From: a virus
Direction: 5' to 3' (one strand)
Virus record (IMG/VR): IMGVR_UViG_3300002307_000008
Coordinates: 1 to 39,940 of that record
DNA length: 39,940 bases
Each line of letters starts with the position of its first letter. Position 1 is the first letter of the stretch. The notes beneath the pieces are model-generated. The model was not told the DNA's origin and did no database searches. It worked only from the letters and a program-made list of their open reading frames with translations. Below are positions 1-39,940 of this stretch, piece after piece. Made by a program: the position numbers and the translations under genes.

Positions 1-99
1 ACCGGCCTCGATGCCCGAACCGGCCTTGATGCCCCAACCGGCCTTGATGCCCTCACCGGCCTCGATGCCCTCACCGGCCTCGATGCCCGAACCGGCCTT
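1..99. repeat. 18-bp tandem repeat array (5.5 units, 54-bp super-period), continuing the array at 39777..39940
   Basis: Read directly: units GATGCC[CGA/CCA/CTC]ACCGGCCT[T/C]. The array ends at 99, before CGCTCGG. Confidence 0.95.
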
Positions 100-309
100 C
101 GCTCGGATAAACCCTCGCGCGGAAACCGAGAGTTTGAACCGGCACCAGCCAAGATCGGCGGCGATCTCGATGTGACCGGCCCAACAAGTTACGTCCGCCT
201 CACCGATGTAAAACCCGTCTGCGTCGAAATTTTCTTTGCCGAGTTCTAAGACCGGCAACCCGCCGATCATCCGCAGCGGCGCACTGCTTTCCTTCTTCTG
301 TTCTTCCAT
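1..309 (-). CDS. Hexapeptide-repeat (predicted beta-helix) protein, 5' part; runs off the window start and continues in frame at 39893
   Basis: ATG at 309..307 sits 5 nt after AGGAGG. Translation is MEEQKKESSAPLRMIGGLPVLELGKENFDADGFYIGEADVTCWAGHIEIAADLGWCRFKLSVSARGFIRAKAGSGIEAGEGIEAGEGIKAGWGIKAGSGIEAG, with no stop before position 1. Confidence 0.7.
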   Translation of the reverse strand, partial: MEEQKKESSAPLRMIGGLPVLELGKENFDADGFYIGEADVTCWAGHIEIAADLGWCRFKLSVSARGFIRAKAGSGIEAGEGIEAGEGIKAGWGIKAGSGIEAG

Positions 310-320
310 TCATGCCTCCT

Positions 321-581
321 TTAGGCAGCAGATTCGCTCTGCATCGCGGAGGTCTGGGTATCATGCAATTGAGATTGCTGACCTGCCTCAAGTGGGTCAC
401 TCGCGGTCCCGATGCCAGTCGGGACCGTTTTCTTTTTGTGATGCCAGTAGTAAGTGCGGGGGTGAATGCCAACCCGTGCGCACGCTTTGGTAACGCTCAA
501 GCCGACATGCTCGACGAGCGAACTCGCTTGGGCATAAAGGTCCTCGGCCTCACCTTTCTTCAATCGTTCTGCATTCGGCAT
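321..581 (-). CDS. Small HTH DNA-binding protein in the Cro/early-regulator position, divergent from the repressor
   Basis: ORF 321..599; the first ATG is at 581 (599 is TTG). The segment LSVTKACARVGIHPRTYYWH resembles a transposase-8/Cro-type helix-turn-helix. Its stop lies just upstream of the RBS of the repeat-protein gene. Confidence 0.55.
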   Translation of the reverse strand: MPNAERLKKGEAEDLYAQASSLVEHVGLSVTKACARVGIHPRTYYWHHKKKTVPTGIGTASDPLEAGQQSQLHDTQTSAMQSESAA

Positions 582-646
582 TGAGCGTATTGTACACAAC
601 TACATAAGATTGTGCAATATCACGGCACAATAATTGCCGACATTAT
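582..646. promoter_or_regulatory. Divergent promoter/operator region between the HTH gene and the CI-like repressor
   Basis: A 65-bp gap contains ATTGTACACAA (589..599), AAGATTGTGCAAT (606..618), GGCACAATAATTGCC (623..637) and TGTGTAC (646..652). The 14-mer-like motif recurs at 1341..1353. Confidence 0.55.
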
Positions 647-1291
647 GTGTACGTGGCTGGCAACACGAGGTCCGCAGAGATTGCGGCAATCAAAGAACTA
701 CTTGGAATATCCGCAACGAGAATGGCGGCTCGTCTTGGCGTCAAGCCGTCGACGCTGCATAACTGGGTGTACGGGAGGTCCGACAACGTTCCCGATTCAG
801 TGATGGCGAAAGCGCGCGCGATGGTAAGCACAAACGACGTCGGGCCTCCCAAGATCCCGGCGTCTCAGCTCTTGATTCCAGTCCCTTTCATCGGAGGGGT
901 TGCGGCTTCGAGTCCGGCTGATTGGACCGATCCTTTTGAGTCTGAAACGTTCGAATACGTGCCTCCCGAAATGGGCGACGTACGCGGCAGGTTCGCTTGC
1001 AGTGTCATTGGCGACTCAATGTACGAGCTGCTTCAGCAAGGCGACGTGTGCGTCTTTCAGTCTTCAACCACGCCTAAAATCGGCTCCGTTGTCCTGTTCC
1101 GATCAGACGACCGCAAAGTCACGATCAAGACTCTAAAGCATGACGGGAATAAATTTGTGCTCCATCCCGAGAACCCGTCGTACGAAGATGTTGAAGCTCG
1201 CGGTCTGTGTATCGGCTATCTCGTTGGCATTGTTCGCGAGGTCGGATCGAAGCGGGTGACGGTCTACGATCCGACCGGCATCCGAGCCTAG
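647..1291 (+). CDS. CI/LexA-type repressor (N-terminal XRE HTH plus C-terminal S24 peptidase)
   Basis: The HTH segment is LLGISATRMAARLGVKPSTLHNWVYG. The S24 serine motif is GDSM (VIGDSMYELL), with a downstream lysine in VTIKTLKH. GTG start at 647. Confidence 0.8.
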   Translation: MYVAGNTRSAEIAAIKELLGISATRMAARLGVKPSTLHNWVYGRSDNVPDSVMAKARAMVSTNDVGPPKIPASQLLIPVPFIGGVAASSPADWTDPFESETFEYVPPEMGDVRGRFACSVIGDSMYELLQQGDVCVFQSSTTPKIGSVVLFRSDDRKVTIKTLKHDGNKFVLHPENPSYEDVEARGLCIGYLVGIVREVGSKRVTVYDPTGIRA

Positions 1292-1333
1292 AAGAAAGTT
1301 TTTTCGTAAATAACTCGAAATACTCTGTACAGA

Positions 1334-1353
1334 ATTGCACAAGATTGTGTAAT
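1334..1353. promoter_or_regulatory. Operator-like inverted half-sites ATTGCACAA-G-ATTGTGTAAT upstream of the plus-strand early operon
   Basis: AAGATTGTGTAAT (1341..1353) matches AAGATTGTGCAAT (606..618) at 12 of 13 positions. It lies between the repressor stop and the first early ORF. Confidence 0.5.
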
Positions 1354-1518
1354 GTATTCCTTGTAAGCGGCTGGCACCGCTTCGAGGACATCAATGCAAA
1401 CGCAATCTCAAAAGCGAAAGACCGACAAACGGTCCCGAACTCTTAACCACCGCGCCGAGCGACACGCCCGACGCCAAGCCCTGAACCTCACCCGCTACCT
1501 CCGCATCGAGGTACAGCG

Positions 1519-1671
1519 ATGAACCGAATCCTAGAGAAGATTCGGTCCCTGCTCGGCGAACTGACTCCCGAGGAAACCTCCACACTCGCGCAGGAAGTTC
1601 TACTTTCGATGCGCCGTGACGCTGCGCTTGAAGCCATTCGCCTCTACGAGGAAGCTGAGGAGTGCTGCTGA
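1519..1671 (+). CDS. Hypothetical small protein (50 aa)
   Basis: Translation is MNRILEKIRSLLGELTPEETSTLAQEVLLSMRRDAALEAIRLYEEAEECC. Its stop overlaps the next ATG (ATGA at 1669..1673). It is below the ORF-track size cutoff. Confidence 0.4.
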   Translation: MNRILEKIRSLLGELTPEETSTLAQEVLLSMRRDAALEAIRLYEEAEECC

Positions 1672-1898
1672 TGAGCAAAGGAACCTACTTCCAGGAAATC
1701 CTGGTCACGAAAGAGCAGCTCGCTCTCGACCTGCTCGAAGCCATCCGCTCAGGAATCCGAGGCAAGGTTTTCCACGGCGGGACCCATAGCGACGTAGAAG
1801 ACCTGAACCGCGTGCTCAGCATGCTCTTGGACGTCAAGAACGCGCTGACTCCTGACCCTGCTCCTGCCCCTAAGACTTTCCGAGAGGTGAACGCCTGA
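1671..1898 (+). CDS. Hypothetical protein (75 aa)
   Basis: Track ORF 1662..1898. The ATG at 1671 is coupled to the upstream stop, and TGATG couples it to the next gene. Confidence 0.5.
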   Translation: MSKGTYFQEILVTKEQLALDLLEAIRSGIRGKVFHGGTHSDVEDLNRVLSMLLDVKNALTPDPAPAPKTFREVNA

Positions 1899-2692
1899 TG
1901 ATATTCGGCGCTCCGACCCTGCCCATGCCGCCGCCGGCACGTCGAACCGTTGAGGAACTCCGCGCCCTCGGCATCGTTCCAAACCCGATCCTCCCGCAGC
2001 ACGTCGCGCTGATCATAGCCAACGAAGAGGCGGACAACTTTGAGCGGATCAAGTCTCGCCCCGCAAGCGAACCACTAATACCGAGCATCACCCCTCCGAT
2101 CCGGGAGGGGAACCGGCTGATCCTCGCGCCCGATTTCGTCGGCGGTCAAACCATCACGATCGAGTGCTTCGATCAGTCCACGGCCACGAAGTGCCCGACG
2201 TCGTTTATCGCAATTCAGTCCGCGCACTACCAATCGTCACGGTGCCAGATCCACTTCGAGGGAATGGTCGCGAAGTCGTTCGCTAGTCGCGGATATGAGA
2301 ACTTCGAACCCGAAACGCCGGAGCCGATCTTCTTCATGCTCCAAATGAACCGCGATCTGAAATACAACCTCCCGGTCATCCAGATCCCGGTCGACCTGCC
2401 TCTCAAGACTGTGTGTCGTCAGCTCGCAAACGGTCAGCTGAGCCTCCGCGACATCCAGATCCCGGACGGTCCCTGTGCGCTCACCGTCGAAAACTGCCCG
2501 AAGATGATCGCTCGTCGCGCCAAAGCGGCTGAGCGAAAAGCGACTGGTCAATCACTGCCTCTACGTCGCAGTGAGGCGCGAGCGCGATTCCTAGCCGAAC
2601 ACCGCGCCGAACGCGAACGCGCGAGCAAAGACTGGCCGAACGACGCTCTAACCGAGCTGATCGCACGAACGGCCAAGGCGGTGAGTTGCTGA
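1898..2692 (+). CDS. Hypothetical protein (264 aa)
   Basis: Long ORF with start and stop coupled to its neighbours. I recognise no motif. Confidence 0.6.
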   Translation: MIFGAPTLPMPPPARRTVEELRALGIVPNPILPQHVALIIANEEADNFERIKSRPASEPLIPSITPPIREGNRLILAPDFVGGQTITIECFDQSTATKCPTSFIAIQSAHYQSSRCQIHFEGMVAKSFASRGYENFEPETPEPIFFMLQMNRDLKYNLPVIQIPVDLPLKTVCRQLANGQLSLRDIQIPDGPCALTVENCPKMIARRAKAAERKATGQSLPLRRSEARARFLAEHRAERERASKDWPNDALTELIARTAKAVSC

Positions 2693-2910
2693 TGCAATCG
2701 ACAACGGAAACTCTCCTGGTCACCGTCGTCAAACGCGGCCCGTACAGCCTGATCGTCACCCCACGAATCGACCGCAGAGGTTTCGTCCTCGCGGTCACCG
2801 GCCCGGACGGAATCAAATCCGCCCGGCGCCGCCGGCCCTTCGAAACTCGCCACCACGCCCTCAAAACGGGCCTCCGAATTCTCCAAACCAGCGCAGGTGA
2901 TCTCTCATGA
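2692..2910 (+). CDS. Hypothetical protein (72 aa)
   Basis: Track ORF 2686..2910. The ATG at 2692 overlaps the upstream TGA. Confidence 0.45.
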   Translation: MQSTTETLLVTVVKRGPYSLIVTPRIDRRGFVLAVTGPDGIKSARRRRPFETRHHALKTGLRILQTSAGDLS

Positions 2911-3449
2911 GCGAAACAACCACAACCCGAAAACGAAACATCTTCGACATCGATGCCGAACTCGACCAGATCGCCATGTCCTTCGACCAGCTCGAAGATG
3001 GCGGCACCGAGGAGGCTGTTCTCGCCGCGATCGAAGCCTACTTCGGCGACCTGATCCAGGAGCGAGACGCGAAACTCGACAACTACGCCCGGTTCATTTC
3101 CGAGCGCCAGACGATCGGCGCTGCGCGCAAGGCTGAAGCCGATCGTCTCGCCGCACTTGCTAAGGTCGACAACAACACGGCCGACCGCGCGAAGGCGTTT
3201 CTCAAACACCTGTTCGACTCGAAAGGTTGGACCAAGATCGAGACGCCGTCGCACAAATTCGGGATCCAGGCGAACGGCGGCAAGCCGCCTCTAATAATCG
3301 ACGAGGTGGATCCAACGACGGTCGACGAGTGCTACCGATTGGTCACGGTCAAGATCGACCAGGAAGCGGTCCGAGCAGACCTCGAGGCTGGCGTTGAAGT
3401 CCCGTTTGCCCGAATCGGTGAGGTCGGCACTCACCTGAGGATTCGATGA
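2907..3449 (+). CDS. Siphovirus Gp157-like protein
   Basis: The N-terminal coiled coil has DAKLDNYARFI and an AEADRLAALAK segment. The C-terminal part has KIETPSHKFGIQ..PPLIIDE..VP, ending THLRIR. This is the Gp157 pattern as I recall it. Confidence 0.6.
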   Translation: MSETTTTRKRNIFDIDAELDQIAMSFDQLEDGGTEEAVLAAIEAYFGDLIQERDAKLDNYARFISERQTIGAARKAEADRLAALAKVDNNTADRAKAFLKHLFDSKGWTKIETPSHKFGIQANGGKPPLIIDEVDPTTVDECYRLVTVKIDQEAVRADLEAGVEVPFARIGEVGTHLRIR

Positions 3450-3547
3450 ACGGTCGTATCAACTTCGAGAACGTGTTCTATCTCACGTTCGGCCCGCTCG
3501 TAATCGTCGCCGGCGCAGTCATCTGCTGGGTGGTGGAGCGATCGTGA
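3446..3547 (+). CDS. Small hydrophobic protein (33 aa, one TM-like segment)
   Basis: Translation is MNGRINFENVFYLTFGPLVIVAGAVICWVVERS. ATGA overlap upstream and GTGA overlap downstream. Confidence 0.35.
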   Translation: MNGRINFENVFYLTFGPLVIVAGAVICWVVERS

Positions 3548-3711
3548 ACTTCGCGCCAGCCTGCTTCCACCGTGCCGCCGAGCGCGATCGCCTCATCCGC
3601 GCGAAGACGGTTACGTCGCTGCTGATCGTCACCGTCCTCCTGACAGGAATTGCGTATCGAACTTGCAGCCAGAACCCGGTCAGCTCGACGAACGCTCAGG
3701 AGGCCCGATGA
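3544..3711 (+). CDS. Small membrane protein (55 aa, one TM-like segment)
   Basis: GTG start. The hydrophobic segment is SLLIVTVLLTGIAY. The stop overlaps the next ATG. Confidence 0.35.
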   Translation: MNFAPACFHRAAERDRLIRAKTVTSLLIVTVLLTGIAYRTCSQNPVSSTNAQEAR

Positions 3712-3920
3712 GCGCAGTCGCTGGCCGAATCGCCGAGACCTACGCCGACCTCAGCACGGCTGAGGTCGTCGGCCAACAGCAGGTCGCACTCAAACGCCTC
3801 GAGGAGGCCCGACTGGAGTGGAGCAACTGGCACGAACGACTACTGACCATCGACACCGTTCTCCGGACCCGACCCGAATACGAAATCGACCAAGCGCGAA
3901 AGGAGCGCCAACCGAAATGA
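3708..3920 (+). CDS. Hypothetical protein (70 aa)
   Basis: ATG at 3708 is preceded by AGGAGG. It lies within track ORF 3663..3920. Confidence 0.55.
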   Translation: MSAVAGRIAETYADLSTAEVVGQQQVALKRLEEARLEWSNWHERLLTIDTVLRTRPEYEIDQARKERQPK

Positions 3921-5413
3921 ACGAACTATTCCTACAGATTCCCCTGTCGTCAATCTCTGAATCTCCGTCGAACCCGCGCAAAACCTACAGCGACTCAGCC
4001 CTCGACGAATTGGCCAGCTCGATCCAGGCGCACGGCGTTCTGCAACCGTTGCTGGTGCGACCGATCGGAAATGATCCGCACGACAACGCATACGAAGTCG
4101 TGTTTGGCCATCGACGACTTCGAGCGGCGGAACGCGCCGGCATTCCAAACGTGCCCTGTCGGATCCGCGAAATGTCGGACGACGAGGTCCTCGAGTGCCA
4201 GATCATCGAGAACGCGCAGCGCGAGGATGTCCATCCTCACGAGGAGGCACTCGGCTACAAGCAGCTCATCGATCGCGGAATGTACGACATCGACCAGATC
4301 GCGGTCAAAGTCGGCAAGTCCGCCAAGCTCGATCCGGAGGTAGCGACGAAACTCCGAGACGCCGGCGCCGCGATCGACAGCCTGGAGCGAATTGCGGCCC
4401 TCAATCCCGATGATCAGCTGGCGATGTGCAATTGGATCATCACTGCACATTGGGGCACACCTAATGCTTCGGAGGTCCGGCGTCAAATCGAAAACGCCTT
4501 TGTGCTTCGGCTCGACGACGCAGCGTTTAACCCGAAGGATGCAAAGCTGGTCGCCTCGGCTGGGTCCTGCGTCGGCTGCGTGTTCAACACTGCGTCACAG
4601 GCTGACATCTTCGCTGATGGTGAATCAGACAAGAAGCAGGGCCGCTGCCTCAACAAGCCGTGCTTCACGACCAAAACGAACGCCCACATCGAAGCGGTCC
4701 GCGCAACGGCCGTTAAGAAGTACGGCGAAGTGACAAACCTATCGATTCAACATGCCGAATCGAAGGTCGGGCTGCCTTCAAAGAACTGGACTGCATGCGA
4801 TGCCGATGATCCAGAGGCCAAGCCGGGAATGATCGTCGAACATTGGCGAGGATCCGAGATTGGCAAGATCGTCCATTTCAAACCGACTGTGGCGATTCGC
4901 ACGACCGAGACCGGGGCGAGCATTCCAGAAGATCGAACGGCCCGACTCGAGCAGCTCCGCGGATACAAGATCGAGACGACATTCCGACGTGCGGTTTTCG
5001 ACGCCTGCCTCGTCTGCTTCCCGATCGAGCCTGACGCGAAGTTCATCACTGAGTTCCTTCGAGTCGCCGTCGCCCAGGCCGTGGTCAGCCCATCGTACAA
5101 CCCGTACGACTCCAAGGACGCTGCGAAGCATCCAGGACTGCAGCCAGCGAAGGAACTGCTTGGCATCGCGAAGGAAGGTAGTCGCGAACTCAATCTGACT
5201 AAGGCGGCAATTGGAGACGTGTCGACCAGTCTCAAGGCTCTGTTCATCTTGGCCACCAAATCCGAGATCGCGAACAACGATAACTGGCAGAAACACACAC
5301 CGTTCGTCTTGATGCACACGGCCGCGTTGTGCAATGTCGACGTCGAGATGCTGAGGAAGGAAGCCGAGGCCAAGTTCGCTCCAAAGGCCAAGAAAGGCAA
5401 GGCGGCAGCGTGA
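3917..5413 (+). CDS. ParB/Srx N-terminal domain protein with a Cys-rich central region (ICE/plasmid ParB-like)
   Basis: ParB-N motifs are present: ISESPSNPRK, GVLQPLLVRP, VVFGHRRLRAAERAG and IIENAQRED. A later segment reads GSCVGCVFNT..GRCLNKPCF. The ATG at 3917 overlaps the upstream stop. Confidence 0.75.
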   Translation: MNELFLQIPLSSISESPSNPRKTYSDSALDELASSIQAHGVLQPLLVRPIGNDPHDNAYEVVFGHRRLRAAERAGIPNVPCRIREMSDDEVLECQIIENAQREDVHPHEEALGYKQLIDRGMYDIDQIAVKVGKSAKLDPEVATKLRDAGAAIDSLERIAALNPDDQLAMCNWIITAHWGTPNASEVRRQIENAFVLRLDDAAFNPKDAKLVASAGSCVGCVFNTASQADIFADGESDKKQGRCLNKPCFTTKTNAHIEAVRATAVKKYGEVTNLSIQHAESKVGLPSKNWTACDADDPEAKPGMIVEHWRGSEIGKIVHFKPTVAIRTTETGASIPEDRTARLEQLRGYKIETTFRRAVFDACLVCFPIEPDAKFITEFLRVAVAQAVVSPSYNPYDSKDAAKHPGLQPAKELLGIAKEGSRELNLTKAAIGDVSTSLKALFILATKSEIANNDNWQKHTPFVLMHTAALCNVDVEMLRKEAEAKFAPKAKKGKAAA

Positions 5414-5703
5414 AAGTCACGACGTACGACGGCGAAGGCTACGCGACCGACATTGAAGTCGGTCCGATCAATGTCGAGCTAGATCAGTCGAACATGCTCC
5501 AACCTCGCGAGCTGTTCCTCGCCCAGGGGTTCAGACCAAGCTACATCATCGACCGAGGAGCAGACGGCAAACCGCTCACCAAAACCGAGCAGGTGCGAAT
5601 GGTCGGCAACTCGGTGTCTCCGCCACCGGCCAGAGCGCTGCTTCTCGCCAACCTGCAAAGTATGGTCGCTCGCAACGACATGCGCAAGGCGGTGGTCGCA
5701 TGA
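5410..5703 (+). CDS. Stand-alone C-terminal fragment of a DNA (cytosine-5) methyltransferase (motifs IX-X only)
   Basis: MLQPRELFLAQGFRPSYII resembles (T)PRE..RLQGFP. VRMVGNSVSPPPARALL resembles motif X (Q.GN.V.PP.A). Motifs I, IV (PC) and VI (ENV) appear nowhere in the window. GTG at 5410 overlaps the ParB stop. Confidence 0.6.
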   Translation: MKVTTYDGEGYATDIEVGPINVELDQSNMLQPRELFLAQGFRPSYIIDRGADGKPLTKTEQVRMVGNSVSPPPARALLLANLQSMVARNDMRKAVVA

Positions 5704-6353
5704 AAGAGCGACCAATTCTATTCTCCGGGCCGATGGTCCGCGCGATTCTCGAAGGTCGCAAGACACAGACGCGGCGCGTTGTGAAGTGCCCAGGCTTAAC
5801 GACTGAGTGTGAGTTTGACCCATTTGGCGGGAGCGGGACACTGGAAGACTTTGACGCGGTTTTCTACACTCCAGAACGGAGCGGCAATCGGTTTGCGGTC
5901 AATTGTCCTTACGGTCAAGTCGGCGACCGGCTGTGGGTGAAAGAGACATTCACGCTCACTCAATTTGGAAAGGCGGTCTATCGCGCCGACGCGAAGGACC
6001 AGACGGGACAACGATGGTCGAGCATCGCGCCTGGTGATCCCGGCCGCGAAGTCAAATGGAAGCCCTCGATATTTATGCCAAGGACGGCGTCACGAATCAC
6101 GCTTGAAATCGTGAGTGTTTGCATCGAGCGGTTGCAGGACATCAGCGTGGAGGACGCCTTCGCGGAAGGCGTATGCGCGTTGCCGATTGAACGTGCGTTG
6201 TCGATCAGCAACCAATATGCAACGGATAACGCTGATGCGGCCATTGAGAAGTATCAGACGGTGTGGGAGTCAATCAACGGCACTAAAGGCGCGAAGTCGT
6301 GGAACGCTAACCCGTGGGTTTGGGTGGTCGAGTTTAAGGTGGTGGCCACGTGA
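5700..6353 (+). CDS. ASCH-domain-like protein
   Basis: The N-terminus PILFSGPMVRAILEGRKTQTRR matches the ASCH G-x-K-x-x-[ET]-x-R signature. Also present are GDRLWVKETF and WKPSIFMPRTASRITLEIVSVCIERLQDIS. Confidence 0.55.
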   Translation: MKERPILFSGPMVRAILEGRKTQTRRVVKCPGLTTECEFDPFGGSGTLEDFDAVFYTPERSGNRFAVNCPYGQVGDRLWVKETFTLTQFGKAVYRADAKDQTGQRWSSIAPGDPGREVKWKPSIFMPRTASRITLEIVSVCIERLQDISVEDAFAEGVCALPIERALSISNQYATDNADAAIEKYQTVWESINGTKGAKSWNANPWVWVVEFKVVAT

Positions 6354-6988
6354 GCGATTCTAAGTGGACCGAGAAGCGGATCCGGCGCATTGTGGCCAGC
6401 CACTACGGCGTGAACAAAAACACGATCTTGCCCAATTACGCGATCGGCACGACTGGATTCGAGGCCGACCTGCTCGTTATTCGACCGTCGATGTGGGCCG
6501 AAGAGATCGAGATCAAATGCTCGGTCGAAGACTTCCGAGCGGAGTTCAAATCGAAGTGCCGAAAGCATCGGATCCTCGTCGAGGGCAAGCCGGTGTGGCG
6601 ACGACAGCCTCACTACATCCGAGACCATACTCCTGACCAGTGGAAAGAGTGGGACGAAGCCCTAGCGAGAGATAACTATGATGACGCGAGAACCGATAGT
6701 CGAGGCAGCGTCTTCGCAATGGATGACTGGTCACAGCCGAAAAAGCACACCTGCAAGAAGTTCTGGTTCGCAGCTCCGCTCGAAATCGCTGAGAAGATCA
6801 AAGAGCAAGTCCCTGACCACGCGGGCCTGTATGCGATCAGCAAAGCCTGTTTCGGCCACGACGTCCGAATTCTCAAAGAAGCACCCGTCCTCAAGATGGC
6901 TCAGAAGGTCGACGAGAAGATGATGCAGCACGTCCTCCAGTGCGCCTACTACCGATTCTGGGACAGCGAACGAAAGGAGGCCGCGTGA
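6350..6988 (+). CDS. PD-(D/E)xK nuclease-fold protein, MmcB-like
   Basis: GFEADLLVI...EEIEIKCSVEDFRAEFKSK gives the D...E-x-K pattern. The later KKFWFAAPLEIAEKI..GLYAI matches the MmcB family pattern as I recall it. Confidence 0.55.
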   Translation: MSDSKWTEKRIRRIVASHYGVNKNTILPNYAIGTTGFEADLLVIRPSMWAEEIEIKCSVEDFRAEFKSKCRKHRILVEGKPVWRRQPHYIRDHTPDQWKEWDEALARDNYDDARTDSRGSVFAMDDWSQPKKHTCKKFWFAAPLEIAEKIKEQVPDHAGLYAISKACFGHDVRILKEAPVLKMAQKVDEKMMQHVLQCAYYRFWDSERKEAA

Positions 6989-7296
6989 AGCAATCTGTCA
7001 CCTATTCGATCTCGATCGACGCTGACTACAAGCCACTGAAATATTGGTCTGACACATGGGCGATTCCCATCACGACGATCCGAACGTGGATCCAAAACGG
7101 CAAGTGCCCGGCCAAGTTGATCGGTGGCCAATATATGATTTCGCAGCTCGAACTGTTAAACTGGACACCTCCAGAAAGCGAAAAGGACGGTCATGGCGAG
7201 AGCGAAGGGCGAGGGGACGTACGAAAGAAGAAAGAGCGACCTGCAATATCGGTTCGTGCTTCAAGCGGACAAAAAACGTCTCGTTGGCCCGTTTAA
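6985..7296 (+). CDS. Excisionase-family HTH protein
   Basis: WAIPITTIRTWIQNGKCPAKLIGGQYMISQLELLNW resembles the MerR/excisionase HTH. GTG at 6985 overlaps the upstream stop. The low-complexity tail overlaps the integrase start by 104 nt. Confidence 0.5.
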   Translation: MKQSVTYSISIDADYKPLKYWSDTWAIPITTIRTWIQNGKCPAKLIGGQYMISQLELLNWTPPESEKDGHGESEGRGDVRKKKERPAISVRASSGQKTSRWPV

Positions 7297-8341
7297 GCCG
7301 ACCAAATCCGAAGCGCTCAAAGCGTGGAAGGAAAAGCAGAAACAACCACCCAAGTCGAAACCGAAATCCGCTGATCCATTCTCCCAACCTGATCGAGTCT
7401 GCATCGGCGATGAGATTTACTGGTGCTTGTTTGGCGTTTGGGACAGTCCGGACGGCGAACGACCAACAACCAAGGGTATCTGGGCCGACGAGCTCGCTCC
7501 AACCACCTACCAGCTCTATTTCGACGCATTCAAAGCGCGGATCCGCCACGACCCGATCGCGCTCATGGATCCCGCTGAAGTCGACGTGCGCGACCTCGAG
7601 TCGTTCCGATCGCGGCTACTGCACACACCATCGAGCTACACGCGAAAGCTAAAAACCAAAAAGCCCGACGGATCGATCGAAGTAAAAGACCTGATCGTCG
7701 AGCGCCCTCCTCTCAACGGCCGCTCGGTCATGCGGTACATGACGCCCGTCTTCAAAGTGTTAAAGCGGCATCGAAACCTCTGCTACCGCGAATTGGGAAC
7801 GCTGAAACTCAACCCGCCGAAGAAAGCCTGGCTCACCCATTCCGACCGTGACGCGTTCCTGGCCCTCATGAACTCGCCAATGCTCCGTAGAGCGGCCCTG
7901 TTGATGATGCACGGCATGTCGATCGGAGAAGTGTGTAAAGTGACGTCCGACGCGTTTGACGGCCACACAATCGAAATCTCGGAGCAAACGAGCATGATCG
8001 GCGGAAAGGCGGTCGACCGTGGCCAACTCAAGCGAGCACGAAGGTATCGCAAATTGCCGGCAAATCGCTTGCTGAAACAAGAACTGGCTGGTGTCACAGG
8101 CCGCCTCGTCGACTTCATTCCGTCATCGCTTCGGCGGGCGATCGAGCGAAAGGTTGCCGGCACGAAATTCGAAAACATTGGACCGCACGACCTGCGAAGA
8201 TCCGGAGGAAAGTGGATGCTCGACGCCGGCGCGAAACTCAGCGACGTGGCGGCCATTCTCGGCAATGATCCACGGACGCTCTTGGTCTGGTACGACACCT
8301 CAGACGCCGAAGGAAAAGCGAGAGCGATCGAGGCGGTCTAA
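7193..8341 (+). CDS. int: Tyrosine recombinase (phage integrase)
   Basis: The C-terminal catalytic pattern is HDLRRSGGKWML...LGNDPRTLLVWYD (H-x-x-R ... Y). The N-terminal arm-binding-like segment is GTYERRKSDLQYRF..FKPTKSEALKAW. It is adjacent to a tRNA-derived core. Confidence 0.85.
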   Translation: MARAKGEGTYERRKSDLQYRFVLQADKKRLVGPFKPTKSEALKAWKEKQKQPPKSKPKSADPFSQPDRVCIGDEIYWCLFGVWDSPDGERPTTKGIWADELAPTTYQLYFDAFKARIRHDPIALMDPAEVDVRDLESFRSRLLHTPSSYTRKLKTKKPDGSIEVKDLIVERPPLNGRSVMRYMTPVFKVLKRHRNLCYRELGTLKLNPPKKAWLTHSDRDAFLALMNSPMLRRAALLMMHGMSIGEVCKVTSDAFDGHTIEISEQTSMIGGKAVDRGQLKRARRYRKLPANRLLKQELAGVTGRLVDFIPSSLRRAIERKVAGTKFENIGPHDLRRSGGKWMLDAGAKLSDVAAILGNDPRTLLVWYDTSDAEGKARAIEAV

Positions 8342-8352
8342 TCGAAAACCTT

Positions 8353-8373
8353 GTGTGGTTTCCAGTGTGGTTT
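8353..8373 (+). promoter_or_regulatory. Two direct copies of GTGTGGTTT (putative integrase arm-type sites, P arm)
   Basis: Copies at 8353..8361 and 8365..8373, in the same orientation as the pair at 8521..8542. Confidence 0.55.
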
Positions 8374-8430
8374 GTTTCGTCGCAAGATGCCGGAATTTCG
8401 TCGGCAGTTCTGAACCGTAGGTTCAAAAAA

Positions 8431-8475
8431 TGGAGCCTTCGACGAGAATCGAACCCGTGACCTCTTCTTTACCAA
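8431..8475 (-). other. attP core: 3' 45 nt of a tRNA-Thr(GGU), from the anticodon loop to CCA
   Basis: The minus strand reads TTGGTAA-AGAAG-AGGTC-ACGGG-TTCGATT-CTCGT-CGAAGGC-T-CCA. That is the anticodon loop with GGT, the 3' anticodon stem, variable loop, full T arm, 3' acceptor strand and CCA. Upstream sequence does not pair as a 5' anticodon stem, and there is no D arm. Confidence 0.75.
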
Positions 8476-8520
8476 TCAAAAGGGTGTTGAAGTTGCTTTC
8501 TACTTAGATGTCTACTGTTT

Positions 8521-8542
8521 GTGTGGTTTTTCTGTGTGGTTT
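8521..8542 (+). promoter_or_regulatory. Two direct copies of GTGTGGTTT (putative integrase arm-type sites, P' arm)
   Basis: Copies at 8521..8529 and 8534..8542. Confidence 0.55.
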
Positions 8543-8556
8543 GGTATCCTCCGATC

Positions 8557-8793
8557 ATGCACGGATGGCAACCGATCAACGCCCAACTCCGAGGCTATCG
8601 AGGCCAAACGCTTCGAGCTTTGGCACGTCAAACCGAGACTGGTTTCCAGGTCACGGCGTTCCGAGAACGGCACAATCCGCCGGCGTTGATCGGCGTCGGA
8701 TCCACACTGAATCTCGCGATCGCAGACTTCGAACGACGCGTCGTCGAGATCGAGGAACAGATCGACTACCTATGTACGCATCGCGCGGCGTGA
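8557..8793 (+). CDS. Possible small XRE-type HTH protein (78 aa)
   Basis: The internal ATG of track ORF 8521..8793 is used, because the longer start would run through the arm repeats. LRGYRGQTLRALARQTETGFQVTAFRERHNPP resembles an XRE HTH. No clear RBS. Confidence 0.35.
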   Translation: MHGWQPINAQLRGYRGQTLRALARQTETGFQVTAFRERHNPPALIGVGSTLNLAIADFERRVVEIEEQIDYLCTHRAA

Positions 8794-9006
8794 GCCTGGC
8801 CGCGTTTTGTTCTGAACGACCGCACCCGGCGTCGCACCACTGAGACCAACCGGTCGCAACGACTCCGGACGATTCCCGTTCGGTTCAGGCTGGCGAATCA
8901 CGCCCTGAGGTGCCCTCGTGAGCCTCGCATATTGTGCAAGCGCGAGAGCCATGATGAAGTCGTCGTGATGGCCCGCAGCGGCCTCCGCGCGTTGCTTGTC
9001 GCCCAC
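8770..9006 (-). pseudogene. Possible decayed remnant resembling the extreme C-terminus of a terminase large subunit
   Basis: Only GHHDDFIMALALAQYARL looks protein-like, resembling the hDD..DAlalA end of TerL nuclease domains. The rest is low complexity. It lies downstream of the operon terminator and has a GTG start. Confidence 0.2.
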
Positions 9007-9130
9007 CGCTTGATCAACGCAAAACCGCGCGAGTGCAGATCGTGCTAACTCCCGCCCAAGCCGAGAAGTTCAAGTCCCTTGGCGGCTCTCGGTGGGTTCA
9101 AAAGCAGATCGAAAACGCCTGATCCACGCA

Positions 9131-9163
9131 CAAAAAAGACGCCCCCAGCACGAGGCTGAGGGC
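9131..9163 (-). terminator. Intrinsic terminator ending the long minus-strand late/accessory operon
   Basis: The minus strand reads GCCCTCAGC-CTCGT-GCTGGGGGC-GTC-TTTTTT. The stem pairs at 8 of 9 positions, followed by a T6 run, 21 nt after the stop at 9185. Confidence 0.75.
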
Positions 9164-9184
9164 GATTGTAAACGTAACGGCGGA

Positions 9185-9565
9185 TTAGGTTGTCAATTGG
9201 ACTTCTTCGATCATTCGAGGCATTACGCTAATGTCGATGTACGGGTGCGGAAGGCCGAGCCGCTCGAAATAGATCGAATAGGCTAGTCGGCCATGCGGCT
9301 TCTTGGTGCTTCGAACTTGATGCCGGTTATCTCGATCGAAAACGAGCAGCCCGAACTTGTCGGCCATCGTATTGACGAGTTCGTCGGGTTCACACGCTTC
9401 GTTTGTCCACGGGATTGCGACGACATCAAAGTCCCGATAGAGCGATCCGTGAACCGCAAGGCAGTAACCAAGGCCGTTTGCGACTTCGACAAGGCCAGGT
9501 AGCACCAGGGAGTACATCGCTGCCCGCACTGGATGACGCTGAGCGTCTTTGTCGTTCACGTCCAT
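9185..9565 (-). CDS. Small protein with a minimal pol-beta-type nucleotidyltransferase-like motif pattern (126 aa)
   Basis: YCLAVHGSLYRDFDVVAIPW gives hG[GS]...D-x-D after a helix, and PYIDISVMP gives a later acidic strand. The call rests on motif spacing only. Confidence 0.35.
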   Translation of the reverse strand: MDVNDKDAQRHPVRAAMYSLVLPGLVEVANGLGYCLAVHGSLYRDFDVVAIPWTNEACEPDELVNTMADKFGLLVFDRDNRHQVRSTKKPHGRLAYSIYFERLGLPHPYIDISVMPRMIEEVQLTT

Positions 9566-9566
9566 G

Positions 9567-9875
9567 TTAAAGCTCCATCGGGTTATCCATGTCGGTCATG
9601 GGCACGATTTGTGCTGCAAGCGAGTGGCTGCAATCCGAAAGGAATTCGATCCGGCCCGACTGTACGTACAGGTGGCACGAGCCCGGATACAGTAGTGACG
9701 GTTCGAACGTCGGCGCGTCCATGTTGCCGTCAAATTTCCAAACAGGATCGTTCGGGAACCGCCGGTCTCTCGGATCGTGATCGATCGACAAAATGTGCGA
9801 GCATTCGCAGCCCGGACAAAAGAACCGCCACCCGAGCAGTTTTCCGTCAAGGGTAAACGGTTTCAGCTTTGACAT
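9567..9875 (-). CDS. DUF6527-like Zn-binding protein (102 aa)
   Basis: FFCPGCECSH...WKFDGNMDAPTFEPSLL...CHLYVQSGRIEFLSDCSHSLAAQIVPM matches the CPGC...W.FNGD..PT..PS...CH.f...G.I.FL.DC.H.LAGQ pattern as I recall it. Confidence 0.55.
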   Translation of the reverse strand: MSKLKPFTLDGKLLGWRFFCPGCECSHILSIDHDPRDRRFPNDPVWKFDGNMDAPTFEPSLLYPGSCHLYVQSGRIEFLSDCSHSLAAQIVPMTDMDNPMEL

Positions 9876-9884
9876 CGTAGCCGC

Positions 9885-10406
9885 CTAGTGAGGGTAGCCA
9901 GTCGGGCACGGGAACCGCTTCAAGTACTCCGCGACCCAATCGAGCAGAATTGCCCGCTGCGCCTGGGCAAGCGTGAGCTGTCCGGCCATCACTTCTCGGT
10001 GCAGCCGGTTCTCGAGCTTGTCCTTGTCGTGGGCGTTCCAAGGCCCTTCGTATGATTCGCACCACAGATTCGCAGGATCCGAGCCACAGCCGATCTCGAT
10101 CGAGCACGCGTGGTCGACTTCGAACGGCACACCTCCGCGCGCAAAATGATCGCGCTTGACCACTGCGTTGATCATCGCCTTGGTCGCCGACTGCCGATAC
10201 AGTTTGGTCGTAAATCCCGGCTGTTTCATCGCCTCGAGTGTGATGCGCGGATCCACAACGCCAAGCACGACTCGCGGCGGCAGATACTTGCCGTATGGCG
10301 CGGAATACGGCCGGTGAGCCGCTTCGTCGGGCGTCAGGATGTACTGAGGCGTCCGCCCGCCAAATCCAAGGCAGAGCAGAGAGACGAGAATCAGCAGTCG
10401 TTTCAT
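9885..10406 (-). CDS. Signal-peptide-bearing HNH (beta-beta-alpha-Me) nuclease
   Basis: The N-terminus MKRLLILVSLLCLGFGG looks like a signal peptide. The core is FEVDHACSIEIGCGSDPANLWCE...WNAHDKDKLENRLHREV (D-H ... N ... H). Confidence 0.6.
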   Translation of the reverse strand: MKRLLILVSLLCLGFGGRTPQYILTPDEAAHRPYSAPYGKYLPPRVVLGVVDPRITLEAMKQPGFTTKLYRQSATKAMINAVVKRDHFARGGVPFEVDHACSIEIGCGSDPANLWCESYEGPWNAHDKDKLENRLHREVMAGQLTLAQAQRAILLDWVAEYLKRFPCPTGYPH

Positions 10407-10723
10407 GCCTGATTATCCTCCGTTTCGCTCTCAGCTGCAAGAGCAGCCTCCGCCTCCGAAAACGCCTTCGACACGTCCGCCGGAACGCCCTTGATCGTTA
10501 CAAAGTCGATGCCCTCGACGCCGCCATCCTGGAATCGCCCGTCAGGGACGTCCGTGTACGGGCACATAGGATACAAGCCGCGCTGATTGAGCGCGATTCG
10601 TGTGGTCGGCGCGGCGCCCAGAGGTGGGTTTAGATCGCCGGGCAACAGCGAGAAGATTTGATCTTTGGCGAGCATAATCGCCGTTCCGTCTGACTGGGTG
10701 AAGGTTGCTTGGCTTGCTTGCAT
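10403..10723 (-). CDS. Hypothetical protein (106 aa)
   Basis: This is the protein-like C-terminal part of track ORF 10403..11254, starting at the ATG at 10723 (MQASQATFTQSDG...FVTIKGVPADVSKAF...). ATGA couples it to the HNH gene. It overlaps the SGNH ORF tail out of frame. Confidence 0.45.
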   Translation of the reverse strand: MQASQATFTQSDGTAIMLAKDQIFSLLPGDLNPPLGAAPTTRIALNQRGLYPMCPYTDVPDGRFQDGGVEGIDFVTIKGVPADVSKAFSEAEAALAAESETEDNQA

Positions 10724-11990
10724 AGGTTCTGTTCCGTTGGAAGATCTCGGGGCGCACGACGTGCGCGGTGTAGATGGCCGTGTTGGCCGTGGTAGTGCCG
10801 TGAAGCCCGTCCGTGCGGGCGAAGTAATTTGCCGTGCCGTTCGCGACCCACTTGCTGGATGTCTTGCCCGACTCGGTAACGCTGGCGATGTCGAAAAACG
10901 CGGTCGCTTTCTCGACATACTGCGCCCTGACGCTGGCGTTGAACGACGATCGATAACTGTTCTTGGTGCTGTCGAAAACCGTCTGGTTGAGCGTCGTCGC
11001 CCAGTTGTCGGTCGACGTGGTGTATGGCGAGATCGAGCAGATCGCGTAGTCGTATGGATGACCGCTCTGTGTAGCGAACTTGAGCGAGTTGTAGACCGTC
11101 GTGAGCGACGCCCGGAACTGGGTGTCGTTGACGCCGCCGCCGTTGAAGTCGTTGATGCCGACGTCGATGACGAGGTCGGTGCAGTACTTCGCAATCTCCT
11201 TCCGAAGCGTCGATGTTGACGTGCCGTTGTTCCAGAGGTAACAAGCTTCGCCACCCATGCCGGCGTTTACAAACGGAACGCCCCACGCGCTCATCGTCGG
11301 CGCCACTTCGCCGTCTTCGTTGTAGATTGGTGCGAAGCCAGTAGAGTTGGAACCACGGAGCCGCGAGTCACCCCAAGCGAAAACGCCTCTCGTGCGCGTC
11401 TTGGCGACAATCGCCATCGGGCCGAGTGTTAAGTTGTGCTGAGTCGCCGGCGAGCCGCCGAGCGTGATGTCCGGAATTGCTCCGGACGCTCCGTAGTCAC
11501 TCCACTCGCCGAGGTTCGTCCGGTTGTACGTCCCTCCAAACAAAACGCCGGCCGTAGCGGAATTGCTCGAATGAGTCCATGTGCGCGTGTAGCCGAGCTG
11601 GTGATTTCGCCACTTGATCCCGATCCAGTCCGACCAAGCCATCTGGCCGCCCGAAAGCGTCTTCGTTGCCGATCCGGACCAAGTGACCTGCGAGAACGTG
11701 CCGTCGTAGTTCTCGATCCCCATGCGGAAATCGCGAGTGCCAGGACACGCTAGTTCGAGCTGGTAGACGTTCGCAATCAGGACCTTGACCGCGACGACAT
11801 CATCACAAACCCGGTGGGCCTTGCGGTGGATGCTGTCCTGGATGCCGGTCGTGATCGTGTTCCACGTCTGGGTGGAAGCAACAACGCCCTCGTGCAAAGG
11901 AGCCGTTGTTTGCGCCGGCGTCGGCATCTTCCCGGTGATTATTACCAAGGCAAGCAGCGCAAGCTTTAGGTATTTCAGAAGGTGTTTCAT
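10542..11990 (-). CDS. SGNH/GDSL-family hydrolase with N-terminal signal peptide
   Basis: The N-terminus is MKHLLKYLKLALLALVIITG. Block I is FAWGDSRLRG, block III is DVGINDF and block V is TDGLHGT. The last ~60 codons are Arg-rich and overlap the next ORF. Confidence 0.7.
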   Translation of the reverse strand: MKHLLKYLKLALLALVIITGKMPTPAQTTAPLHEGVVASTQTWNTITTGIQDSIHRKAHRVCDDVVAVKVLIANVYQLELACPGTRDFRMGIENYDGTFSQVTWSGSATKTLSGGQMAWSDWIGIKWRNHQLGYTRTWTHSSNSATAGVLFGGTYNRTNLGEWSDYGASGAIPDITLGGSPATQHNLTLGPMAIVAKTRTRGVFAWGDSRLRGSNSTGFAPIYNEDGEVAPTMSAWGVPFVNAGMGGEACYLWNNGTSTSTLRKEIAKYCTDLVIDVGINDFNGGGVNDTQFRASLTTVYNSLKFATQSGHPYDYAICSISPYTTSTDNWATTLNQTVFDSTKNSYRSSFNASVRAQYVEKATAFFDIASVTESGKTSSKWVANGTANYFARTDGLHGTTTANTAIYTAHVVRPEIFQRNRTYASKPSNLHPVRRNGDYARQRSNLLAVARRSKPTSGRRADHTNRAQSARLVSYVPVHGRP

Positions 11991-11992
11991 GG

Positions 11993-12718
11993 TTAGTTAG
12001 AAAGTGCGAATGCAGCCCAGGCGAAGGTTTCGGCGGAGCCCGGCGTGTAGGCGTCGCCCGCACTCTGGTAGCCGTAGATCTTCTGGCCAGAGGCAAGAAT
12101 CGCGTTGATGACCGCGCCGTTGTCGGGAATTCCGATCGCGACCGCGCCATCGGTGCAAACCTGCCAGTTCGTGACCGTCACCGACCCCAGGTAATTCGCG
12201 CCGGTGCTTGGCACAAACGTGCCCGCGTCGCCGTTGGCCACGCCCGGGTCGGCGGAAAATAGCGAAAGCTTGAACGTCGCGTTGGTGATCCCGGTGCCCG
12301 ACTTGAAGCACCGAAACGCAAAGACCTGAGCCCCGCCGCCAGACGATTTCGCGACCTGAAATTGCAATGCTGGACAAGATCCCGCCGTCGCACTCGGCCC
12401 CATCATCTGGCCAATGGAGTAAGCCGTCGTGTTTGCAAGCCGGGTCCACGTGGCGGCCGCTGCGAGTACGTACTGTCGGTAAATCGCCTTCAGCAGCGAA
12501 ATGACCGACCACGAAGACGTGTTATCCGTCGCCGCACCGTCCGCCTTCGCGCCCTGGGTGACGTCGGCCCCGTCTGCGATGGTCGCCGCTCCGCCTCCGC
12601 CGCCTCCGCCCGATTGGTAAACGTCAAGCGCGAAAGTCCCGTCGCCTTTGTCGTGCATGTTCTGGCGGATCTCAACGTTGTTGAGAATGTCGTGAACTGT
12701 ATATTGCTTGTCTGCCAT
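11993..12718 (-). CDS. Hypothetical protein with a Gly7 hinge (tail fibre or receptor-binding-like; function unknown)
   Basis: 241-aa ORF with AAGGA RBS immediately after the internal terminator. SGGGGGGGAAT follows a short N-terminal domain. Confidence 0.5.
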   Translation of the reverse strand: MADKQYTVHDILNNVEIRQNMHDKGDGTFALDVYQSGGGGGGGAATIADGADVTQGAKADGAATDNTSSWSVISLLKAIYRQYVLAAAATWTRLANTTAYSIGQMMGPSATAGSCPALQFQVAKSSGGGAQVFAFRCFKSGTGITNATFKLSLFSADPGVANGDAGTFVPSTGANYLGSVTVTNWQVCTDGAVAIGIPDNGAVINAILASGQKIYGYQSAGDAYTPGSAETFAWAAFALSN

Positions 12719-12737
12719 GTGTCTAGATCCTTAAATG

Positions 12738-12762
12738 AAAAACCCCCAGCGCGAAGCTGAGG
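12738..12762 (-). terminator. Internal intrinsic terminator between the tail genes and the accessory cassette
   Basis: The minus strand reads CCTCAGC-TTCGC-GCTGGGGG-TTTTT. Its core CCCCCAGC-N5-GCTGAGG is shared with the terminator at 9141..9163. Confidence 0.55.
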
Positions 12763-12789
12763 CGGAAGCGTTGAGGTGGTGGCGATAGG

Positions 12790-13113
12790 TTAGGTTGACC
12801 AGGATTGACCGAGGTCGGTTGAATACAAAAGTGTCGGCGTCGTATCGCCCGCTAGAATCGGAGCGATGACCCAGCGGGCTTCCCAGTCGCACGCAAAATC
12901 GACGTTGCACCATCCGTTGTCAGCGATTGAGTACGCGGTGCCCGCACCGTTTTGAAGGTTGACAGTCGATGACCATGTACCCCAAGACAACGTTGGCGAC
13001 ATTGTCGCGAGCTTGATTTTGCCGACCCCGGAAGTTCCAGAGTCATATTCAAACCAGCAGTCCACCCAATAGCCATCGGGCGAAGCCTGAATAGACCTTC
13101 CGTATTGAGCCAT
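12790..13113 (-). CDS. Small tail-associated protein ending in a BNR/Asp-box (107 aa)
   Basis: The ATG at 13113 overlaps the upstream stop (TAATG). The C-terminal STDLGQSW matches S-x-D-x-G-x-[TS]-W. Confidence 0.5.
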   Translation of the reverse strand: MAQYGRSIQASPDGYWVDCWFEYDSGTSGVGKIKLATMSPTLSWGTWSSTVNLQNGAGTAYSIADNGWCNVDFACDWEARWVIAPILAGDTTPTLLYSTDLGQSWST

Positions 13114-15740
13114 TAGACTGGAGCGCTCCACGTCTGGCCAAAGTCGTCAGACGAAATCGTGTAGCCCGTGGGAGTTCCCGAAATGTTCCGAACAAGCGCA
13201 CCGAGAATTCGCCCGGTGAATTCATCGCGGTCAAACCGAAAACTCAAAACGTCGCCGACAGTGGTGGCAACAACTTCCCAGTCCCATCCGAGCGCGTTCC
13301 AACTGTGGCGGCAGAACTTGAATTGAGCGTCCCCGTTGGCGACGTAGCCAAGCGCAAGTGATCCGTCTTTCCACTCGCGCACCCACGGAAGACCAGTCGT
13401 TTGATCGTGCCGAAACGAAGCTCGAAGCCGCCGCCGATTCGCCGCATCTGAGGTTGACCAATCGGCGTAGATTGCGGTCGTGATCTGCGACCGATGAAGC
13501 GTGTGGCCGAATCCGTATTCGATGCCTGTCCGGTAAAAACCGACGCCGTCGGCTGTTCCGTTCCCGCGGTTGGCCATTGAAGGCCGCTCGAGCAGCGCAA
13601 CCACCGCGCCCGTGTTGACCGCGCCGCCTGACTTGAACACTTCACCATCGCCAGCAACGCGCAGAAACTTCGTGAACCGAATCGGCGTGTAACCGCCGTA
13701 ACTCGTTTGCTCCCATGGGTCGCCGCACTGAGGGTAGCCCTGAACCTCGTCCCACAGATCCTGAGCGGCGACAGTCAGCGACGTCGCATCCTTGTCGACC
13801 CCGTCGGTCCAGTTTCCGCCCTGATAGATCGCGCCGTTTCCGAAGGCATTGAACCCAGGAAGCGCCGTGGTGTGGTATCCGTCGGTTGGCGGAGTGATCG
13901 CCGTTGCTGACCACCCAGGCAAATAATTGATACAGTTGATCAGGTCGCCAAGCGATTGCATTTGATAGTACGCCGCGCCGCTGAAAGGCACGACGTGAGC
14001 AGATCCAGGCCAGTCGGCCACTCGCTTGCCGTCGGATTCGAGCTGAATCGCTTGCTGCAAATATGTGTTGTCGCTCGCAGATTGCCATCCCGTCTGCCAA
14101 TAGTTAAACGGAGTCAAGAATGTCGCTTTTGCGTCGACCTGACGGATGATGTTCAGCGACCCCATGTGCAACGTCGTTGTTGCCGGGACGCCCGATATTG
14201 ACGCCGTTCGCGCGTCGAGAACTCCCCAGTACGCACCCTTTTCCGGGTCCGCCATGGTCGTCTCGTCTGGATAGCTCGAGGTCGGCGAAGATCCGGTTGC
14301 GTGCAGCGGGAATCGGCTTTGCCTGTCGTCAACGTCTGGAAGAGTGTAGCCGACTGTCGTTGGCGAGCAGAGGTCAATCGTGATCGTCTGCGAAGTTCCC
14401 GGAGTCGCCACCGTCCAATCGAACGACTTCGTCCCGACCGTCAGCGTTCCCGGCTGATCGGCCGTAAACTGCGCGTAGCGGAAACCTTCCCACACGGTTT
14501 CAAGCAGAGTGATCGACCCGCCCGGCGATGCGTAATTGTGAGACGCCGCGACAACCTTCGATGCGACTTGAGCAAGGGTGAAGCAGTTCCACGGCTTGCC
14601 GCGCATCTGGCATCGTTGGTCTCTCGAATCCTCGTGCTGGGATGACAGCGAAGGCTCGCCACCCGTCGAAGATGCTTTCAGCCAAACCCTCTGCGCGAGC
14701 CACTCGTTTACTCCACCTGTCCCGATCGTAGACCCGTCGACCGTGCCCGATGCGGCCCAGTTGAGCTGCGTAACCTGTGCGGTGCCCGTCGGATTGAGCA
14801 GCACGTCGACGATATTCGTCGCGCCGTCGAGTTTGTATTGCCACTGAGCGGTAAGTCCTGGGGACGGATACGCCGTGCCAAAACGCCGAAGCCTGCCCTC
14901 AAGCTGGAACTTGATTGGCGGGTTTACAAGCGTGTCGCAGATCGCCGTGTGTGGCGCGCTTGGATCGCTGTAGGTCTCACTGTAGGTTCCAATGTCCGCC
15001 CGAATCCGGCCCCATGTCGATGAATGATCGAAAACTATTCCCGCGTCCATGTTGACGCCATTCATGTTCGCGGTGATGAGCGTCGAGTTGCCCATTTGCT
15101 TGGATTCGGTGATCGCTTTTCGCTCAATCAGATAGCCCGGGGATCCGGTGTTCCCAGCCGTAACAAGCACATGGCACGAAGCGGTCACTCCGGCTTCGGT
15201 AAAAGACACCGAGACCGTCGTGCCGACCTTAAGCGCCTCATAGAACTCGGCACCCTTGCCGAACATTCCGTCCTTGTAGCTCGCGCCGTCGACAAGCGGA
15301 TAATTGTCCGCGTCGTTGTCGCTGAGGTCGTAGACGTAGCACCACTCCTCGACCGTCATCGTGATCGAGTAAGACCCGCTGATGTCGCGATTGTATGAGC
15401 CGCCAGGCGATGACCAAACATCATCGACGTACGTCGTCGCGTAGGTGACATCCGTGCCGGTGAAGCTCGGGATGTCCATCCACAGTTCAATCGTGCGACG
15501 ATTCTGAGCCGTGGTCGGAGGCGAAGCGCAGTTCAGAGACGCCGGGATGATCGCTGAATCCGAATCCGACATGTGGCAGATGCCCGGAAACTCGATGTAA
15601 ACGTTCGACGCGTGTTGATTGACGACGTAGCCGCCTAATCGCGTGGCCGAGTGACAGCCAGTCTGAGCGCCGACCGAGCCGGAAATGTTGCCATCGAACA
15701 CGATCGTGCGGGATCGTCCGGTCTTGAATGGGTTCGCCAT
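13113..15740 (-). CDS. Large tail fibre or host-specificity protein (875 aa) ending in a BNR/Asp-box
   Basis: Long ORF in the tail module. The C-terminal SDDFGQTW is a perfect Asp-box. I recognise no other domain. Confidence 0.6.
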   Translation of the reverse strand: MANPFKTGRSRTIVFDGNISGSVGAQTGCHSATRLGGYVVNQHASNVYIEFPGICHMSDSDSAIIPASLNCASPPTTAQNRRTIELWMDIPSFTGTDVTYATTYVDDVWSSPGGSYNRDISGSYSITMTVEEWCYVYDLSDNDADNYPLVDGASYKDGMFGKGAEFYEALKVGTTVSVSFTEAGVTASCHVLVTAGNTGSPGYLIERKAITESKQMGNSTLITANMNGVNMDAGIVFDHSSTWGRIRADIGTYSETYSDPSAPHTAICDTLVNPPIKFQLEGRLRRFGTAYPSPGLTAQWQYKLDGATNIVDVLLNPTGTAQVTQLNWAASGTVDGSTIGTGGVNEWLAQRVWLKASSTGGEPSLSSQHEDSRDQRCQMRGKPWNCFTLAQVASKVVAASHNYASPGGSITLLETVWEGFRYAQFTADQPGTLTVGTKSFDWTVATPGTSQTITIDLCSPTTVGYTLPDVDDRQSRFPLHATGSSPTSSYPDETTMADPEKGAYWGVLDARTASISGVPATTTLHMGSLNIIRQVDAKATFLTPFNYWQTGWQSASDNTYLQQAIQLESDGKRVADWPGSAHVVPFSGAAYYQMQSLGDLINCINYLPGWSATAITPPTDGYHTTALPGFNAFGNGAIYQGGNWTDGVDKDATSLTVAAQDLWDEVQGYPQCGDPWEQTSYGGYTPIRFTKFLRVAGDGEVFKSGGAVNTGAVVALLERPSMANRGNGTADGVGFYRTGIEYGFGHTLHRSQITTAIYADWSTSDAANRRRLRASFRHDQTTGLPWVREWKDGSLALGYVANGDAQFKFCRHSWNALGWDWEVVATTVGDVLSFRFDRDEFTGRILGALVRNISGTPTGYTISSDDFGQTWSAPV

Positions 15741-15743
15741 GGC

Positions 15744-15947
15744 TTACCAGTCGTATCCGCTCATTGTCGGAAACGACCCGTCTGCGTTCTGAATATCCGA
15801 TCCTCGATTGACCGCAGGACGCTTTGCCATTTCGGCATAGCTGACGATGGTCGCATCTGATGCCACGTATCGCCGCCGCGTCGGGATCGCGAACATTGTC
15901 ATGATCCGCTCGGAGTAAGCCGTTCGAAGCTTGTTTAGCTTCCTCAT
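15744..15947 (-). CDS. Hypothetical small protein (67 aa) between the two large tail genes
   Basis: The ATG at 15947 overlaps the stop of the 906-aa ORF (ATGA). It ends 3 nt before the next ATG. Confidence 0.4.
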   Translation of the reverse strand: MRKLNKLRTAYSERIMTMFAIPTRRRYVASDATIVSYAEMAKRPAVNRGSDIQNADGSFPTMSGYDW

Positions 15948-18664
15948 GCCCAACTCCCAAGAACACCCTTGTAAAGCTGACTTGCCGAGTCAAGCGCCGG
16001 AATTGAAAACGCTTCAATCACGCACATAGAGTTGTTACTCGTCAGCGTCGAATCGACTTGCATGTGGCAAGCGCTCACGACGTAGTTGCTGCCGTCGATC
16101 AGAATCATGTCGCCGTACCGAAGCGGCCGTGGCCGGATTTGAAGCGTGTCGTCAGCGTCTGTCACGAGCACGAGCGCCGTCTCGAACACCTTCCACTTGC
16201 GAGCGTGGCAAGCGTAGTCAAACGTCCGCCGCGCCATCCAATTGACGGCATCTTGCGTCTGAAGCGCAGAGTTGCAAACATAGATGAGCTGCGGAAGCCC
16301 GTCCGTGTAATCCGGATAAGTTGGATCCGGCGCCGGATGGTCTGAACCGTTTTGCCCAAAGTTCGCCGCCTTCCAATTGATTAGGACTTGCGAATCAAAC
16401 TTGCTTTGGATCGCGCCCGTCAGAACGCCAGCGTCGCCAAGGTAGCCAAGGCCCGACACATAGACCGCATTGCCCTCCGGAGGTTCGACCCACTCGGTCA
16501 GCGATCCGCGCAAGATGAAGTATTCGCCGCACGTTCCACCGCGACCGTCCGAAACGTCGGCATACGAGCCAGAAAACGCCGTCGGGACCGTTTGGCCGCT
16601 TGCGCGCCGGGTAGTCCTAAACGACGCCATCGCGCGGTATTTATTAGAACCGTTTGGCTTCGGTGGTCTTCGAATTCTCCAGCAGCCAAACGTATCAGAC
16701 CCGCCGCCGCCGTTCGTTGCGTTCGCGTCGTACACGAGGTACGCCCCGAGATACATCTTCGCAAGGTCGACGATGATAGGCCCGACTTCGGTGAACGACT
16801 CAATAACGTAGCCCGACGAATCCGAAACAAAAATGCGCGGAGTGAGATCCGGCACATCGATCATCGTCGATGGGTAACCAATCTCCTGAAGCAGGATGCG
16901 GATGATGTCCGTGACCTTGTACGGCTTCTTCGGGTCCGCCGGGTCGCTTCCAAAGTTCCAAAGCCGTGGCAATTTGCCGCGCATCAGCGTTGACCATTCG
17001 CCTAGGCCCTTCCAATTGTAGGTGCCCCAGGTCGGATATGGATAGGTTGCCGCCGCGCCTGCAAAGCCCTGAACGTTGTTGTTGCCGATGCGCTTGAACT
17101 TGGGTTCGTTAAACCGCCCGCTGTGCAGGATTGACAGCAGCGAGTTGTCCGACGAGTTCAGCGCCCGCACTTGGTAGCAGAATTCGCCGCGAGTTTGCAG
17201 CCGCGCCAGGCCGTTCGATAGGTCCACGCACTTGACCGCCGATGTCTCGGTCGACGGGTCCGCAGATTGGCCCGTGATCGACAGGAACATCGTCTTATCA
17301 GGCGTGATCGAGTCTGGCGACGTGGCCGCGTTGACCGCCTCGCGCGTCACTGTGAATCGGTTTGCGGTCGGTGAAAACGTGTGCCCAGAATCAGACGCTA
17401 GAACGATCGACGCGTAATACTGTTGTTTCTCGCCCGCAGGAACATGGACGTTTCGGTAAACATAGTTCTCCGTGACGGTTGTCGCGCCCGCATAAGACAG
17501 CTCGGTTCCGTCCGCTTGGTACATGTGAATCGTGCCCGACGCTCCGGACGCAAAATTGCCCCAGAACGCGACGCTGAAGTCATTCGCGATCGTGCCAGAG
17601 CCGTCGTAGTTGAGCGGGCTAAACGGAAGCGTGAAAAGCGGCGTGACGAGCGTTCCCGTCGCTTTATACAGGTGGGTCGAAACCTGAAACTTCGCCCGAA
17701 CGTTCCGCCGACAATCGAGCCTCAGCTTTGCAAGCGTCGGCTGCGGAATTGCGTCTGGAGTCGGCTTCGGAACGTTGTAGACCGTTGCGTTGCCTTGAAA
17801 GATGTCAATGACGTTCGCGATCAAGTTGCCTTGCGCGCCCGTTATCCCAAGGAACTGAAAGATGATTTTTGAGCCGTACCAGTTGCCATCACCGCCAAGG
17901 TAAGCGTCTGACCCGATCTTGACGACGTGTGACGTTCCCGCAACCTCGTGAGGCTGCGCCCATGCCATCGTCGATCGAAGCTGCCACGACGCGCCCGTCG
18001 TGCCCATCTGCTCGTACAGAAGCGCGGTACCGTCTGCCATCAAGAGCAGGTGATACTGCCCCTTTCCTGGGCTGCTGTCTGATCGCGTCTGGCCAGGAAT
18101 GCCCGTGAAGTAGATGCCCAGAAGCTGACCCGTCGAACGCGAAGAAGGAACGAACGGAGTCTCAAACCGAAAGACGATCCAATCGTCTGGCCGTGCGTTG
18201 TTGGCGCTTTTTGCGACACGATCGAGGATGATCGGTTGCGTGTAGTTTGGCCCCGGGAAGGACGCCTGGTCGGTAGAATCGTTGGCCGCGTCCCAGCCTG
18301 CCCCTTGCGCGACCTGCTTTTGTGCGAACAAGTCGCCAGACGAGCGCGTCGATGTGGTCCCGAGCCCGGAAAGCTCAGACGGGGTGCGCTGAATTCCCGC
18401 TGTGGTAATGCCCGTCGGCATCGTGAACGACAGCACCGACGCATCAGCCGTCGACATCTCGTGCAGGACGCTGAGCGTGTCCTGATAGGCCGCAATTCGC
18501 CAGCCGATGCCCTTCCAAAATGTGACGTCGGTTGACTTCGACTGATCGCAGATTTGCGCCATCGACGAGTCGAACCAAAAGGCCGGCTGACATGCGCGAT
18601 GAACCGGGGTGTCGATCAAGACCTGAGTCAAACGACCCGGAGTAACAGAGTTGCCAGCAGCCAT
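15944..18664 (-). CDS. Large tail tip or baseplate-hub-like protein (906 aa)
   Basis: It is the first large ORF after the tape measure in the direction of transcription. The call is based on position only. Confidence 0.5.
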   Translation of the reverse strand: MAAGNSVTPGRLTQVLIDTPVHRACQPAFWFDSSMAQICDQSKSTDVTFWKGIGWRIAAYQDTLSVLHEMSTADASVLSFTMPTGITTAGIQRTPSELSGLGTTSTRSSGDLFAQKQVAQGAGWDAANDSTDQASFPGPNYTQPIILDRVAKSANNARPDDWIVFRFETPFVPSSRSTGQLLGIYFTGIPGQTRSDSSPGKGQYHLLLMADGTALLYEQMGTTGASWQLRSTMAWAQPHEVAGTSHVVKIGSDAYLGGDGNWYGSKIIFQFLGITGAQGNLIANVIDIFQGNATVYNVPKPTPDAIPQPTLAKLRLDCRRNVRAKFQVSTHLYKATGTLVTPLFTLPFSPLNYDGSGTIANDFSVAFWGNFASGASGTIHMYQADGTELSYAGATTVTENYVYRNVHVPAGEKQQYYASIVLASDSGHTFSPTANRFTVTREAVNAATSPDSITPDKTMFLSITGQSADPSTETSAVKCVDLSNGLARLQTRGEFCYQVRALNSSDNSLLSILHSGRFNEPKFKRIGNNNVQGFAGAAATYPYPTWGTYNWKGLGEWSTLMRGKLPRLWNFGSDPADPKKPYKVTDIIRILLQEIGYPSTMIDVPDLTPRIFVSDSSGYVIESFTEVGPIIVDLAKMYLGAYLVYDANATNGGGGSDTFGCWRIRRPPKPNGSNKYRAMASFRTTRRASGQTVPTAFSGSYADVSDGRGGTCGEYFILRGSLTEWVEPPEGNAVYVSGLGYLGDAGVLTGAIQSKFDSQVLINWKAANFGQNGSDHPAPDPTYPDYTDGLPQLIYVCNSALQTQDAVNWMARRTFDYACHARKWKVFETALVLVTDADDTLQIRPRPLRYGDMILIDGSNYVVSACHMQVDSTLTSNNSMCVIEAFSIPALDSASQLYKGVLGSWA

Positions 18665-18703
18665 AAATCAACCGAATCGCCGCGAGTGGCGTAATATGAG
18701 GAA

Positions 18704-19321
18704 ATGAGCGCTAACCTGCAATGCCCGATTTGTAGCACTCAGCATGTGCGCGTCGTAAATTGGTGCACTCAGTGCGGAGCCGTATTCGCGAAAGTCAAAA
18801 CGAGTCCGTTGAAGGTGTTCGGCGTTACATCCGCAACGTTCGGTGTTTTGCTGACGGCTTACTATTGGCTCGTATTCAATATTGGATACGGCGGCGTCGT
18901 GAATGTCGGACTCGTTTCAGATCGGACGAACGGGCTAATCGTTGGCGTGGCGATGACTGTGCTTGGATCTGCATTGCTAGTCGCTTTTGTTTTCGCGCCA
19001 AAAGGGATCAACCCTATGGACTTGGTGGCGCGACTAATTGCCCCGCCACCAAAAATCCCTGCGGGCTTCAAGGTGCCATTGACTAGCGTTCGCAAGCTGA
19101 CGTCGCCCCCGTCTTCTTTGGCTTCATTGTCATATCCGATATGGACTCAGCAATTAAACGCGGCCCTCGTTCGAGCTACCTACACCTGTTCAATAACCGA
19201 AAAAGAGCGAAAATGGGCTTACGAATGGGGCATTGCGCCTACCGATGTCGCAAGCTTTTTCGCGTTCATTGACAAGTTTCACGCCTACCACGGGCGAAGA
19301 ATCACGCGCCCGATCATTTGA
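18704..19321 (+). CDS. Opposite-strand moron: zinc-ribbon membrane protein (205 aa)
   Basis: It has CPICSTQH...WCTQCG (CxxC...CxxC) and two hydrophobic segments, FGVLLTAYYWLVF and LIVGVAMTVLGSALLVAFVF. It is the only plus-strand gene inside the minus-strand tail operon. Confidence 0.6.
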   Translation: MSANLQCPICSTQHVRVVNWCTQCGAVFAKVKTSPLKVFGVTSATFGVLLTAYYWLVFNIGYGGVVNVGLVSDRTNGLIVGVAMTVLGSALLVAFVFAPKGINPMDLVARLIAPPPKIPAGFKVPLTSVRKLTSPPSSLASLSYPIWTQQLNAALVRATYTCSITEKERKWAYEWGIAPTDVASFFAFIDKFHAYHGRRITRPII

Positions 19322-19328
19322 TCACAGC

Positions 19329-20723
19329 CTAATACGCGCCGATGCGATAGGCTTCCGAATCCAAGTCTTCGCTTGTTCGATTGTATGCCGACCCAACTCG
19401 CCCAGCAGCTTGTCCAACGCGCGAGCCACCGCCGATCGATTCATTTGAACCGTTGCGATACCTTGGATGCAGGTTGGCGGTTTTACTTCCAGAATTCTTT
19501 TCAGATCCGCCTCCTCCTATGCTGAACGGGTTCCAAATGTCGGCCAATCCGCTCGCGATATCTTTCCAGCTGCCTTCCTTCCAGTCGCTCAACCCCTGGT
19601 CAAGAAGTTGCGCGATGCCGCCAATGTAGGTCATCGCCGGAGTCGCGACCTTTCGATATATTCGTTCAGCTCGATTTGCCGCTGCGCCCTTCGCAGACTC
19701 GTAATTACCCAAACGCCTTAGGTCATTGTCGCTCCCTTCATCGCCGCGACTTCGTTTCAATTGGTCGTACATGCCCTGGTCAGCGTAACTTTGTGCAAAC
19801 TCTTCAGGGGTTAGACCGATGTCACGCGACACCCTGACCCGCGTGTTTCGATCTCGAATGTTTCGAACTTCATCAAGAGCGCGAACGTAGTTTGTCGATC
19901 GATCAATCTGATACGGTCCGAAGTCGTAAAGCCCCTTACTGTGCATGTAAGCCGCCCCATAAGTTCCCTGCCTCAGCGCGTTACCGATTGCCTCAGGGCG
20001 ACTTGCATCGCCACCAGACAGCGCATTTGCTTGACCGATTGCGCCAGGGCCTCCGCCGCCGTACAGTGCCATCCGAGCACCCTTTGCGGTTGACGATGCT
20101 GCAAATTCAGCAGCGGACTTGACCGCCGCGCCAACCGCAACGGCTACCCCCGCGCCCGCCAGGAGCTTTGACGCCAGCCCGATAGCCGACTCAGCAGCGC
20201 CGCTCGACATTCCCGCATTGGTAAGCGTTGTTGTGTTGATTTGCGATGCAATAGCCCGCCCTGCCCCGCCTAAACCTAGACTGCCGGCCGCCGCAAGGTC
20301 TATACCTAGTGGATTTGAGCCGTCAGACTGAAGAAAGCGGGTCCGGTTGAATACTCGCCGATCTGCGCTCACAGGAGGCGTTGATGCGCGTCTTTGCGCG
20401 TCCATGGCGCGATTCAGTCGGTACCGCTGATTTCGAATTGCGTCCGAGTTGTCATCGAACCCGCTATCGTAAAGCTGCCTTAGTCGGTCAGCTTCAAATG
20501 AAGCCCGACCAAACGGCCCGTCTGGTCGATACGGACGTGCGCGTAGTGCTGACCCGCCGCCAGAAGACGAAACGCCTCCGGCCCGCCCAACCCGCGAAGT
20601 CGACCCCGCCAGCCCGTCCATCGCCGATGACGCGTCTTTCGCCGTGTCCCGAAGCGTTCCCATCTTGTCGATGAGCGCGTCGAGTTCGGCGGCGTTGATC
20701 GGTAGCTTGTATCCTGGAGGCAT
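19329..20723 (-). CDS. Tape measure protein (short, 464 aa)
   Basis: It lies immediately after the G/GT chaperone pair. The composition is Gly/Ala-rich with hydrophobic central segments (GLASKLLAGAGVAVAVGAAV). Confidence 0.55.
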   Translation of the reverse strand: MPPGYKLPINAAELDALIDKMGTLRDTAKDASSAMDGLAGSTSRVGRAGGVSSSGGGSALRARPYRPDGPFGRASFEADRLRQLYDSGFDDNSDAIRNQRYRLNRAMDAQRRASTPPVSADRRVFNRTRFLQSDGSNPLGIDLAAAGSLGLGGAGRAIASQINTTTLTNAGMSSGAAESAIGLASKLLAGAGVAVAVGAAVKSAAEFAASSTAKGARMALYGGGGPGAIGQANALSGGDASRPEAIGNALRQGTYGAAYMHSKGLYDFGPYQIDRSTNYVRALDEVRNIRDRNTRVRVSRDIGLTPEEFAQSYADQGMYDQLKRSRGDEGSDNDLRRLGNYESAKGAAANRAERIYRKVATPAMTYIGGIAQLLDQGLSDWKEGSWKDIASGLADIWNPFSIGGGGSEKNSGSKTANLHPRYRNGSNESIGGGSRVGQAAGRVGSAYNRTSEDLDSEAYRIGAY

Positions 20724-20729
20724 CGTTAG

Positions 20730-21433
20730 TTACCCAAATAGGTTCGCGTCTGGCATACGTGCAATCTGAGATTCAAAATTCGCGATCGAATCGAACTCCG
20801 GCTCGTCATCCCGAGAAGCCAGTTCGCCGACCCAATCGGTCGTGATCCGTGGCACTTCGGCGTCGATCTTGCAATCTGAATGCTGGCAAAGCGCTTCAAG
20901 CGCGAGCGCGATGTACGTAAGAAGGTTCAGTTGACCGAGAACAGGTTCGATGTGAACCCCGTCCCGGTACAGGATGGTCTTAGCGCGCTCGCCTAGCCAC
21001 CCGGTGAGTCTTCCCCCGACTCGTCAACCGCCCCGTTCTTGACCATGAAGTAAGCGCCGCGAATCATGTGCCAGCCCTGATCAAGGCAAACAGACGCGCG
21101 AATGACTTCGTCAACCGTCATCAGCTCGCCCGGAGCCTGCAACATCATCGAAATCTCAACCGCTTCGGCGAACAGCTCGTAGGACGTCGCAACCGGAGCG
21201 TCATCGATGTCCGGGTACAAACTTGGCTGCTTTCGCAGAACGCCGTCCTCGCCGCGCCAGTTGCCGAAGATGTACTTCGACGCCAGGCGGTCAATCTCTT
21301 GGTCGCGCTTGGCTTCCTCCGCCCCGTCAAGCTTTCGAAGATTGATCTTGAACGCGCCCGTCTTGGAATCGTCAATATCAAACTCTTTGGCGACCGGCGG
21401 CGTTCTTCCAACCTTATCCCACGCGATCGGCAT
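20730..21433 (-). CDS. Tail assembly chaperone GT-like fusion made by -1 programmed frameshift
   Basis: The -1 frame is open from 21023 to TAA at 20732..20730 (about 93 codons). It has no plausible initiation codon except an ATG 8 codons before its stop. It is bounded upstream by a -1-frame TGA at 21026..21024. Confidence 0.55.
20993..21433 (-). CDS. Tail assembly chaperone (gpG-like)
   Basis: It lies between the major tail protein and the tape measure. An overlapping -1 frame without its own start continues to the tape measure start. Confidence 0.6.
   Translation of the reverse strand: MPIAWDKVGRTPPVAKEFDIDDSKTGAFKINLRKLDGAEEAKRDQEIDRLASKYIFGNWRGEDGVLRKQPSLYPDIDDAPVATSYELFAEAVEISMMLQAPGELMTVDEVIRASVCLDQGWHMIRGAYFMVKNGAVDESGEDSPGG
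21013..21017 (-). other. Candidate slippery run GGGGG for the G/GT -1 frameshift
   Basis: The zero frame reads TCG GGG GAA. It is the only homopolymeric run in the 28-nt window (21023..20996) where the shift must occur. Confidence 0.4.
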
Positions 21434-21897
21434 TAGGTGATCACCAGCGGCGATGCGTTCGCGTTATTGATCGGTTTCAAGTTGATCGAGCTCATGTTCG
21501 GCGCGATCTGCGTAATACCCTTGTCGCCACCTTCCCAGATGCCGGTGTACGTGAGTGTGCGCGTCGTGCCGTTATAGTTGTACGTCGCGACAACCTTTAC
21601 AAGGTCAAACGATGTCATCAGGTTGAGAATCGCATCACCGAGCGTCGCGTCGGTTGAGTTGTAGAGCGAGATGTGACAATCGATCTCGATCTGTGTCTTG
21701 ACGTAGTGCGCGTATAGGTCATCAAGGCCGTTGAACCGAACCAATCCCTGATCCATCGAGAACGAGACGCCAGCAAAGAGCGACGTGCCCGCAAGAGCGA
21801 TTGCCGTCGAGCCGGTCGGGACGCCCGACACGTAGTTTTGACCCGTAAGCGTGAACGTCGTCAGGTCCTTAGCTAGTAGGGGAACGCGTACTGCCAT
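21433..21897 (-). CDS. Major tail protein (position-based)
   Basis: The ATG at 21897 (MAVRVPLLAKDL...) overlaps the upstream stop (TAATG). The gene precedes the chaperone pair. Confidence 0.5.
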   Translation of the reverse strand: MAVRVPLLAKDLTTFTLTGQNYVSGVPTGSTAIALAGTSLFAGVSFSMDQGLVRFNGLDDLYAHYVKTQIEIDCHISLYNSTDATLGDAILNLMTSFDLVKVVATYNYNGTTRTLTYTGIWEGGDKGITQIAPNMSSINLKPINNANASPLVIT

Positions 21898-22064
21898 TAG
21901 ACCGCCACCTGCCAATCGTGAGCCGCTGCGTCGTCAGCAACAACGGTTGCGCCTTCCGGAAGCTCTTCCTTATCGGCAAGCTCGCGGACACGCGTTTCGA
22001 GGACCCGAACCGCAAAGCCCCCGTCCCCCGTTTTGATTCGAGTCTCTTGTATTTTCATGGTCAT
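21897..22064 (-). CDS. Hypothetical small protein (55 aa)
   Basis: Translation begins MTMKIQETRIKTGDGGFAVRVLETRVRELADKEE... ATGA overlap upstream and TAATG overlap downstream. Confidence 0.4.
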   Translation of the reverse strand: MTMKIQETRIKTGDGGFAVRVLETRVRELADKEELPEGATVVADDAAAHDWQVAV

Positions 22065-22513
22065 TTCCTAGCTAAGAAGCTGTCTTGAAACACTCTCTGC
22101 ATCTCGTCTTCGACGAACTTGAGAGAAACTGTCTTGATGCGATCTTCGAGCACCTTGTCGAGCGGCCTTGCGATCATCTTCGAAGTGCCGTATTGCAGGT
22201 AGCTTGCGTAACTCGCGATGTTGGCGATAACCGGGATCTTCGAACCGTCCGGCATCGAAAGCGTTGTGTAGATCACCCAGGATCGCTTGAAGACGCCTGA
22301 ACGCGTGTTGATAATCGCTGGGTCGCCGTAAGGTATCGGGCCGGGATTCTTGACGCTGTACGGATGTCCAGGTCCGCGCCACTTGCCGCCACTGAAATAC
22401 TTTGCGTAGTTTAGAACATCGGCCGCAATCTGCTTGTTGACGTTGGTCTTGGCTTGGATCAGCTTCTTTCGCGTTTTTTCGATGTCCCGCGCGAGGTCCT
22501 TAAACTCCGCCAT
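22061..22513 (-). CDS. HK97 gp10-like tail-completion or neck protein
   Basis: YASYLQYGTSKMIARP resembles the YA..vE.GT..m.arPf motif of the gp10 family. The position is between the connector genes and the tail tube. Confidence 0.5.
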   Translation of the reverse strand: MAEFKDLARDIEKTRKKLIQAKTNVNKQIAADVLNYAKYFSGGKWRGPGHPYSVKNPGPIPYGDPAIINTRSGVFKRSWVIYTTLSMPDGSKIPVIANIASYASYLQYGTSKMIARPLDKVLEDRIKTVSLKFVEDEMQRVFQDSFLARK

Positions 22514-22979
22514 CGACGAGCAGCCCCGGTTCCCAACTCACGCAGCACGCAATGTACTCTGTCTTGCCTTCGATGCCGACCTTTTCGTTGAACGCTTCGG
22601 ATGCGCTTGAGTCCACCGTTGCGGATTCGATTTCGCACCAATACGTGCCGTGATGCGTCCGAAAATAAGCCGCCAGCGCGTGGCCCTTGTCAGCGACCAC
22701 CATCTGCGATCCTGGGCTGCTTCCGATCGTGTGCTGCGACGTGATGTACCAAACTTGGAGCGGCATCCGGTACTGAAGGGTATCGATACCCATACTTTGC
22801 TCGGTCACGCGTGGGCCGAAGTCGATGACAACCGTTGGAAAGAGCGTGCCCGAGCCCTTGGCTTCGATAAGATTGCGCTTGAGAGCTTCGTAAGCTGTAA
22901 AAATGCTCGCGTCGGCGACGTCGGTATAAACCGCTTTGACTGCGGTGATAATCTCGCCAAAAAGGTCGCTGTAGCTCAT
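22500..22979 (-). CDS. Hypothetical head-tail joining protein (159 aa)
   Basis: Position only. Confidence 0.4.
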   Translation of the reverse strand: MSYSDLFGEIITAVKAVYTDVADASIFTAYEALKRNLIEAKGSGTLFPTVVIDFGPRVTEQSMGIDTLQYRMPLQVWYITSQHTIGSSPGSQMVVADKGHALAAYFRTHHGTYWCEIESATVDSSASEAFNEKVGIEGKTEYIACCVSWEPGLLVDGGV

Positions 22980-23082
22980 AATTCACCCATGCGAGGCGGA
23001 AAGATTGTCGACAACGTGACCGAGTGGCACTTCTGGCTTGCCGCGCTCGTGTGCCTGTCTGCGGGCCTTGGTTTTGTGCTCG

Positions 23083-23463
23083 CTAGATGATAAGCGGAGC
23101 GTCGCCGAGCGGGGTCACGTAAAACCGCTTGTAATTCAAAAGATTGCGAGTTTTAACTTCGCCGGCGACCTTGAACCAATCCGACCGACCATTTCGCGAG
23201 GTCAGGTAAACAATCCACTCGGCGTCGACCTGCGACGATAGCCCGCACATAACGTAGTCGGACTGCATGACGCCTTGGGACTTGAGCAGCGTCACGCCGC
23301 CCTGCGGATCGTCAAAGTTCGGCGTCTCGTGCCAATTGCAAGCCGTCGCGGACTCGATCAGTGTGTAAGTGATCGCCGCGCCGGCCGTTGTATGGTTCGG
23401 TTTGTAGAGGTCGAAAGAGTCAAGATAGAACTCACTGGCAATGTCGTCAGATTCAACGCTCAT
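23083..23463 (-). CDS. Hypothetical head-closure or adaptor protein (126 aa)
   Basis: Position only. Confidence 0.35.
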   Translation of the reverse strand: MSVESDDIASEFYLDSFDLYKPNHTTAGAAITYTLIESATACNWHETPNFDDPQGGVTLLKSQGVMQSDYVMCGLSSQVDAEWIVYLTSRNGRSDWFKVAGEVKTRNLLNYKRFYVTPLGDAPLII

Positions 23464-24119
23464 TAGAATCTCCGGTACAGCGCGATTGTCTTGCTGGCTG
23501 AGTTAGACCAGATCTCGCCGAGCTTCGCGACTTCGCCATAAGTGACCGACTGGTCGTCATCGCGCAATGTCGTCGGCCGAATCACGATGCTTTCGCGCGA
23601 GTCTTCCGCGATCTTTGAGCAAGCGAGAAGAAGGATTGCCCGCCATGCGTCATTCGGAATGGTCGTCGATGCGTTGCAATAGCCCCAAATGCCGGTGACA
23701 ACGATGCTTTGAGGTGGACCCCATTGAGGTACCACGAATTCGATTTGAGTTGGAGGGCTGCCGTCTGGCGTCGTCTTGAGCCAATAGTCAGTTCCGAGCG
23801 CGAGCAGGTTGCCGTTGCTTTCGCCATACACGCCGTTGTAGACCGACGTAAGCGAGATCAGCCCGTTCTTCAGTCCTAACTTTGTTTCTCCGCCGCGATT
23901 GATGCCCGTGATGTTTGGGCCAGGTGGATCAAATGGAACCGAGACCGCAGTTGCCGAGCTCTGGAAAAACGGCGACCACCCAGTGCGACGCGAAAACTCC
24001 GCGATCGCATCATTGACCACGTCCGCTGTGGGATAACTTCCGTTGAGCGTGATCGGCTTTTGGAGCGTCGACAGCAATGCCGTGACATCCGCAGCCGTGG
24101 GTAGCGCCGTTTTGCTCAT
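23463..24119 (-). CDS. Hypothetical head-tail connector protein (218 aa)
   Basis: Position only. Confidence 0.35.
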   Translation of the reverse strand: MSKTALPTAADVTALLSTLQKPITLNGSYPTADVVNDAIAEFSRRTGWSPFFQSSATAVSVPFDPPGPNITGINRGGETKLGLKNGLISLTSVYNGVYGESNGNLLALGTDYWLKTTPDGSPPTQIEFVVPQWGPPQSIVVTGIWGYCNASTTIPNDAWRAILLLACSKIAEDSRESIVIRPTTLRDDDQSVTYGEVAKLGEIWSNSASKTIALYRRF

Positions 24120-24121
24120 GG

Positions 24122-24358
24122 TTACTCAGCCTGTGGAGTGGTTTCCGCAGGCGGTTCTTCGGTCTTGGTCTTTGCGCCAGACTTTGGGGCTTTGGGGTCC
24201 GCCGGTGCTTCGGGTTCAGTCACTGGGACTTCTGCGGCCGGTGCTTCGGGTTCGGTGTCGAGGGCCTCAAGTTCGTCGTCGGTAAGCTGCTTGCGTAAGC
24301 CGTCGACAAGAACAACATGCTTACCGTTGTCTTTTCCGAGAATTTCGTAATTTGCCAT
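24122..24358 (-). CDS. Small Pro/Glu/Ala-rich protein (78 aa)
   Basis: ORF following the stem-loop. The tail is low-complexity (EPEAPAAEVPVTEPEAPADPKAPK). Confidence 0.4.
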   Translation of the reverse strand: MANYEILGKDNGKHVVLVDGLRKQLTDDELEALDTEPEAPAAEVPVTEPEAPADPKAPKSGAKTKTEEPPAETTPQAE

Positions 24359-24367
24359 AGGGTTTAG

Positions 24368-24392
24368 AAGGGGCTGCGAAATGCAACCCCTT
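24368..24392 (-). other. Stem-loop between the capsid-module genes (no T-run)
   Basis: AAGGGGCTGC-GAAAT-GCAACCCCTT pairs at 9 of 10 positions. It is located 14 nt after the stop at 24406. Confidence 0.45.
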
Positions 24393-24405
24393 GGTCATCG
24401 CGCGA

Positions 24406-24885
24406 TTAGGTCGCGCTAGGGATTGGGTTTGAGGTCTTCTGGTAACCAGCAGCCGCGCAACCGCTTTGCGAAACCGCCTGAGTCGTTGCGTTGTATTTGA
24501 TCGCGATCATCGAAGCGACGACGACGTTTGCCGTCGCGCGGATGATCTGCGCTCGAACGTATCGGCGCGGGGGCCGATAGATGTCAAGAACCAGCAAGGT
24601 GTCCGAATCGCCAGTGGTTGCGACCGCCTGAACCGTTGCGCCCGTAGCCGGATGCGTCAACGTGTCAATCGTGCCTGCGCCGTAAGTGGCGGAGGTGTCC
24701 GAGTTTTTCGCGGTGAGGGTAGCGACACCCGTCGATGTCACGGTGCCGATGTGGGTAACAAAACACACCGACGTGAAGCCGAGCATGTCGACTTCGGTCG
24801 CGGTGAGCGTGTCGCCAGTGCCTGCGGCTGTTGCGTTTAGGACCTTTTTGAAGTCGGCTGCTGTCGAGAGTTGGTGAGTAGTCAC
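24406..24885 (-). CDS. Possible head decoration or auxiliary capsid protein (159 aa)
   Basis: It lies immediately downstream of the major capsid gene with an AAGGAG RBS. The composition is Thr/Ala/Gly-rich. Confidence 0.3.
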   Translation of the reverse strand: MTTHQLSTAADFKKVLNATAAGTGDTLTATEVDMLGFTSVCFVTHIGTVTSTGVATLTAKNSDTSATYGAGTIDTLTHPATGATVQAVATTGDSDTLLVLDIYRPPRRYVRAQIIRATANVVVASMIAIKYNATTQAVSQSGCAAAGYQKTSNPIPSAT

Positions 24886-24904
24886 AGTTTCTTCGTTGTC
24901 TCCT

Positions 24905-26305
24905 TTACGCCTGCTTTCCTGCGTGCAGTGCGCGGTTTTGGACGACCTGGCCGCCTAGTCGGAACCGGAAGTACCAGCCGACCTTGTTGGCCTTGATCAT
25001 CGACTTGTCCTGGTCGCCGTATGGGATGACCGAAAGGCCGATGCGTCGTGCGACAACATACGCCGACTTGAGGTCGCCGAATGCAATCGGGTAGTTGTTC
25101 GTCGCGCAGTTCGGCATGAATGCGCTTAGAATCACGTTGAAACCAAAGAGCTGCGGAGTTCGTGGCGTGGCCATGCCTTCCGGTCCGTTGCTTCGCGCAA
25201 GGCCGAAGATGTACTGACCGGACGTGTCCTTGATCTGCGCGAGCGTCGAGAAACATGAAATCTGATTCATGATCGCAATCGTGCGCTCGGGGTCGCTCAT
25301 GTACTGAGGAGGCATCGCGTAGATGAAGCTCGTCAGCTTGTCCGCCGTGATCGGGTCGCCAAGGTTGGTTGACGGCGGGTACATGCCCGACGCGCCCGGG
25401 TTAAGCATGAAGCCAGTTGGCTGGCCTGCGCCCGTTCCGTTCACAACCACGTTCTCGATTCCAAGCTCGTATGCCTGGGCCGCAAGATCCTGGAGAATCA
25501 TGTTGACCGCATATGGGGAGTCTTCGAGCAGGTTCTTGTTGACCTCAAGGCCAAAGAGGCCCGTATAGATCGGAACTTCAACGTCTCCAAACACTGGATC
25601 AGTCGCGTCTACGGCTGGGCCTTGTTCGCCCGTCCACGAAATGCGAACGCCCGACGTATAGATGTCGCCGGTATCCGAATCGTAGTTGACCCGCGGAACA
25701 ATGAGCTTGTCACGGGTGCTCGGGATCGTGTTGACGTAGTTGAGAAGCCGCGTCGGTGCGGGCTTGCGCATGATGACCTGAGCGAGCCATTCCGGCGGGA
25801 CGAGGTAACCGCCGCCTTCATCGGAGCCTTCGGTCAGAACCGATCGGTAATCGTTTGAGTCGGCCTTGCCGCGCAGGTGGCGGCTGAACGCTGCGGAATA
25901 CGCCGGTTCAGAGATCGCCTTGAACTGCTTTTCGCTGATGCCCCAGCCTTCTGCGTCCATGCCGGTCGCGCGGCCGTTTCGGTCAAAACCGATAAGGTCA
26001 GTTCCCGCCCGTCCGTCAAACTGGATTGAGCTCGCAATCTGTTGCTTTTGCGCCGCGTCCATCGCGGCAAGCTCATTGCCTTCCGCCGTGGTGAACGACG
26101 CGAGCGAACGAATGCCGTTTGCGCCGTTCAGGAAATCGTTTGCCCCCGCCGCTTGTTCGGCGAGTTTGGTTGCGTGACCAATCGCAAGCTGCGCTTGCTT
26201 GATGTCGTCAGGAAGCGCCTCGACTCGAACTGGGTCGGTCGTCGTCTGCGCCTCAGTGATGAGACTCTGCAATTTGTCTTGCAGTGCTTTAAGATGTGGA
26301 TTCAT
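24905..26305 (-). CDS. Major capsid protein, HK97 family, with N-terminal coiled-coil (delta-like) region
   Basis: It has the GGYLVPPEW motif. Size and position after the prohead protease fit the family. Confidence 0.75.
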   Translation of the reverse strand: MNPHLKALQDKLQSLITEAQTTTDPVRVEALPDDIKQAQLAIGHATKLAEQAAGANDFLNGANGIRSLASFTTAEGNELAAMDAAQKQQIASSIQFDGRAGTDLIGFDRNGRATGMDAEGWGISEKQFKAISEPAYSAAFSRHLRGKADSNDYRSVLTEGSDEGGGYLVPPEWLAQVIMRKPAPTRLLNYVNTIPSTRDKLIVPRVNYDSDTGDIYTSGVRISWTGEQGPAVDATDPVFGDVEVPIYTGLFGLEVNKNLLEDSPYAVNMILQDLAAQAYELGIENVVVNGTGAGQPTGFMLNPGASGMYPPSTNLGDPITADKLTSFIYAMPPQYMSDPERTIAIMNQISCFSTLAQIKDTSGQYIFGLARSNGPEGMATPRTPQLFGFNVILSAFMPNCATNNYPIAFGDLKSAYVVARRIGLSVIPYGDQDKSMIKANKVGWYFRFRLGGQVVQNRALHAGKQA

Positions 26306-27480
26306 TTTTCTCCTGCGCCAGCAAGCGTGAGCGTCGCGCTGAGAATTGCCTGATTGAGCGCAGAGCGATCGGGTTTCGATGCTTCCGCGAGTTCAGAGAG
26401 TTCTCGGTCGACGTCCGCCAGTTGGCTTCGTGTGTCGTTAATCGCCTGAACCGCCGCCCAGCTAAGCGAGCGACCGTCTTTGGCCTTGAGCGCCTTCATG
26501 GAGGCGACTCGGTCCGTGAATCCGCGATTGGCTGCAAGCACCTCGGCGGAATGCTCAGCAAAGGTCAGGCCAGCAGGCGACCCGTCTTCACTGCAAATCG
26601 TTGTGTCGTGTTCAGCGCGGGCGGTATATCCCGATTCGACAATCTGCGCCGCCGCCTGGTCGAGCGTGCAGATGCTGTCAATCAATCGCTTGTCAAGTGC
26701 GTCCGCTGCGAGCCACACCTGACCGGTTGCGACCGACTTGACCGCTTTGGCTCCCATGCCACGCCCATTGCCAACCGCAGCAAGAAAATGCGAATTGAGA
26801 TCGTCGACGACACGCTGGAAATCGGCGCGTTGCTCGTCCGTGATGACGGAGCCAGGAACGCCCGCGCCCTTATGCGGCCCGGTCGAAAACACCAAGACTT
26901 CGACGCCTTCACTTTCCGCCGCCTTCGACTGATCGTACAGAACCATGTAGGTCCCGATCGAGCCGATAAGTGCCGTCGCGTTCGAGAAAATCTTTGTGCA
27001 CTGAGAAGCCACCCAGTACGCCGCGGAGCAGCACGAGTCTTCGACGTAGGCATACACCGGCTTCATGGCCGCGATGCGCTGCACGTCGGACGCAAGGTCA
27101 GCGGTGCCCGAAACGTTGCCGCCAGGCGAGTCGATGCGGATGACAATCGCCTTGACGTCCTTATCGCCAGCCGCCATGCGGAGTTGACGACGCAAGAGCG
27201 TAGTCGACGTGCCCGCACTCATGCTCGGCGCTCGCGACTTCGTCATTGGACCAGTGAGGCTCAAATATGCGATCTTGTCGCGAACTTCGTACTCGCGATC
27301 ATCGGAACGGGCCGCGTCGACAGTTACGACCGAAGACGCTTCGAAAGCCTGCACATGAGCAAGCGCCGGAGTCGCGCGAAAGATCGTCAGGTATTGCCGA
27401 GCCGCCGTTTCCTCGATTGCCCAGTGCGGGCCGTGAGGTACCAGCAGCGCGGTCATGTCCGCGTTTGGATGGATGTTCAT
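26302..27480 (-). CDS. S49 (SppA/ClpP-fold) prohead protease with C-terminal scaffold-like extension
   Basis: It has KAIVIRIDSPGGNVSG and SAAYWVASQC..IGSIG motifs. The helical C-terminal ~120 aa overlaps the capsid gene start (ATGA). Confidence 0.75.
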   Translation of the reverse strand: MNIHPNADMTALLVPHGPHWAIEETAARQYLTIFRATPALAHVQAFEASSVVTVDAARSDDREYEVRDKIAYLSLTGPMTKSRAPSMSAGTSTTLLRRQLRMAAGDKDVKAIVIRIDSPGGNVSGTADLASDVQRIAAMKPVYAYVEDSCCSAAYWVASQCTKIFSNATALIGSIGTYMVLYDQSKAAESEGVEVLVFSTGPHKGAGVPGSVITDEQRADFQRVVDDLNSHFLAAVGNGRGMGAKAVKSVATGQVWLAADALDKRLIDSICTLDQAAAQIVESGYTARAEHDTTICSEDGSPAGLTFAEHSAEVLAANRGFTDRVASMKALKAKDGRSLSWAAVQAINDTRSQLADVDRELSELAEASKPDRSALNQAILSATLTLAGAGEK

Positions 27481-27491
27481 GTTTGTGTCCG

Positions 27492-27785
27492 TTAGGCCAA
27501 AGGAGGCATTCCAGCCTCGGCGCGGTAAGCAGTAGCCATGCGCTGCGCTTTTCGCAGCCCGTCGATGACAAGGGTTTGAGCGGTAGGAAGTGGCGGCAAA
27601 GTTGCCTCAACACGCGCGGAAATCTGCTCGAGTCCGCTCGTGAAAACATTCAAAACAGCTTCGTCAGCCTTGAGCGACGCACCAGCGTCAACCGTGATCG
27701 GCCATTCGACTTCGCCGCACGAATGCTGAATCTTGATCAGGACGACCGCCATACCGTCCTCGGTGACCATTGGGCTAACCTGCAT
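27492..27785 (-). CDS. Hypothetical protein (97 aa)
   Basis: The internal ATG (27785) of track ORF 27492..27905 is used. The upstream part of that ORF overlaps the portal gene and is Arg-rich. Confidence 0.4.
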   Translation of the reverse strand: MQVSPMVTEDGMAVVLIKIQHSCGEVEWPITVDAGASLKADEAVLNVFTSGLEQISARVEATLPPLPTAQTLVIDGLRKAQRMATAYRAEAGMPPLA

Positions 27786-29055
27786 TCTTGTCCTCTGACC
27801 CCATCGTCTGCTTTTGGTTTCGAAGTGTGTCGCCGCCGTCGACCGGGTCAAGTCCGATCTGCGCACGCCCTTCGTTTGGCGTCTTGATCGGGCCGCCGGT
27901 TTCAAGCATCAGCTCGCAGATAAACCTGGCTTTCAGTGCCGGAATGTTTGCTTCGTCATACGTGATCGACTCGCCCGGTTCGCCCAGTTCTAGCACCAGG
28001 TCTTCCGTGAGTTGGCGGGCGCGGTTGCGAAGGAACGGAAGCACGAAGCGGTCAAACGTGATGTCGATCGCGCCTTCGATGCTTGCCCGGTTGTTCGAAT
28101 GCTCGAGGCCAGTGCCGAGGCCGATAACGACCGGCTGCACCCCAAAAACGGCGCACAGTCGCTGCTCGCTGAAATCGTGAACTTCCTTCAGAGCAAGCTG
28201 CGACGGGTCAAAGCCGAGCTTCATTACGTCGAGCGGAACGTTGAAGACAATCGGCCGTCCGACATTGCCGCCCGTGATCTGGCGTTCAACCTTCGATGCG
28301 ATCTGGTCAGTTTGCGCTTCAGTCAGCTCGACCTCGACGCCGTCAGGCCATTGCTTCGGAAAGATTGCCTGCGGCGATACCCCTGAGTTGTTGAGCAACG
28401 CGCTTTCCATGCGCGTGGCTTTCTTGTCCGCCACCAGCTCGGCAATGGCCGCGTCAATCGGGGACATGCCGACCTGCAAAAACTGCGGGTTCGGAGTCGC
28501 CCATCGGATGTGCAAAATGTCGTCCGGAGGAACTGCGTAATATCCGGTCCCCGTCGCAACCCTATACTCCGTGATCCAATCGCCGGACCCCGGCCGCGTC
28601 CATGGATAGCAAGTGCCCTCCGGAAGCAGCTCGAGCGCAATCAGTTTGCCGCCGCGCGACCTGTGCTTGTACGCGTAGCTGTTACCACGCGAGCCCTCCA
28701 TGAAGACCTGGCCAGTCTGCAAGAGCGAGCCGTCATACCAAGGCGTCGGCTGCGCGAGTAGCCCGGTTAGCGCGTGGTCCTGAACCTGCTCAGTCGAGCC
28801 ATCTTCCTTTTTTCGCGTGACGATCAGCGGAACTGAGACCGCGCATTCAGCCGCGAACGCAAGGATCGCGTAGACAATCGAGTTGTCCCACCGAACGCCG
28901 GCTTCTTTGTTGAAATCGAGACCGCTGGCTGCAAATCCACCGTACAGGCCCGCGCCTGACCATCCTCCGCCATAAGTCGAGCCGGTGAGCGATTGCACAT
29001 CGCTTTTTGGCTTGTACGACTTCCGTGCGGAGTTAAGGATTCGATTGATCGCCAT
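27775..29055 (-). CDS. Portal protein (HK97 family-like)
   Basis: 426-aa ORF between TerL and the protease. General resemblance to HK97-type portals. Confidence 0.7.
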   Translation of the reverse strand: MAINRILNSARKSYKPKSDVQSLTGSTYGGGWSGAGLYGGFAASGLDFNKEAGVRWDNSIVYAILAFAAECAVSVPLIVTRKKEDGSTEQVQDHALTGLLAQPTPWYDGSLLQTGQVFMEGSRGNSYAYKHRSRGGKLIALELLPEGTCYPWTRPGSGDWITEYRVATGTGYYAVPPDDILHIRWATPNPQFLQVGMSPIDAAIAELVADKKATRMESALLNNSGVSPQAIFPKQWPDGVEVELTEAQTDQIASKVERQITGGNVGRPIVFNVPLDVMKLGFDPSQLALKEVHDFSEQRLCAVFGVQPVVIGLGTGLEHSNNRASIEGAIDITFDRFVLPFLRNRARQLTEDLVLELGEPGESITYDEANIPALKARFICELMLETGGPIKTPNEGRAQIGLDPVDGGDTLRNQKQTMGSEDKNAG

Positions 29056-29173
29056 TAGTCAGATATCCAAGTAGCGCGCGCCACGCGACAAAGCAACCGA
29101 GCCCGATGAAAAAGCAAATGCCGAGAGCGCATCCCGCGCCGAGGATCGCTGTGAACGGTTGAATGAAGTACAT
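29033..29173 (-). CDS. Small hydrophobic ORF (46 aa) between terL and portal
   Basis: Translation is MYFIQPFTAILGAGCALGICFFIGLGCFVAWRALLGYLTNGDQSNP. The ATG overlaps the TerL stop (TGATG). Confidence 0.3.
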   Translation of the reverse strand: MYFIQPFTAILGAGCALGICFFIGLGCFVAWRALLGYLTNGDQSNP

Positions 29174-30603
29174 CAGGAAGCCTTTATGGTCACGGACCGC
29201 TTTGCGGAAATCTCGGTAAATCCGTCCGAAGCCGCGTCAACTTGGTCGTCGTGCTTACCGCCAGGAAATTGCCTCAATTCCTCAACGAAAGCCGAATTCC
29301 AGAGGCATCGAACGATGTAAACATTGCCCGCGTTAACCTGCGAGGCGAGTCCGTCTGCGCGAACCTCTTTTGAACCGCTCACTCGCTCTGTTACGACAGA
29401 GAATCCGGCCAGCATACGTGTGAGTCGCGACGCTTGGTCCTTGCCAGCTTGTCCTGGATCCTGCGGAATGTGGATTTTGACCGACCGACCATCAAGTTCA
29501 GCCGTAAGCTTCATCTGTCGATCGCGCTCATCGCTGTCCCACTGACCTCGAACGACGTCGAGGACGTAAAACCGATTTTCGCTGTCAACTCCAAACTTGA
29601 CTCCGGCGGTATAGTCGCCCGTCGACTCGCTCGCCGCAAGGTCCCATGCTCGGCAGCACCTCAGCCCGTCCGGTGCAGAATCTTCGAATTTCAGGCGATC
29701 GACTTTGAACTGTGATCCTTCGCGCGGAGTTGGATTGCCTTGGAAGACCGCCTCAAACTCATAGTCGCCCATCGCACGTCGCTGGGATTCCAGGAACTCG
29801 ATAGGCTTTGCTTCGGGCCAAAGCGCCTCGCCAGGATCGCGCTGCAGCGGATCATTTTTGCCGGCGATTGCTGGAAGGTTGATGAACGTCCAACCAGGCT
29901 CGCCCGATGCCTTGATGCGGCCAATGAGGTCATCTTCGTGCCACCGCGTGGCGATCAGAAAGACGCGTGTCTGCGGCCAGAAGCGCTGAACGATCGAGCC
30001 AGTCCACCAGCGCCAGATGTTCTCCCGCTCGACCGGGGAATCAGCTTGGGCTCGGTCCTTGATCGGGTCGTCGGTGATCAGTAGCCCGATCGGGTTGACG
30101 CCAGTCGGTGCCGAACCGACGCCTCTAGCCAGAATCTTCGCGCCGTTGCGCAGCTCCCATTGCTTTCGCGCCGTCGCGCGATCGCCGAGGACGCCGAGCT
30201 CACGGGCCAATTCTCTCGCCGGATCGCTAAGGTTTGCCTCCGCAAAGTCTTGAGAATAGCCGGTCAAAACGGTGATGTCGGCCGGGAATCGCTGACCCCA
30301 AAAGATCGGCAATCGTTGAGTAACGACGAACGTCTTTGCGTGACCAGGCGGGAGACTGATGGCAACCCTCTTGATCTCGCCATCGATGAGCCGTTGCGCA
30401 ACCTCGATTAAATAGCGAACGTGCTTCGGGACGCCGTAACCGGAGGGAAGCGTTCGCAGATACCACTCGAGGTAATCGTCCGGGCGCTCAAGCTGGACAG
30501 CCGCCGGCGATTCACGCGGGGCTAGCGATTCCGCTAACCTCAGGATCGCAGAGTCGAACAATGTCCTGTCGGATCGCTGCGAGTACGTCAGGGGCCGTGA
30601 CAT
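29173..30603 (-). CDS. terL: Terminase large subunit
   Basis: It has LPPGHAKT (Walker A-like), VFLIATRWHEDDLIGR and the C-terminal nuclease-like GGKHDDQVDAASDGF. Confidence 0.85.
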   Translation of the reverse strand: MSRPLTYSQRSDRTLFDSAILRLAESLAPRESPAAVQLERPDDYLEWYLRTLPSGYGVPKHVRYLIEVAQRLIDGEIKRVAISLPPGHAKTFVVTQRLPIFWGQRFPADITVLTGYSQDFAEANLSDPARELARELGVLGDRATARKQWELRNGAKILARGVGSAPTGVNPIGLLITDDPIKDRAQADSPVERENIWRWWTGSIVQRFWPQTRVFLIATRWHEDDLIGRIKASGEPGWTFINLPAIAGKNDPLQRDPGEALWPEAKPIEFLESQRRAMGDYEFEAVFQGNPTPREGSQFKVDRLKFEDSAPDGLRCCRAWDLAASESTGDYTAGVKFGVDSENRFYVLDVVRGQWDSDERDRQMKLTAELDGRSVKIHIPQDPGQAGKDQASRLTRMLAGFSVVTERVSGSKEVRADGLASQVNAGNVYIVRCLWNSAFVEELRQFPGGKHDDQVDAASDGFTEISAKRSVTIKAS

Positions 30604-31150
30604 GCCGATTGATGATTTCGCTCAGCTTCATGATCAGCATCGAAACCTGCTGAGCCGAAACGTACGCGTTCAGGGCCTCTTGCCTCCTGATCTCTGCGGT
30701 GGAAAGTTTCGCCTTCTCCTGGGCCAGCTTTCGGACCTCGGCCTCTGCTTCCGAGTTGTCTCGGAGCAAATCGAGTGCGTCGCCAACCTGCTGGAATGAC
30801 TGTTTGAACTGCGATGCGTCGCCCGACGTAATCGCCGCCGCCGCATCGTCAAAGTGGGCTTTGGCATCGGCTAACGCATCGGTCGATACCGACCCGCCAG
30901 TGCATGAAAGCTTGATCCAGAAAAGCGCTTCGACAACCTCGATCTGCTTGCGCAGCGAAACGAGATCCGGATCCTGCGAAGCCAGCTCAATAATGCCTTG
31001 GAGTCGCTCGGGAACGTACTTCGAATACCGCCCAGTTTTGATCGGCGCGCCCGGCGACTTTCCGCCGTGCATCCGACACTTTCTAGACCCAGTGACAGCG
31101 TTGTTATTGCACCGCAGCCCCGTCCGTTTGGACTTCGCGTTGCACTTCAT
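30512..31150 (-). CDS. Terminase small subunit candidate (HGG-motif N-terminus)
   Basis: KRTGLRCNNNAVTGSRKCRMHGGKSPGAP is followed by a coiled coil. The gene is directly upstream of terL (92-nt overlap). AGGAGC RBS. Confidence 0.45.
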   Translation of the reverse strand: MKCNAKSKRTGLRCNNNAVTGSRKCRMHGGKSPGAPIKTGRYSKYVPERLQGIIELASQDPDLVSLRKQIEVVEALFWIKLSCTGGSVSTDALADAKAHFDDAAAAITSGDASQFKQSFQQVGDALDLLRDNSEAEAEVRKLAQEKAKLSTAEIRRQEALNAYVSAQQVSMLIMKLSEIINRHVTAPDVLAAIRQDIVRLCDPEVSGIASPA

Positions 31151-31167
31151 AAGCTCCTAAAAAGTGG

Positions 31168-31202
31168 CTTGCATGGGGTTACCAGTCTTGCAAGGGGTTA
31201 TC
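31168..31202. repeat. Two 16-nt direct repeats, CTTGCATGGGGTTACC and CTTGCAAGGGGTTATC (19-nt period), just upstream of the terS candidate
   Basis: Read directly; 14 of 16 positions identical. Confidence 0.8.
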
Positions 31203-31329
31203 GCCTCCGACGAAACTCGTATTCCGCCGCTCGGACCGCGAAACCTTCACGCATCGCCCGCAGCTCAGCCTGTTTTCTGCGACGCGCTGCGCGGATCTTG
31301 CGAGTCGTGTTCAGGTGGATCTTCGCCAT
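31198..31329 (-). CDS. Possible small basic protein (43 aa)
   Basis: Translation is MAKIHLNTTRKIRAARRRKQAELRAMREGFAVRAAEYEFRRRR. No clear RBS, so it may be non-coding. Confidence 0.25.
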   Translation of the reverse strand: MAKIHLNTTRKIRAARRRKQAELRAMREGFAVRAAEYEFRRRR

Positions 31330-31439
31330 CGCAAAAAGGGCCCGCCGGGAATGCGACGGGATTGGTGTCTCAGCCAGATGCAAGACGTTCAGGAGGCCGC
31401 CCGCGCGGAACGAACGGCCTGACCGGAATCAGGACAGAA

Positions 31440-31799
31440 TCAGAAGCGAAACGACACGCCGCCGTAGGCGAGAACGTGCGGCTCGGCGCCACTGAAGAAG
31501 CCGAAACCGAGCCCACCCGTTAGTGCGAGCTTCGTACCCGGCAGCCAGGTCAGCGACACTCCCGATCCAGCCGTGAGACCGTTCGGACCGCTTGCCGATG
31601 ATGCGTTTGCGGTTGCGCCAGCGAATGCGTCGTAACCGACTGTGAACTCCTTTGAGAGTGCAGCCGACTTGATCGAATTCGCGACGAGCGCGACCGGCTG
31701 TTTCGACTTGAAGTCCCACGCGCCATGGATCGACCACTGGGCGGGCGCAACAGCGATACACGCAGCGACGGCGAGGATGAGCAGGCCGAGTCGTTTCAC
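31440..31799 (-). CDS. Signal-peptide/lipobox protein with an outer-membrane beta-strand signature (119 aa)
   Basis: The N-terminus is MKRLGLLILAVAAC (a VAAC lipobox-like sequence). The strands are Gly-rich and amphipathic, and the C-terminus is GGVSFRF, ending in an aromatic residue. GTG start overlaps the upstream stop. Confidence 0.5.
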   Translation of the reverse strand: MKRLGLLILAVAACIAVAPAQWSIHGAWDFKSKQPVALVANSIKSAALSKEFTVGYDAFAGATANASSASGPNGLTAGSGVSLTWLPGTKLALTGGLGFGFFSGAEPHVLAYGGVSFRF

Positions 31800-31974
31800 G
31801 CTGCTGGCTCCTCGGGAACCTCGGTGATGACGACTTCGGCGTCAATCTTGCCACCTTCGATGCTGACAATGAAGTCGAGCGCCTCACCAGGGAGGCCTTC
31901 GATCTTTTCGGTAACGTCGATTTCCTTCTCGCCTAAAGGAGTGTTGATCTTGAGGGCGAACTTGAAGCTCTTCA
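31796..31974 (-). CDS. Small acidic protein (58 aa)
   Basis: Translation is MKSFKFALKINTPLGEKEIDVTEKIEGLPGEALDFIVSIEGGKIDAEVVITEVPEEPAA. It is below the track cutoff and coupled by GTGA. Confidence 0.4.
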
Positions 31975-31977
31975 TGT

Positions 31978-32178
31978 TTACTTTTCGCCTGTCTTTCCAG
32001 GCTGTCTGGATTCGGATTCAAACTGTTCTTCGCAGGACTTCGGCGACCAGAACGTGCCGACGGCAACGACCGCTGCGGATAGATAGACCGCGACTTTTGG
32101 GTCGAGTGTGTTCGACGCGACGAGGTGGGAGCTGAAGGCCGCGAACGCCATTGCGAGCCGCTTGTAGAGTAGGCTCAT
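31978..32178 (-). CDS. Small membrane protein, holin-like (66 aa, two hydrophobic segments)
   Basis: The hydrophobic segments are LAMAFAAFSSHLVA and VAVYLSAAVVAVGTFW, followed by a charged C-terminal tail. Confidence 0.4.
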   Translation of the reverse strand: MSLLYKRLAMAFAAFSSHLVASNTLDPKVAVYLSAAVVAVGTFWSPKSCEEQFESESRQPGKTGEK

Positions 32179-32471
32179 TGCTGCTTGTCCGCCCTAGGAA
32201 CGATCTTGAATCCCGCGTCGAACAGCGCTTGGCGAATGGCGCGAGTGTCTTCAGCTGCGCTTGACATGTTCCGATCTACGACTCCGAATTTCTCGTCATG
32301 AGACCGCAGGCGTATTTCGTGGTCCGCAGTGACTGCTTCCAAGTGCGTCGTCTTCCATGTGACAACACCCCACGCGACACCCGCGCCTGACACAAGGGCC
32401 AGAGCGCTCATGAAGATCGGTAGCCATGTCGGGATAAGCTCGAACTGGCCGCGAAGTCGTTTGATTCCCAT
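32175..32471 (-). CDS. Membrane-anchored protein (98 aa, N-terminal TM plus helical domain)
   Basis: The TM-like segment is WLPIFMSALALVSGAGVAWGVV. It is the first gene after the long non-coding region. Confidence 0.45.
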   Translation of the reverse strand: MGIKRLRGQFELIPTWLPIFMSALALVSGAGVAWGVVTWKTTHLEAVTADHEIRLRSHDEKFGVVDRNMSSAAEDTRAIRQALFDAGFKIVPRADKQQ

Positions 32472-32726
32472 CGTTTAGTGGTCCGTGATGGTGGTTGATC
32501 CTGGAAGCTGATCTGGCTTCATAAATCGAATTAGCTTCGCTTGCGAGGGTGTCGCTTGCAGGTCACATGCCGCGAAACTAGCGCGAGGAACCAACGACGC
32601 TTTCCCTTACTCAGGAGTCCAAGCGTGAGCGCCCTATCAAGAGGCGGGCCAGGCGAAGCCAAAGTGAATTGAGCGACGTGCGGAAAGCGCGACCGCCCTG
32701 CTCGTGTTCAGGTGTCGCTCAAATTG

Positions 32727-32783
32727 GCCACCGGGCAGGAATCGAACCTGCGCACCAAATCTCTACCACTGAGCTACCGGTGA
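32727..32783 (-). ncRNA. tRNA-like element lacking an anticodon arm (mini-tRNA or truncated tRNA pseudogene)
   Basis: The minus strand reads TCACCGG-TA-GCTC-AGTGGTA-GAGA-TTTGGTGC-GCAGG-TTCGATT-CCTGC-CCGGTGG-C. It has a 7-bp acceptor, a D arm and a canonical T arm. Only 8-9 nt sit where about 22 nt of anticodon arm plus variable loop should be. Confidence 0.5.
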
Positions 32784-32897
32784 AAATCGAGACCCGGCGG
32801 CCAACTGATCGCGGCGACCGGGGAGGAAGGGATGGAAGCCCTTAGGCGTGGAAGCGCCCACAGAAATCGTATCAGAGGAACCTAAAAACCTGCTTGC

Positions 32898-32960
32898 ATT
32901 CCGGATTCCGCATTGGAATTCCAATCAAAACGCCGGAATTCCAATGAAAAGCCCGGAAAA
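32898..32960. promoter_or_regulatory. Cluster of GGAAT/ATTCC sites, including a perfect 14-bp palindrome
   Basis: The sites are ATTCCGG-ATTCCGC (32898..32911), ATTGGAATTCCAAT (32912..32925), GGAATTCCAAT again at 32935..32945 (exact 20-bp spacing) and CCCGGAAAA at 32952..32960. Confidence 0.6.
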
Positions 32961-32970
32961 CTCGCCAAAA

Positions 32971-33681
32971 TCACGCGGATTCTCGGACCAACCGTCTCGC
33001 CTCTTGCGCGGTGACAGCACCGTAAGCAGGTGGCGAGAAGAACTGCGTCTGACCGTCACGATCCATCGTGTACGTGACCTGCTCTCCCTCCTGCGGCCCG
33101 ATGATCGCGTGATCGTAAAGCACCCGCATGGCGTTGCGAATCGCCCGACAGTTGCCCGGTCCTTCGAGCCAGTCGAGCATTTCGTCGTAAGTGCTGAACG
33201 TGTTCGTGTCCGGCATCGGGTTCTCGACCGTCGCCTCCTTCAGGTGCCGATCGCGCTCCTTCGCTCGATATGGCAGTCCTTGGTACGCGCCAGTGATCGG
33301 AAGCAACTTGAGAATCATTTGCTGATCTTTCGGACTCAGCGAGAACTTCAGCATCTTGTCGACCGACAGGTACATCAGCTCAACCGCCGAGCAGAGCTTC
33401 GCGCCCTTCTGAGGCAAGTTCAGTTCACACTCGGACACCTTCAACCACGCCTTGTCCTCGCCGCCCGGACACTCCACCGAAGTGCGCAGCTCACCGGTTC
33501 GCCAGTGCTTCCAAACGCGGATTACACGCGTGGTCGATCCGAAGATCGCCTCCATCGATGGCAGGTCAGCACCTGACATTCGCGCCTTCGCGCAGCCCGC
33601 CCATATCTGCAAAGCCGACAGCCGGTACAGCTTCGCTCTGTGGTCGTAGTGCGTCGATTTCGGGATCCTCTTTTGCTCCAT
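32971..33681 (-). CDS. Hypothetical protein (236 aa) in the late-regulator position
   Basis: It is the last ORF before the non-coding region that precedes the lysis and packaging genes. I recognise no motif. Confidence 0.55.
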   Translation of the reverse strand: MEQKRIPKSTHYDHRAKLYRLSALQIWAGCAKARMSGADLPSMEAIFGSTTRVIRVWKHWRTGELRTSVECPGGEDKAWLKVSECELNLPQKGAKLCSAVELMYLSVDKMLKFSLSPKDQQMILKLLPITGAYQGLPYRAKERDRHLKEATVENPMPDTNTFSTYDEMLDWLEGPGNCRAIRNAMRVLYDHAIIGPQEGEQVTYTMDRDGQTQFFSPPAYGAVTAQEARRLVRESA

Positions 33682-33708
33682 GCTTCCTTCCTATGTCTTG
33701 ATTGCAAC

Positions 33709-34752
33709 CTACGCGGCGAAAGATGCCTTCAACTTTTTGCGCTCACGCCAGGCTTCCTCGTCCCACCGCTCACCGGTTTCCTTATCCCACTTCAAGACCG
33801 GCGCATCTCGGCCGCGATCATTCGGATCCGGAAGCCAAACGAAATCGATGCCGTCGATGGGTTTGGTCGGACCGTTCGAGGGCGCTTCCACCCGAGCCGC
33901 CTCGGGCAGCTTCGGAATGAATGCGATGCCGCCCGCCTTCATCTGGGCAAGCATCGGCGTGTGCTGGTTCCAGATCTGGCCCCAGTCCATGCCGAGCTGC
34001 TTGTGTCGAGTGACGAACACGTACAGCTCGATCGTCTGCTCGACACCGAGCTTGTCGACCAATCTGCGCAGCGGGTCATTCTGCCTCAGGTGGCGCCGGA
34101 TCTCATCCGCCGTAGGTTCGGGAACGTCGAGCTCGGTTGCTACGCCGACGAGAACCCGCTGAATGCTGTCGAACGGCTCAGAGGCAGCCCGAACAGCCAA
34201 AGGCGTTGAATCAGGAACCGGAGGATCGGGCACCGATGCTCCAGAAACGCTAGTTTCTGAATCTCTTAAATCTCTAATCTCTAATGGCTTTCGTTTGGGT
34301 TTGTCTTGGGTTTGCTCTGGGTTACCCGTTGGCTTAGCGTTCGCTAATCCGTTCGGTTTTGATTGGGTTTTGCGATCGCTTACCTGTGGCTGTGCATTCG
34401 GTTCTGCTTTCGCTTTCGGTGGACGGCCTCCGGAAGAACCGTTCGCTTTGTTCTTGGCTACCTTCTCGATCGTCTTCTCACGCAATTCGTGGCACTTGCT
34501 GTTCCGTCGGCAACCAGCCTCAGTCACAGGGAAGTGCTTCTCGAGCTCTGGCCAGACTTTCTTGAAGTCAGAGAGACCAACGCCGACCATGCGCGCCAGT
34601 GCCTCGATATCGTCATCGAGGCAGCCGTCTTCCCACTGAAAGCACAGAAGATCGACGTAAGCTCCTCGGGCGGCGAGGGACAGGCGGCGAGTTCCAGAAC
34701 TCGCCAGCCAATCCTGTTGCCAGAACTCGAAGTACGGTAACGGTGAAGGCAT
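33709..34752 (-). CDS. DUF1376-domain protein (phage replication-associated) with long C-terminal extension
   Basis: The N-terminus YFEFWQQDWLASSGTRRLSLAARGAYVDLLCFQWEDGCL matches the DUF1376 pattern (yf.fy..Dwl..t..ls....GaY..LL...w). Confidence 0.65.
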   Translation of the reverse strand: MPSPLPYFEFWQQDWLASSGTRRLSLAARGAYVDLLCFQWEDGCLDDDIEALARMVGVGLSDFKKVWPELEKHFPVTEAGCRRNSKCHELREKTIEKVAKNKANGSSGGRPPKAKAEPNAQPQVSDRKTQSKPNGLANAKPTGNPEQTQDKPKRKPLEIRDLRDSETSVSGASVPDPPVPDSTPLAVRAASEPFDSIQRVLVGVATELDVPEPTADEIRRHLRQNDPLRRLVDKLGVEQTIELYVFVTRHKQLGMDWGQIWNQHTPMLAQMKAGGIAFIPKLPEAARVEAPSNGPTKPIDGIDFVWLPDPNDRGRDAPVLKWDKETGERWDEEAWRERKKLKASFAA

Positions 34753-36750
34753 TTAGCCGATCACCTTCCGAGAACTCGAACCGGTTGTCCGCGGGCCGAT
34801 GACCTTATCTCGCTCCATTCGATCGAGAATCCGCGACGCTTCCTGAAACCCGATCTTGAACCGGCGCTGGAGCATCGACGTCGATATCTGCGAACCGTCG
34901 CGAGCATATGCGAGTGCCTGCGCGTACAGAGAGTCCGATTCGTCTGAATCGGACTCCTTGGGGTCCTCAAACGCGATCTTGAGCTGATAATCGGGCTTCC
35001 CTTGAGTTCGCCATGCTTCGCATAGAGCGGCAACCTCGGCCTCGCTGACGAAGCAGCCCTGAACGCGCATCGGCTTGCTCGCCTCGATATGCGAGAACAA
35101 CATGTCACCGCGCCCGAGTAGCTTCTCCGCTCCGACGCCGTCGATGATCGTCCGTGAGTCGACCTGCGATGCGACGTTGAATGCGATGCGTGACGGGATG
35201 TTTGCCTTGATCAGTCCGGTGATGACGTCGACGCTCGGTCGCTGCGTCGCGACGATCAAGTGAATGCCTACAGCGCGGGCAAGCTGCGAAAGACGCACGA
35301 TCGTCGTCTCGACGTCGTTCTTCGCTTGGATCATCAGATCAGAAAGCTCATCGATGACCACCACGATGTACGGCATGCGATCTTGGAACGAAACCTTCTC
35401 GTTGTAGCTGACAATGTTGCGAACGCCAGCATCCGAGAGAAGGTCGTACCGTTTGTCCATCTCTCGCCAGACGGCGCGCAAGACGCCAGGAGCCTCCTTC
35501 ACGTCTTTGATGACCGGGCACATGAGGTGCGGAATGCCGTCAAAGAGCGTGAGCTCAACCCGTTTCGGGTCGATCAGCACCAGGCGGAGATCCTTGGGCG
35601 TGTTTCGCACGAGGAGCGATGACAGGATCGTCGCAAGTCCGATTGATTTGCCGCTGTTCGTAGTTCCACCGATCAGAAGGTGAGGCATCGAAGCAAGGTC
35701 TGCGCAAACCGGTTGGCCGAGGATGTCTAGACCGAGCGTGAACATCAGAGGGCTTGGGCTGTCCATGAACGCCTTGCGCTGCGCTATCTCGCGCATGAAC
35801 ACGGTTCGGGGATGGCTCGTCGGCACCTGGAACCCGATCGTCCGCTTTCCGGGAATCGGTGCCTGAATGATCACCGACGAGACGCCGAGCGCCATCTGAA
35901 CGTTGTCCGAGAGCTCCGCCACCTTGCTTGTCTTGATGCCGTTAGGAATCTCAAGCTCATAGAGCGACACTGTCGGGCCTGGATGCACTTTTGCGACACG
36001 GCCGTTGACCCCGAAGGACCGAAGCGTCGCCAATATCTCACCCGAGTGCTCACCAATCTTGTCGATCTTTGGTTCGCTCGGTTCGCTCAAGAGTGCGAGC
36101 GACGGCAACGTGTAGCCGTCTCGGGCGATAACCGATGTCGCATCGTAGTCTCGATCGAGGATTGCAATCTCCGGCGTCGGCTCCGTCGGTGACTTGTGCG
36201 CGACTGTCGGTGCTTGAGCTACGGCGCTTGCCTTTGGTTTGCGCTGCTTTTGTACGGTCGTCGTCTCGGCTTCGTCGTCTTCGAGTTCGGGTTGCGACCT
36301 TGTGGTCGATGATCGACGGACGGCAAACACGCCTTGCACGTCGATGTCGCCTTCCCAGTCGGAGAAGAGGTTGATGTGCTCCTCGTCTGGGCTAAATGTG
36401 AATTTGAATCCAACAACCTGCTCGCTTTCGTTGGCTGGTGTGAACAAATCGACCGAGACCGCGCCGTAGAGATTGGATCGCTCCGCCTCGAGCAGTGCCT
36501 CCTTTCGCTGAGTCGCATAGTGACCACCAGGAACAAATTTACCGATGAGAATGGCCGAGCTTCCGTCGTTCGCGACAATGGAGTTCGGACCAACTCCGAT
36601 TGAGCAGGACTCCCACGAATCATCACCCTTGTACGGACGCTGGCAAAATGCCGTGATCAATGCTTTGACAACCGCGCCGCCTATCGGCATCTGAAAATCA
36701 GATTGCGGGTCTACGATCTCTTCTTCAACTTTCGCTATTTTCTTACTCAC
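34753..36750 (-). CDS. FtsK/SpoIIIE-family DNA translocase: soluble, with C-terminal gamma-like winged helix and an unassigned N-terminal domain
   Basis: Walker A is GGTTNSGKS and Walker B is YIVVVIDELSDL. It also has ATQRPSVDVITGLIKANIPSRIAF and the gamma-like ISTSMLQRRFKIGFQEASRILDRMERDKVIGP. There are no N-terminal TM segments. GTG start overlaps the upstream stop. Confidence 0.85.
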   Translation of the reverse strand: MSKKIAKVEEEIVDPQSDFQMPIGGAVVKALITAFCQRPYKGDDSWESCSIGVGPNSIVANDGSSAILIGKFVPGGHYATQRKEALLEAERSNLYGAVSVDLFTPANESEQVVGFKFTFSPDEEHINLFSDWEGDIDVQGVFAVRRSSTTRSQPELEDDEAETTTVQKQRKPKASAVAQAPTVAHKSPTEPTPEIAILDRDYDATSVIARDGYTLPSLALLSEPSEPKIDKIGEHSGEILATLRSFGVNGRVAKVHPGPTVSLYELEIPNGIKTSKVAELSDNVQMALGVSSVIIQAPIPGKRTIGFQVPTSHPRTVFMREIAQRKAFMDSPSPLMFTLGLDILGQPVCADLASMPHLLIGGTTNSGKSIGLATILSSLLVRNTPKDLRLVLIDPKRVELTLFDGIPHLMCPVIKDVKEAPGVLRAVWREMDKRYDLLSDAGVRNIVSYNEKVSFQDRMPYIVVVIDELSDLMIQAKNDVETTIVRLSQLARAVGIHLIVATQRPSVDVITGLIKANIPSRIAFNVASQVDSRTIIDGVGAEKLLGRGDMLFSHIEASKPMRVQGCFVSEAEVAALCEAWRTQGKPDYQLKIAFEDPKESDSDESDSLYAQALAYARDGSQISTSMLQRRFKIGFQEASRILDRMERDKVIGPRTTGSSSRKVIG

Positions 36751-36920
36751 GTTGCTTTCACCTCAAAGCTGTTGCTTGAAATCCTTCGGGCTGCGAGTCT
36801 GCGCAGCTCTTCGGCCCGATTCCTGAGCCGCAAGGCGTCCGCCTCGTGTCGTTCATGCCATCGTCGAACCGCTTCGTCCTGGCAATGGCGCGCCAGGTCA
36901 ATGAGTTTCTCTGGCTTCAT
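36747..36920 (-). CDS. Hypothetical small helical protein (57 aa)
   Basis: The ATG at 36920 overlaps the VRR-NUC stop (ATGA). It is the internal start of track ORF 36747..37019. Confidence 0.4.
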   Translation of the reverse strand: MKPEKLIDLARHCQDEAVRRWHERHEADALRLRNRAEELRRLAARRISSNSFEVKAT

Positions 36921-37339
36921 CGTTTGGAACCTCCTTGGAGCTGAGAGATCATCGACTGGATGCGCTGCATCGTGATCGTTCGATCGATATCGGCGAATCG
37001 GTAATAGGTGCGCATCCACTGCGCCACGGCGTCGAGCGCCATTTCGACCGTCCAGACGAAACGGTAGTGGCCAAGCTTGACCATCCGGATCTGATCGGGC
37101 CGACGTCGCGCCTTCTCGCTGCGCTTAACCTCAAGGCCAAGGCAGGAGCCACCGATGATCGGATGCCAGACGAGCAGGTCGGGAATCCCAAGCGAGACTC
37201 CCGATGACTCCTTCTGTCGATGCGCCGAAGTCGACAGCACCGTAAACCCGCAATGCTCTAACGCCTGCATGATCGCCACCTGGATGTCGTCCTCACTCGC
37301 CTTCGGGATGACCTTGGAGCGGGTAGCGGTTGCAGTCAT
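36917..37339 (-). CDS. VRR-NUC domain nuclease
   Basis: GIPDLLVW...LGLEVKRSE....Q gives the PD-(D/E)xK pattern of VRR-NUC. The ATG at 37339 overlaps the upstream stop. Confidence 0.65.
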   Translation of the reverse strand: MTATATRSKVIPKASEDDIQVAIMQALEHCGFTVLSTSAHRQKESSGVSLGIPDLLVWHPIIGGSCLGLEVKRSEKARRRPDQIRMVKLGHYRFVWTVEMALDAVAQWMRTYYRFADIDRTITMQRIQSMISQLQGGSKR

Positions 37340-38022
37340 GCGGCCTCCGCGTATTCGGTCATGATCTTGCGCTTGAACGCTTCGAAGATCTCGTCTCTGG
37401 TCAAGATGTTCGTCTGTGCGCGCATCTGGCCAACCGCGCGTCCCCAAGTTTGGGCAACAGAGATGACCGACTCTTTGCTGACCCCGAAGTCCTGAACGAT
37501 CGCCTCATAGTTCGTCTTCTGACCGAGTTGGCCGACGATCTCGATCACCTGACGACGGCTGAGTGGAAAGGTCCAATGCTTGAGGTCGACAGCTGGCGCT
37601 GCTGGCTTCGGTTCGGACTCTTTCGGAGTTGACGGAATGGTTCGAAGGGAAGCGAGTTCACCGCGCAATCCGTCGATCGTCCGCTCATGACTCAAACATG
37701 TCGACCGGAGCTCCTCTGTCTGCTTCTGTATCTGCGCATTCGCTCTCGCCACACCTTCGTTGATCGTCTCCAAAGCAGCGTTCTCCTGCTCCAACTCGGT
37801 GATTCGACTCCGCGCGAGCGCCAGATCAGTCTCAAGCTGATCGCTGCTTGCCGAGGGGACGAATACCTTCGGCTCGGCAACTTGATAGTCGCCCGGCTCG
37901 GCCAGAAGGTAATCCATCATCCACGAGAACAACAGGGCGTCCGATCCGTCGAACTTTGACCGAAAGTGCGCGACCGTTTCGCACAGCAACTTCTGGCCAC
38001 TGCTTACTTCTAACTCACTCAT
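37336..38022 (-). CDS. Coiled-coil protein with C-terminal HTH-like segment (228 aa)
   Basis: The central heptad-rich region is ELEQENAALETINEGVARANAQIQKQTEEL. The C-terminal segment is RRQVIEIVGQLGQKTNYEAIVQDFGVSKESV. Confidence 0.5.
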   Translation of the reverse strand: MSELEVSSGQKLLCETVAHFRSKFDGSDALLFSWMMDYLLAEPGDYQVAEPKVFVPSASSDQLETDLALARSRITELEQENAALETINEGVARANAQIQKQTEELRSTCLSHERTIDGLRGELASLRTIPSTPKESEPKPAAPAVDLKHWTFPLSRRQVIEIVGQLGQKTNYEAIVQDFGVSKESVISVAQTWGRAVGQMRAQTNILTRDEIFEAFKRKIMTEYAEAA

Positions 38023-38150
38023 ACAAAACACCTCGCTCCTGGTTCGGGATAATCAGGCCACCCGATGGCCTCAAAAAAGTCGGATTCCTCCGGTGTGTCG
38101 ATAACGTGGTCGCGGGCGATCGCTATTGGAATGCGAACCGCGTCGCTCAT
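38019..38150 (-). CDS. Hypothetical small protein (43 aa)
   Basis: ATGA overlaps at both ends. Translation is MSDAVRIPIAIARDHVIDTPEESDFFEAIGWPDYPEPGARCFV. Confidence 0.35.
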   Translation of the reverse strand: MSDAVRIPIAIARDHVIDTPEESDFFEAIGWPDYPEPGARCFV

Positions 38151-39592
38151 TTAGCGGCCGCCTTCGCCTCTGCGACCTGCTGATCATTTGCGGATTCCAG
38201 GAAGTCCCAGAACACAAGCCACCCTCCGAACTTATCGGCCCTTGACCCAATCGTGAGGGCCTCGCACAGCGCAGCTCGAACCGAATCAAATCGCTCCGGC
38301 GCGATGTTTCGAACGTCGGCGAGTGCCCTGCACCGCTGGCCCAGATCGGCCATCTCAGTCGCTGGTTGTGCGTTCATCGCCGTCGGCTTTGGCCAGCGGT
38401 AAGGCTTCCAACCGAACGCAAATCGGTCACCCGTCTCGGTCGTGCAGCTGCCGTCATACTGATGGTGAGTCTGAGGCTCAAACTCGAACGGATCGTCTTC
38501 AGTCGTCGCGGCCGTAGTCGTCGATGTACGCATCGTGCTCGCCGAAGAATCCGACAAGTCCGCTGGATGTGGCTTGGCTGAAGGCTCGGCCGCGTTTGCT
38601 TTTGGGTCCTCGACCACCTCTGCAACGACTACCGGCTCTGGCAACACACCGTCTCGAATAAACACGATGCACTGCTCCGGTGTGGTGAGCTGACGATCCT
38701 TGCAGGCCAGTGCCGCGAAGCGAAAATCGATCTTGTCGCAAGCTGACTTGAATTCCTGGAAGCGCTCTTTGCCGATCACGGCCTTCATGAACAACGTCGC
38801 CTCGTCGTTCTCCTCGATGTTGCATTCCCGCTCCAGCGTGAGCCAGTTGCGAGGGCGGACGTATTGCGGTTCGGCCACCGCCGGACCCGTCGCAGAGACC
38901 ACACGCTGGCCCGCTGACTCCTCGACAACTTCGCCGTCGATCGAAGTCGCCTCGTGAATGTCCTCCGCGTCTTGCGTGAAGCGGTCCGATAGACCGAGAG
39001 TCGTCAGAACCGCGTCGACGAACGCGCGCTTTTTGGCCATCTTGATGATGGTGTTCTCGCTGTCCCGAGGCTGCCTGATGTACTTCGATTCCATCGAGCT
39101 ACACGACCCAACGCCTTGGCCCACCTCGCGACCGTCGTGCGAGTAAAGTCGGCACCTAATCACGTAGCGGTACAACCCGAGCGACGTTCCCGCCTCGACT
39201 TCCGCTTTCTGGAAGTAGGTTCCCCCGTTCTTCGAGGTTCGGTTCCGTCCGATTCCTTCGGCGATAAGGCGCTGCTGCTCCGCCTCCGGAACCCTAGCCG
39301 AAACCCACTTCGTCATCGAGTAACGGGTCTCATAGTCATGGACGACGTCCTGCTCAAGCACGTCGAAGTCAGGCCGCAGCCCGAACCCTGCCGTCAATCG
39401 CTCGGCCCCGGCTTTGAGCAGGGTCATGCGCTTGTCGTTCGTTCCAGGAATGACCCCGAAATCCTTGCCCTCCTCAAGGGCTTCATTGACAAAGGCCGTC
39501 AGCGCCTTGTGTGCGTCGATGACGTCCGCTGGTGCCGCGATCGGTCGCAGCAACGCCGGTTTTGGTGCGTCGTAGGTAGCGAGTTCACTCAT
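38147..39592 (-). CDS. Putative single-strand annealing or recombination protein with ~250-aa C-terminal extension
   Basis: The N-terminal half has LLKAGAERLTAGFGL...GVGSCSSMESKY...IIKMAKKRAFVDAVLTTLGLSDRFTQD. This resembles phage recombinase families as I recall them, and the gene sits in a recombination module. The family assignment is unverified. Confidence 0.4.
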   Translation of the reverse strand: MSELATYDAPKPALLRPIAAPADVIDAHKALTAFVNEALEEGKDFGVIPGTNDKRMTLLKAGAERLTAGFGLRPDFDVLEQDVVHDYETRYSMTKWVSARVPEAEQQRLIAEGIGRNRTSKNGGTYFQKAEVEAGTSLGLYRYVIRCRLYSHDGREVGQGVGSCSSMESKYIRQPRDSENTIIKMAKKRAFVDAVLTTLGLSDRFTQDAEDIHEATSIDGEVVEESAGQRVVSATGPAVAEPQYVRPRNWLTLERECNIEENDEATLFMKAVIGKERFQEFKSACDKIDFRFAALACKDRQLTTPEQCIVFIRDGVLPEPVVVAEVVEDPKANAAEPSAKPHPADLSDSSASTMRTSTTTAATTEDDPFEFEPQTHHQYDGSCTTETGDRFAFGWKPYRWPKPTAMNAQPATEMADLGQRCRALADVRNIAPERFDSVRAALCEALTIGSRADKFGGWLVFWDFLESANDQQVAEAKAAAK

Positions 39593-39940
39593 TCGGAGTC
39601 ACCGCCTCTGTTGCTGGCTCTTCTGGTAGTCCGGTTTCGGTCAAAATTCCGAGTCCGACTTCGCCGCCGACTGCCTTACCGCAGGTGATAGCGTCCGACC
39701 AACCAGCCGGTTTGTGCTTGTAAATCCAAACCCCCGCGAAGATCTTGGTTGACCACTGCAAAACGAGCTTGCAAAGGATGCCCTCACCGGCCTCGATGCC
39801 CGAACCGGCCTTGATGCCCCAACCGGCCTTGATGCCCTCACCGGCCTCGATGCCCGAACCGGCCTTGATGCCCCAACCGGCCTCGATGCCCTCACCGGCC
39901 TCGATGCCCGAACCGGCCTTGATGCCCCAACCGGCCTTGA
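39585..39940 (-). CDS. Hexapeptide-repeat protein, 3' part (GI[KE]AG[WSE] repeats, then ILCKLVLQWSTKIFAGVWIYKHKPAGWSDAITCGKAVGGEVGLGILTETGLPEEPATEAVTPNE)
   Basis: The frame is open from the window end to TGA at 39587..39585, overlapping the ATG (39592) of the next gene. It is in frame with 1..309 once the 47-nt duplication is removed, giving about 205 aa as assembled. Confidence 0.7.
   Translation of the reverse strand, partial: KAGWGIKAGSGIEAGEGIEAGWGIKAGSGIEAGEGIKAGWGIKAGSGIEAGEGILCKLVLQWSTKIFAGVWIYKHKPAGWSDAITCGKAVGGEVGLGILTETGLPEEPATEAVTPNE
39777..39940. repeat. 18-bp tandem repeat array (9 units plus 2 nt) with 54-bp super-period
   Basis: Read directly. The units cycle CTC/CGA/CCA at the variable triplet. 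Joined to 1..99 after removing the 47-nt duplication, this gives 12 units (216 bp). Confidence 0.95.
39894..39940. repeat. Terminal overlap identical to 1..47 (direct terminal repeat from assembly or circular closure)
   Basis: Character-by-character comparison gives 47/47 identical. A register shifted by one 54-nt super-repeat (alignment starting at 39840) does not match perfectly. Confidence 0.9.

Follow-up and report, generated by a model that had tools for sequence, protein, structure and literature searches.

Six genes beside the attachment site of an Armatimonadota phage form a probable patchwork of three accessory modules

Results

The window, by which we mean the whole 39,940-nucleotide stretch analysed, is a complete circular genome of 39.9 kb whose ends overlap by 47 bp, and is that of a complete circular temperate phage of Armatimonadota. 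Its minus strand encodes, in order, terminase, portal, protease, major capsid protein, head-tail adaptor, a tape-measure-like protein and tail proteins of 906 and 875 aa, followed by a block of six further genes. The first-pass annotation had placed this block in the interval between tail end and att, and there it is, as the last part of the late operon, ~0.7 kb from attP, the attP core sitting 656 nt past the terminator T2, a correction to the earlier placing. The features of the region are as follows.

12734..12762, minus strand: T1, a weak intrinsic-terminator-like hairpin (hairpin 12744-12762; 7 bp with one G-U, plus U5)
11993..12718, minus strand: Gly7-hinge protein, 241 aa (36-residue N-terminal segment, Gly7 hinge, C-terminal domain of ~150 aa)
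10542..11990, minus strand: SGNH esterase, 482 aa (functional part residues 1-419; N-terminal leader MKHLLKYLKLALLALVIITGKMPTPA)
10403..10723, minus strand: acidic orphan protein, 106 aa (its frame is the coding one within the SGNH overlap)
9885..10406, minus strand: His-Me-finger (HNH) nuclease-like protein, 173 aa, putatively exported (N-terminal hydrophobic leader)
9567..9875, minus strand: DUF6527/BubE-family protein, 102 aa (Pfam DUF6527, 36.5 bits against a cut-off of 23.6)
9185..9565, minus strand: minimal Pol-beta-fold nucleotidyltransferase (NTase), 126 aa (HGS..RDxD...D111)
9131..9164, minus strand: T2, a strong intrinsic terminator closing the late operon (hairpin 9140-9164 plus U-tract; 10-bp G+C-rich stem, U6)
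8424..8475, minus strand: attP core, the 3' 45-52 nt of tRNA-Thr(GGT) of Armatimonadota (Fimbriimonadales, Chthonomonas)
7193..8341, plus strand: putative integrase, 382-aa ORF (from the first-pass call and its location 83 nt from the attP core)

All six proposed ORFs exist and are coding by codon statistics; they are packed tightly, with intergenic gaps of 1-9 nt or overlaps, all six genes are translationally coupled, and the block shows no compositional break. The earlier description of a terminator-delimited block stands at its downstream end, where T2 has a folding energy of -27.9 kcal/mol (z -4.1) and a stem nearly the same as that of T1, but not at its upstream end, where T1 in its context folds no better than shuffled sequence (z 0.05). 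The two share CCTCAGCyTCGyGCTGGGG, of which the window holds no third copy, and T1 is a shortened, weak copy of T2. Across the region, terminator-like sites (10 found, 8.0 expected) and promoter-like matches (2 found, 2.0 expected) both occur at chance. T1 lies only 25 nt upstream of the first ATG of the block, the start codon of the Gly7 protein, and the block therefore has no room for a promoter of its own; this spacing, together with the translational coupling, means that it is not an autonomous promoter-plus-terminator moron. An internal promoter, non-sigma-70 or too weak for our scan, could still drive the block in lysogens, and T1 might terminate efficiently in vivo, leaving the block poorly expressed late.

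The first gene encodes seven consecutive glycines (residues 37-43) in a protein with no match in Pfam, PHROG, PDB or phage records; it is the partner of the SGNH esterase that follows. The esterase matches phrog_8480 at 1e-23 (Pfam GDSL_2 reaches only E=0.01, under its cut-off), its catalytic tetrad is intact, and the family alignment shows no variation in the GDS, G, N and DxxH blocks, while identity to any isolated phage is only 25-28%. Its ORF extends 182 nt into the 106-aa gene; the tail is non-coding by codon statistics, the last 63 codons being a non-conserved read-through, and the only close homolog ends at residue 419. The pair of Gly protein and esterase is kept in one other lineage (loci L001/L002), with 50% identity for the SGNH protein and 31-33% for the Gly protein, the latter figure relating the Gly7 C-terminal domain to a Gly5 protein encoded ahead of the SGNH homolog of L001. 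In that locus the pair begins 1 nt after the preceding gene, leaving therefore no terminator space, the esterase is leaderless, and a transmembrane holin-like protein is encoded downstream of it.

The SGNH N-terminus is K/R-rich and continues with 11-12 hydrophobic residues, the first 21 codons being arranged as the n-, h- and c-regions of a Sec leader. A Sec- or Tat-type leader, placed as here directly before the conserved mature N-terminus, occurs in about 5 of 61 relatives; these features, with the family match and invariant blocks, agree with the first-pass call of an esterase with a predicted leader. That most relatives have none suggests that cytoplasmic or virion-borne action is the norm for the family. 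In Gordonia phages, relatives bear the annotation minor tail protein; others follow the major capsid gene in L037-L042, lie between endolysin and integrase in Shewanella QDWS and Rhizobium RHph_N2, and in a T7-like phage fall between TerS and TerL.

Such placements in head and tail modules raise the alternative that the first two genes are virion parts, a Gly-hinged side fibre and a tail-borne, receptor-deacetylating esterase, with the hydrophobic N-terminus either an anchor or untranslated, given that an alternative start at Met22 would drop the leader. Several relatives themselves bear a poly-Gly hinge (G5 or G7) after a short N-terminal peptide, and the close homolog P0002 is leaderless and aligns from query residue 30. 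There is precedent in tail-spike SGNH esterases that deacetylate O-antigen, such as G7C gp63.1. We nevertheless consider this reading unlikely: the first ATG abuts the preceding stop (TAA-CC-ATG), as at all other block junctions, whereas starting at Met22 would open a gap of 65 nt, atypical of the block; the 21 codons in question are laid out as a Sec leader; and leader-bearing variants recur in the family.

Of the 106-aa ORF, a public gene call takes just the last 54 aa. The neighbouring nuclease-like protein contains the motif ExDH...N...NAHxKD and belongs to a family of 9,035 cluster representatives (E<=1e-3), with members in phages, T4-like ones among them, and in bacterial DNA; among 100 sampled relatives, Endonuclea_NS_2 is matched by 23, HNH by 14 and HNH_5 by 9, and the family profile matches the Cas8f-HNH domain (E 0.012). 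Its N-terminus, too, is K/R-rich with 11-12 hydrophobic residues following, and a hydrophobic leader is present in 85 of the 100 relatives, 13 of them with a lipobox, so that the earlier identification of an HNH nuclease with a putative signal peptide gains support from both motif and family.

The last two genes were likewise well named in the first-pass annotation. The Zn protein scores above the Pfam cut-off for DUF6527, and its relatives in phages all keep the CPGC motif, Ser60 (in a PS motif) and His68. For the NTase, an AlphaFold model (pLDDT 82.8) finds the palm of Pol lambda/beta/mu in Foldseek with probability 1.0 (TM 0.58-0.60), and the residues G40, D45, D47 and D111 are invariant, pointing to a predicted Pol-beta-type fold. 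That the two belong together, as had been proposed, is borne out by four other phage loci (L085, L133, L161 and L111) in which their genes are directly adjacent, the sole DUF6527 matches in ~0.9 Mb of NTase loci, with zero in control loci; the adjacency is a minority arrangement, found in 4 of 88 NTase loci and 1 of 80 DUF6527 loci. Endolysin genes adjoin three of the four pairs, and the NTase gene on its own separates endolysin from holin in L071 and flanks the endolysin gene of PaBG. Members of either family are also common among virulent phages (early regions of Ackermannviridae, 9NA, and jumbo phages of Caulobacter, Vibrio and Pseudomonas).

Since Pfam, PHROGs and NCBIfam reveal no recognisable endolysin across the whole genome, a cryptic lysis role of the block stays a live rival. 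The block would then be or contain unrecognised lysis or release machinery, the exported SGNH and HNH-like proteins attacking the envelope from the periplasm and the DUF6527/NTase pair serving as a lysis-associated accessory. The end of a late operon before att is a canonical spot for lysis genes, and the endolysin- and holin-adjacent NTase genes (L071, L085, L133, L161, PaBG), the SGNH relatives beside endolysins or among late genes, and the holin-like protein after the L001 esterase are all consistent with it, as is the precedent of lipolytic LysB enzymes, bona fide lysis proteins of mycobacteriophages. We still regard it as doubtful: all six proteins lack a muralytic domain and transmembrane holin topology, neither an SGNH esterase nor a nuclease could cut peptidoglycan at its glycan or peptide bonds, a leader is missing from most SGNH relatives, and holin-like small membrane proteins map away from the block, to 31978-32471, upstream of the gene for the small terminase.

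The first-pass annotation had instead proposed a single lysogen-expressed superinfection-exclusion or defence island, with an envelope arm (glycan de-O-acylase and periplasmic nuclease) and a cytoplasmic arm (Zn protein and NTase). In its favour, lysogenic-conversion genes are classically found next to att, leaders are present on two of the proteins, the block is preceded by a terminator-like hairpin, DUF6527 belongs to the Bub operons, proposed to act in antiphage immunity, and a periplasmic nuclease and receptor de-acylation would be plausible exclusion mechanisms. Two of the searches suggested to check the idea speak against it. PADLOC returned no match for any of the six proteins, and the six families are not found together in other genomes: the 57 SGNH loci contain no relatives of Gly7 (at those loci), of orf106, or of the HNH, DUF6527 and NTase proteins, and HNH, SGNH and Gly7 relatives are absent from all 88 NTase and 80 DUF6527 loci. 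Nor does the window encode any E1, E2 or Ubl protein with which the DUF6527 protein could pair. With DUF6527 and NTase relatives common in virulent phages, the L001 pair lacking terminator space and its esterase a leader, no space for a promoter after T1 and promoter matches at chance, one such system appears improbable; moreover, the integrated block would face outward to the host junction, so that no host promoter should read it in sense.

Discussion

The anatomy of the genes, their family assignments, the conserved catalytic residues, the record of which families do and do not co-occur, and the absence of space for a promoter together favour reading the block as a promoter-less, late-transcribed patchwork of three evolutionarily independent accessory modules rather than as one system, to which we assign a probability of roughly 0.55; expression timing, export and all substrates we infer. 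As the distal end of a long minus-strand late operon running from terminase through head and tail, the block would be entered by read-through of the weak T1, and transcription would stop at the strong T2, presumably late in infection.

The first module would be the Gly-hinge protein with a predicted active SGNH esterase, from a family otherwise found, mostly leaderless, in structural and late modules of many phages. Here the enzyme appears, judged by its sequence features, to have gained a Sec-type leader and is most likely exported, probably stripping O-acyl groups from an envelope glycan or lipid near the time of release; were it to de-O-acylate the envelope, the receptor would be destroyed or modified. 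The second would join the orphan 106-aa protein to a predicted secreted HNH nuclease, of a very large family of small leader-bearing nucleases, whose most likely substrate is DNA outside the cytoplasm, be it superinfecting, lysis-released or matrix DNA. The third would be a cytoplasmic pair, a DUF6527/BubE-like Zn-binding putative Ser/His protease and a minimal nucleotidyltransferase, recurring at the lysis-gene or att end of other phages and probably acting late in infection on host or phage proteins.

Moron and lysogenic-conversion clusters between tail genes and att resemble the block in position, mosaic make-up and distal terminator, and also in cargo: a His-Me-finger-type nuclease that is secreted and an esterase acting on envelope glycan or lipid (export here being predicted). 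Known cargo at such sites includes the secreted DNases Spd1/Sda1 of Streptococcus pyogenes prophages and the O-antigen-modifying genes of Salmonella and Shigella phages. By contrast, our block has no promoter of its own in the 25 nt between T1 and ATG and is translationally coupled into the late operon; two of its families are typical of virulent phages, and its link to lysogeny is putative.

With the esterases of phrog_8480 ('lysophospholipase L1-like esterase'; 'minor tail protein' in Gordonia phages), the SGNH protein shares an N-terminal domain of ~170 aa, the SGNH domain, the invariant catalytic blocks and encoding in a late module, but the usual N-terminus is replaced here by a Sec-type leader and the Gly hinge resides on a separate upstream protein. 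Like mycobacteriophage LysB, it is a phage esterase near lysis genes that could attack an outer envelope layer, though its putative lysis role would be played by an SGNH fold, not the cutinase-like alpha/beta-hydrolase fold of LysB.

Minimal nucleotidyltransferases of the Pol-beta superfamily include the MNT antitoxins of HEPN-MNT modules. The phage NTase is like them in its ~120 aa size, alpha-beta-alpha-beta core and hG[GS]...DxD...D signature, but has no HEPN partner and no sequence match to MNT families (Pfam, NCBIfam), its nearest folds being family-X polymerase palm domains.

DUF6527 is BubE of bacterial Bub ubiquitination-like operons, for which a Ser/His catalytic dyad has been described (bioRxiv 10.1101/2024.11.21.623953). 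The phage protein differs from BubE in lacking a hydrophobic extension, in keeping the Cys ligands only partly (CxxC plus one Cys or Trp), and in standing alone, with the NTase as partner in place of E1, E2 or Ubl genes. It is alike in its above-threshold Pfam match and Cys-rich Zn motif, and its invariant Ser and His could form the BubE dyad; a module of BubE-like protease and tiny nucleotidyltransferase, recurrent in other phages, merits follow-up.

A complete temperate phage of Armatimonadota

Bases 1-47 and 39894-39940 of the window are identical, and the 47 bp common to both ends indicate a complete circular assembly of ~39.9 kb, laid out as follows:

647-8341, plus strand: CI-like repressor, Gam-like protein, ParB/methyltransferase-like genes and a 382-aa ORF, taken as the putative integrase from the first-pass call and its position
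8424-8475: attachment site (attP)
~39.6 kb down to 9185, minus strand: a single long array that runs from an FtsK-like ATPase, a primosomal-like protein and small membrane proteins through small and large terminase, portal, protease, major capsid protein, head-tail adaptor and tape-measure-like protein to tail proteins of 906 and 875 aa, a small Asp-box protein and, at its end, the six-gene block

The attP assignment rests on the 98-100% identity of 8424-8475 to the 3' 45-52 nt of tRNA-Thr(GGT) genes, on a 32-nt core found in eight genomes, all eight of them Armatimonadota MAGs (Fimbriimonadales, Chthonomonas), and on the absence of a complete tRNA from the window; together these identify a temperate phage of Armatimonadota. 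The 8 kb fetched from each of the eight genomes contained no related prophage. We know of no cultured phage for this phylum, and most genes of the present one have few or no relatives. Two short frames lie between attP and T2, the terminator that closes the block:

8770-9006, minus strand: short ORF containing 'GHHDDFIMALALAQY', like the C-terminal end of large terminases; by this resemblance it may be a recombination relic
8955-9122, plus strand: frame ending '...RVQIVLTPAQAEKFKSLGGSRWVQKQIENA', ribbon-helix-helix-like in look, without an obvious start

At the end of the tail module, the 875-aa protein (13113-15740, minus strand) and the next small ORF (12790-13131, minus strand), which most likely begins at an ATG overlapping the previous stop by one base, carry C-terminal Asp-box (BNR) motifs ('DDFGQTWSAPV', 'TDLGQSWST').

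The block as the probable distal part of a late operon

The block comprises six genes, all of which are present as the first-pass annotation had placed them:

11993-12718, minus strand: Gly7 protein, 241 aa
10542-11990, minus strand: SGNH protein, 482 aa
10403-10723, minus strand: 106-aa protein
9885-10406, minus strand: HNH-like protein, 173 aa
9567-9875, minus strand: DUF6527 protein, 102 aa
9185-9565, minus strand: nucleotidyltransferase (NTase), 126 aa

They are tightly packed, with gaps of 1-9 nt or overlaps, and the codon statistics of all six resemble those of the phage's confident genes. A recent foreign insertion was rejected, G+C content and codon scores being equal to the rest of the genome; the block has no DNA similarity to 50,697 phage records. 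Its proposed location beside attP is right to within 656 nt.

Terminators had been proposed on both sides of the block. T2 (9131-9164), with a 10-bp stem and six U's, is strong (-27.9 kcal/mol in context, z = -4.1), and the two stems are indeed near-alike, but T1 (~12734-12762), a 7-bp hairpin with one G-U pair and five U's, is weak, its context fold being no better than that of shuffled sequences (z = 0.05). Terminator-like patterns occur in the region at chance frequency (10 observed, 8.0 expected). What makes T1 credible is its identity to T2 at 17/19 stem-loop bases; it looks, on this comparison, like a shortened copy of T2, and the window holds no third copy.

The T1 stem lies just 25 nt from the first ATG, with an AAGGA ribosome-binding site between them, and no room is left for a promoter ahead of the block. 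Because sigma-70-like matches are in addition at chance level (2 observed against 2.0 expected), with none positioned for the first gene, we conclude that the block is not an autonomous unit. A promoter-like site at 12725-12696 was rejected as its driver, since transcription would start inside the first gene and a 9/12 match is at chance frequency. As far as the scan can tell, transcription would come either by read-through from the tail genes alone or from an internal promoter that the scan missed. Morons are defined by their own promoter upstream and their own terminator downstream; the block has T2, but a promoter has no room and none is placed for the first gene. A better candidate for an independently expressed moron lies within the tail module:

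18704-19321, plus strand (opposite to the module): 205-aa ORF with an N-terminal CxxC...CxxC zinc ribbon and hydrophobic transmembrane stretches; no family match

We therefore picture the block as what would be the promoter-less distal part of the late operon. Its coupling to the tail genes leads us to expect late expression, with the weak T1 probably lowering its output relative to the abundant structural proteins.

A Gly-hinge protein paired with a predicted SGNH esterase

The Gly7 protein begins with a 36-residue segment, which seven glycines link to a C-terminal domain. Searches of Pfam, PHROGs, PADLOC, NCBIfam and the PDB, and of 50,697 phage records by tblastn, gave no match to it. Its sole relative, a 187-aa Gly5 protein encoded on the metagenomic contigs L001 and L002 (31-33% identity over the C-terminal 150 residues), likewise lies directly upstream of an SGNH gene. 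In L001 (3311-5072) this pair is followed by a transmembrane (TM) protein and then by converging MazG-like and cytosine-methyltransferase-like genes; the window's four small block genes are absent after the pair in this only related lineage. A 113-aa ORF upstream of T1, considered as kin of the 127-aa ORF upstream of the L001 pair, has no similarity to it.

SGNH/GDSL hydrolases are defined by Ser, Gly, Asn and His catalytic residues in blocks I (GDS), II (G), III (GxND) and V (DxxH). The 482-aa protein has them all: G207-D208-S209, G247, N280 and D394/H397 are invariant in alignment A3, which joins it with homologs from two isolated phages and with P0002, its one relative above 30% identity (50%) among 5.8 billion proteins. 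It falls into phrog_8480 (1e-23) and scores 16.8 bits against Pfam GDSL_2, under the cut-off of 32.9. We assign it to the SGNH/GDSL hydrolases, and the invariance of the GDS, Gly, Asn and Asp-x-x-His blocks makes an active esterase the most likely prediction. PDB sequence searches with the SGNH and Gly7 proteins returned nothing; a profile search from the SGNH side gave a weak match to a CE2 acetyl esterase (E 0.14).

A single-protein scan of IMG/VR found no relatives of the SGNH protein, and a metagenome pattern scan yielded 57 further loci at 22-31% identity. The genomic settings of the family vary: in L037-L042 the gene directly follows the major capsid gene; Gordonia phages have it among their "minor tail proteins"; in two temperate phages, Shewanella QDWS and Rhizobium RHph_N2, it is flanked by endolysin and integrase; and a T7-like phage of Mesorhizobium carries it between the genes for its terminase subunits. 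Most relatives start straight at a conserved "YxGQVATR" motif; three to four bear a poly-Gly hinge on the SGNH protein itself, behind a short N-terminal peptide, and ~5/61 have Sec- or Tat-type leaders. The window's leader (MKHLLKYLK-LALLALVIITG-KMPTPA), which sits immediately before this motif, appears from these comparisons to be a recurring minority variant in a usually leaderless family. Starting at Met22 would drop the leader, but this start is less likely, because the first ATG abuts the previous stop like the other block junctions and Met22 would leave an atypical gap of 65 nt.

The SGNH ORF has no stop at residue 419, where its sole close homolog ends, and runs on into the next gene:

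10542-10723, minus strand: SGNH overhang of 63 Arg-rich codons, 182 nt into the 106-aa gene

Within the overlap the 106-aa frame has a coding score of +0.155 and a GC3 of 0.64, against -0.19 and 0.50, non-coding values, for the SGNH tail. That an independent ENA assembly (L003) gives the identical 482-aa product rules out an assembly error; together with the homolog's end at 419 and the unrelated TM protein that follows in L001, it led us to reject the two ORFs as one frameshift-split gene.

A small leader-bearing HNH-like family

The acidic 106-aa protein is an orphan, with no relatives in Pfam, PHROGs, PADLOC, NCBIfam or phage records (tblastn).

His-Me fingers are recognized by a beta-beta-alpha-metal fold with a D/E-H general base, an Asn and a metal-binding His or Asn. 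The 173-aa protein carries the motif E-x-D-H ... N-L-W ... N-A-H-D-K-D-x-L-E; across its family E96, H99 and N113 never vary, D98 hardly does, and position 125 is H or N. A low-confidence AlphaFold model (pLDDT 64) predicts beta strands at 95-99 and 114-118 and a helix at 125-140, hence a beta-beta-alpha arrangement within 95-140; this model, too poor for a fold search, returned nothing in Foldseek. The protein has no Pfam match of its own and no tblastn match in phage records, and a profile search of 1.84 billion cluster representatives recovered 9,035 relatives at E<=1e-3 (6,195 at E<=1e-10). Among 100 sampled relatives, Pfam matches were to Endonuclea_NS_2 (23), HNH (14) and HNH_5 (9), 85 had a hydrophobic N-terminal leader, 13 of these with a lipobox; a conserved mature N-terminus, 'LPDPxLTPG', characterizes the homologs P0064-P0210. 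Against the PDB, the family profile weakly matches the HNH domain of Cas8f-HNH (E 0.012).

These motifs and relatives put the 173-aa protein in a family of small proteins with leaders, probably His-Me fingers. The family is very large and has no name, nor does Pfam or NCBIfam have a dedicated model for it. It amounts to ~9,000 clusters at 50% identity and is present in very different phages, with members beside a PD-(D/E)XK gene in a T4-like phage, at the tail-module end of another phage and in bacterial DNA. Hydropathy and charge layout of both the SGNH and HNH N-termini fit the n-, h- and c-regions of a Sec signal peptide; conservation of the leader is strong in the HNH family (85/100) and weak in the SGNH family (~5/61).

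A recurrent DUF6527-nucleotidyltransferase pair

Pol-beta-type nucleotidyltransferases are recognized by the NTase fold, hG[GS], DxD and a third acidic residue. The model of the 126-aa protein contains an NTase core (pLDDT 82.8) that Foldseek matches to the palm of Pol lambda, beta, mu and TdT (probability 1.0, TM up to 0.60), and H39-G40, D45, D47, H91-G92-R93 and D111 are invariant in 53 homologs; a PDB sequence search returned nothing. Modelled fold and motif place the protein in the Pol-beta superfamily, with catalysis predicted. Its relatives occur in 42 phage records, many of jumbo lytic phages, and a temperate phage of Klebsiella has one in its nin region. The best homolog (L071, 50% identity) lies between a GH108 endolysin and a holin, without DUF6527, and in Pseudomonas phage PaBG the NTase gene adjoins the endolysin. 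Many enterobacterial-type viral contigs (L115-L137) show another recurrent NTase partner, distinct from DUF6527, in a conserved 91-aa Cys/His-rich protein ('RKLPCIRCGNP...PLCHSCH') that precedes the NTase homolog.

The 102-aa protein scores 36.5 bits against Pfam PF20137 (DUF6527; cut-off 23.6, E 4.6e-9). An alignment of seven diverse phage homologs shows no change at C20, C23, S60 (part of a P-S motif), H68 or G74, whereas three of the seven have Trp in place of C67. DUF6527 relatives were found in 274 phage records, mostly of virulent phages, for example after topoisomerase genes in Ackermannviridae and after the portal gene in 9NA; such stand-alone DUF6527 proteins are widespread in phages, and our literature search on DUF6527 brought up only two works, neither of them on these copies.

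When 88 NTase loci were scanned with a DUF6527 HMM, four matched, every one directly beside the NTase gene, and control loci gave no match; in loci of ~12 kb, four of four immediate neighbours is far from chance. G+C content (58-73%) and sequence vary greatly among the four paired loci:

L085: 4-nt overlap of DUF6527 and NTase; preceded by a phage lysozyme gene, followed by a serine recombinase
L133: DUF6527 and NTase overlap; after a Pfam-confirmed lysozyme, before a weakly matching integrase
L161: DUF6527-NTase gap of 15 nt; GH25 endolysin one gene further on
L111: NTase first, gap of 212 nt to DUF6527

Seen from the DUF6527 side the pairing is rare (1/80 loci), a minority arrangement. DUF6527 is nonetheless repeatedly paired with a minimal nucleotidyltransferase beside lysis genes.

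Probably three modules rather than one system

The components of a single system should co-occur as families in other genomes. Around the 57 SGNH loci (<=9 kb flank, tblastn) there were no relatives of Gly7, the 106-aa protein, HNH, DUF6527, NTase, the tail proteins or the integrase, and no member of the HNH, Gly7 or SGNH families was picked up by HMMs across 88 NTase and 80 DUF6527 loci. Only two pairs recur: Gly-protein with SGNH (L001/L002) and DUF6527 with NTase (L085, L111, L133, L161). Nor did any of the six proteins match PADLOC-DB v2 at E<=1 or anything meaningful in NCBIfam. The first-pass annotation had tentatively read the block as one lysogen-expressed superinfection-exclusion or defence island. 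Its anatomy proves largely as described, and its family calls are good (SGNH esterase, DUF6527, minimal nucleotidyltransferase and, at family level, HNH nuclease with a signal peptide), but the system-level interpretation is unsupported, there being neither a known anti-phage defence system nor a conserved set of six co-occurring families.

A live rival reading, in which part of the block may serve lysis or release, draws on its canonical lysis position, by the repeated occurrence of its families beside endolysins in other phages, and by the lack of any recognized endolysin or muralytic domain in ~45 window ORFs (Pfam, PHROGs or NCBIfam) though the genome is complete; yet the six block proteins themselves have no muralytic domain (Pfam, PHROGs). 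Lysis cassettes combine a holin (a small TM protein) and a muralytic endolysin, with or without spanins, and the block offers no such domain and no TM segment apart from the two leaders. Holin-like small membrane proteins lie elsewhere, at 31978-32471, within a cluster upstream of the small terminase gene; a split lysis system may have its holin and spanin genes here:

31440-32471, minus strand: four small envelope proteins, namely 98 aa with one TM segment; 66 aa with two hydrophobic segments; 59 aa, acidic; 119 aa with a leader or lipobox and a C-terminus (...VSFRF) like that of an outer-membrane beta-barrel
31341-31360: terminator-like site after the cluster

Our preferred reading is a mosaic accessory region of a typical sort, in which three independent modules close the late operon.

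Possible functions and relation to ubiquitin-like systems

The esterase, putatively exported, would remove O-acyl groups from envelope glycan or lipid; the HNH-like protein, as a putative exported nuclease, would attack DNA beyond the cytoplasm. With either activity, progeny could more easily escape from debris and matrix, or superinfecting phages could be excluded. An "envelope arm", as first proposed, is plausible only in this narrow sense, as a lytic-cycle function. The DUF6527/NTase pair would be cytoplasmic.

The name BubE was recently given to the DUF6527 family; in bacterial Bub operons BubE acts as a Zn-dependent protease of the Ser/His type on conjugates of the ubiquitin-like (Ubl) protein BubA. 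The Citrobacter enzyme has an S92/H102 catalytic dyad and a C4 zinc site (C57, C59, C61, C99), and Bil systems are stated to conjugate Ubls to the tail proteins of phages under assembly (bioRxiv 10.1101/2024.11.21.623953). A Ser/His pair is conserved in the phage DUF6527 proteins and is a candidate dyad, the comparison being among phage homologs. Since BubE removes Ubl conjugates and Bil tags tail proteins, a late anti-Bil deconjugase is the most interesting reading that the data allow: DUF6527 protease and minimal NTase would form a counter-defence module, expressed late alongside virion and lysis genes. The protease, acting as BubE does on BubA conjugates, would strip Ubl modifiers put on phage structural proteins by host Bil/Bub-type systems, while the NTase would nucleotidylate, and hence inactivate, a component of the conjugation machinery or the Ubl. 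Occurrence of the pair in five unrelated phages, its lack of E1, E2 and Ubl genes, the invariant Ser and His and the frequency of stand-alone copies in virulent phages are compatible with this module, to which we give a probability of roughly one in eight.

As a six-gene "system" the block matters little, and the analysis averts a spurious defence-island annotation; what is new is not a kind of system but its components: the phage comes from an unstudied phylum, the SGNH protein is a variant with a leader, and the DUF6527-NTase pair is recurrent. Bub operons encode BubE with Ubl, E2 and E1, whereas the window's DUF6527 gene, outside any Bub operon, comes with none of these among the ORFs scanned with Pfam or PHROGs. 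Because BubE is newly shown to be a Ubl-deconjugating protease, the DUF6527-NTase pair offers a concrete candidate, open to experiment, for the way in which phages might answer antiviral conjugation of the ubiquitin-like kind.

Follow-up and report, generated by a model that had tools for sequence, protein, structure and literature searches.

The window analyzed here, a stretch of viral DNA of 39,940 nucleotides (IMGVR_UViG_3300002307_000008:1-39940), contains the gene of a soluble FtsK-family translocase within a leftward operon, which is divergent from the gene of a CI-type repressor across the circular junction (Table 1). Operator palindromes and a cro-like gene are located beside the repressor gene. 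The GTG start codon of the FtsK gene is preceded by GAGGTG, and the identical 665-aa protein was also found in a second assembly.

Table 1. Features of the FtsK locus and of the immunity region in the window
Feature	Coordinates	Strand	Residues	Basis or remark
CI-type repressor (HTH plus S24 peptidase)	647..1291	+		phrog_4, 4.9e-19; Pfam Peptidase_S24, 2e-17
DUF1376/"primosomal protein"-like gene, 347 aa, putative replication initiator	33709..34752	-		Pfam, PHROG
Soluble FtsK-family translocase gene, 665 aa	34753..36750	-		GTG start, TAA stop; Pfam, PDB, NCBIfam
FtsK gamma winged-helix domain	34759..34941	-	604-664	Pfam PF09397
Gamma recognition helix GFQEASRILDRME	34813-34851	-		Comparison of the phage clade with cellular FtsK
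FtsK beta RecA-like motor	35026..35793	-		Pfam PF01580
IPSRIAF motif	35179-35199	-	518-524	
ATQRPS motif	35233-35250	-	501-506	
Walker B VVVIDELSDL	35335-35364	-	463-472	
Walker A GGTTNSGKS	35644-35670	-	361-369	
FtsK alpha domain	35821..36108	-	215-310	Pfam PF17854
Low-complexity linker	36115..36315	-	146-212 (67 aa)	Composition
N-terminal domain	36316..36702	-	~17-145	Family alignments, HMMER, AlphaFold, Foldseek
57-aa ORF between nuclease-like gene and FtsK gene	36747..36920	-		Sequence; also called in public assembly
140-aa nuclease-like protein	36917..37339	-		PD-(D/E)xK-like IPDLLVW...LEVK motif; phrog_824, phrog_5702

The initial annotation had coupled the FtsK gene by a direct overlap to an upstream gene for a "VRR-NUC" protein, and both parts of this statement had to be revised. 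A 57-aa ORF intervenes, in agreement with the database gene calls; it overlaps the upstream gene by ATGA and the FtsK gene by GTGA, possesses an AAGGAGG ribosome-binding site, and had no family match in Pfam or PHROGs. The upstream gene itself encodes a 140-aa nuclease-like protein without a match in Pfam (VRR_NUC included), NCBIfam, or PDB and with weak PHROG matches, to phrog_824 (E value of 5.6e-7) and to the Holliday junction resolvase family phrog_5702 (1.4e-4). On the other side, the stop codon of the FtsK gene adjoins the start codon of the next gene in the sequence TAAATG, as had been described. The DUF1376 label given to the 347-aa product of this gene held in part: it was backed by the "primosomal protein" family phrog_9327 (1.9e-16), but the DUF1376 score of 29.1 bits was just below the Pfam cut-off of 30.1 bits. 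None of the neighbors, which are a 481-aa, a 228-aa, and a 236-aa protein in addition to the nuclease-like and the DUF1376 protein, had an NCBIfam or PDB match, and the phage matches of the 481-aa protein in tblastn were labeled "hypothetical protein" only.

The phage encodes a standard set of large terminase, portal, protease, and capsid proteins plus an integrase and a Gam-like protein. As stated in the initial annotation, a helicase, primase, polymerase, or DnaA/DnaC protein was not recognizable when 39 ORFs were compared with PHROGs and subsets of them with Pfam and NCBIfam. It is nothing unusual for a temperate phage of 40 kb to supply no more than an initiator-like protein and to rely on the replisome of its host, as illustrated by lambda O and P. 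The 18-bp terminal repeats were considered as iterons of an origin and rejected, because they are coding sequence, translated as hexapeptide repeats in an ORF that runs across the ends of the window.

By its sequence, the 665-aa protein is a true FtsK. The alpha domain (FtsK_alpha, E value of 1.2e-22, 80.4 bits versus a cut-off of 22.9 bits) starts at residue 213 with the canonical YTLPSL motif at residues 213 to 221. It is followed by the FtsK_SpoIIIE domain at residues 320 to 507 (4.8e-53), and the best match among the solved structures was that of FtsK, 2IUS (1e-115). Both Walker motifs, ATQRPS, and IPSRIAF agree with the consensus sequence of the nearest cellular FtsKs. Of the 247 positions that are invariant in the cellular proteins, 80% were retained, which is near the top of the clade of this motor. 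The complete FtsK motor reported for this ORF was thus confirmed by Pfam, by PDB, and by the intact motifs. Among the NCBIfam models, FtsK scored 414 bits, EccC/EssC about 100 bits, and TraB 61.4 bits. Other identities were rejected: EccC/EssC, with cut-offs of 509 to 778 bits and multiple ATPase domains, of which a single one is present here; TraB, with an equivalog cut-off of 800 bits (NF041214); and a HerA- or VirB4-like motor, an assignment that the initial annotation had named among those that would speak against its reading, since the DUF87 score of 18.5 bits was under the Pfam cut-off of 23.2 bits. The protein has no membrane segment, again as annotated: its 19-residue hydropathy maximum was 1.33, compared to more than 2.1 in nearly all cellular FtsKs listed, and Pfam found no FtsK_4TM anchor (PF13491), which the nearest cellular FtsKs possess.

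The C-terminal winged helix, previously described as resembling a gamma domain, is one. Its FtsK_gamma score was 65.2 bits (E value of 4.2e-18) versus a cut-off of 30.6 bits, and it matched the gamma domains 2J5O and 2VE8 in the PDB with an E value of 7e-7. In the phage clade, the recognition helix is nearly that of related cellular FtsKs; the gamma domain of the window carries a private R-to-E change in this helix, and its wing has diverged as well. A gamma domain was present in 34 of the 42 clade members. Because it is absent from the other eight and because of the private changes in the window, reading of a DNA motif or contact with a Xer recombinase may be nonessential as judged from these comparisons. 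The sequence GGGNAGGG occurred in the 40-kb genome zero times on the plus strand and twice on the minus strand, a count that has little power and concerns a motif that may differ in the host. No polarity motif of the KOPS or SRS type was detected in the 40 kb, and the words with the strongest skew came from the 18-bp repeat and from codon bias.

What is new at this locus is the N-terminal domain, which represents a rare, undescribed family and defines a prophage-specific FtsK clade. The initial annotation contained an N-terminal region of about 230 aa that matched nothing. The missing matches could be verified, as sequence searches with the domain in Pfam, PHROGs, and PDB gave no result and none of 36 members had a Pfam match, and no helicase-loader or primase domain emerged in this region. 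The size could not be verified: the region is composed of a folded domain of about 130 aa and the linker of 67 aa, and the alpha domain begins already at residue 213. The linker is rich in T, A, S, P, E, and D, which agrees with the Pro/Thr/Ala-rich character ascribed to it, and is outside the conserved alignment of the N-domain that ends near residue 145. The typical length of the N-domain in its family is about 190 aa. The difference stems from a private in-frame deletion of 58 aa between residues 95 and 96 (nucleotides 36463 to 36468), which among 35 aligned relatives occurs only in the copy of the window.

A word-indexed search with the N terminus of the window alone yielded one relative only, and the family surfaced by a full-length search and an exhaustive HMMER search, which assigned 55 clusters among 1.84 billion representatives to it. 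No relative turned up when IMG/VR was scanned with a pattern of the N-domain; of two scans of GTDB genomes, the first gave none and the second a single locus in a Fimbriimonadaceae MAG. In about 42 prophage proteins, the N-domain is fused to FtsK. The FtsK parts that accompany the domain, and their order, vary. The gamma domain may be placed between the N-domain and alpha plus beta (P0160, P0163), it may be missing from an N-domain-alpha-beta protein, or the N-domain and gamma may form a protein on their own, as in P0151, which is encoded two genes upstream of a separate HerA-type ATPase (DUF87, 1.4e-8). The fusion of the N-domain to FtsK is new; membrane-free FtsK copies of phages were already known.

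The N-domain is predicted to resemble a sliding clamp of the DNA polymerase III beta type, with significance only in comparisons with predicted phage structures. The AlphaFold model of a family member reached a pLDDT of 88.5 and a pTM of 0.83, and that of the shortened domain of the window a pLDDT of 77. When a viral structure library was searched with Foldseek, the best matches of the N-domain model were short phage proteins named "DNA polymerase III beta subunit," among them Rhodococcus phage REQ2 G9FGZ4 and the proteins of Pantoea phage PSKM and of the Escherichia phage Seurat gp31 family, with a probability of 0.9 to 1.0, TM scores of 0.41 to 0.55, and a best E value of 7e-4, all between predicted structures. 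DnaN/beta clamps were also at the top of both Foldseek searches of the PDB, at E values of 0.013 to 0.1 and TM scores of 0.2 to 0.4, which are not significant. At the level of sequence profiles, the comparison by hhalign with a 13-member phage clamp family gave a probability of 1.4%, which is not significant. The profile-profile comparison was not significant for one individual clamp protein either, and none of the 36 members matched a Pfam DNA_pol3_beta domain. Peptides resembling a clamp-binding motif did not turn up when the early proteins were scanned with a simple motif.

It is a rather doubtful extension of this prediction that the N-domain is a true module of the sliding-clamp type and that the N-domains of an FtsK hexamer form, or dock onto, a clamp-like ring on the same duplex. 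If so, the protein would pump DNA while being topologically locked onto it and could also recruit clamp-binding replication or repair proteins, and it would represent a new kind of phage replication or recombination motor with two ring machines in one polypeptide. With regard to stoichiometry in such a ring, the shortened allele with one two-motif domain per subunit would contribute six domains, which is the number in a beta-clamp or PCNA ring.

The motors of the 42 N-domain proteins formed one clade in 30 of 30 bootstraps when compared to 78 cellular FtsKs. The mean identity was 57% within this clade and 81% among the cellular set. The nearest cellular FtsKs bear Fimbriimonadaceae names, the motor of the window is about 60% identical to cellular FtsKs of this type, and one N-domain member is located on a 343-kb contig of a Fimbriimonadaceae bacterium. 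The source is a temperate phage of Fimbriimonadaceae-type (Armatimonadota) hosts. The limitation of FtsK to a small set of phages was overstated in the initial annotation: tblastn identified such motors in 417 phage records, some of which are short unannotated contigs and maybe host DNA, and PHROGs contains several FtsK families.

In most of eight other contigs, the gene of the FtsK fusion is positioned within a prophage early operon, and a gene for an S24 repressor is annotated nearby in five of them (L001, L002, L003, L006, and L008). The neighborhood in the relatives includes genes for Gp157/Gam-like proteins, SSB, an RNase_T-like exonuclease, RecT, RusA, and initiator-like proteins of the DUF1376 or HTH_36 type. 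On L002, which also encodes a homolog of the 140-aa nuclease-like protein, the FtsK gene overlaps the gene of an RNase_T-type exonuclease, which is followed by SSB; on L008, a 208-aa unannotated gene and SSB occupy these positions, and a Gp157/Gam-like gene is found just upstream in both cases. An initiator-like gene is directly downstream of the FtsK gene in the window (DUF1376) and on L023 (HTH_36) and a few genes downstream on L003, and on L022, the gene of an N-domain plus gamma protein is near that of a HerA-type ATPase. A fixed partner cannot be named, because the immediate neighbors are not conserved among the relatives. The link between FtsK and the absent helicase, primase, and polymerase that the initial annotation had implied does not agree with these contigs: L002 encodes an SNF2 helicase, and FtsK is no stand-in for a helicase because L006, with the same fusion, encodes its own DnaB.

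The 665-aa protein is probably a functional cytoplasmic, hexameric double-stranded DNA pump of the FtsK family, which is made early in infection or induction and handles replicating or recombining phage DNA. In one prophage lineage, the membrane anchor of a cellular FtsK would have been exchanged for a clamp-like domain of about 190 aa, of which the copy in the window has lost a piece of 58 aa, about the size of one motif. As the fully conserved motifs suggest, alpha and beta would hydrolyze ATP and translocate along duplex DNA. A recognition helix near that of the cellular proteins is consistent with a gamma domain that reads polarity motifs of the host type and may contact Xer recombinases. 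The fold prediction and the recurrent pairing with FtsK parts suggest that the N-domain may hold the pump on DNA, or on a partner in replication or recombination, instead of at the division septum. The most likely job of such a pump would be to unlink or resolve replicated genomes or to feed junctions or DNA ends to neighboring nucleases; it would not substitute for a replicative helicase.

Several other explanations need to be considered. The gamma domain may be delivered to the XerC/D proteins of the host or to the phage integrase, so that site-specific recombination would be activated away from the septum, which is possible, albeit somewhat unlikely. The proposed outcome would be resolution of phage or chromosome multimers or assistance in excision. 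The retention of gamma in most clade members with a recognition helix close to that of related cellular FtsKs, the high recombination potential of a phage with Gam-like and nuclease-like proteins, and the motorless P0151 argue for this explanation; P0151 is reminiscent of the gamma domain alone, which reportedly activates XerD. On the other hand, there are the eight members without gamma, the altered helix and wing in the window, and the integrase of the phage itself, and a need for resolution is not obvious when concatemers are favored by packaging. A different role for the ring would be that of a translocase-nuclease machine, in which FtsK feeds duplex DNA, ends, or junctions to a nuclease for recombination-dependent replication, comparable to HerA-NurA in end resection or to RuvAB-RuvC. 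This is unlikely: the nuclease neighbors vary across the relatives, the identity of the nuclease in the window is weak, and to our knowledge FtsK proper does not partner with nucleases. The translational coupling through the 57-aa ORF to a gene whose product weakly matches a Holliday junction resolvase family, the overlap with the exonuclease gene ahead of SSB on L002 and the comparable layout on L008, and the HerA-type ATPase near the N-domain protein on L022 nevertheless point in this direction, and with HerA-NurA such a machine is already established for this ATPase superfamily (PMC3326311).

The clamp-like fold prediction and the location of the gene, which is immediately followed by an initiator-like gene in the window and on L023 and precedes one by a few genes on L003, would also be consistent with a factor linked to the replisome, the clamp-like domain of which mimics or binds the sliding clamp of the host or the clients of this clamp and brings the pump to forks or origins. 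The initial annotation had proposed such a role as replisome loading. We regard this as rather unlikely, since FtsK motors travel on duplex DNA without unwinding it, L006 has its own DnaB, the early proteins lacked a motif of the clamp-binding type in the scan, and the evidence for the fold is weak at the sequence level. A deregulated cytoplasmic FtsK could instead serve host takeover or antidefense by stripping proteins from DNA or by disturbing segregation or division of the host. The host-like gamma helix, a probably early expression beside the immunity region, and the PHROGs category of the phage FtsK families, "moron, auxiliary metabolic gene and host takeover," would fit; but this category is a filing choice and not a tested function, and the gene is positioned among replication and recombination genes, which is not typical for a moron, so that such a role appears distinctly improbable. 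That the 58-aa deletion and the private gamma changes mean a function that is being lost is very improbable. The deletion is indeed unique among the 35 aligned relatives, the helix and wing of gamma have diverged, and the shortened domain was modeled with less confidence; yet the deletion is in frame and by predicted secondary structure would leave a complete two-motif domain, few members of the clade have a better conserved motor, the ORF is uninterrupted with tight junctions to the neighboring genes, and the identical protein exists in two assemblies. A TraB-like pump for transfer of double-stranded DNA or a packaging ATPase, finally, belongs to the same ATPase superfamily and had weak matches (TraB at 61 bits, a terminase PHROG at 4e-6), but this explanation was effectively refuted by the profile scores, 414 bits for FtsK and a TraB cut-off of 800 bits, as well as by the missing membrane segment and by the standard terminase, portal, protease, and capsid set of the phage. 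Among the roles proposed in the initial annotation, transfer of double-stranded DNA in the manner of TraB thus has a very low probability.

The role of phage FtsKs has been called unclear (PMC3706429). Such pumps are widespread, and the N-domain lineage provides a handle on their function. The occurrence of the N-domain with gamma alone, with gamma ahead of the motor, and beside a HerA-type motor suggests a modular system for the targeting of DNA pumps. Should the N-domain prove to be clamp-like, there would be a link between two classes of ring-shaped DNA machines, and it would be seen how temperate phages of the Armatimonadota, a poorly studied phylum, manage their replicating genomes. If this prediction fails, there is still a defined new protein family for the databases, and the view that FtsK makes up for absent replication genes stands corrected.

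Compared to known systems, the protein shares the alpha-beta-gamma order, the ATPase motifs, and the winged-helix gamma domain with the cellular FtsKs of E. coli and P. aeruginosa (PDB 2IUS/2IUT/2IUU and 2J5O/2VE8). It differs from them by the lack of the 4TM anchor, in place of which there is the predicted clamp-like N-domain, by its location on a phage in an early operon, and by its membership in a separate, more divergent phage lineage. Of a known similar type are the FtsK-like proteins of the Cluster J mycobacteriophages, Omega gp203, Thibault gp178, and LittleE gp198, which also are phage encoded, lack the membrane domain, contain gamma, and possess a motor about 60% identical to FtsK of their host (PMC3706429), a value similar to that of the window motor and cellular FtsKs. 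In tblastn, they were 44% identical to the window protein over residues 236 to 591, and no Cluster J or other phage record covered residues 1 to 229. Their gamma was reported to be unlike any bacterial gamma (PMC3706429), whereas the gamma helix of the window clade is host-like. SftA of Bacillus subtilis is likewise an FtsK-family translocase without transmembrane helices that is targeted by its N-terminal region (PMC9320952), but it is a cellular protein that reaches the Z-ring through an amphipathic helix and through binding of SepF and FtsA, while the globular N-domain of the window is unrelated and stems from prophages.

The resemblance to archaeal HerA-NurA, a hexameric duplex-DNA translocase with a nuclease, is an analogy only that is based on the coupling to a nuclease-like gene; the motor of the window is FtsK proper, and the nuclease that would be its partner is not NurA and is not conserved. 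TraB of Streptomyces plasmids also combines a C-terminal winged helix with an FtsK-like motor, by which the double-stranded DNA of a mobile element is moved. It acts at the membrane in conjugation, however, in contrast to the soluble, phage-borne protein with its low TraB score. The DnaN-like clamps of phages REQ2 and PSKM and of the Seurat gp31 family share with the N-domain the order beta-alpha-beta-beta-beta and a strand motif ending in "ATD/ATN." These clamps are stand-alone proteins encoded beside a DNA polymerase gene, whereas the N-domain is fused to FtsK in a phage without a polymerase.

The translocase gene (table) encodes a 665-aa protein in which FtsK_alpha (residues 215 to 310), FtsK_SpoIIIE (320 to 507), and FtsK_gamma (604 to 664) all scored far above the Pfam threshold, and the closest solved structure was the FtsK C-terminal domain (E value of 1e-115). 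NCBIfam scores were 414 bits for FtsK, about 100 for EccC/EssC, and 61 for TraB, and the DUF87/HerA score was under the cut-off; the motor is therefore an FtsK proper and not of the HerA type. Its catalytic motifs agree with the consensus of the cellular FtsKs closest to it, and 80% of the 247 positions invariant in these proteins are retained, near the top of the related phage proteins. A hydrophobic segment was not found in the 665-aa protein. The initial annotation, which had described a complete motor with a gamma domain and no membrane segment, reported a real finding and was largely right. Judged by sequence, the protein combines a complete and conserved FtsK motor plus gamma domain with the absence of a membrane anchor, a position in the early operon, and a distinct N-domain family.

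Positions of features in the window or, where a contig is named, in contigs carrying relatives
Feature	Position	Strand	Remark
18-bp tandem repeat	1-98 and 39777-39940		both window ends
Hexapeptide-repeat ORF	~312, across ends, to ~39593	minus
cro-like gene	321-599	minus	start of leftward early operon
Palindromes	600-646		ATTGTGC-N8-GCACAAT and TTGTGTACAA
CI-type repressor, S24 peptidase domain	647-1291	plus
Gp157/Gam-like protein	2907-3449	plus
ParB-like protein	3818-5413	plus
124-aa ORF	5329-5703	plus	overlaps ParB-like gene
Integrase	7193-8341	plus
Capsid protein, protease, portal, large terminase	24905-30603	minus	standard set
tRNA-like element	32727-32783	minus	57 nt
Tandem and inverted repeats	32899-32958		palindrome GGAATTCC at core
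FtsK-family translocase	34753-36750	minus	ORF, 665 aa
481-aa early protein	38147-39592	minus
N-domain protein P0001	L001 7343-8251
N-domain protein P0151 to HerA-type ATPase	L022 8001-11366		prophage
N-domain protein P0163	L023 8001-10070

The point of interest, which is moderate, is the N-terminal domain, which the initial annotation could not identify. Its actual layout is a folded domain (residues ~17 to 145) and a linker of 67 aa with many T, A, S, P, E, and D residues, and the alpha domain begins with the canonical YTLPSL at residue 213. Used alone as query, the N-terminal region yielded one relative, and the full-length protein yielded about 42 proteins of 634 to 809 aa with the same domain fused to FtsK. 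When 1.84 billion representatives were searched exhaustively with a profile, only 55 clusters were assigned to the N-domain family, and no member matched a Pfam, PHROG, or PDB sequence. The full N-domain comprises about 190 aa. In the window copy, a clean in-frame deletion removed 58 aa between residues 95 and 96, which is unique among 35 aligned sequences; this allele was found in two assemblies.

The model of the complete N-domain was confident (pLDDT 88.5, pTM 0.83), and three beta-alpha-beta-beta-beta-like motifs can be made out in its secondary structure. That of the shortened window domain was moderately confident (pLDDT 77) and contained a helix, four strands, a helix, and three strands, which looks like two such motifs and, we infer, the layout of one sliding-clamp domain. 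Among predicted viral structures, the best Foldseek matches were short phage proteins that carry the annotation DNA polymerase III beta subunit (probability 0.9 to 1.0, TM 0.41 to 0.55, best E value 7e-4); in the PDB, DnaN clamps ranked first for both models at non-significant values (E 0.013 to 0.1, TM 0.2 to 0.4). The N-domain profile was also compared by hhalign to that of 13 members of the Seurat gp31 family, a bona fide phage clamp family in which the annotation of one member cites a 100% HHpred match to the DnaN structure 3T0P. Equivalent motifs were aligned, with a probability of only 1.4%. A clamp-like fold is therefore a reasonable prediction, with somewhat better than even chances, and not an established homology.

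More distant proteins contain the N-domain in other arrangements: followed by gamma, alpha, and beta, with gamma ahead of the motor instead of at the C terminus (P0160 and P0163), by gamma without a motor (P0151, 378 aa), or by alpha and beta without gamma (P0124 and P0133), alone (about 200 to 260 aa), or as the C terminus of uncharacterized proteins of about 480 aa. P0151 is encoded two genes upstream of a separate 614-aa HerA-type ATPase (DUF87, E value of 1.4e-8), and the pair resembles a split form of the fusion. The N-domain is thus linked repeatedly with parts of FtsK and with motors of the FtsK/HerA type. In P0001, a complete N-domain is followed by an unrelated tail, the protein ends at 302 aa, and apparent host genes are close; this is probably what is left of an FtsK fusion in a decayed prophage.

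Motor trees were built from a 453-column alignment; in all 30 bootstrap trees, the 42 N-domain proteins grouped as one clade, apart from 78 membrane-anchored FtsKs of cellular origin. Mean motor identity was 57% within the clade, 81% within the cellular set, and 56% between both; the window motor shared 63% identity with the clade members closest to it and about 60% with the cellular proteins. This separation and these identities point to one capture and fusion event of fairly old date, after which evolution was faster in the phages. Among the cellular FtsKs, the closest bear the names Fimbriimonadaceae or Fimbriimonas, and a 343-kb contig with the title Fimbriimonadaceae bacterium carries one clade member. 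The gamma recognition helix of the clade, GFQRASRLLD, is that of the cellular set but more variable; eight of the 42 members lack gamma, and the window gamma carries a private R-to-E change in this helix and a diverged wing.

The window is the genome of a temperate tailed phage. On the minus strand, the terminal 18-bp repeat encodes hexapeptide repeats (GIEAGE/GIKAGW/GIKAGS), which resemble a left-handed beta-helix. Both ends of the window lie within the repeat, and this early-gene ORF runs across them; the genome is therefore either circular or circularly permuted, and its assembly was broken inside the repeat, the copy number of which is probably under-assembled. Read in this way, the early operon starts with the cro-like gene, which faces the repressor gene across palindromes that are likely the immunity-switch operators, continues with the repeat protein and the 481-aa, 43-aa, 228-aa, 140-aa nuclease-like, 57-aa, FtsK, DUF1376, and 236-aa proteins, and then heads toward the terminase; the gene calls agree with those in another public assembly of this phage. 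The FtsK stop abuts the DUF1376 start (TAAATG), as had been noted. The direct coupling to a "VRR-NUC" gene, also proposed, has to be corrected: the 57-aa ORF lies in between, with overlaps ATGA on the nuclease-like side and GTGA on the FtsK side, and the label found no support in Pfam, NCBIfam, or PDB and only weak PHROG matches, one to a Holliday junction resolvase family (1.4e-4).

Other features were observed in this genome. A domain formed by the first ~210 residues of the 481-aa protein is conserved across very diverse phages (47% identity in Synechococcus phage Sc-Yong805-2; also in Geobacillus virus E2, D6E, Myxococcus Mx4, and Eggerthella PMBT5), with all homologues labeled hypothetical (phrog_10048); judged by its position, the gene may act in recombination or replication. 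The 124-aa ORF matches DNA methyltransferase PHROGs (4e-21) at their C-terminal end only and, with the ParB-like gene, may represent a ParB-methyltransferase that was split or frameshifted. In a 500-nt gap between the 236-aa gene and a 98-aa gene, the tRNA-like element possesses acceptor, D, and T arms without an anticodon arm; it reached 33.2 bits against Rfam tRNA in a local search (gathering score 29); neither ARAGORN nor a gathering search of the whole window detected it. Two 20-bp tandem repeats, together with overlapping inverted repeats, immediately precede this element in the transcribed direction and could serve in regulation, as an origin, or in packaging.

Eight other contigs were examined, and in most of them the gene resides in a prophage early operon, with an S24 repressor gene annotated nearby in five. 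The neighbors are Gp157/Gam-like, RNase_T-type exonuclease, SSB, and SNF2 (L002); Gp157, FtsK, and SSB in the same order, with an unannotated 208-aa gene at the exonuclease position (L008); NADAR, DnaJ, and an HTH_36 protein (L003); RecT, an SbcC-like ATPase, and a metallo-beta-lactamase-fold protein on the opposite arm (L005); RusA and DnaB helicase (L006); a small terminase two genes downstream (L004); and, immediately downstream of P0163, an HTH_36 initiator-like protein (L023). Only a few other early genes of the window recur in these contigs. Early expression and a replication/recombination neighborhood are the constant traits; there is no fixed partner. Helicase, primase, polymerase, and loader were indeed not found in the window, but the suggested link between their absence and FtsK is not supported. 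The L006 fusion phage encodes DnaB, so the fusion is not a substitute for the replicative helicase, and small temperate phages such as lambda usually rely on the host replisome, so the missing genes are not special. The likely initiator is the DUF1376 protein, which matches "primosomal protein" PHROGs.

The protein may form a hexamer that translocates on duplex DNA driven by ATP, with gamma reading host-type polarity motifs and the N-domain tethering the pump to DNA or to a partner in replication or recombination. A search for such polarity motifs in the 40 kb, a length that gives little power, detected none. Xer-type resolution, feeding of DNA to nucleases in the manner of HerA-NurA (PMC3326311), a link to the replisome, or host takeover may each be the specific job, and all four rank below this general statement of a tethered DNA pump.

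FtsK-like motors were found by tblastn in 417 phage records, some of which may be host DNA on short contigs without annotation, and PHROGs contain several FtsK families. A literature search revealed no description of an FtsK fused to a clamp-like domain. Phage gamma domains also exist alone or fused to small terminases (PMC8190038), and in B. subtilis the cellular FtsK SftA has no transmembrane helices (PMC9320952). The FtsK proteins of Cluster J mycobacteriophages, with about 60% identity to the host motor, are phage borne and devoid of the membrane domain (PMC3706429), like the window protein. A phage FtsK without membrane anchor is already a known kind, and what is new here is the N-terminal domain.
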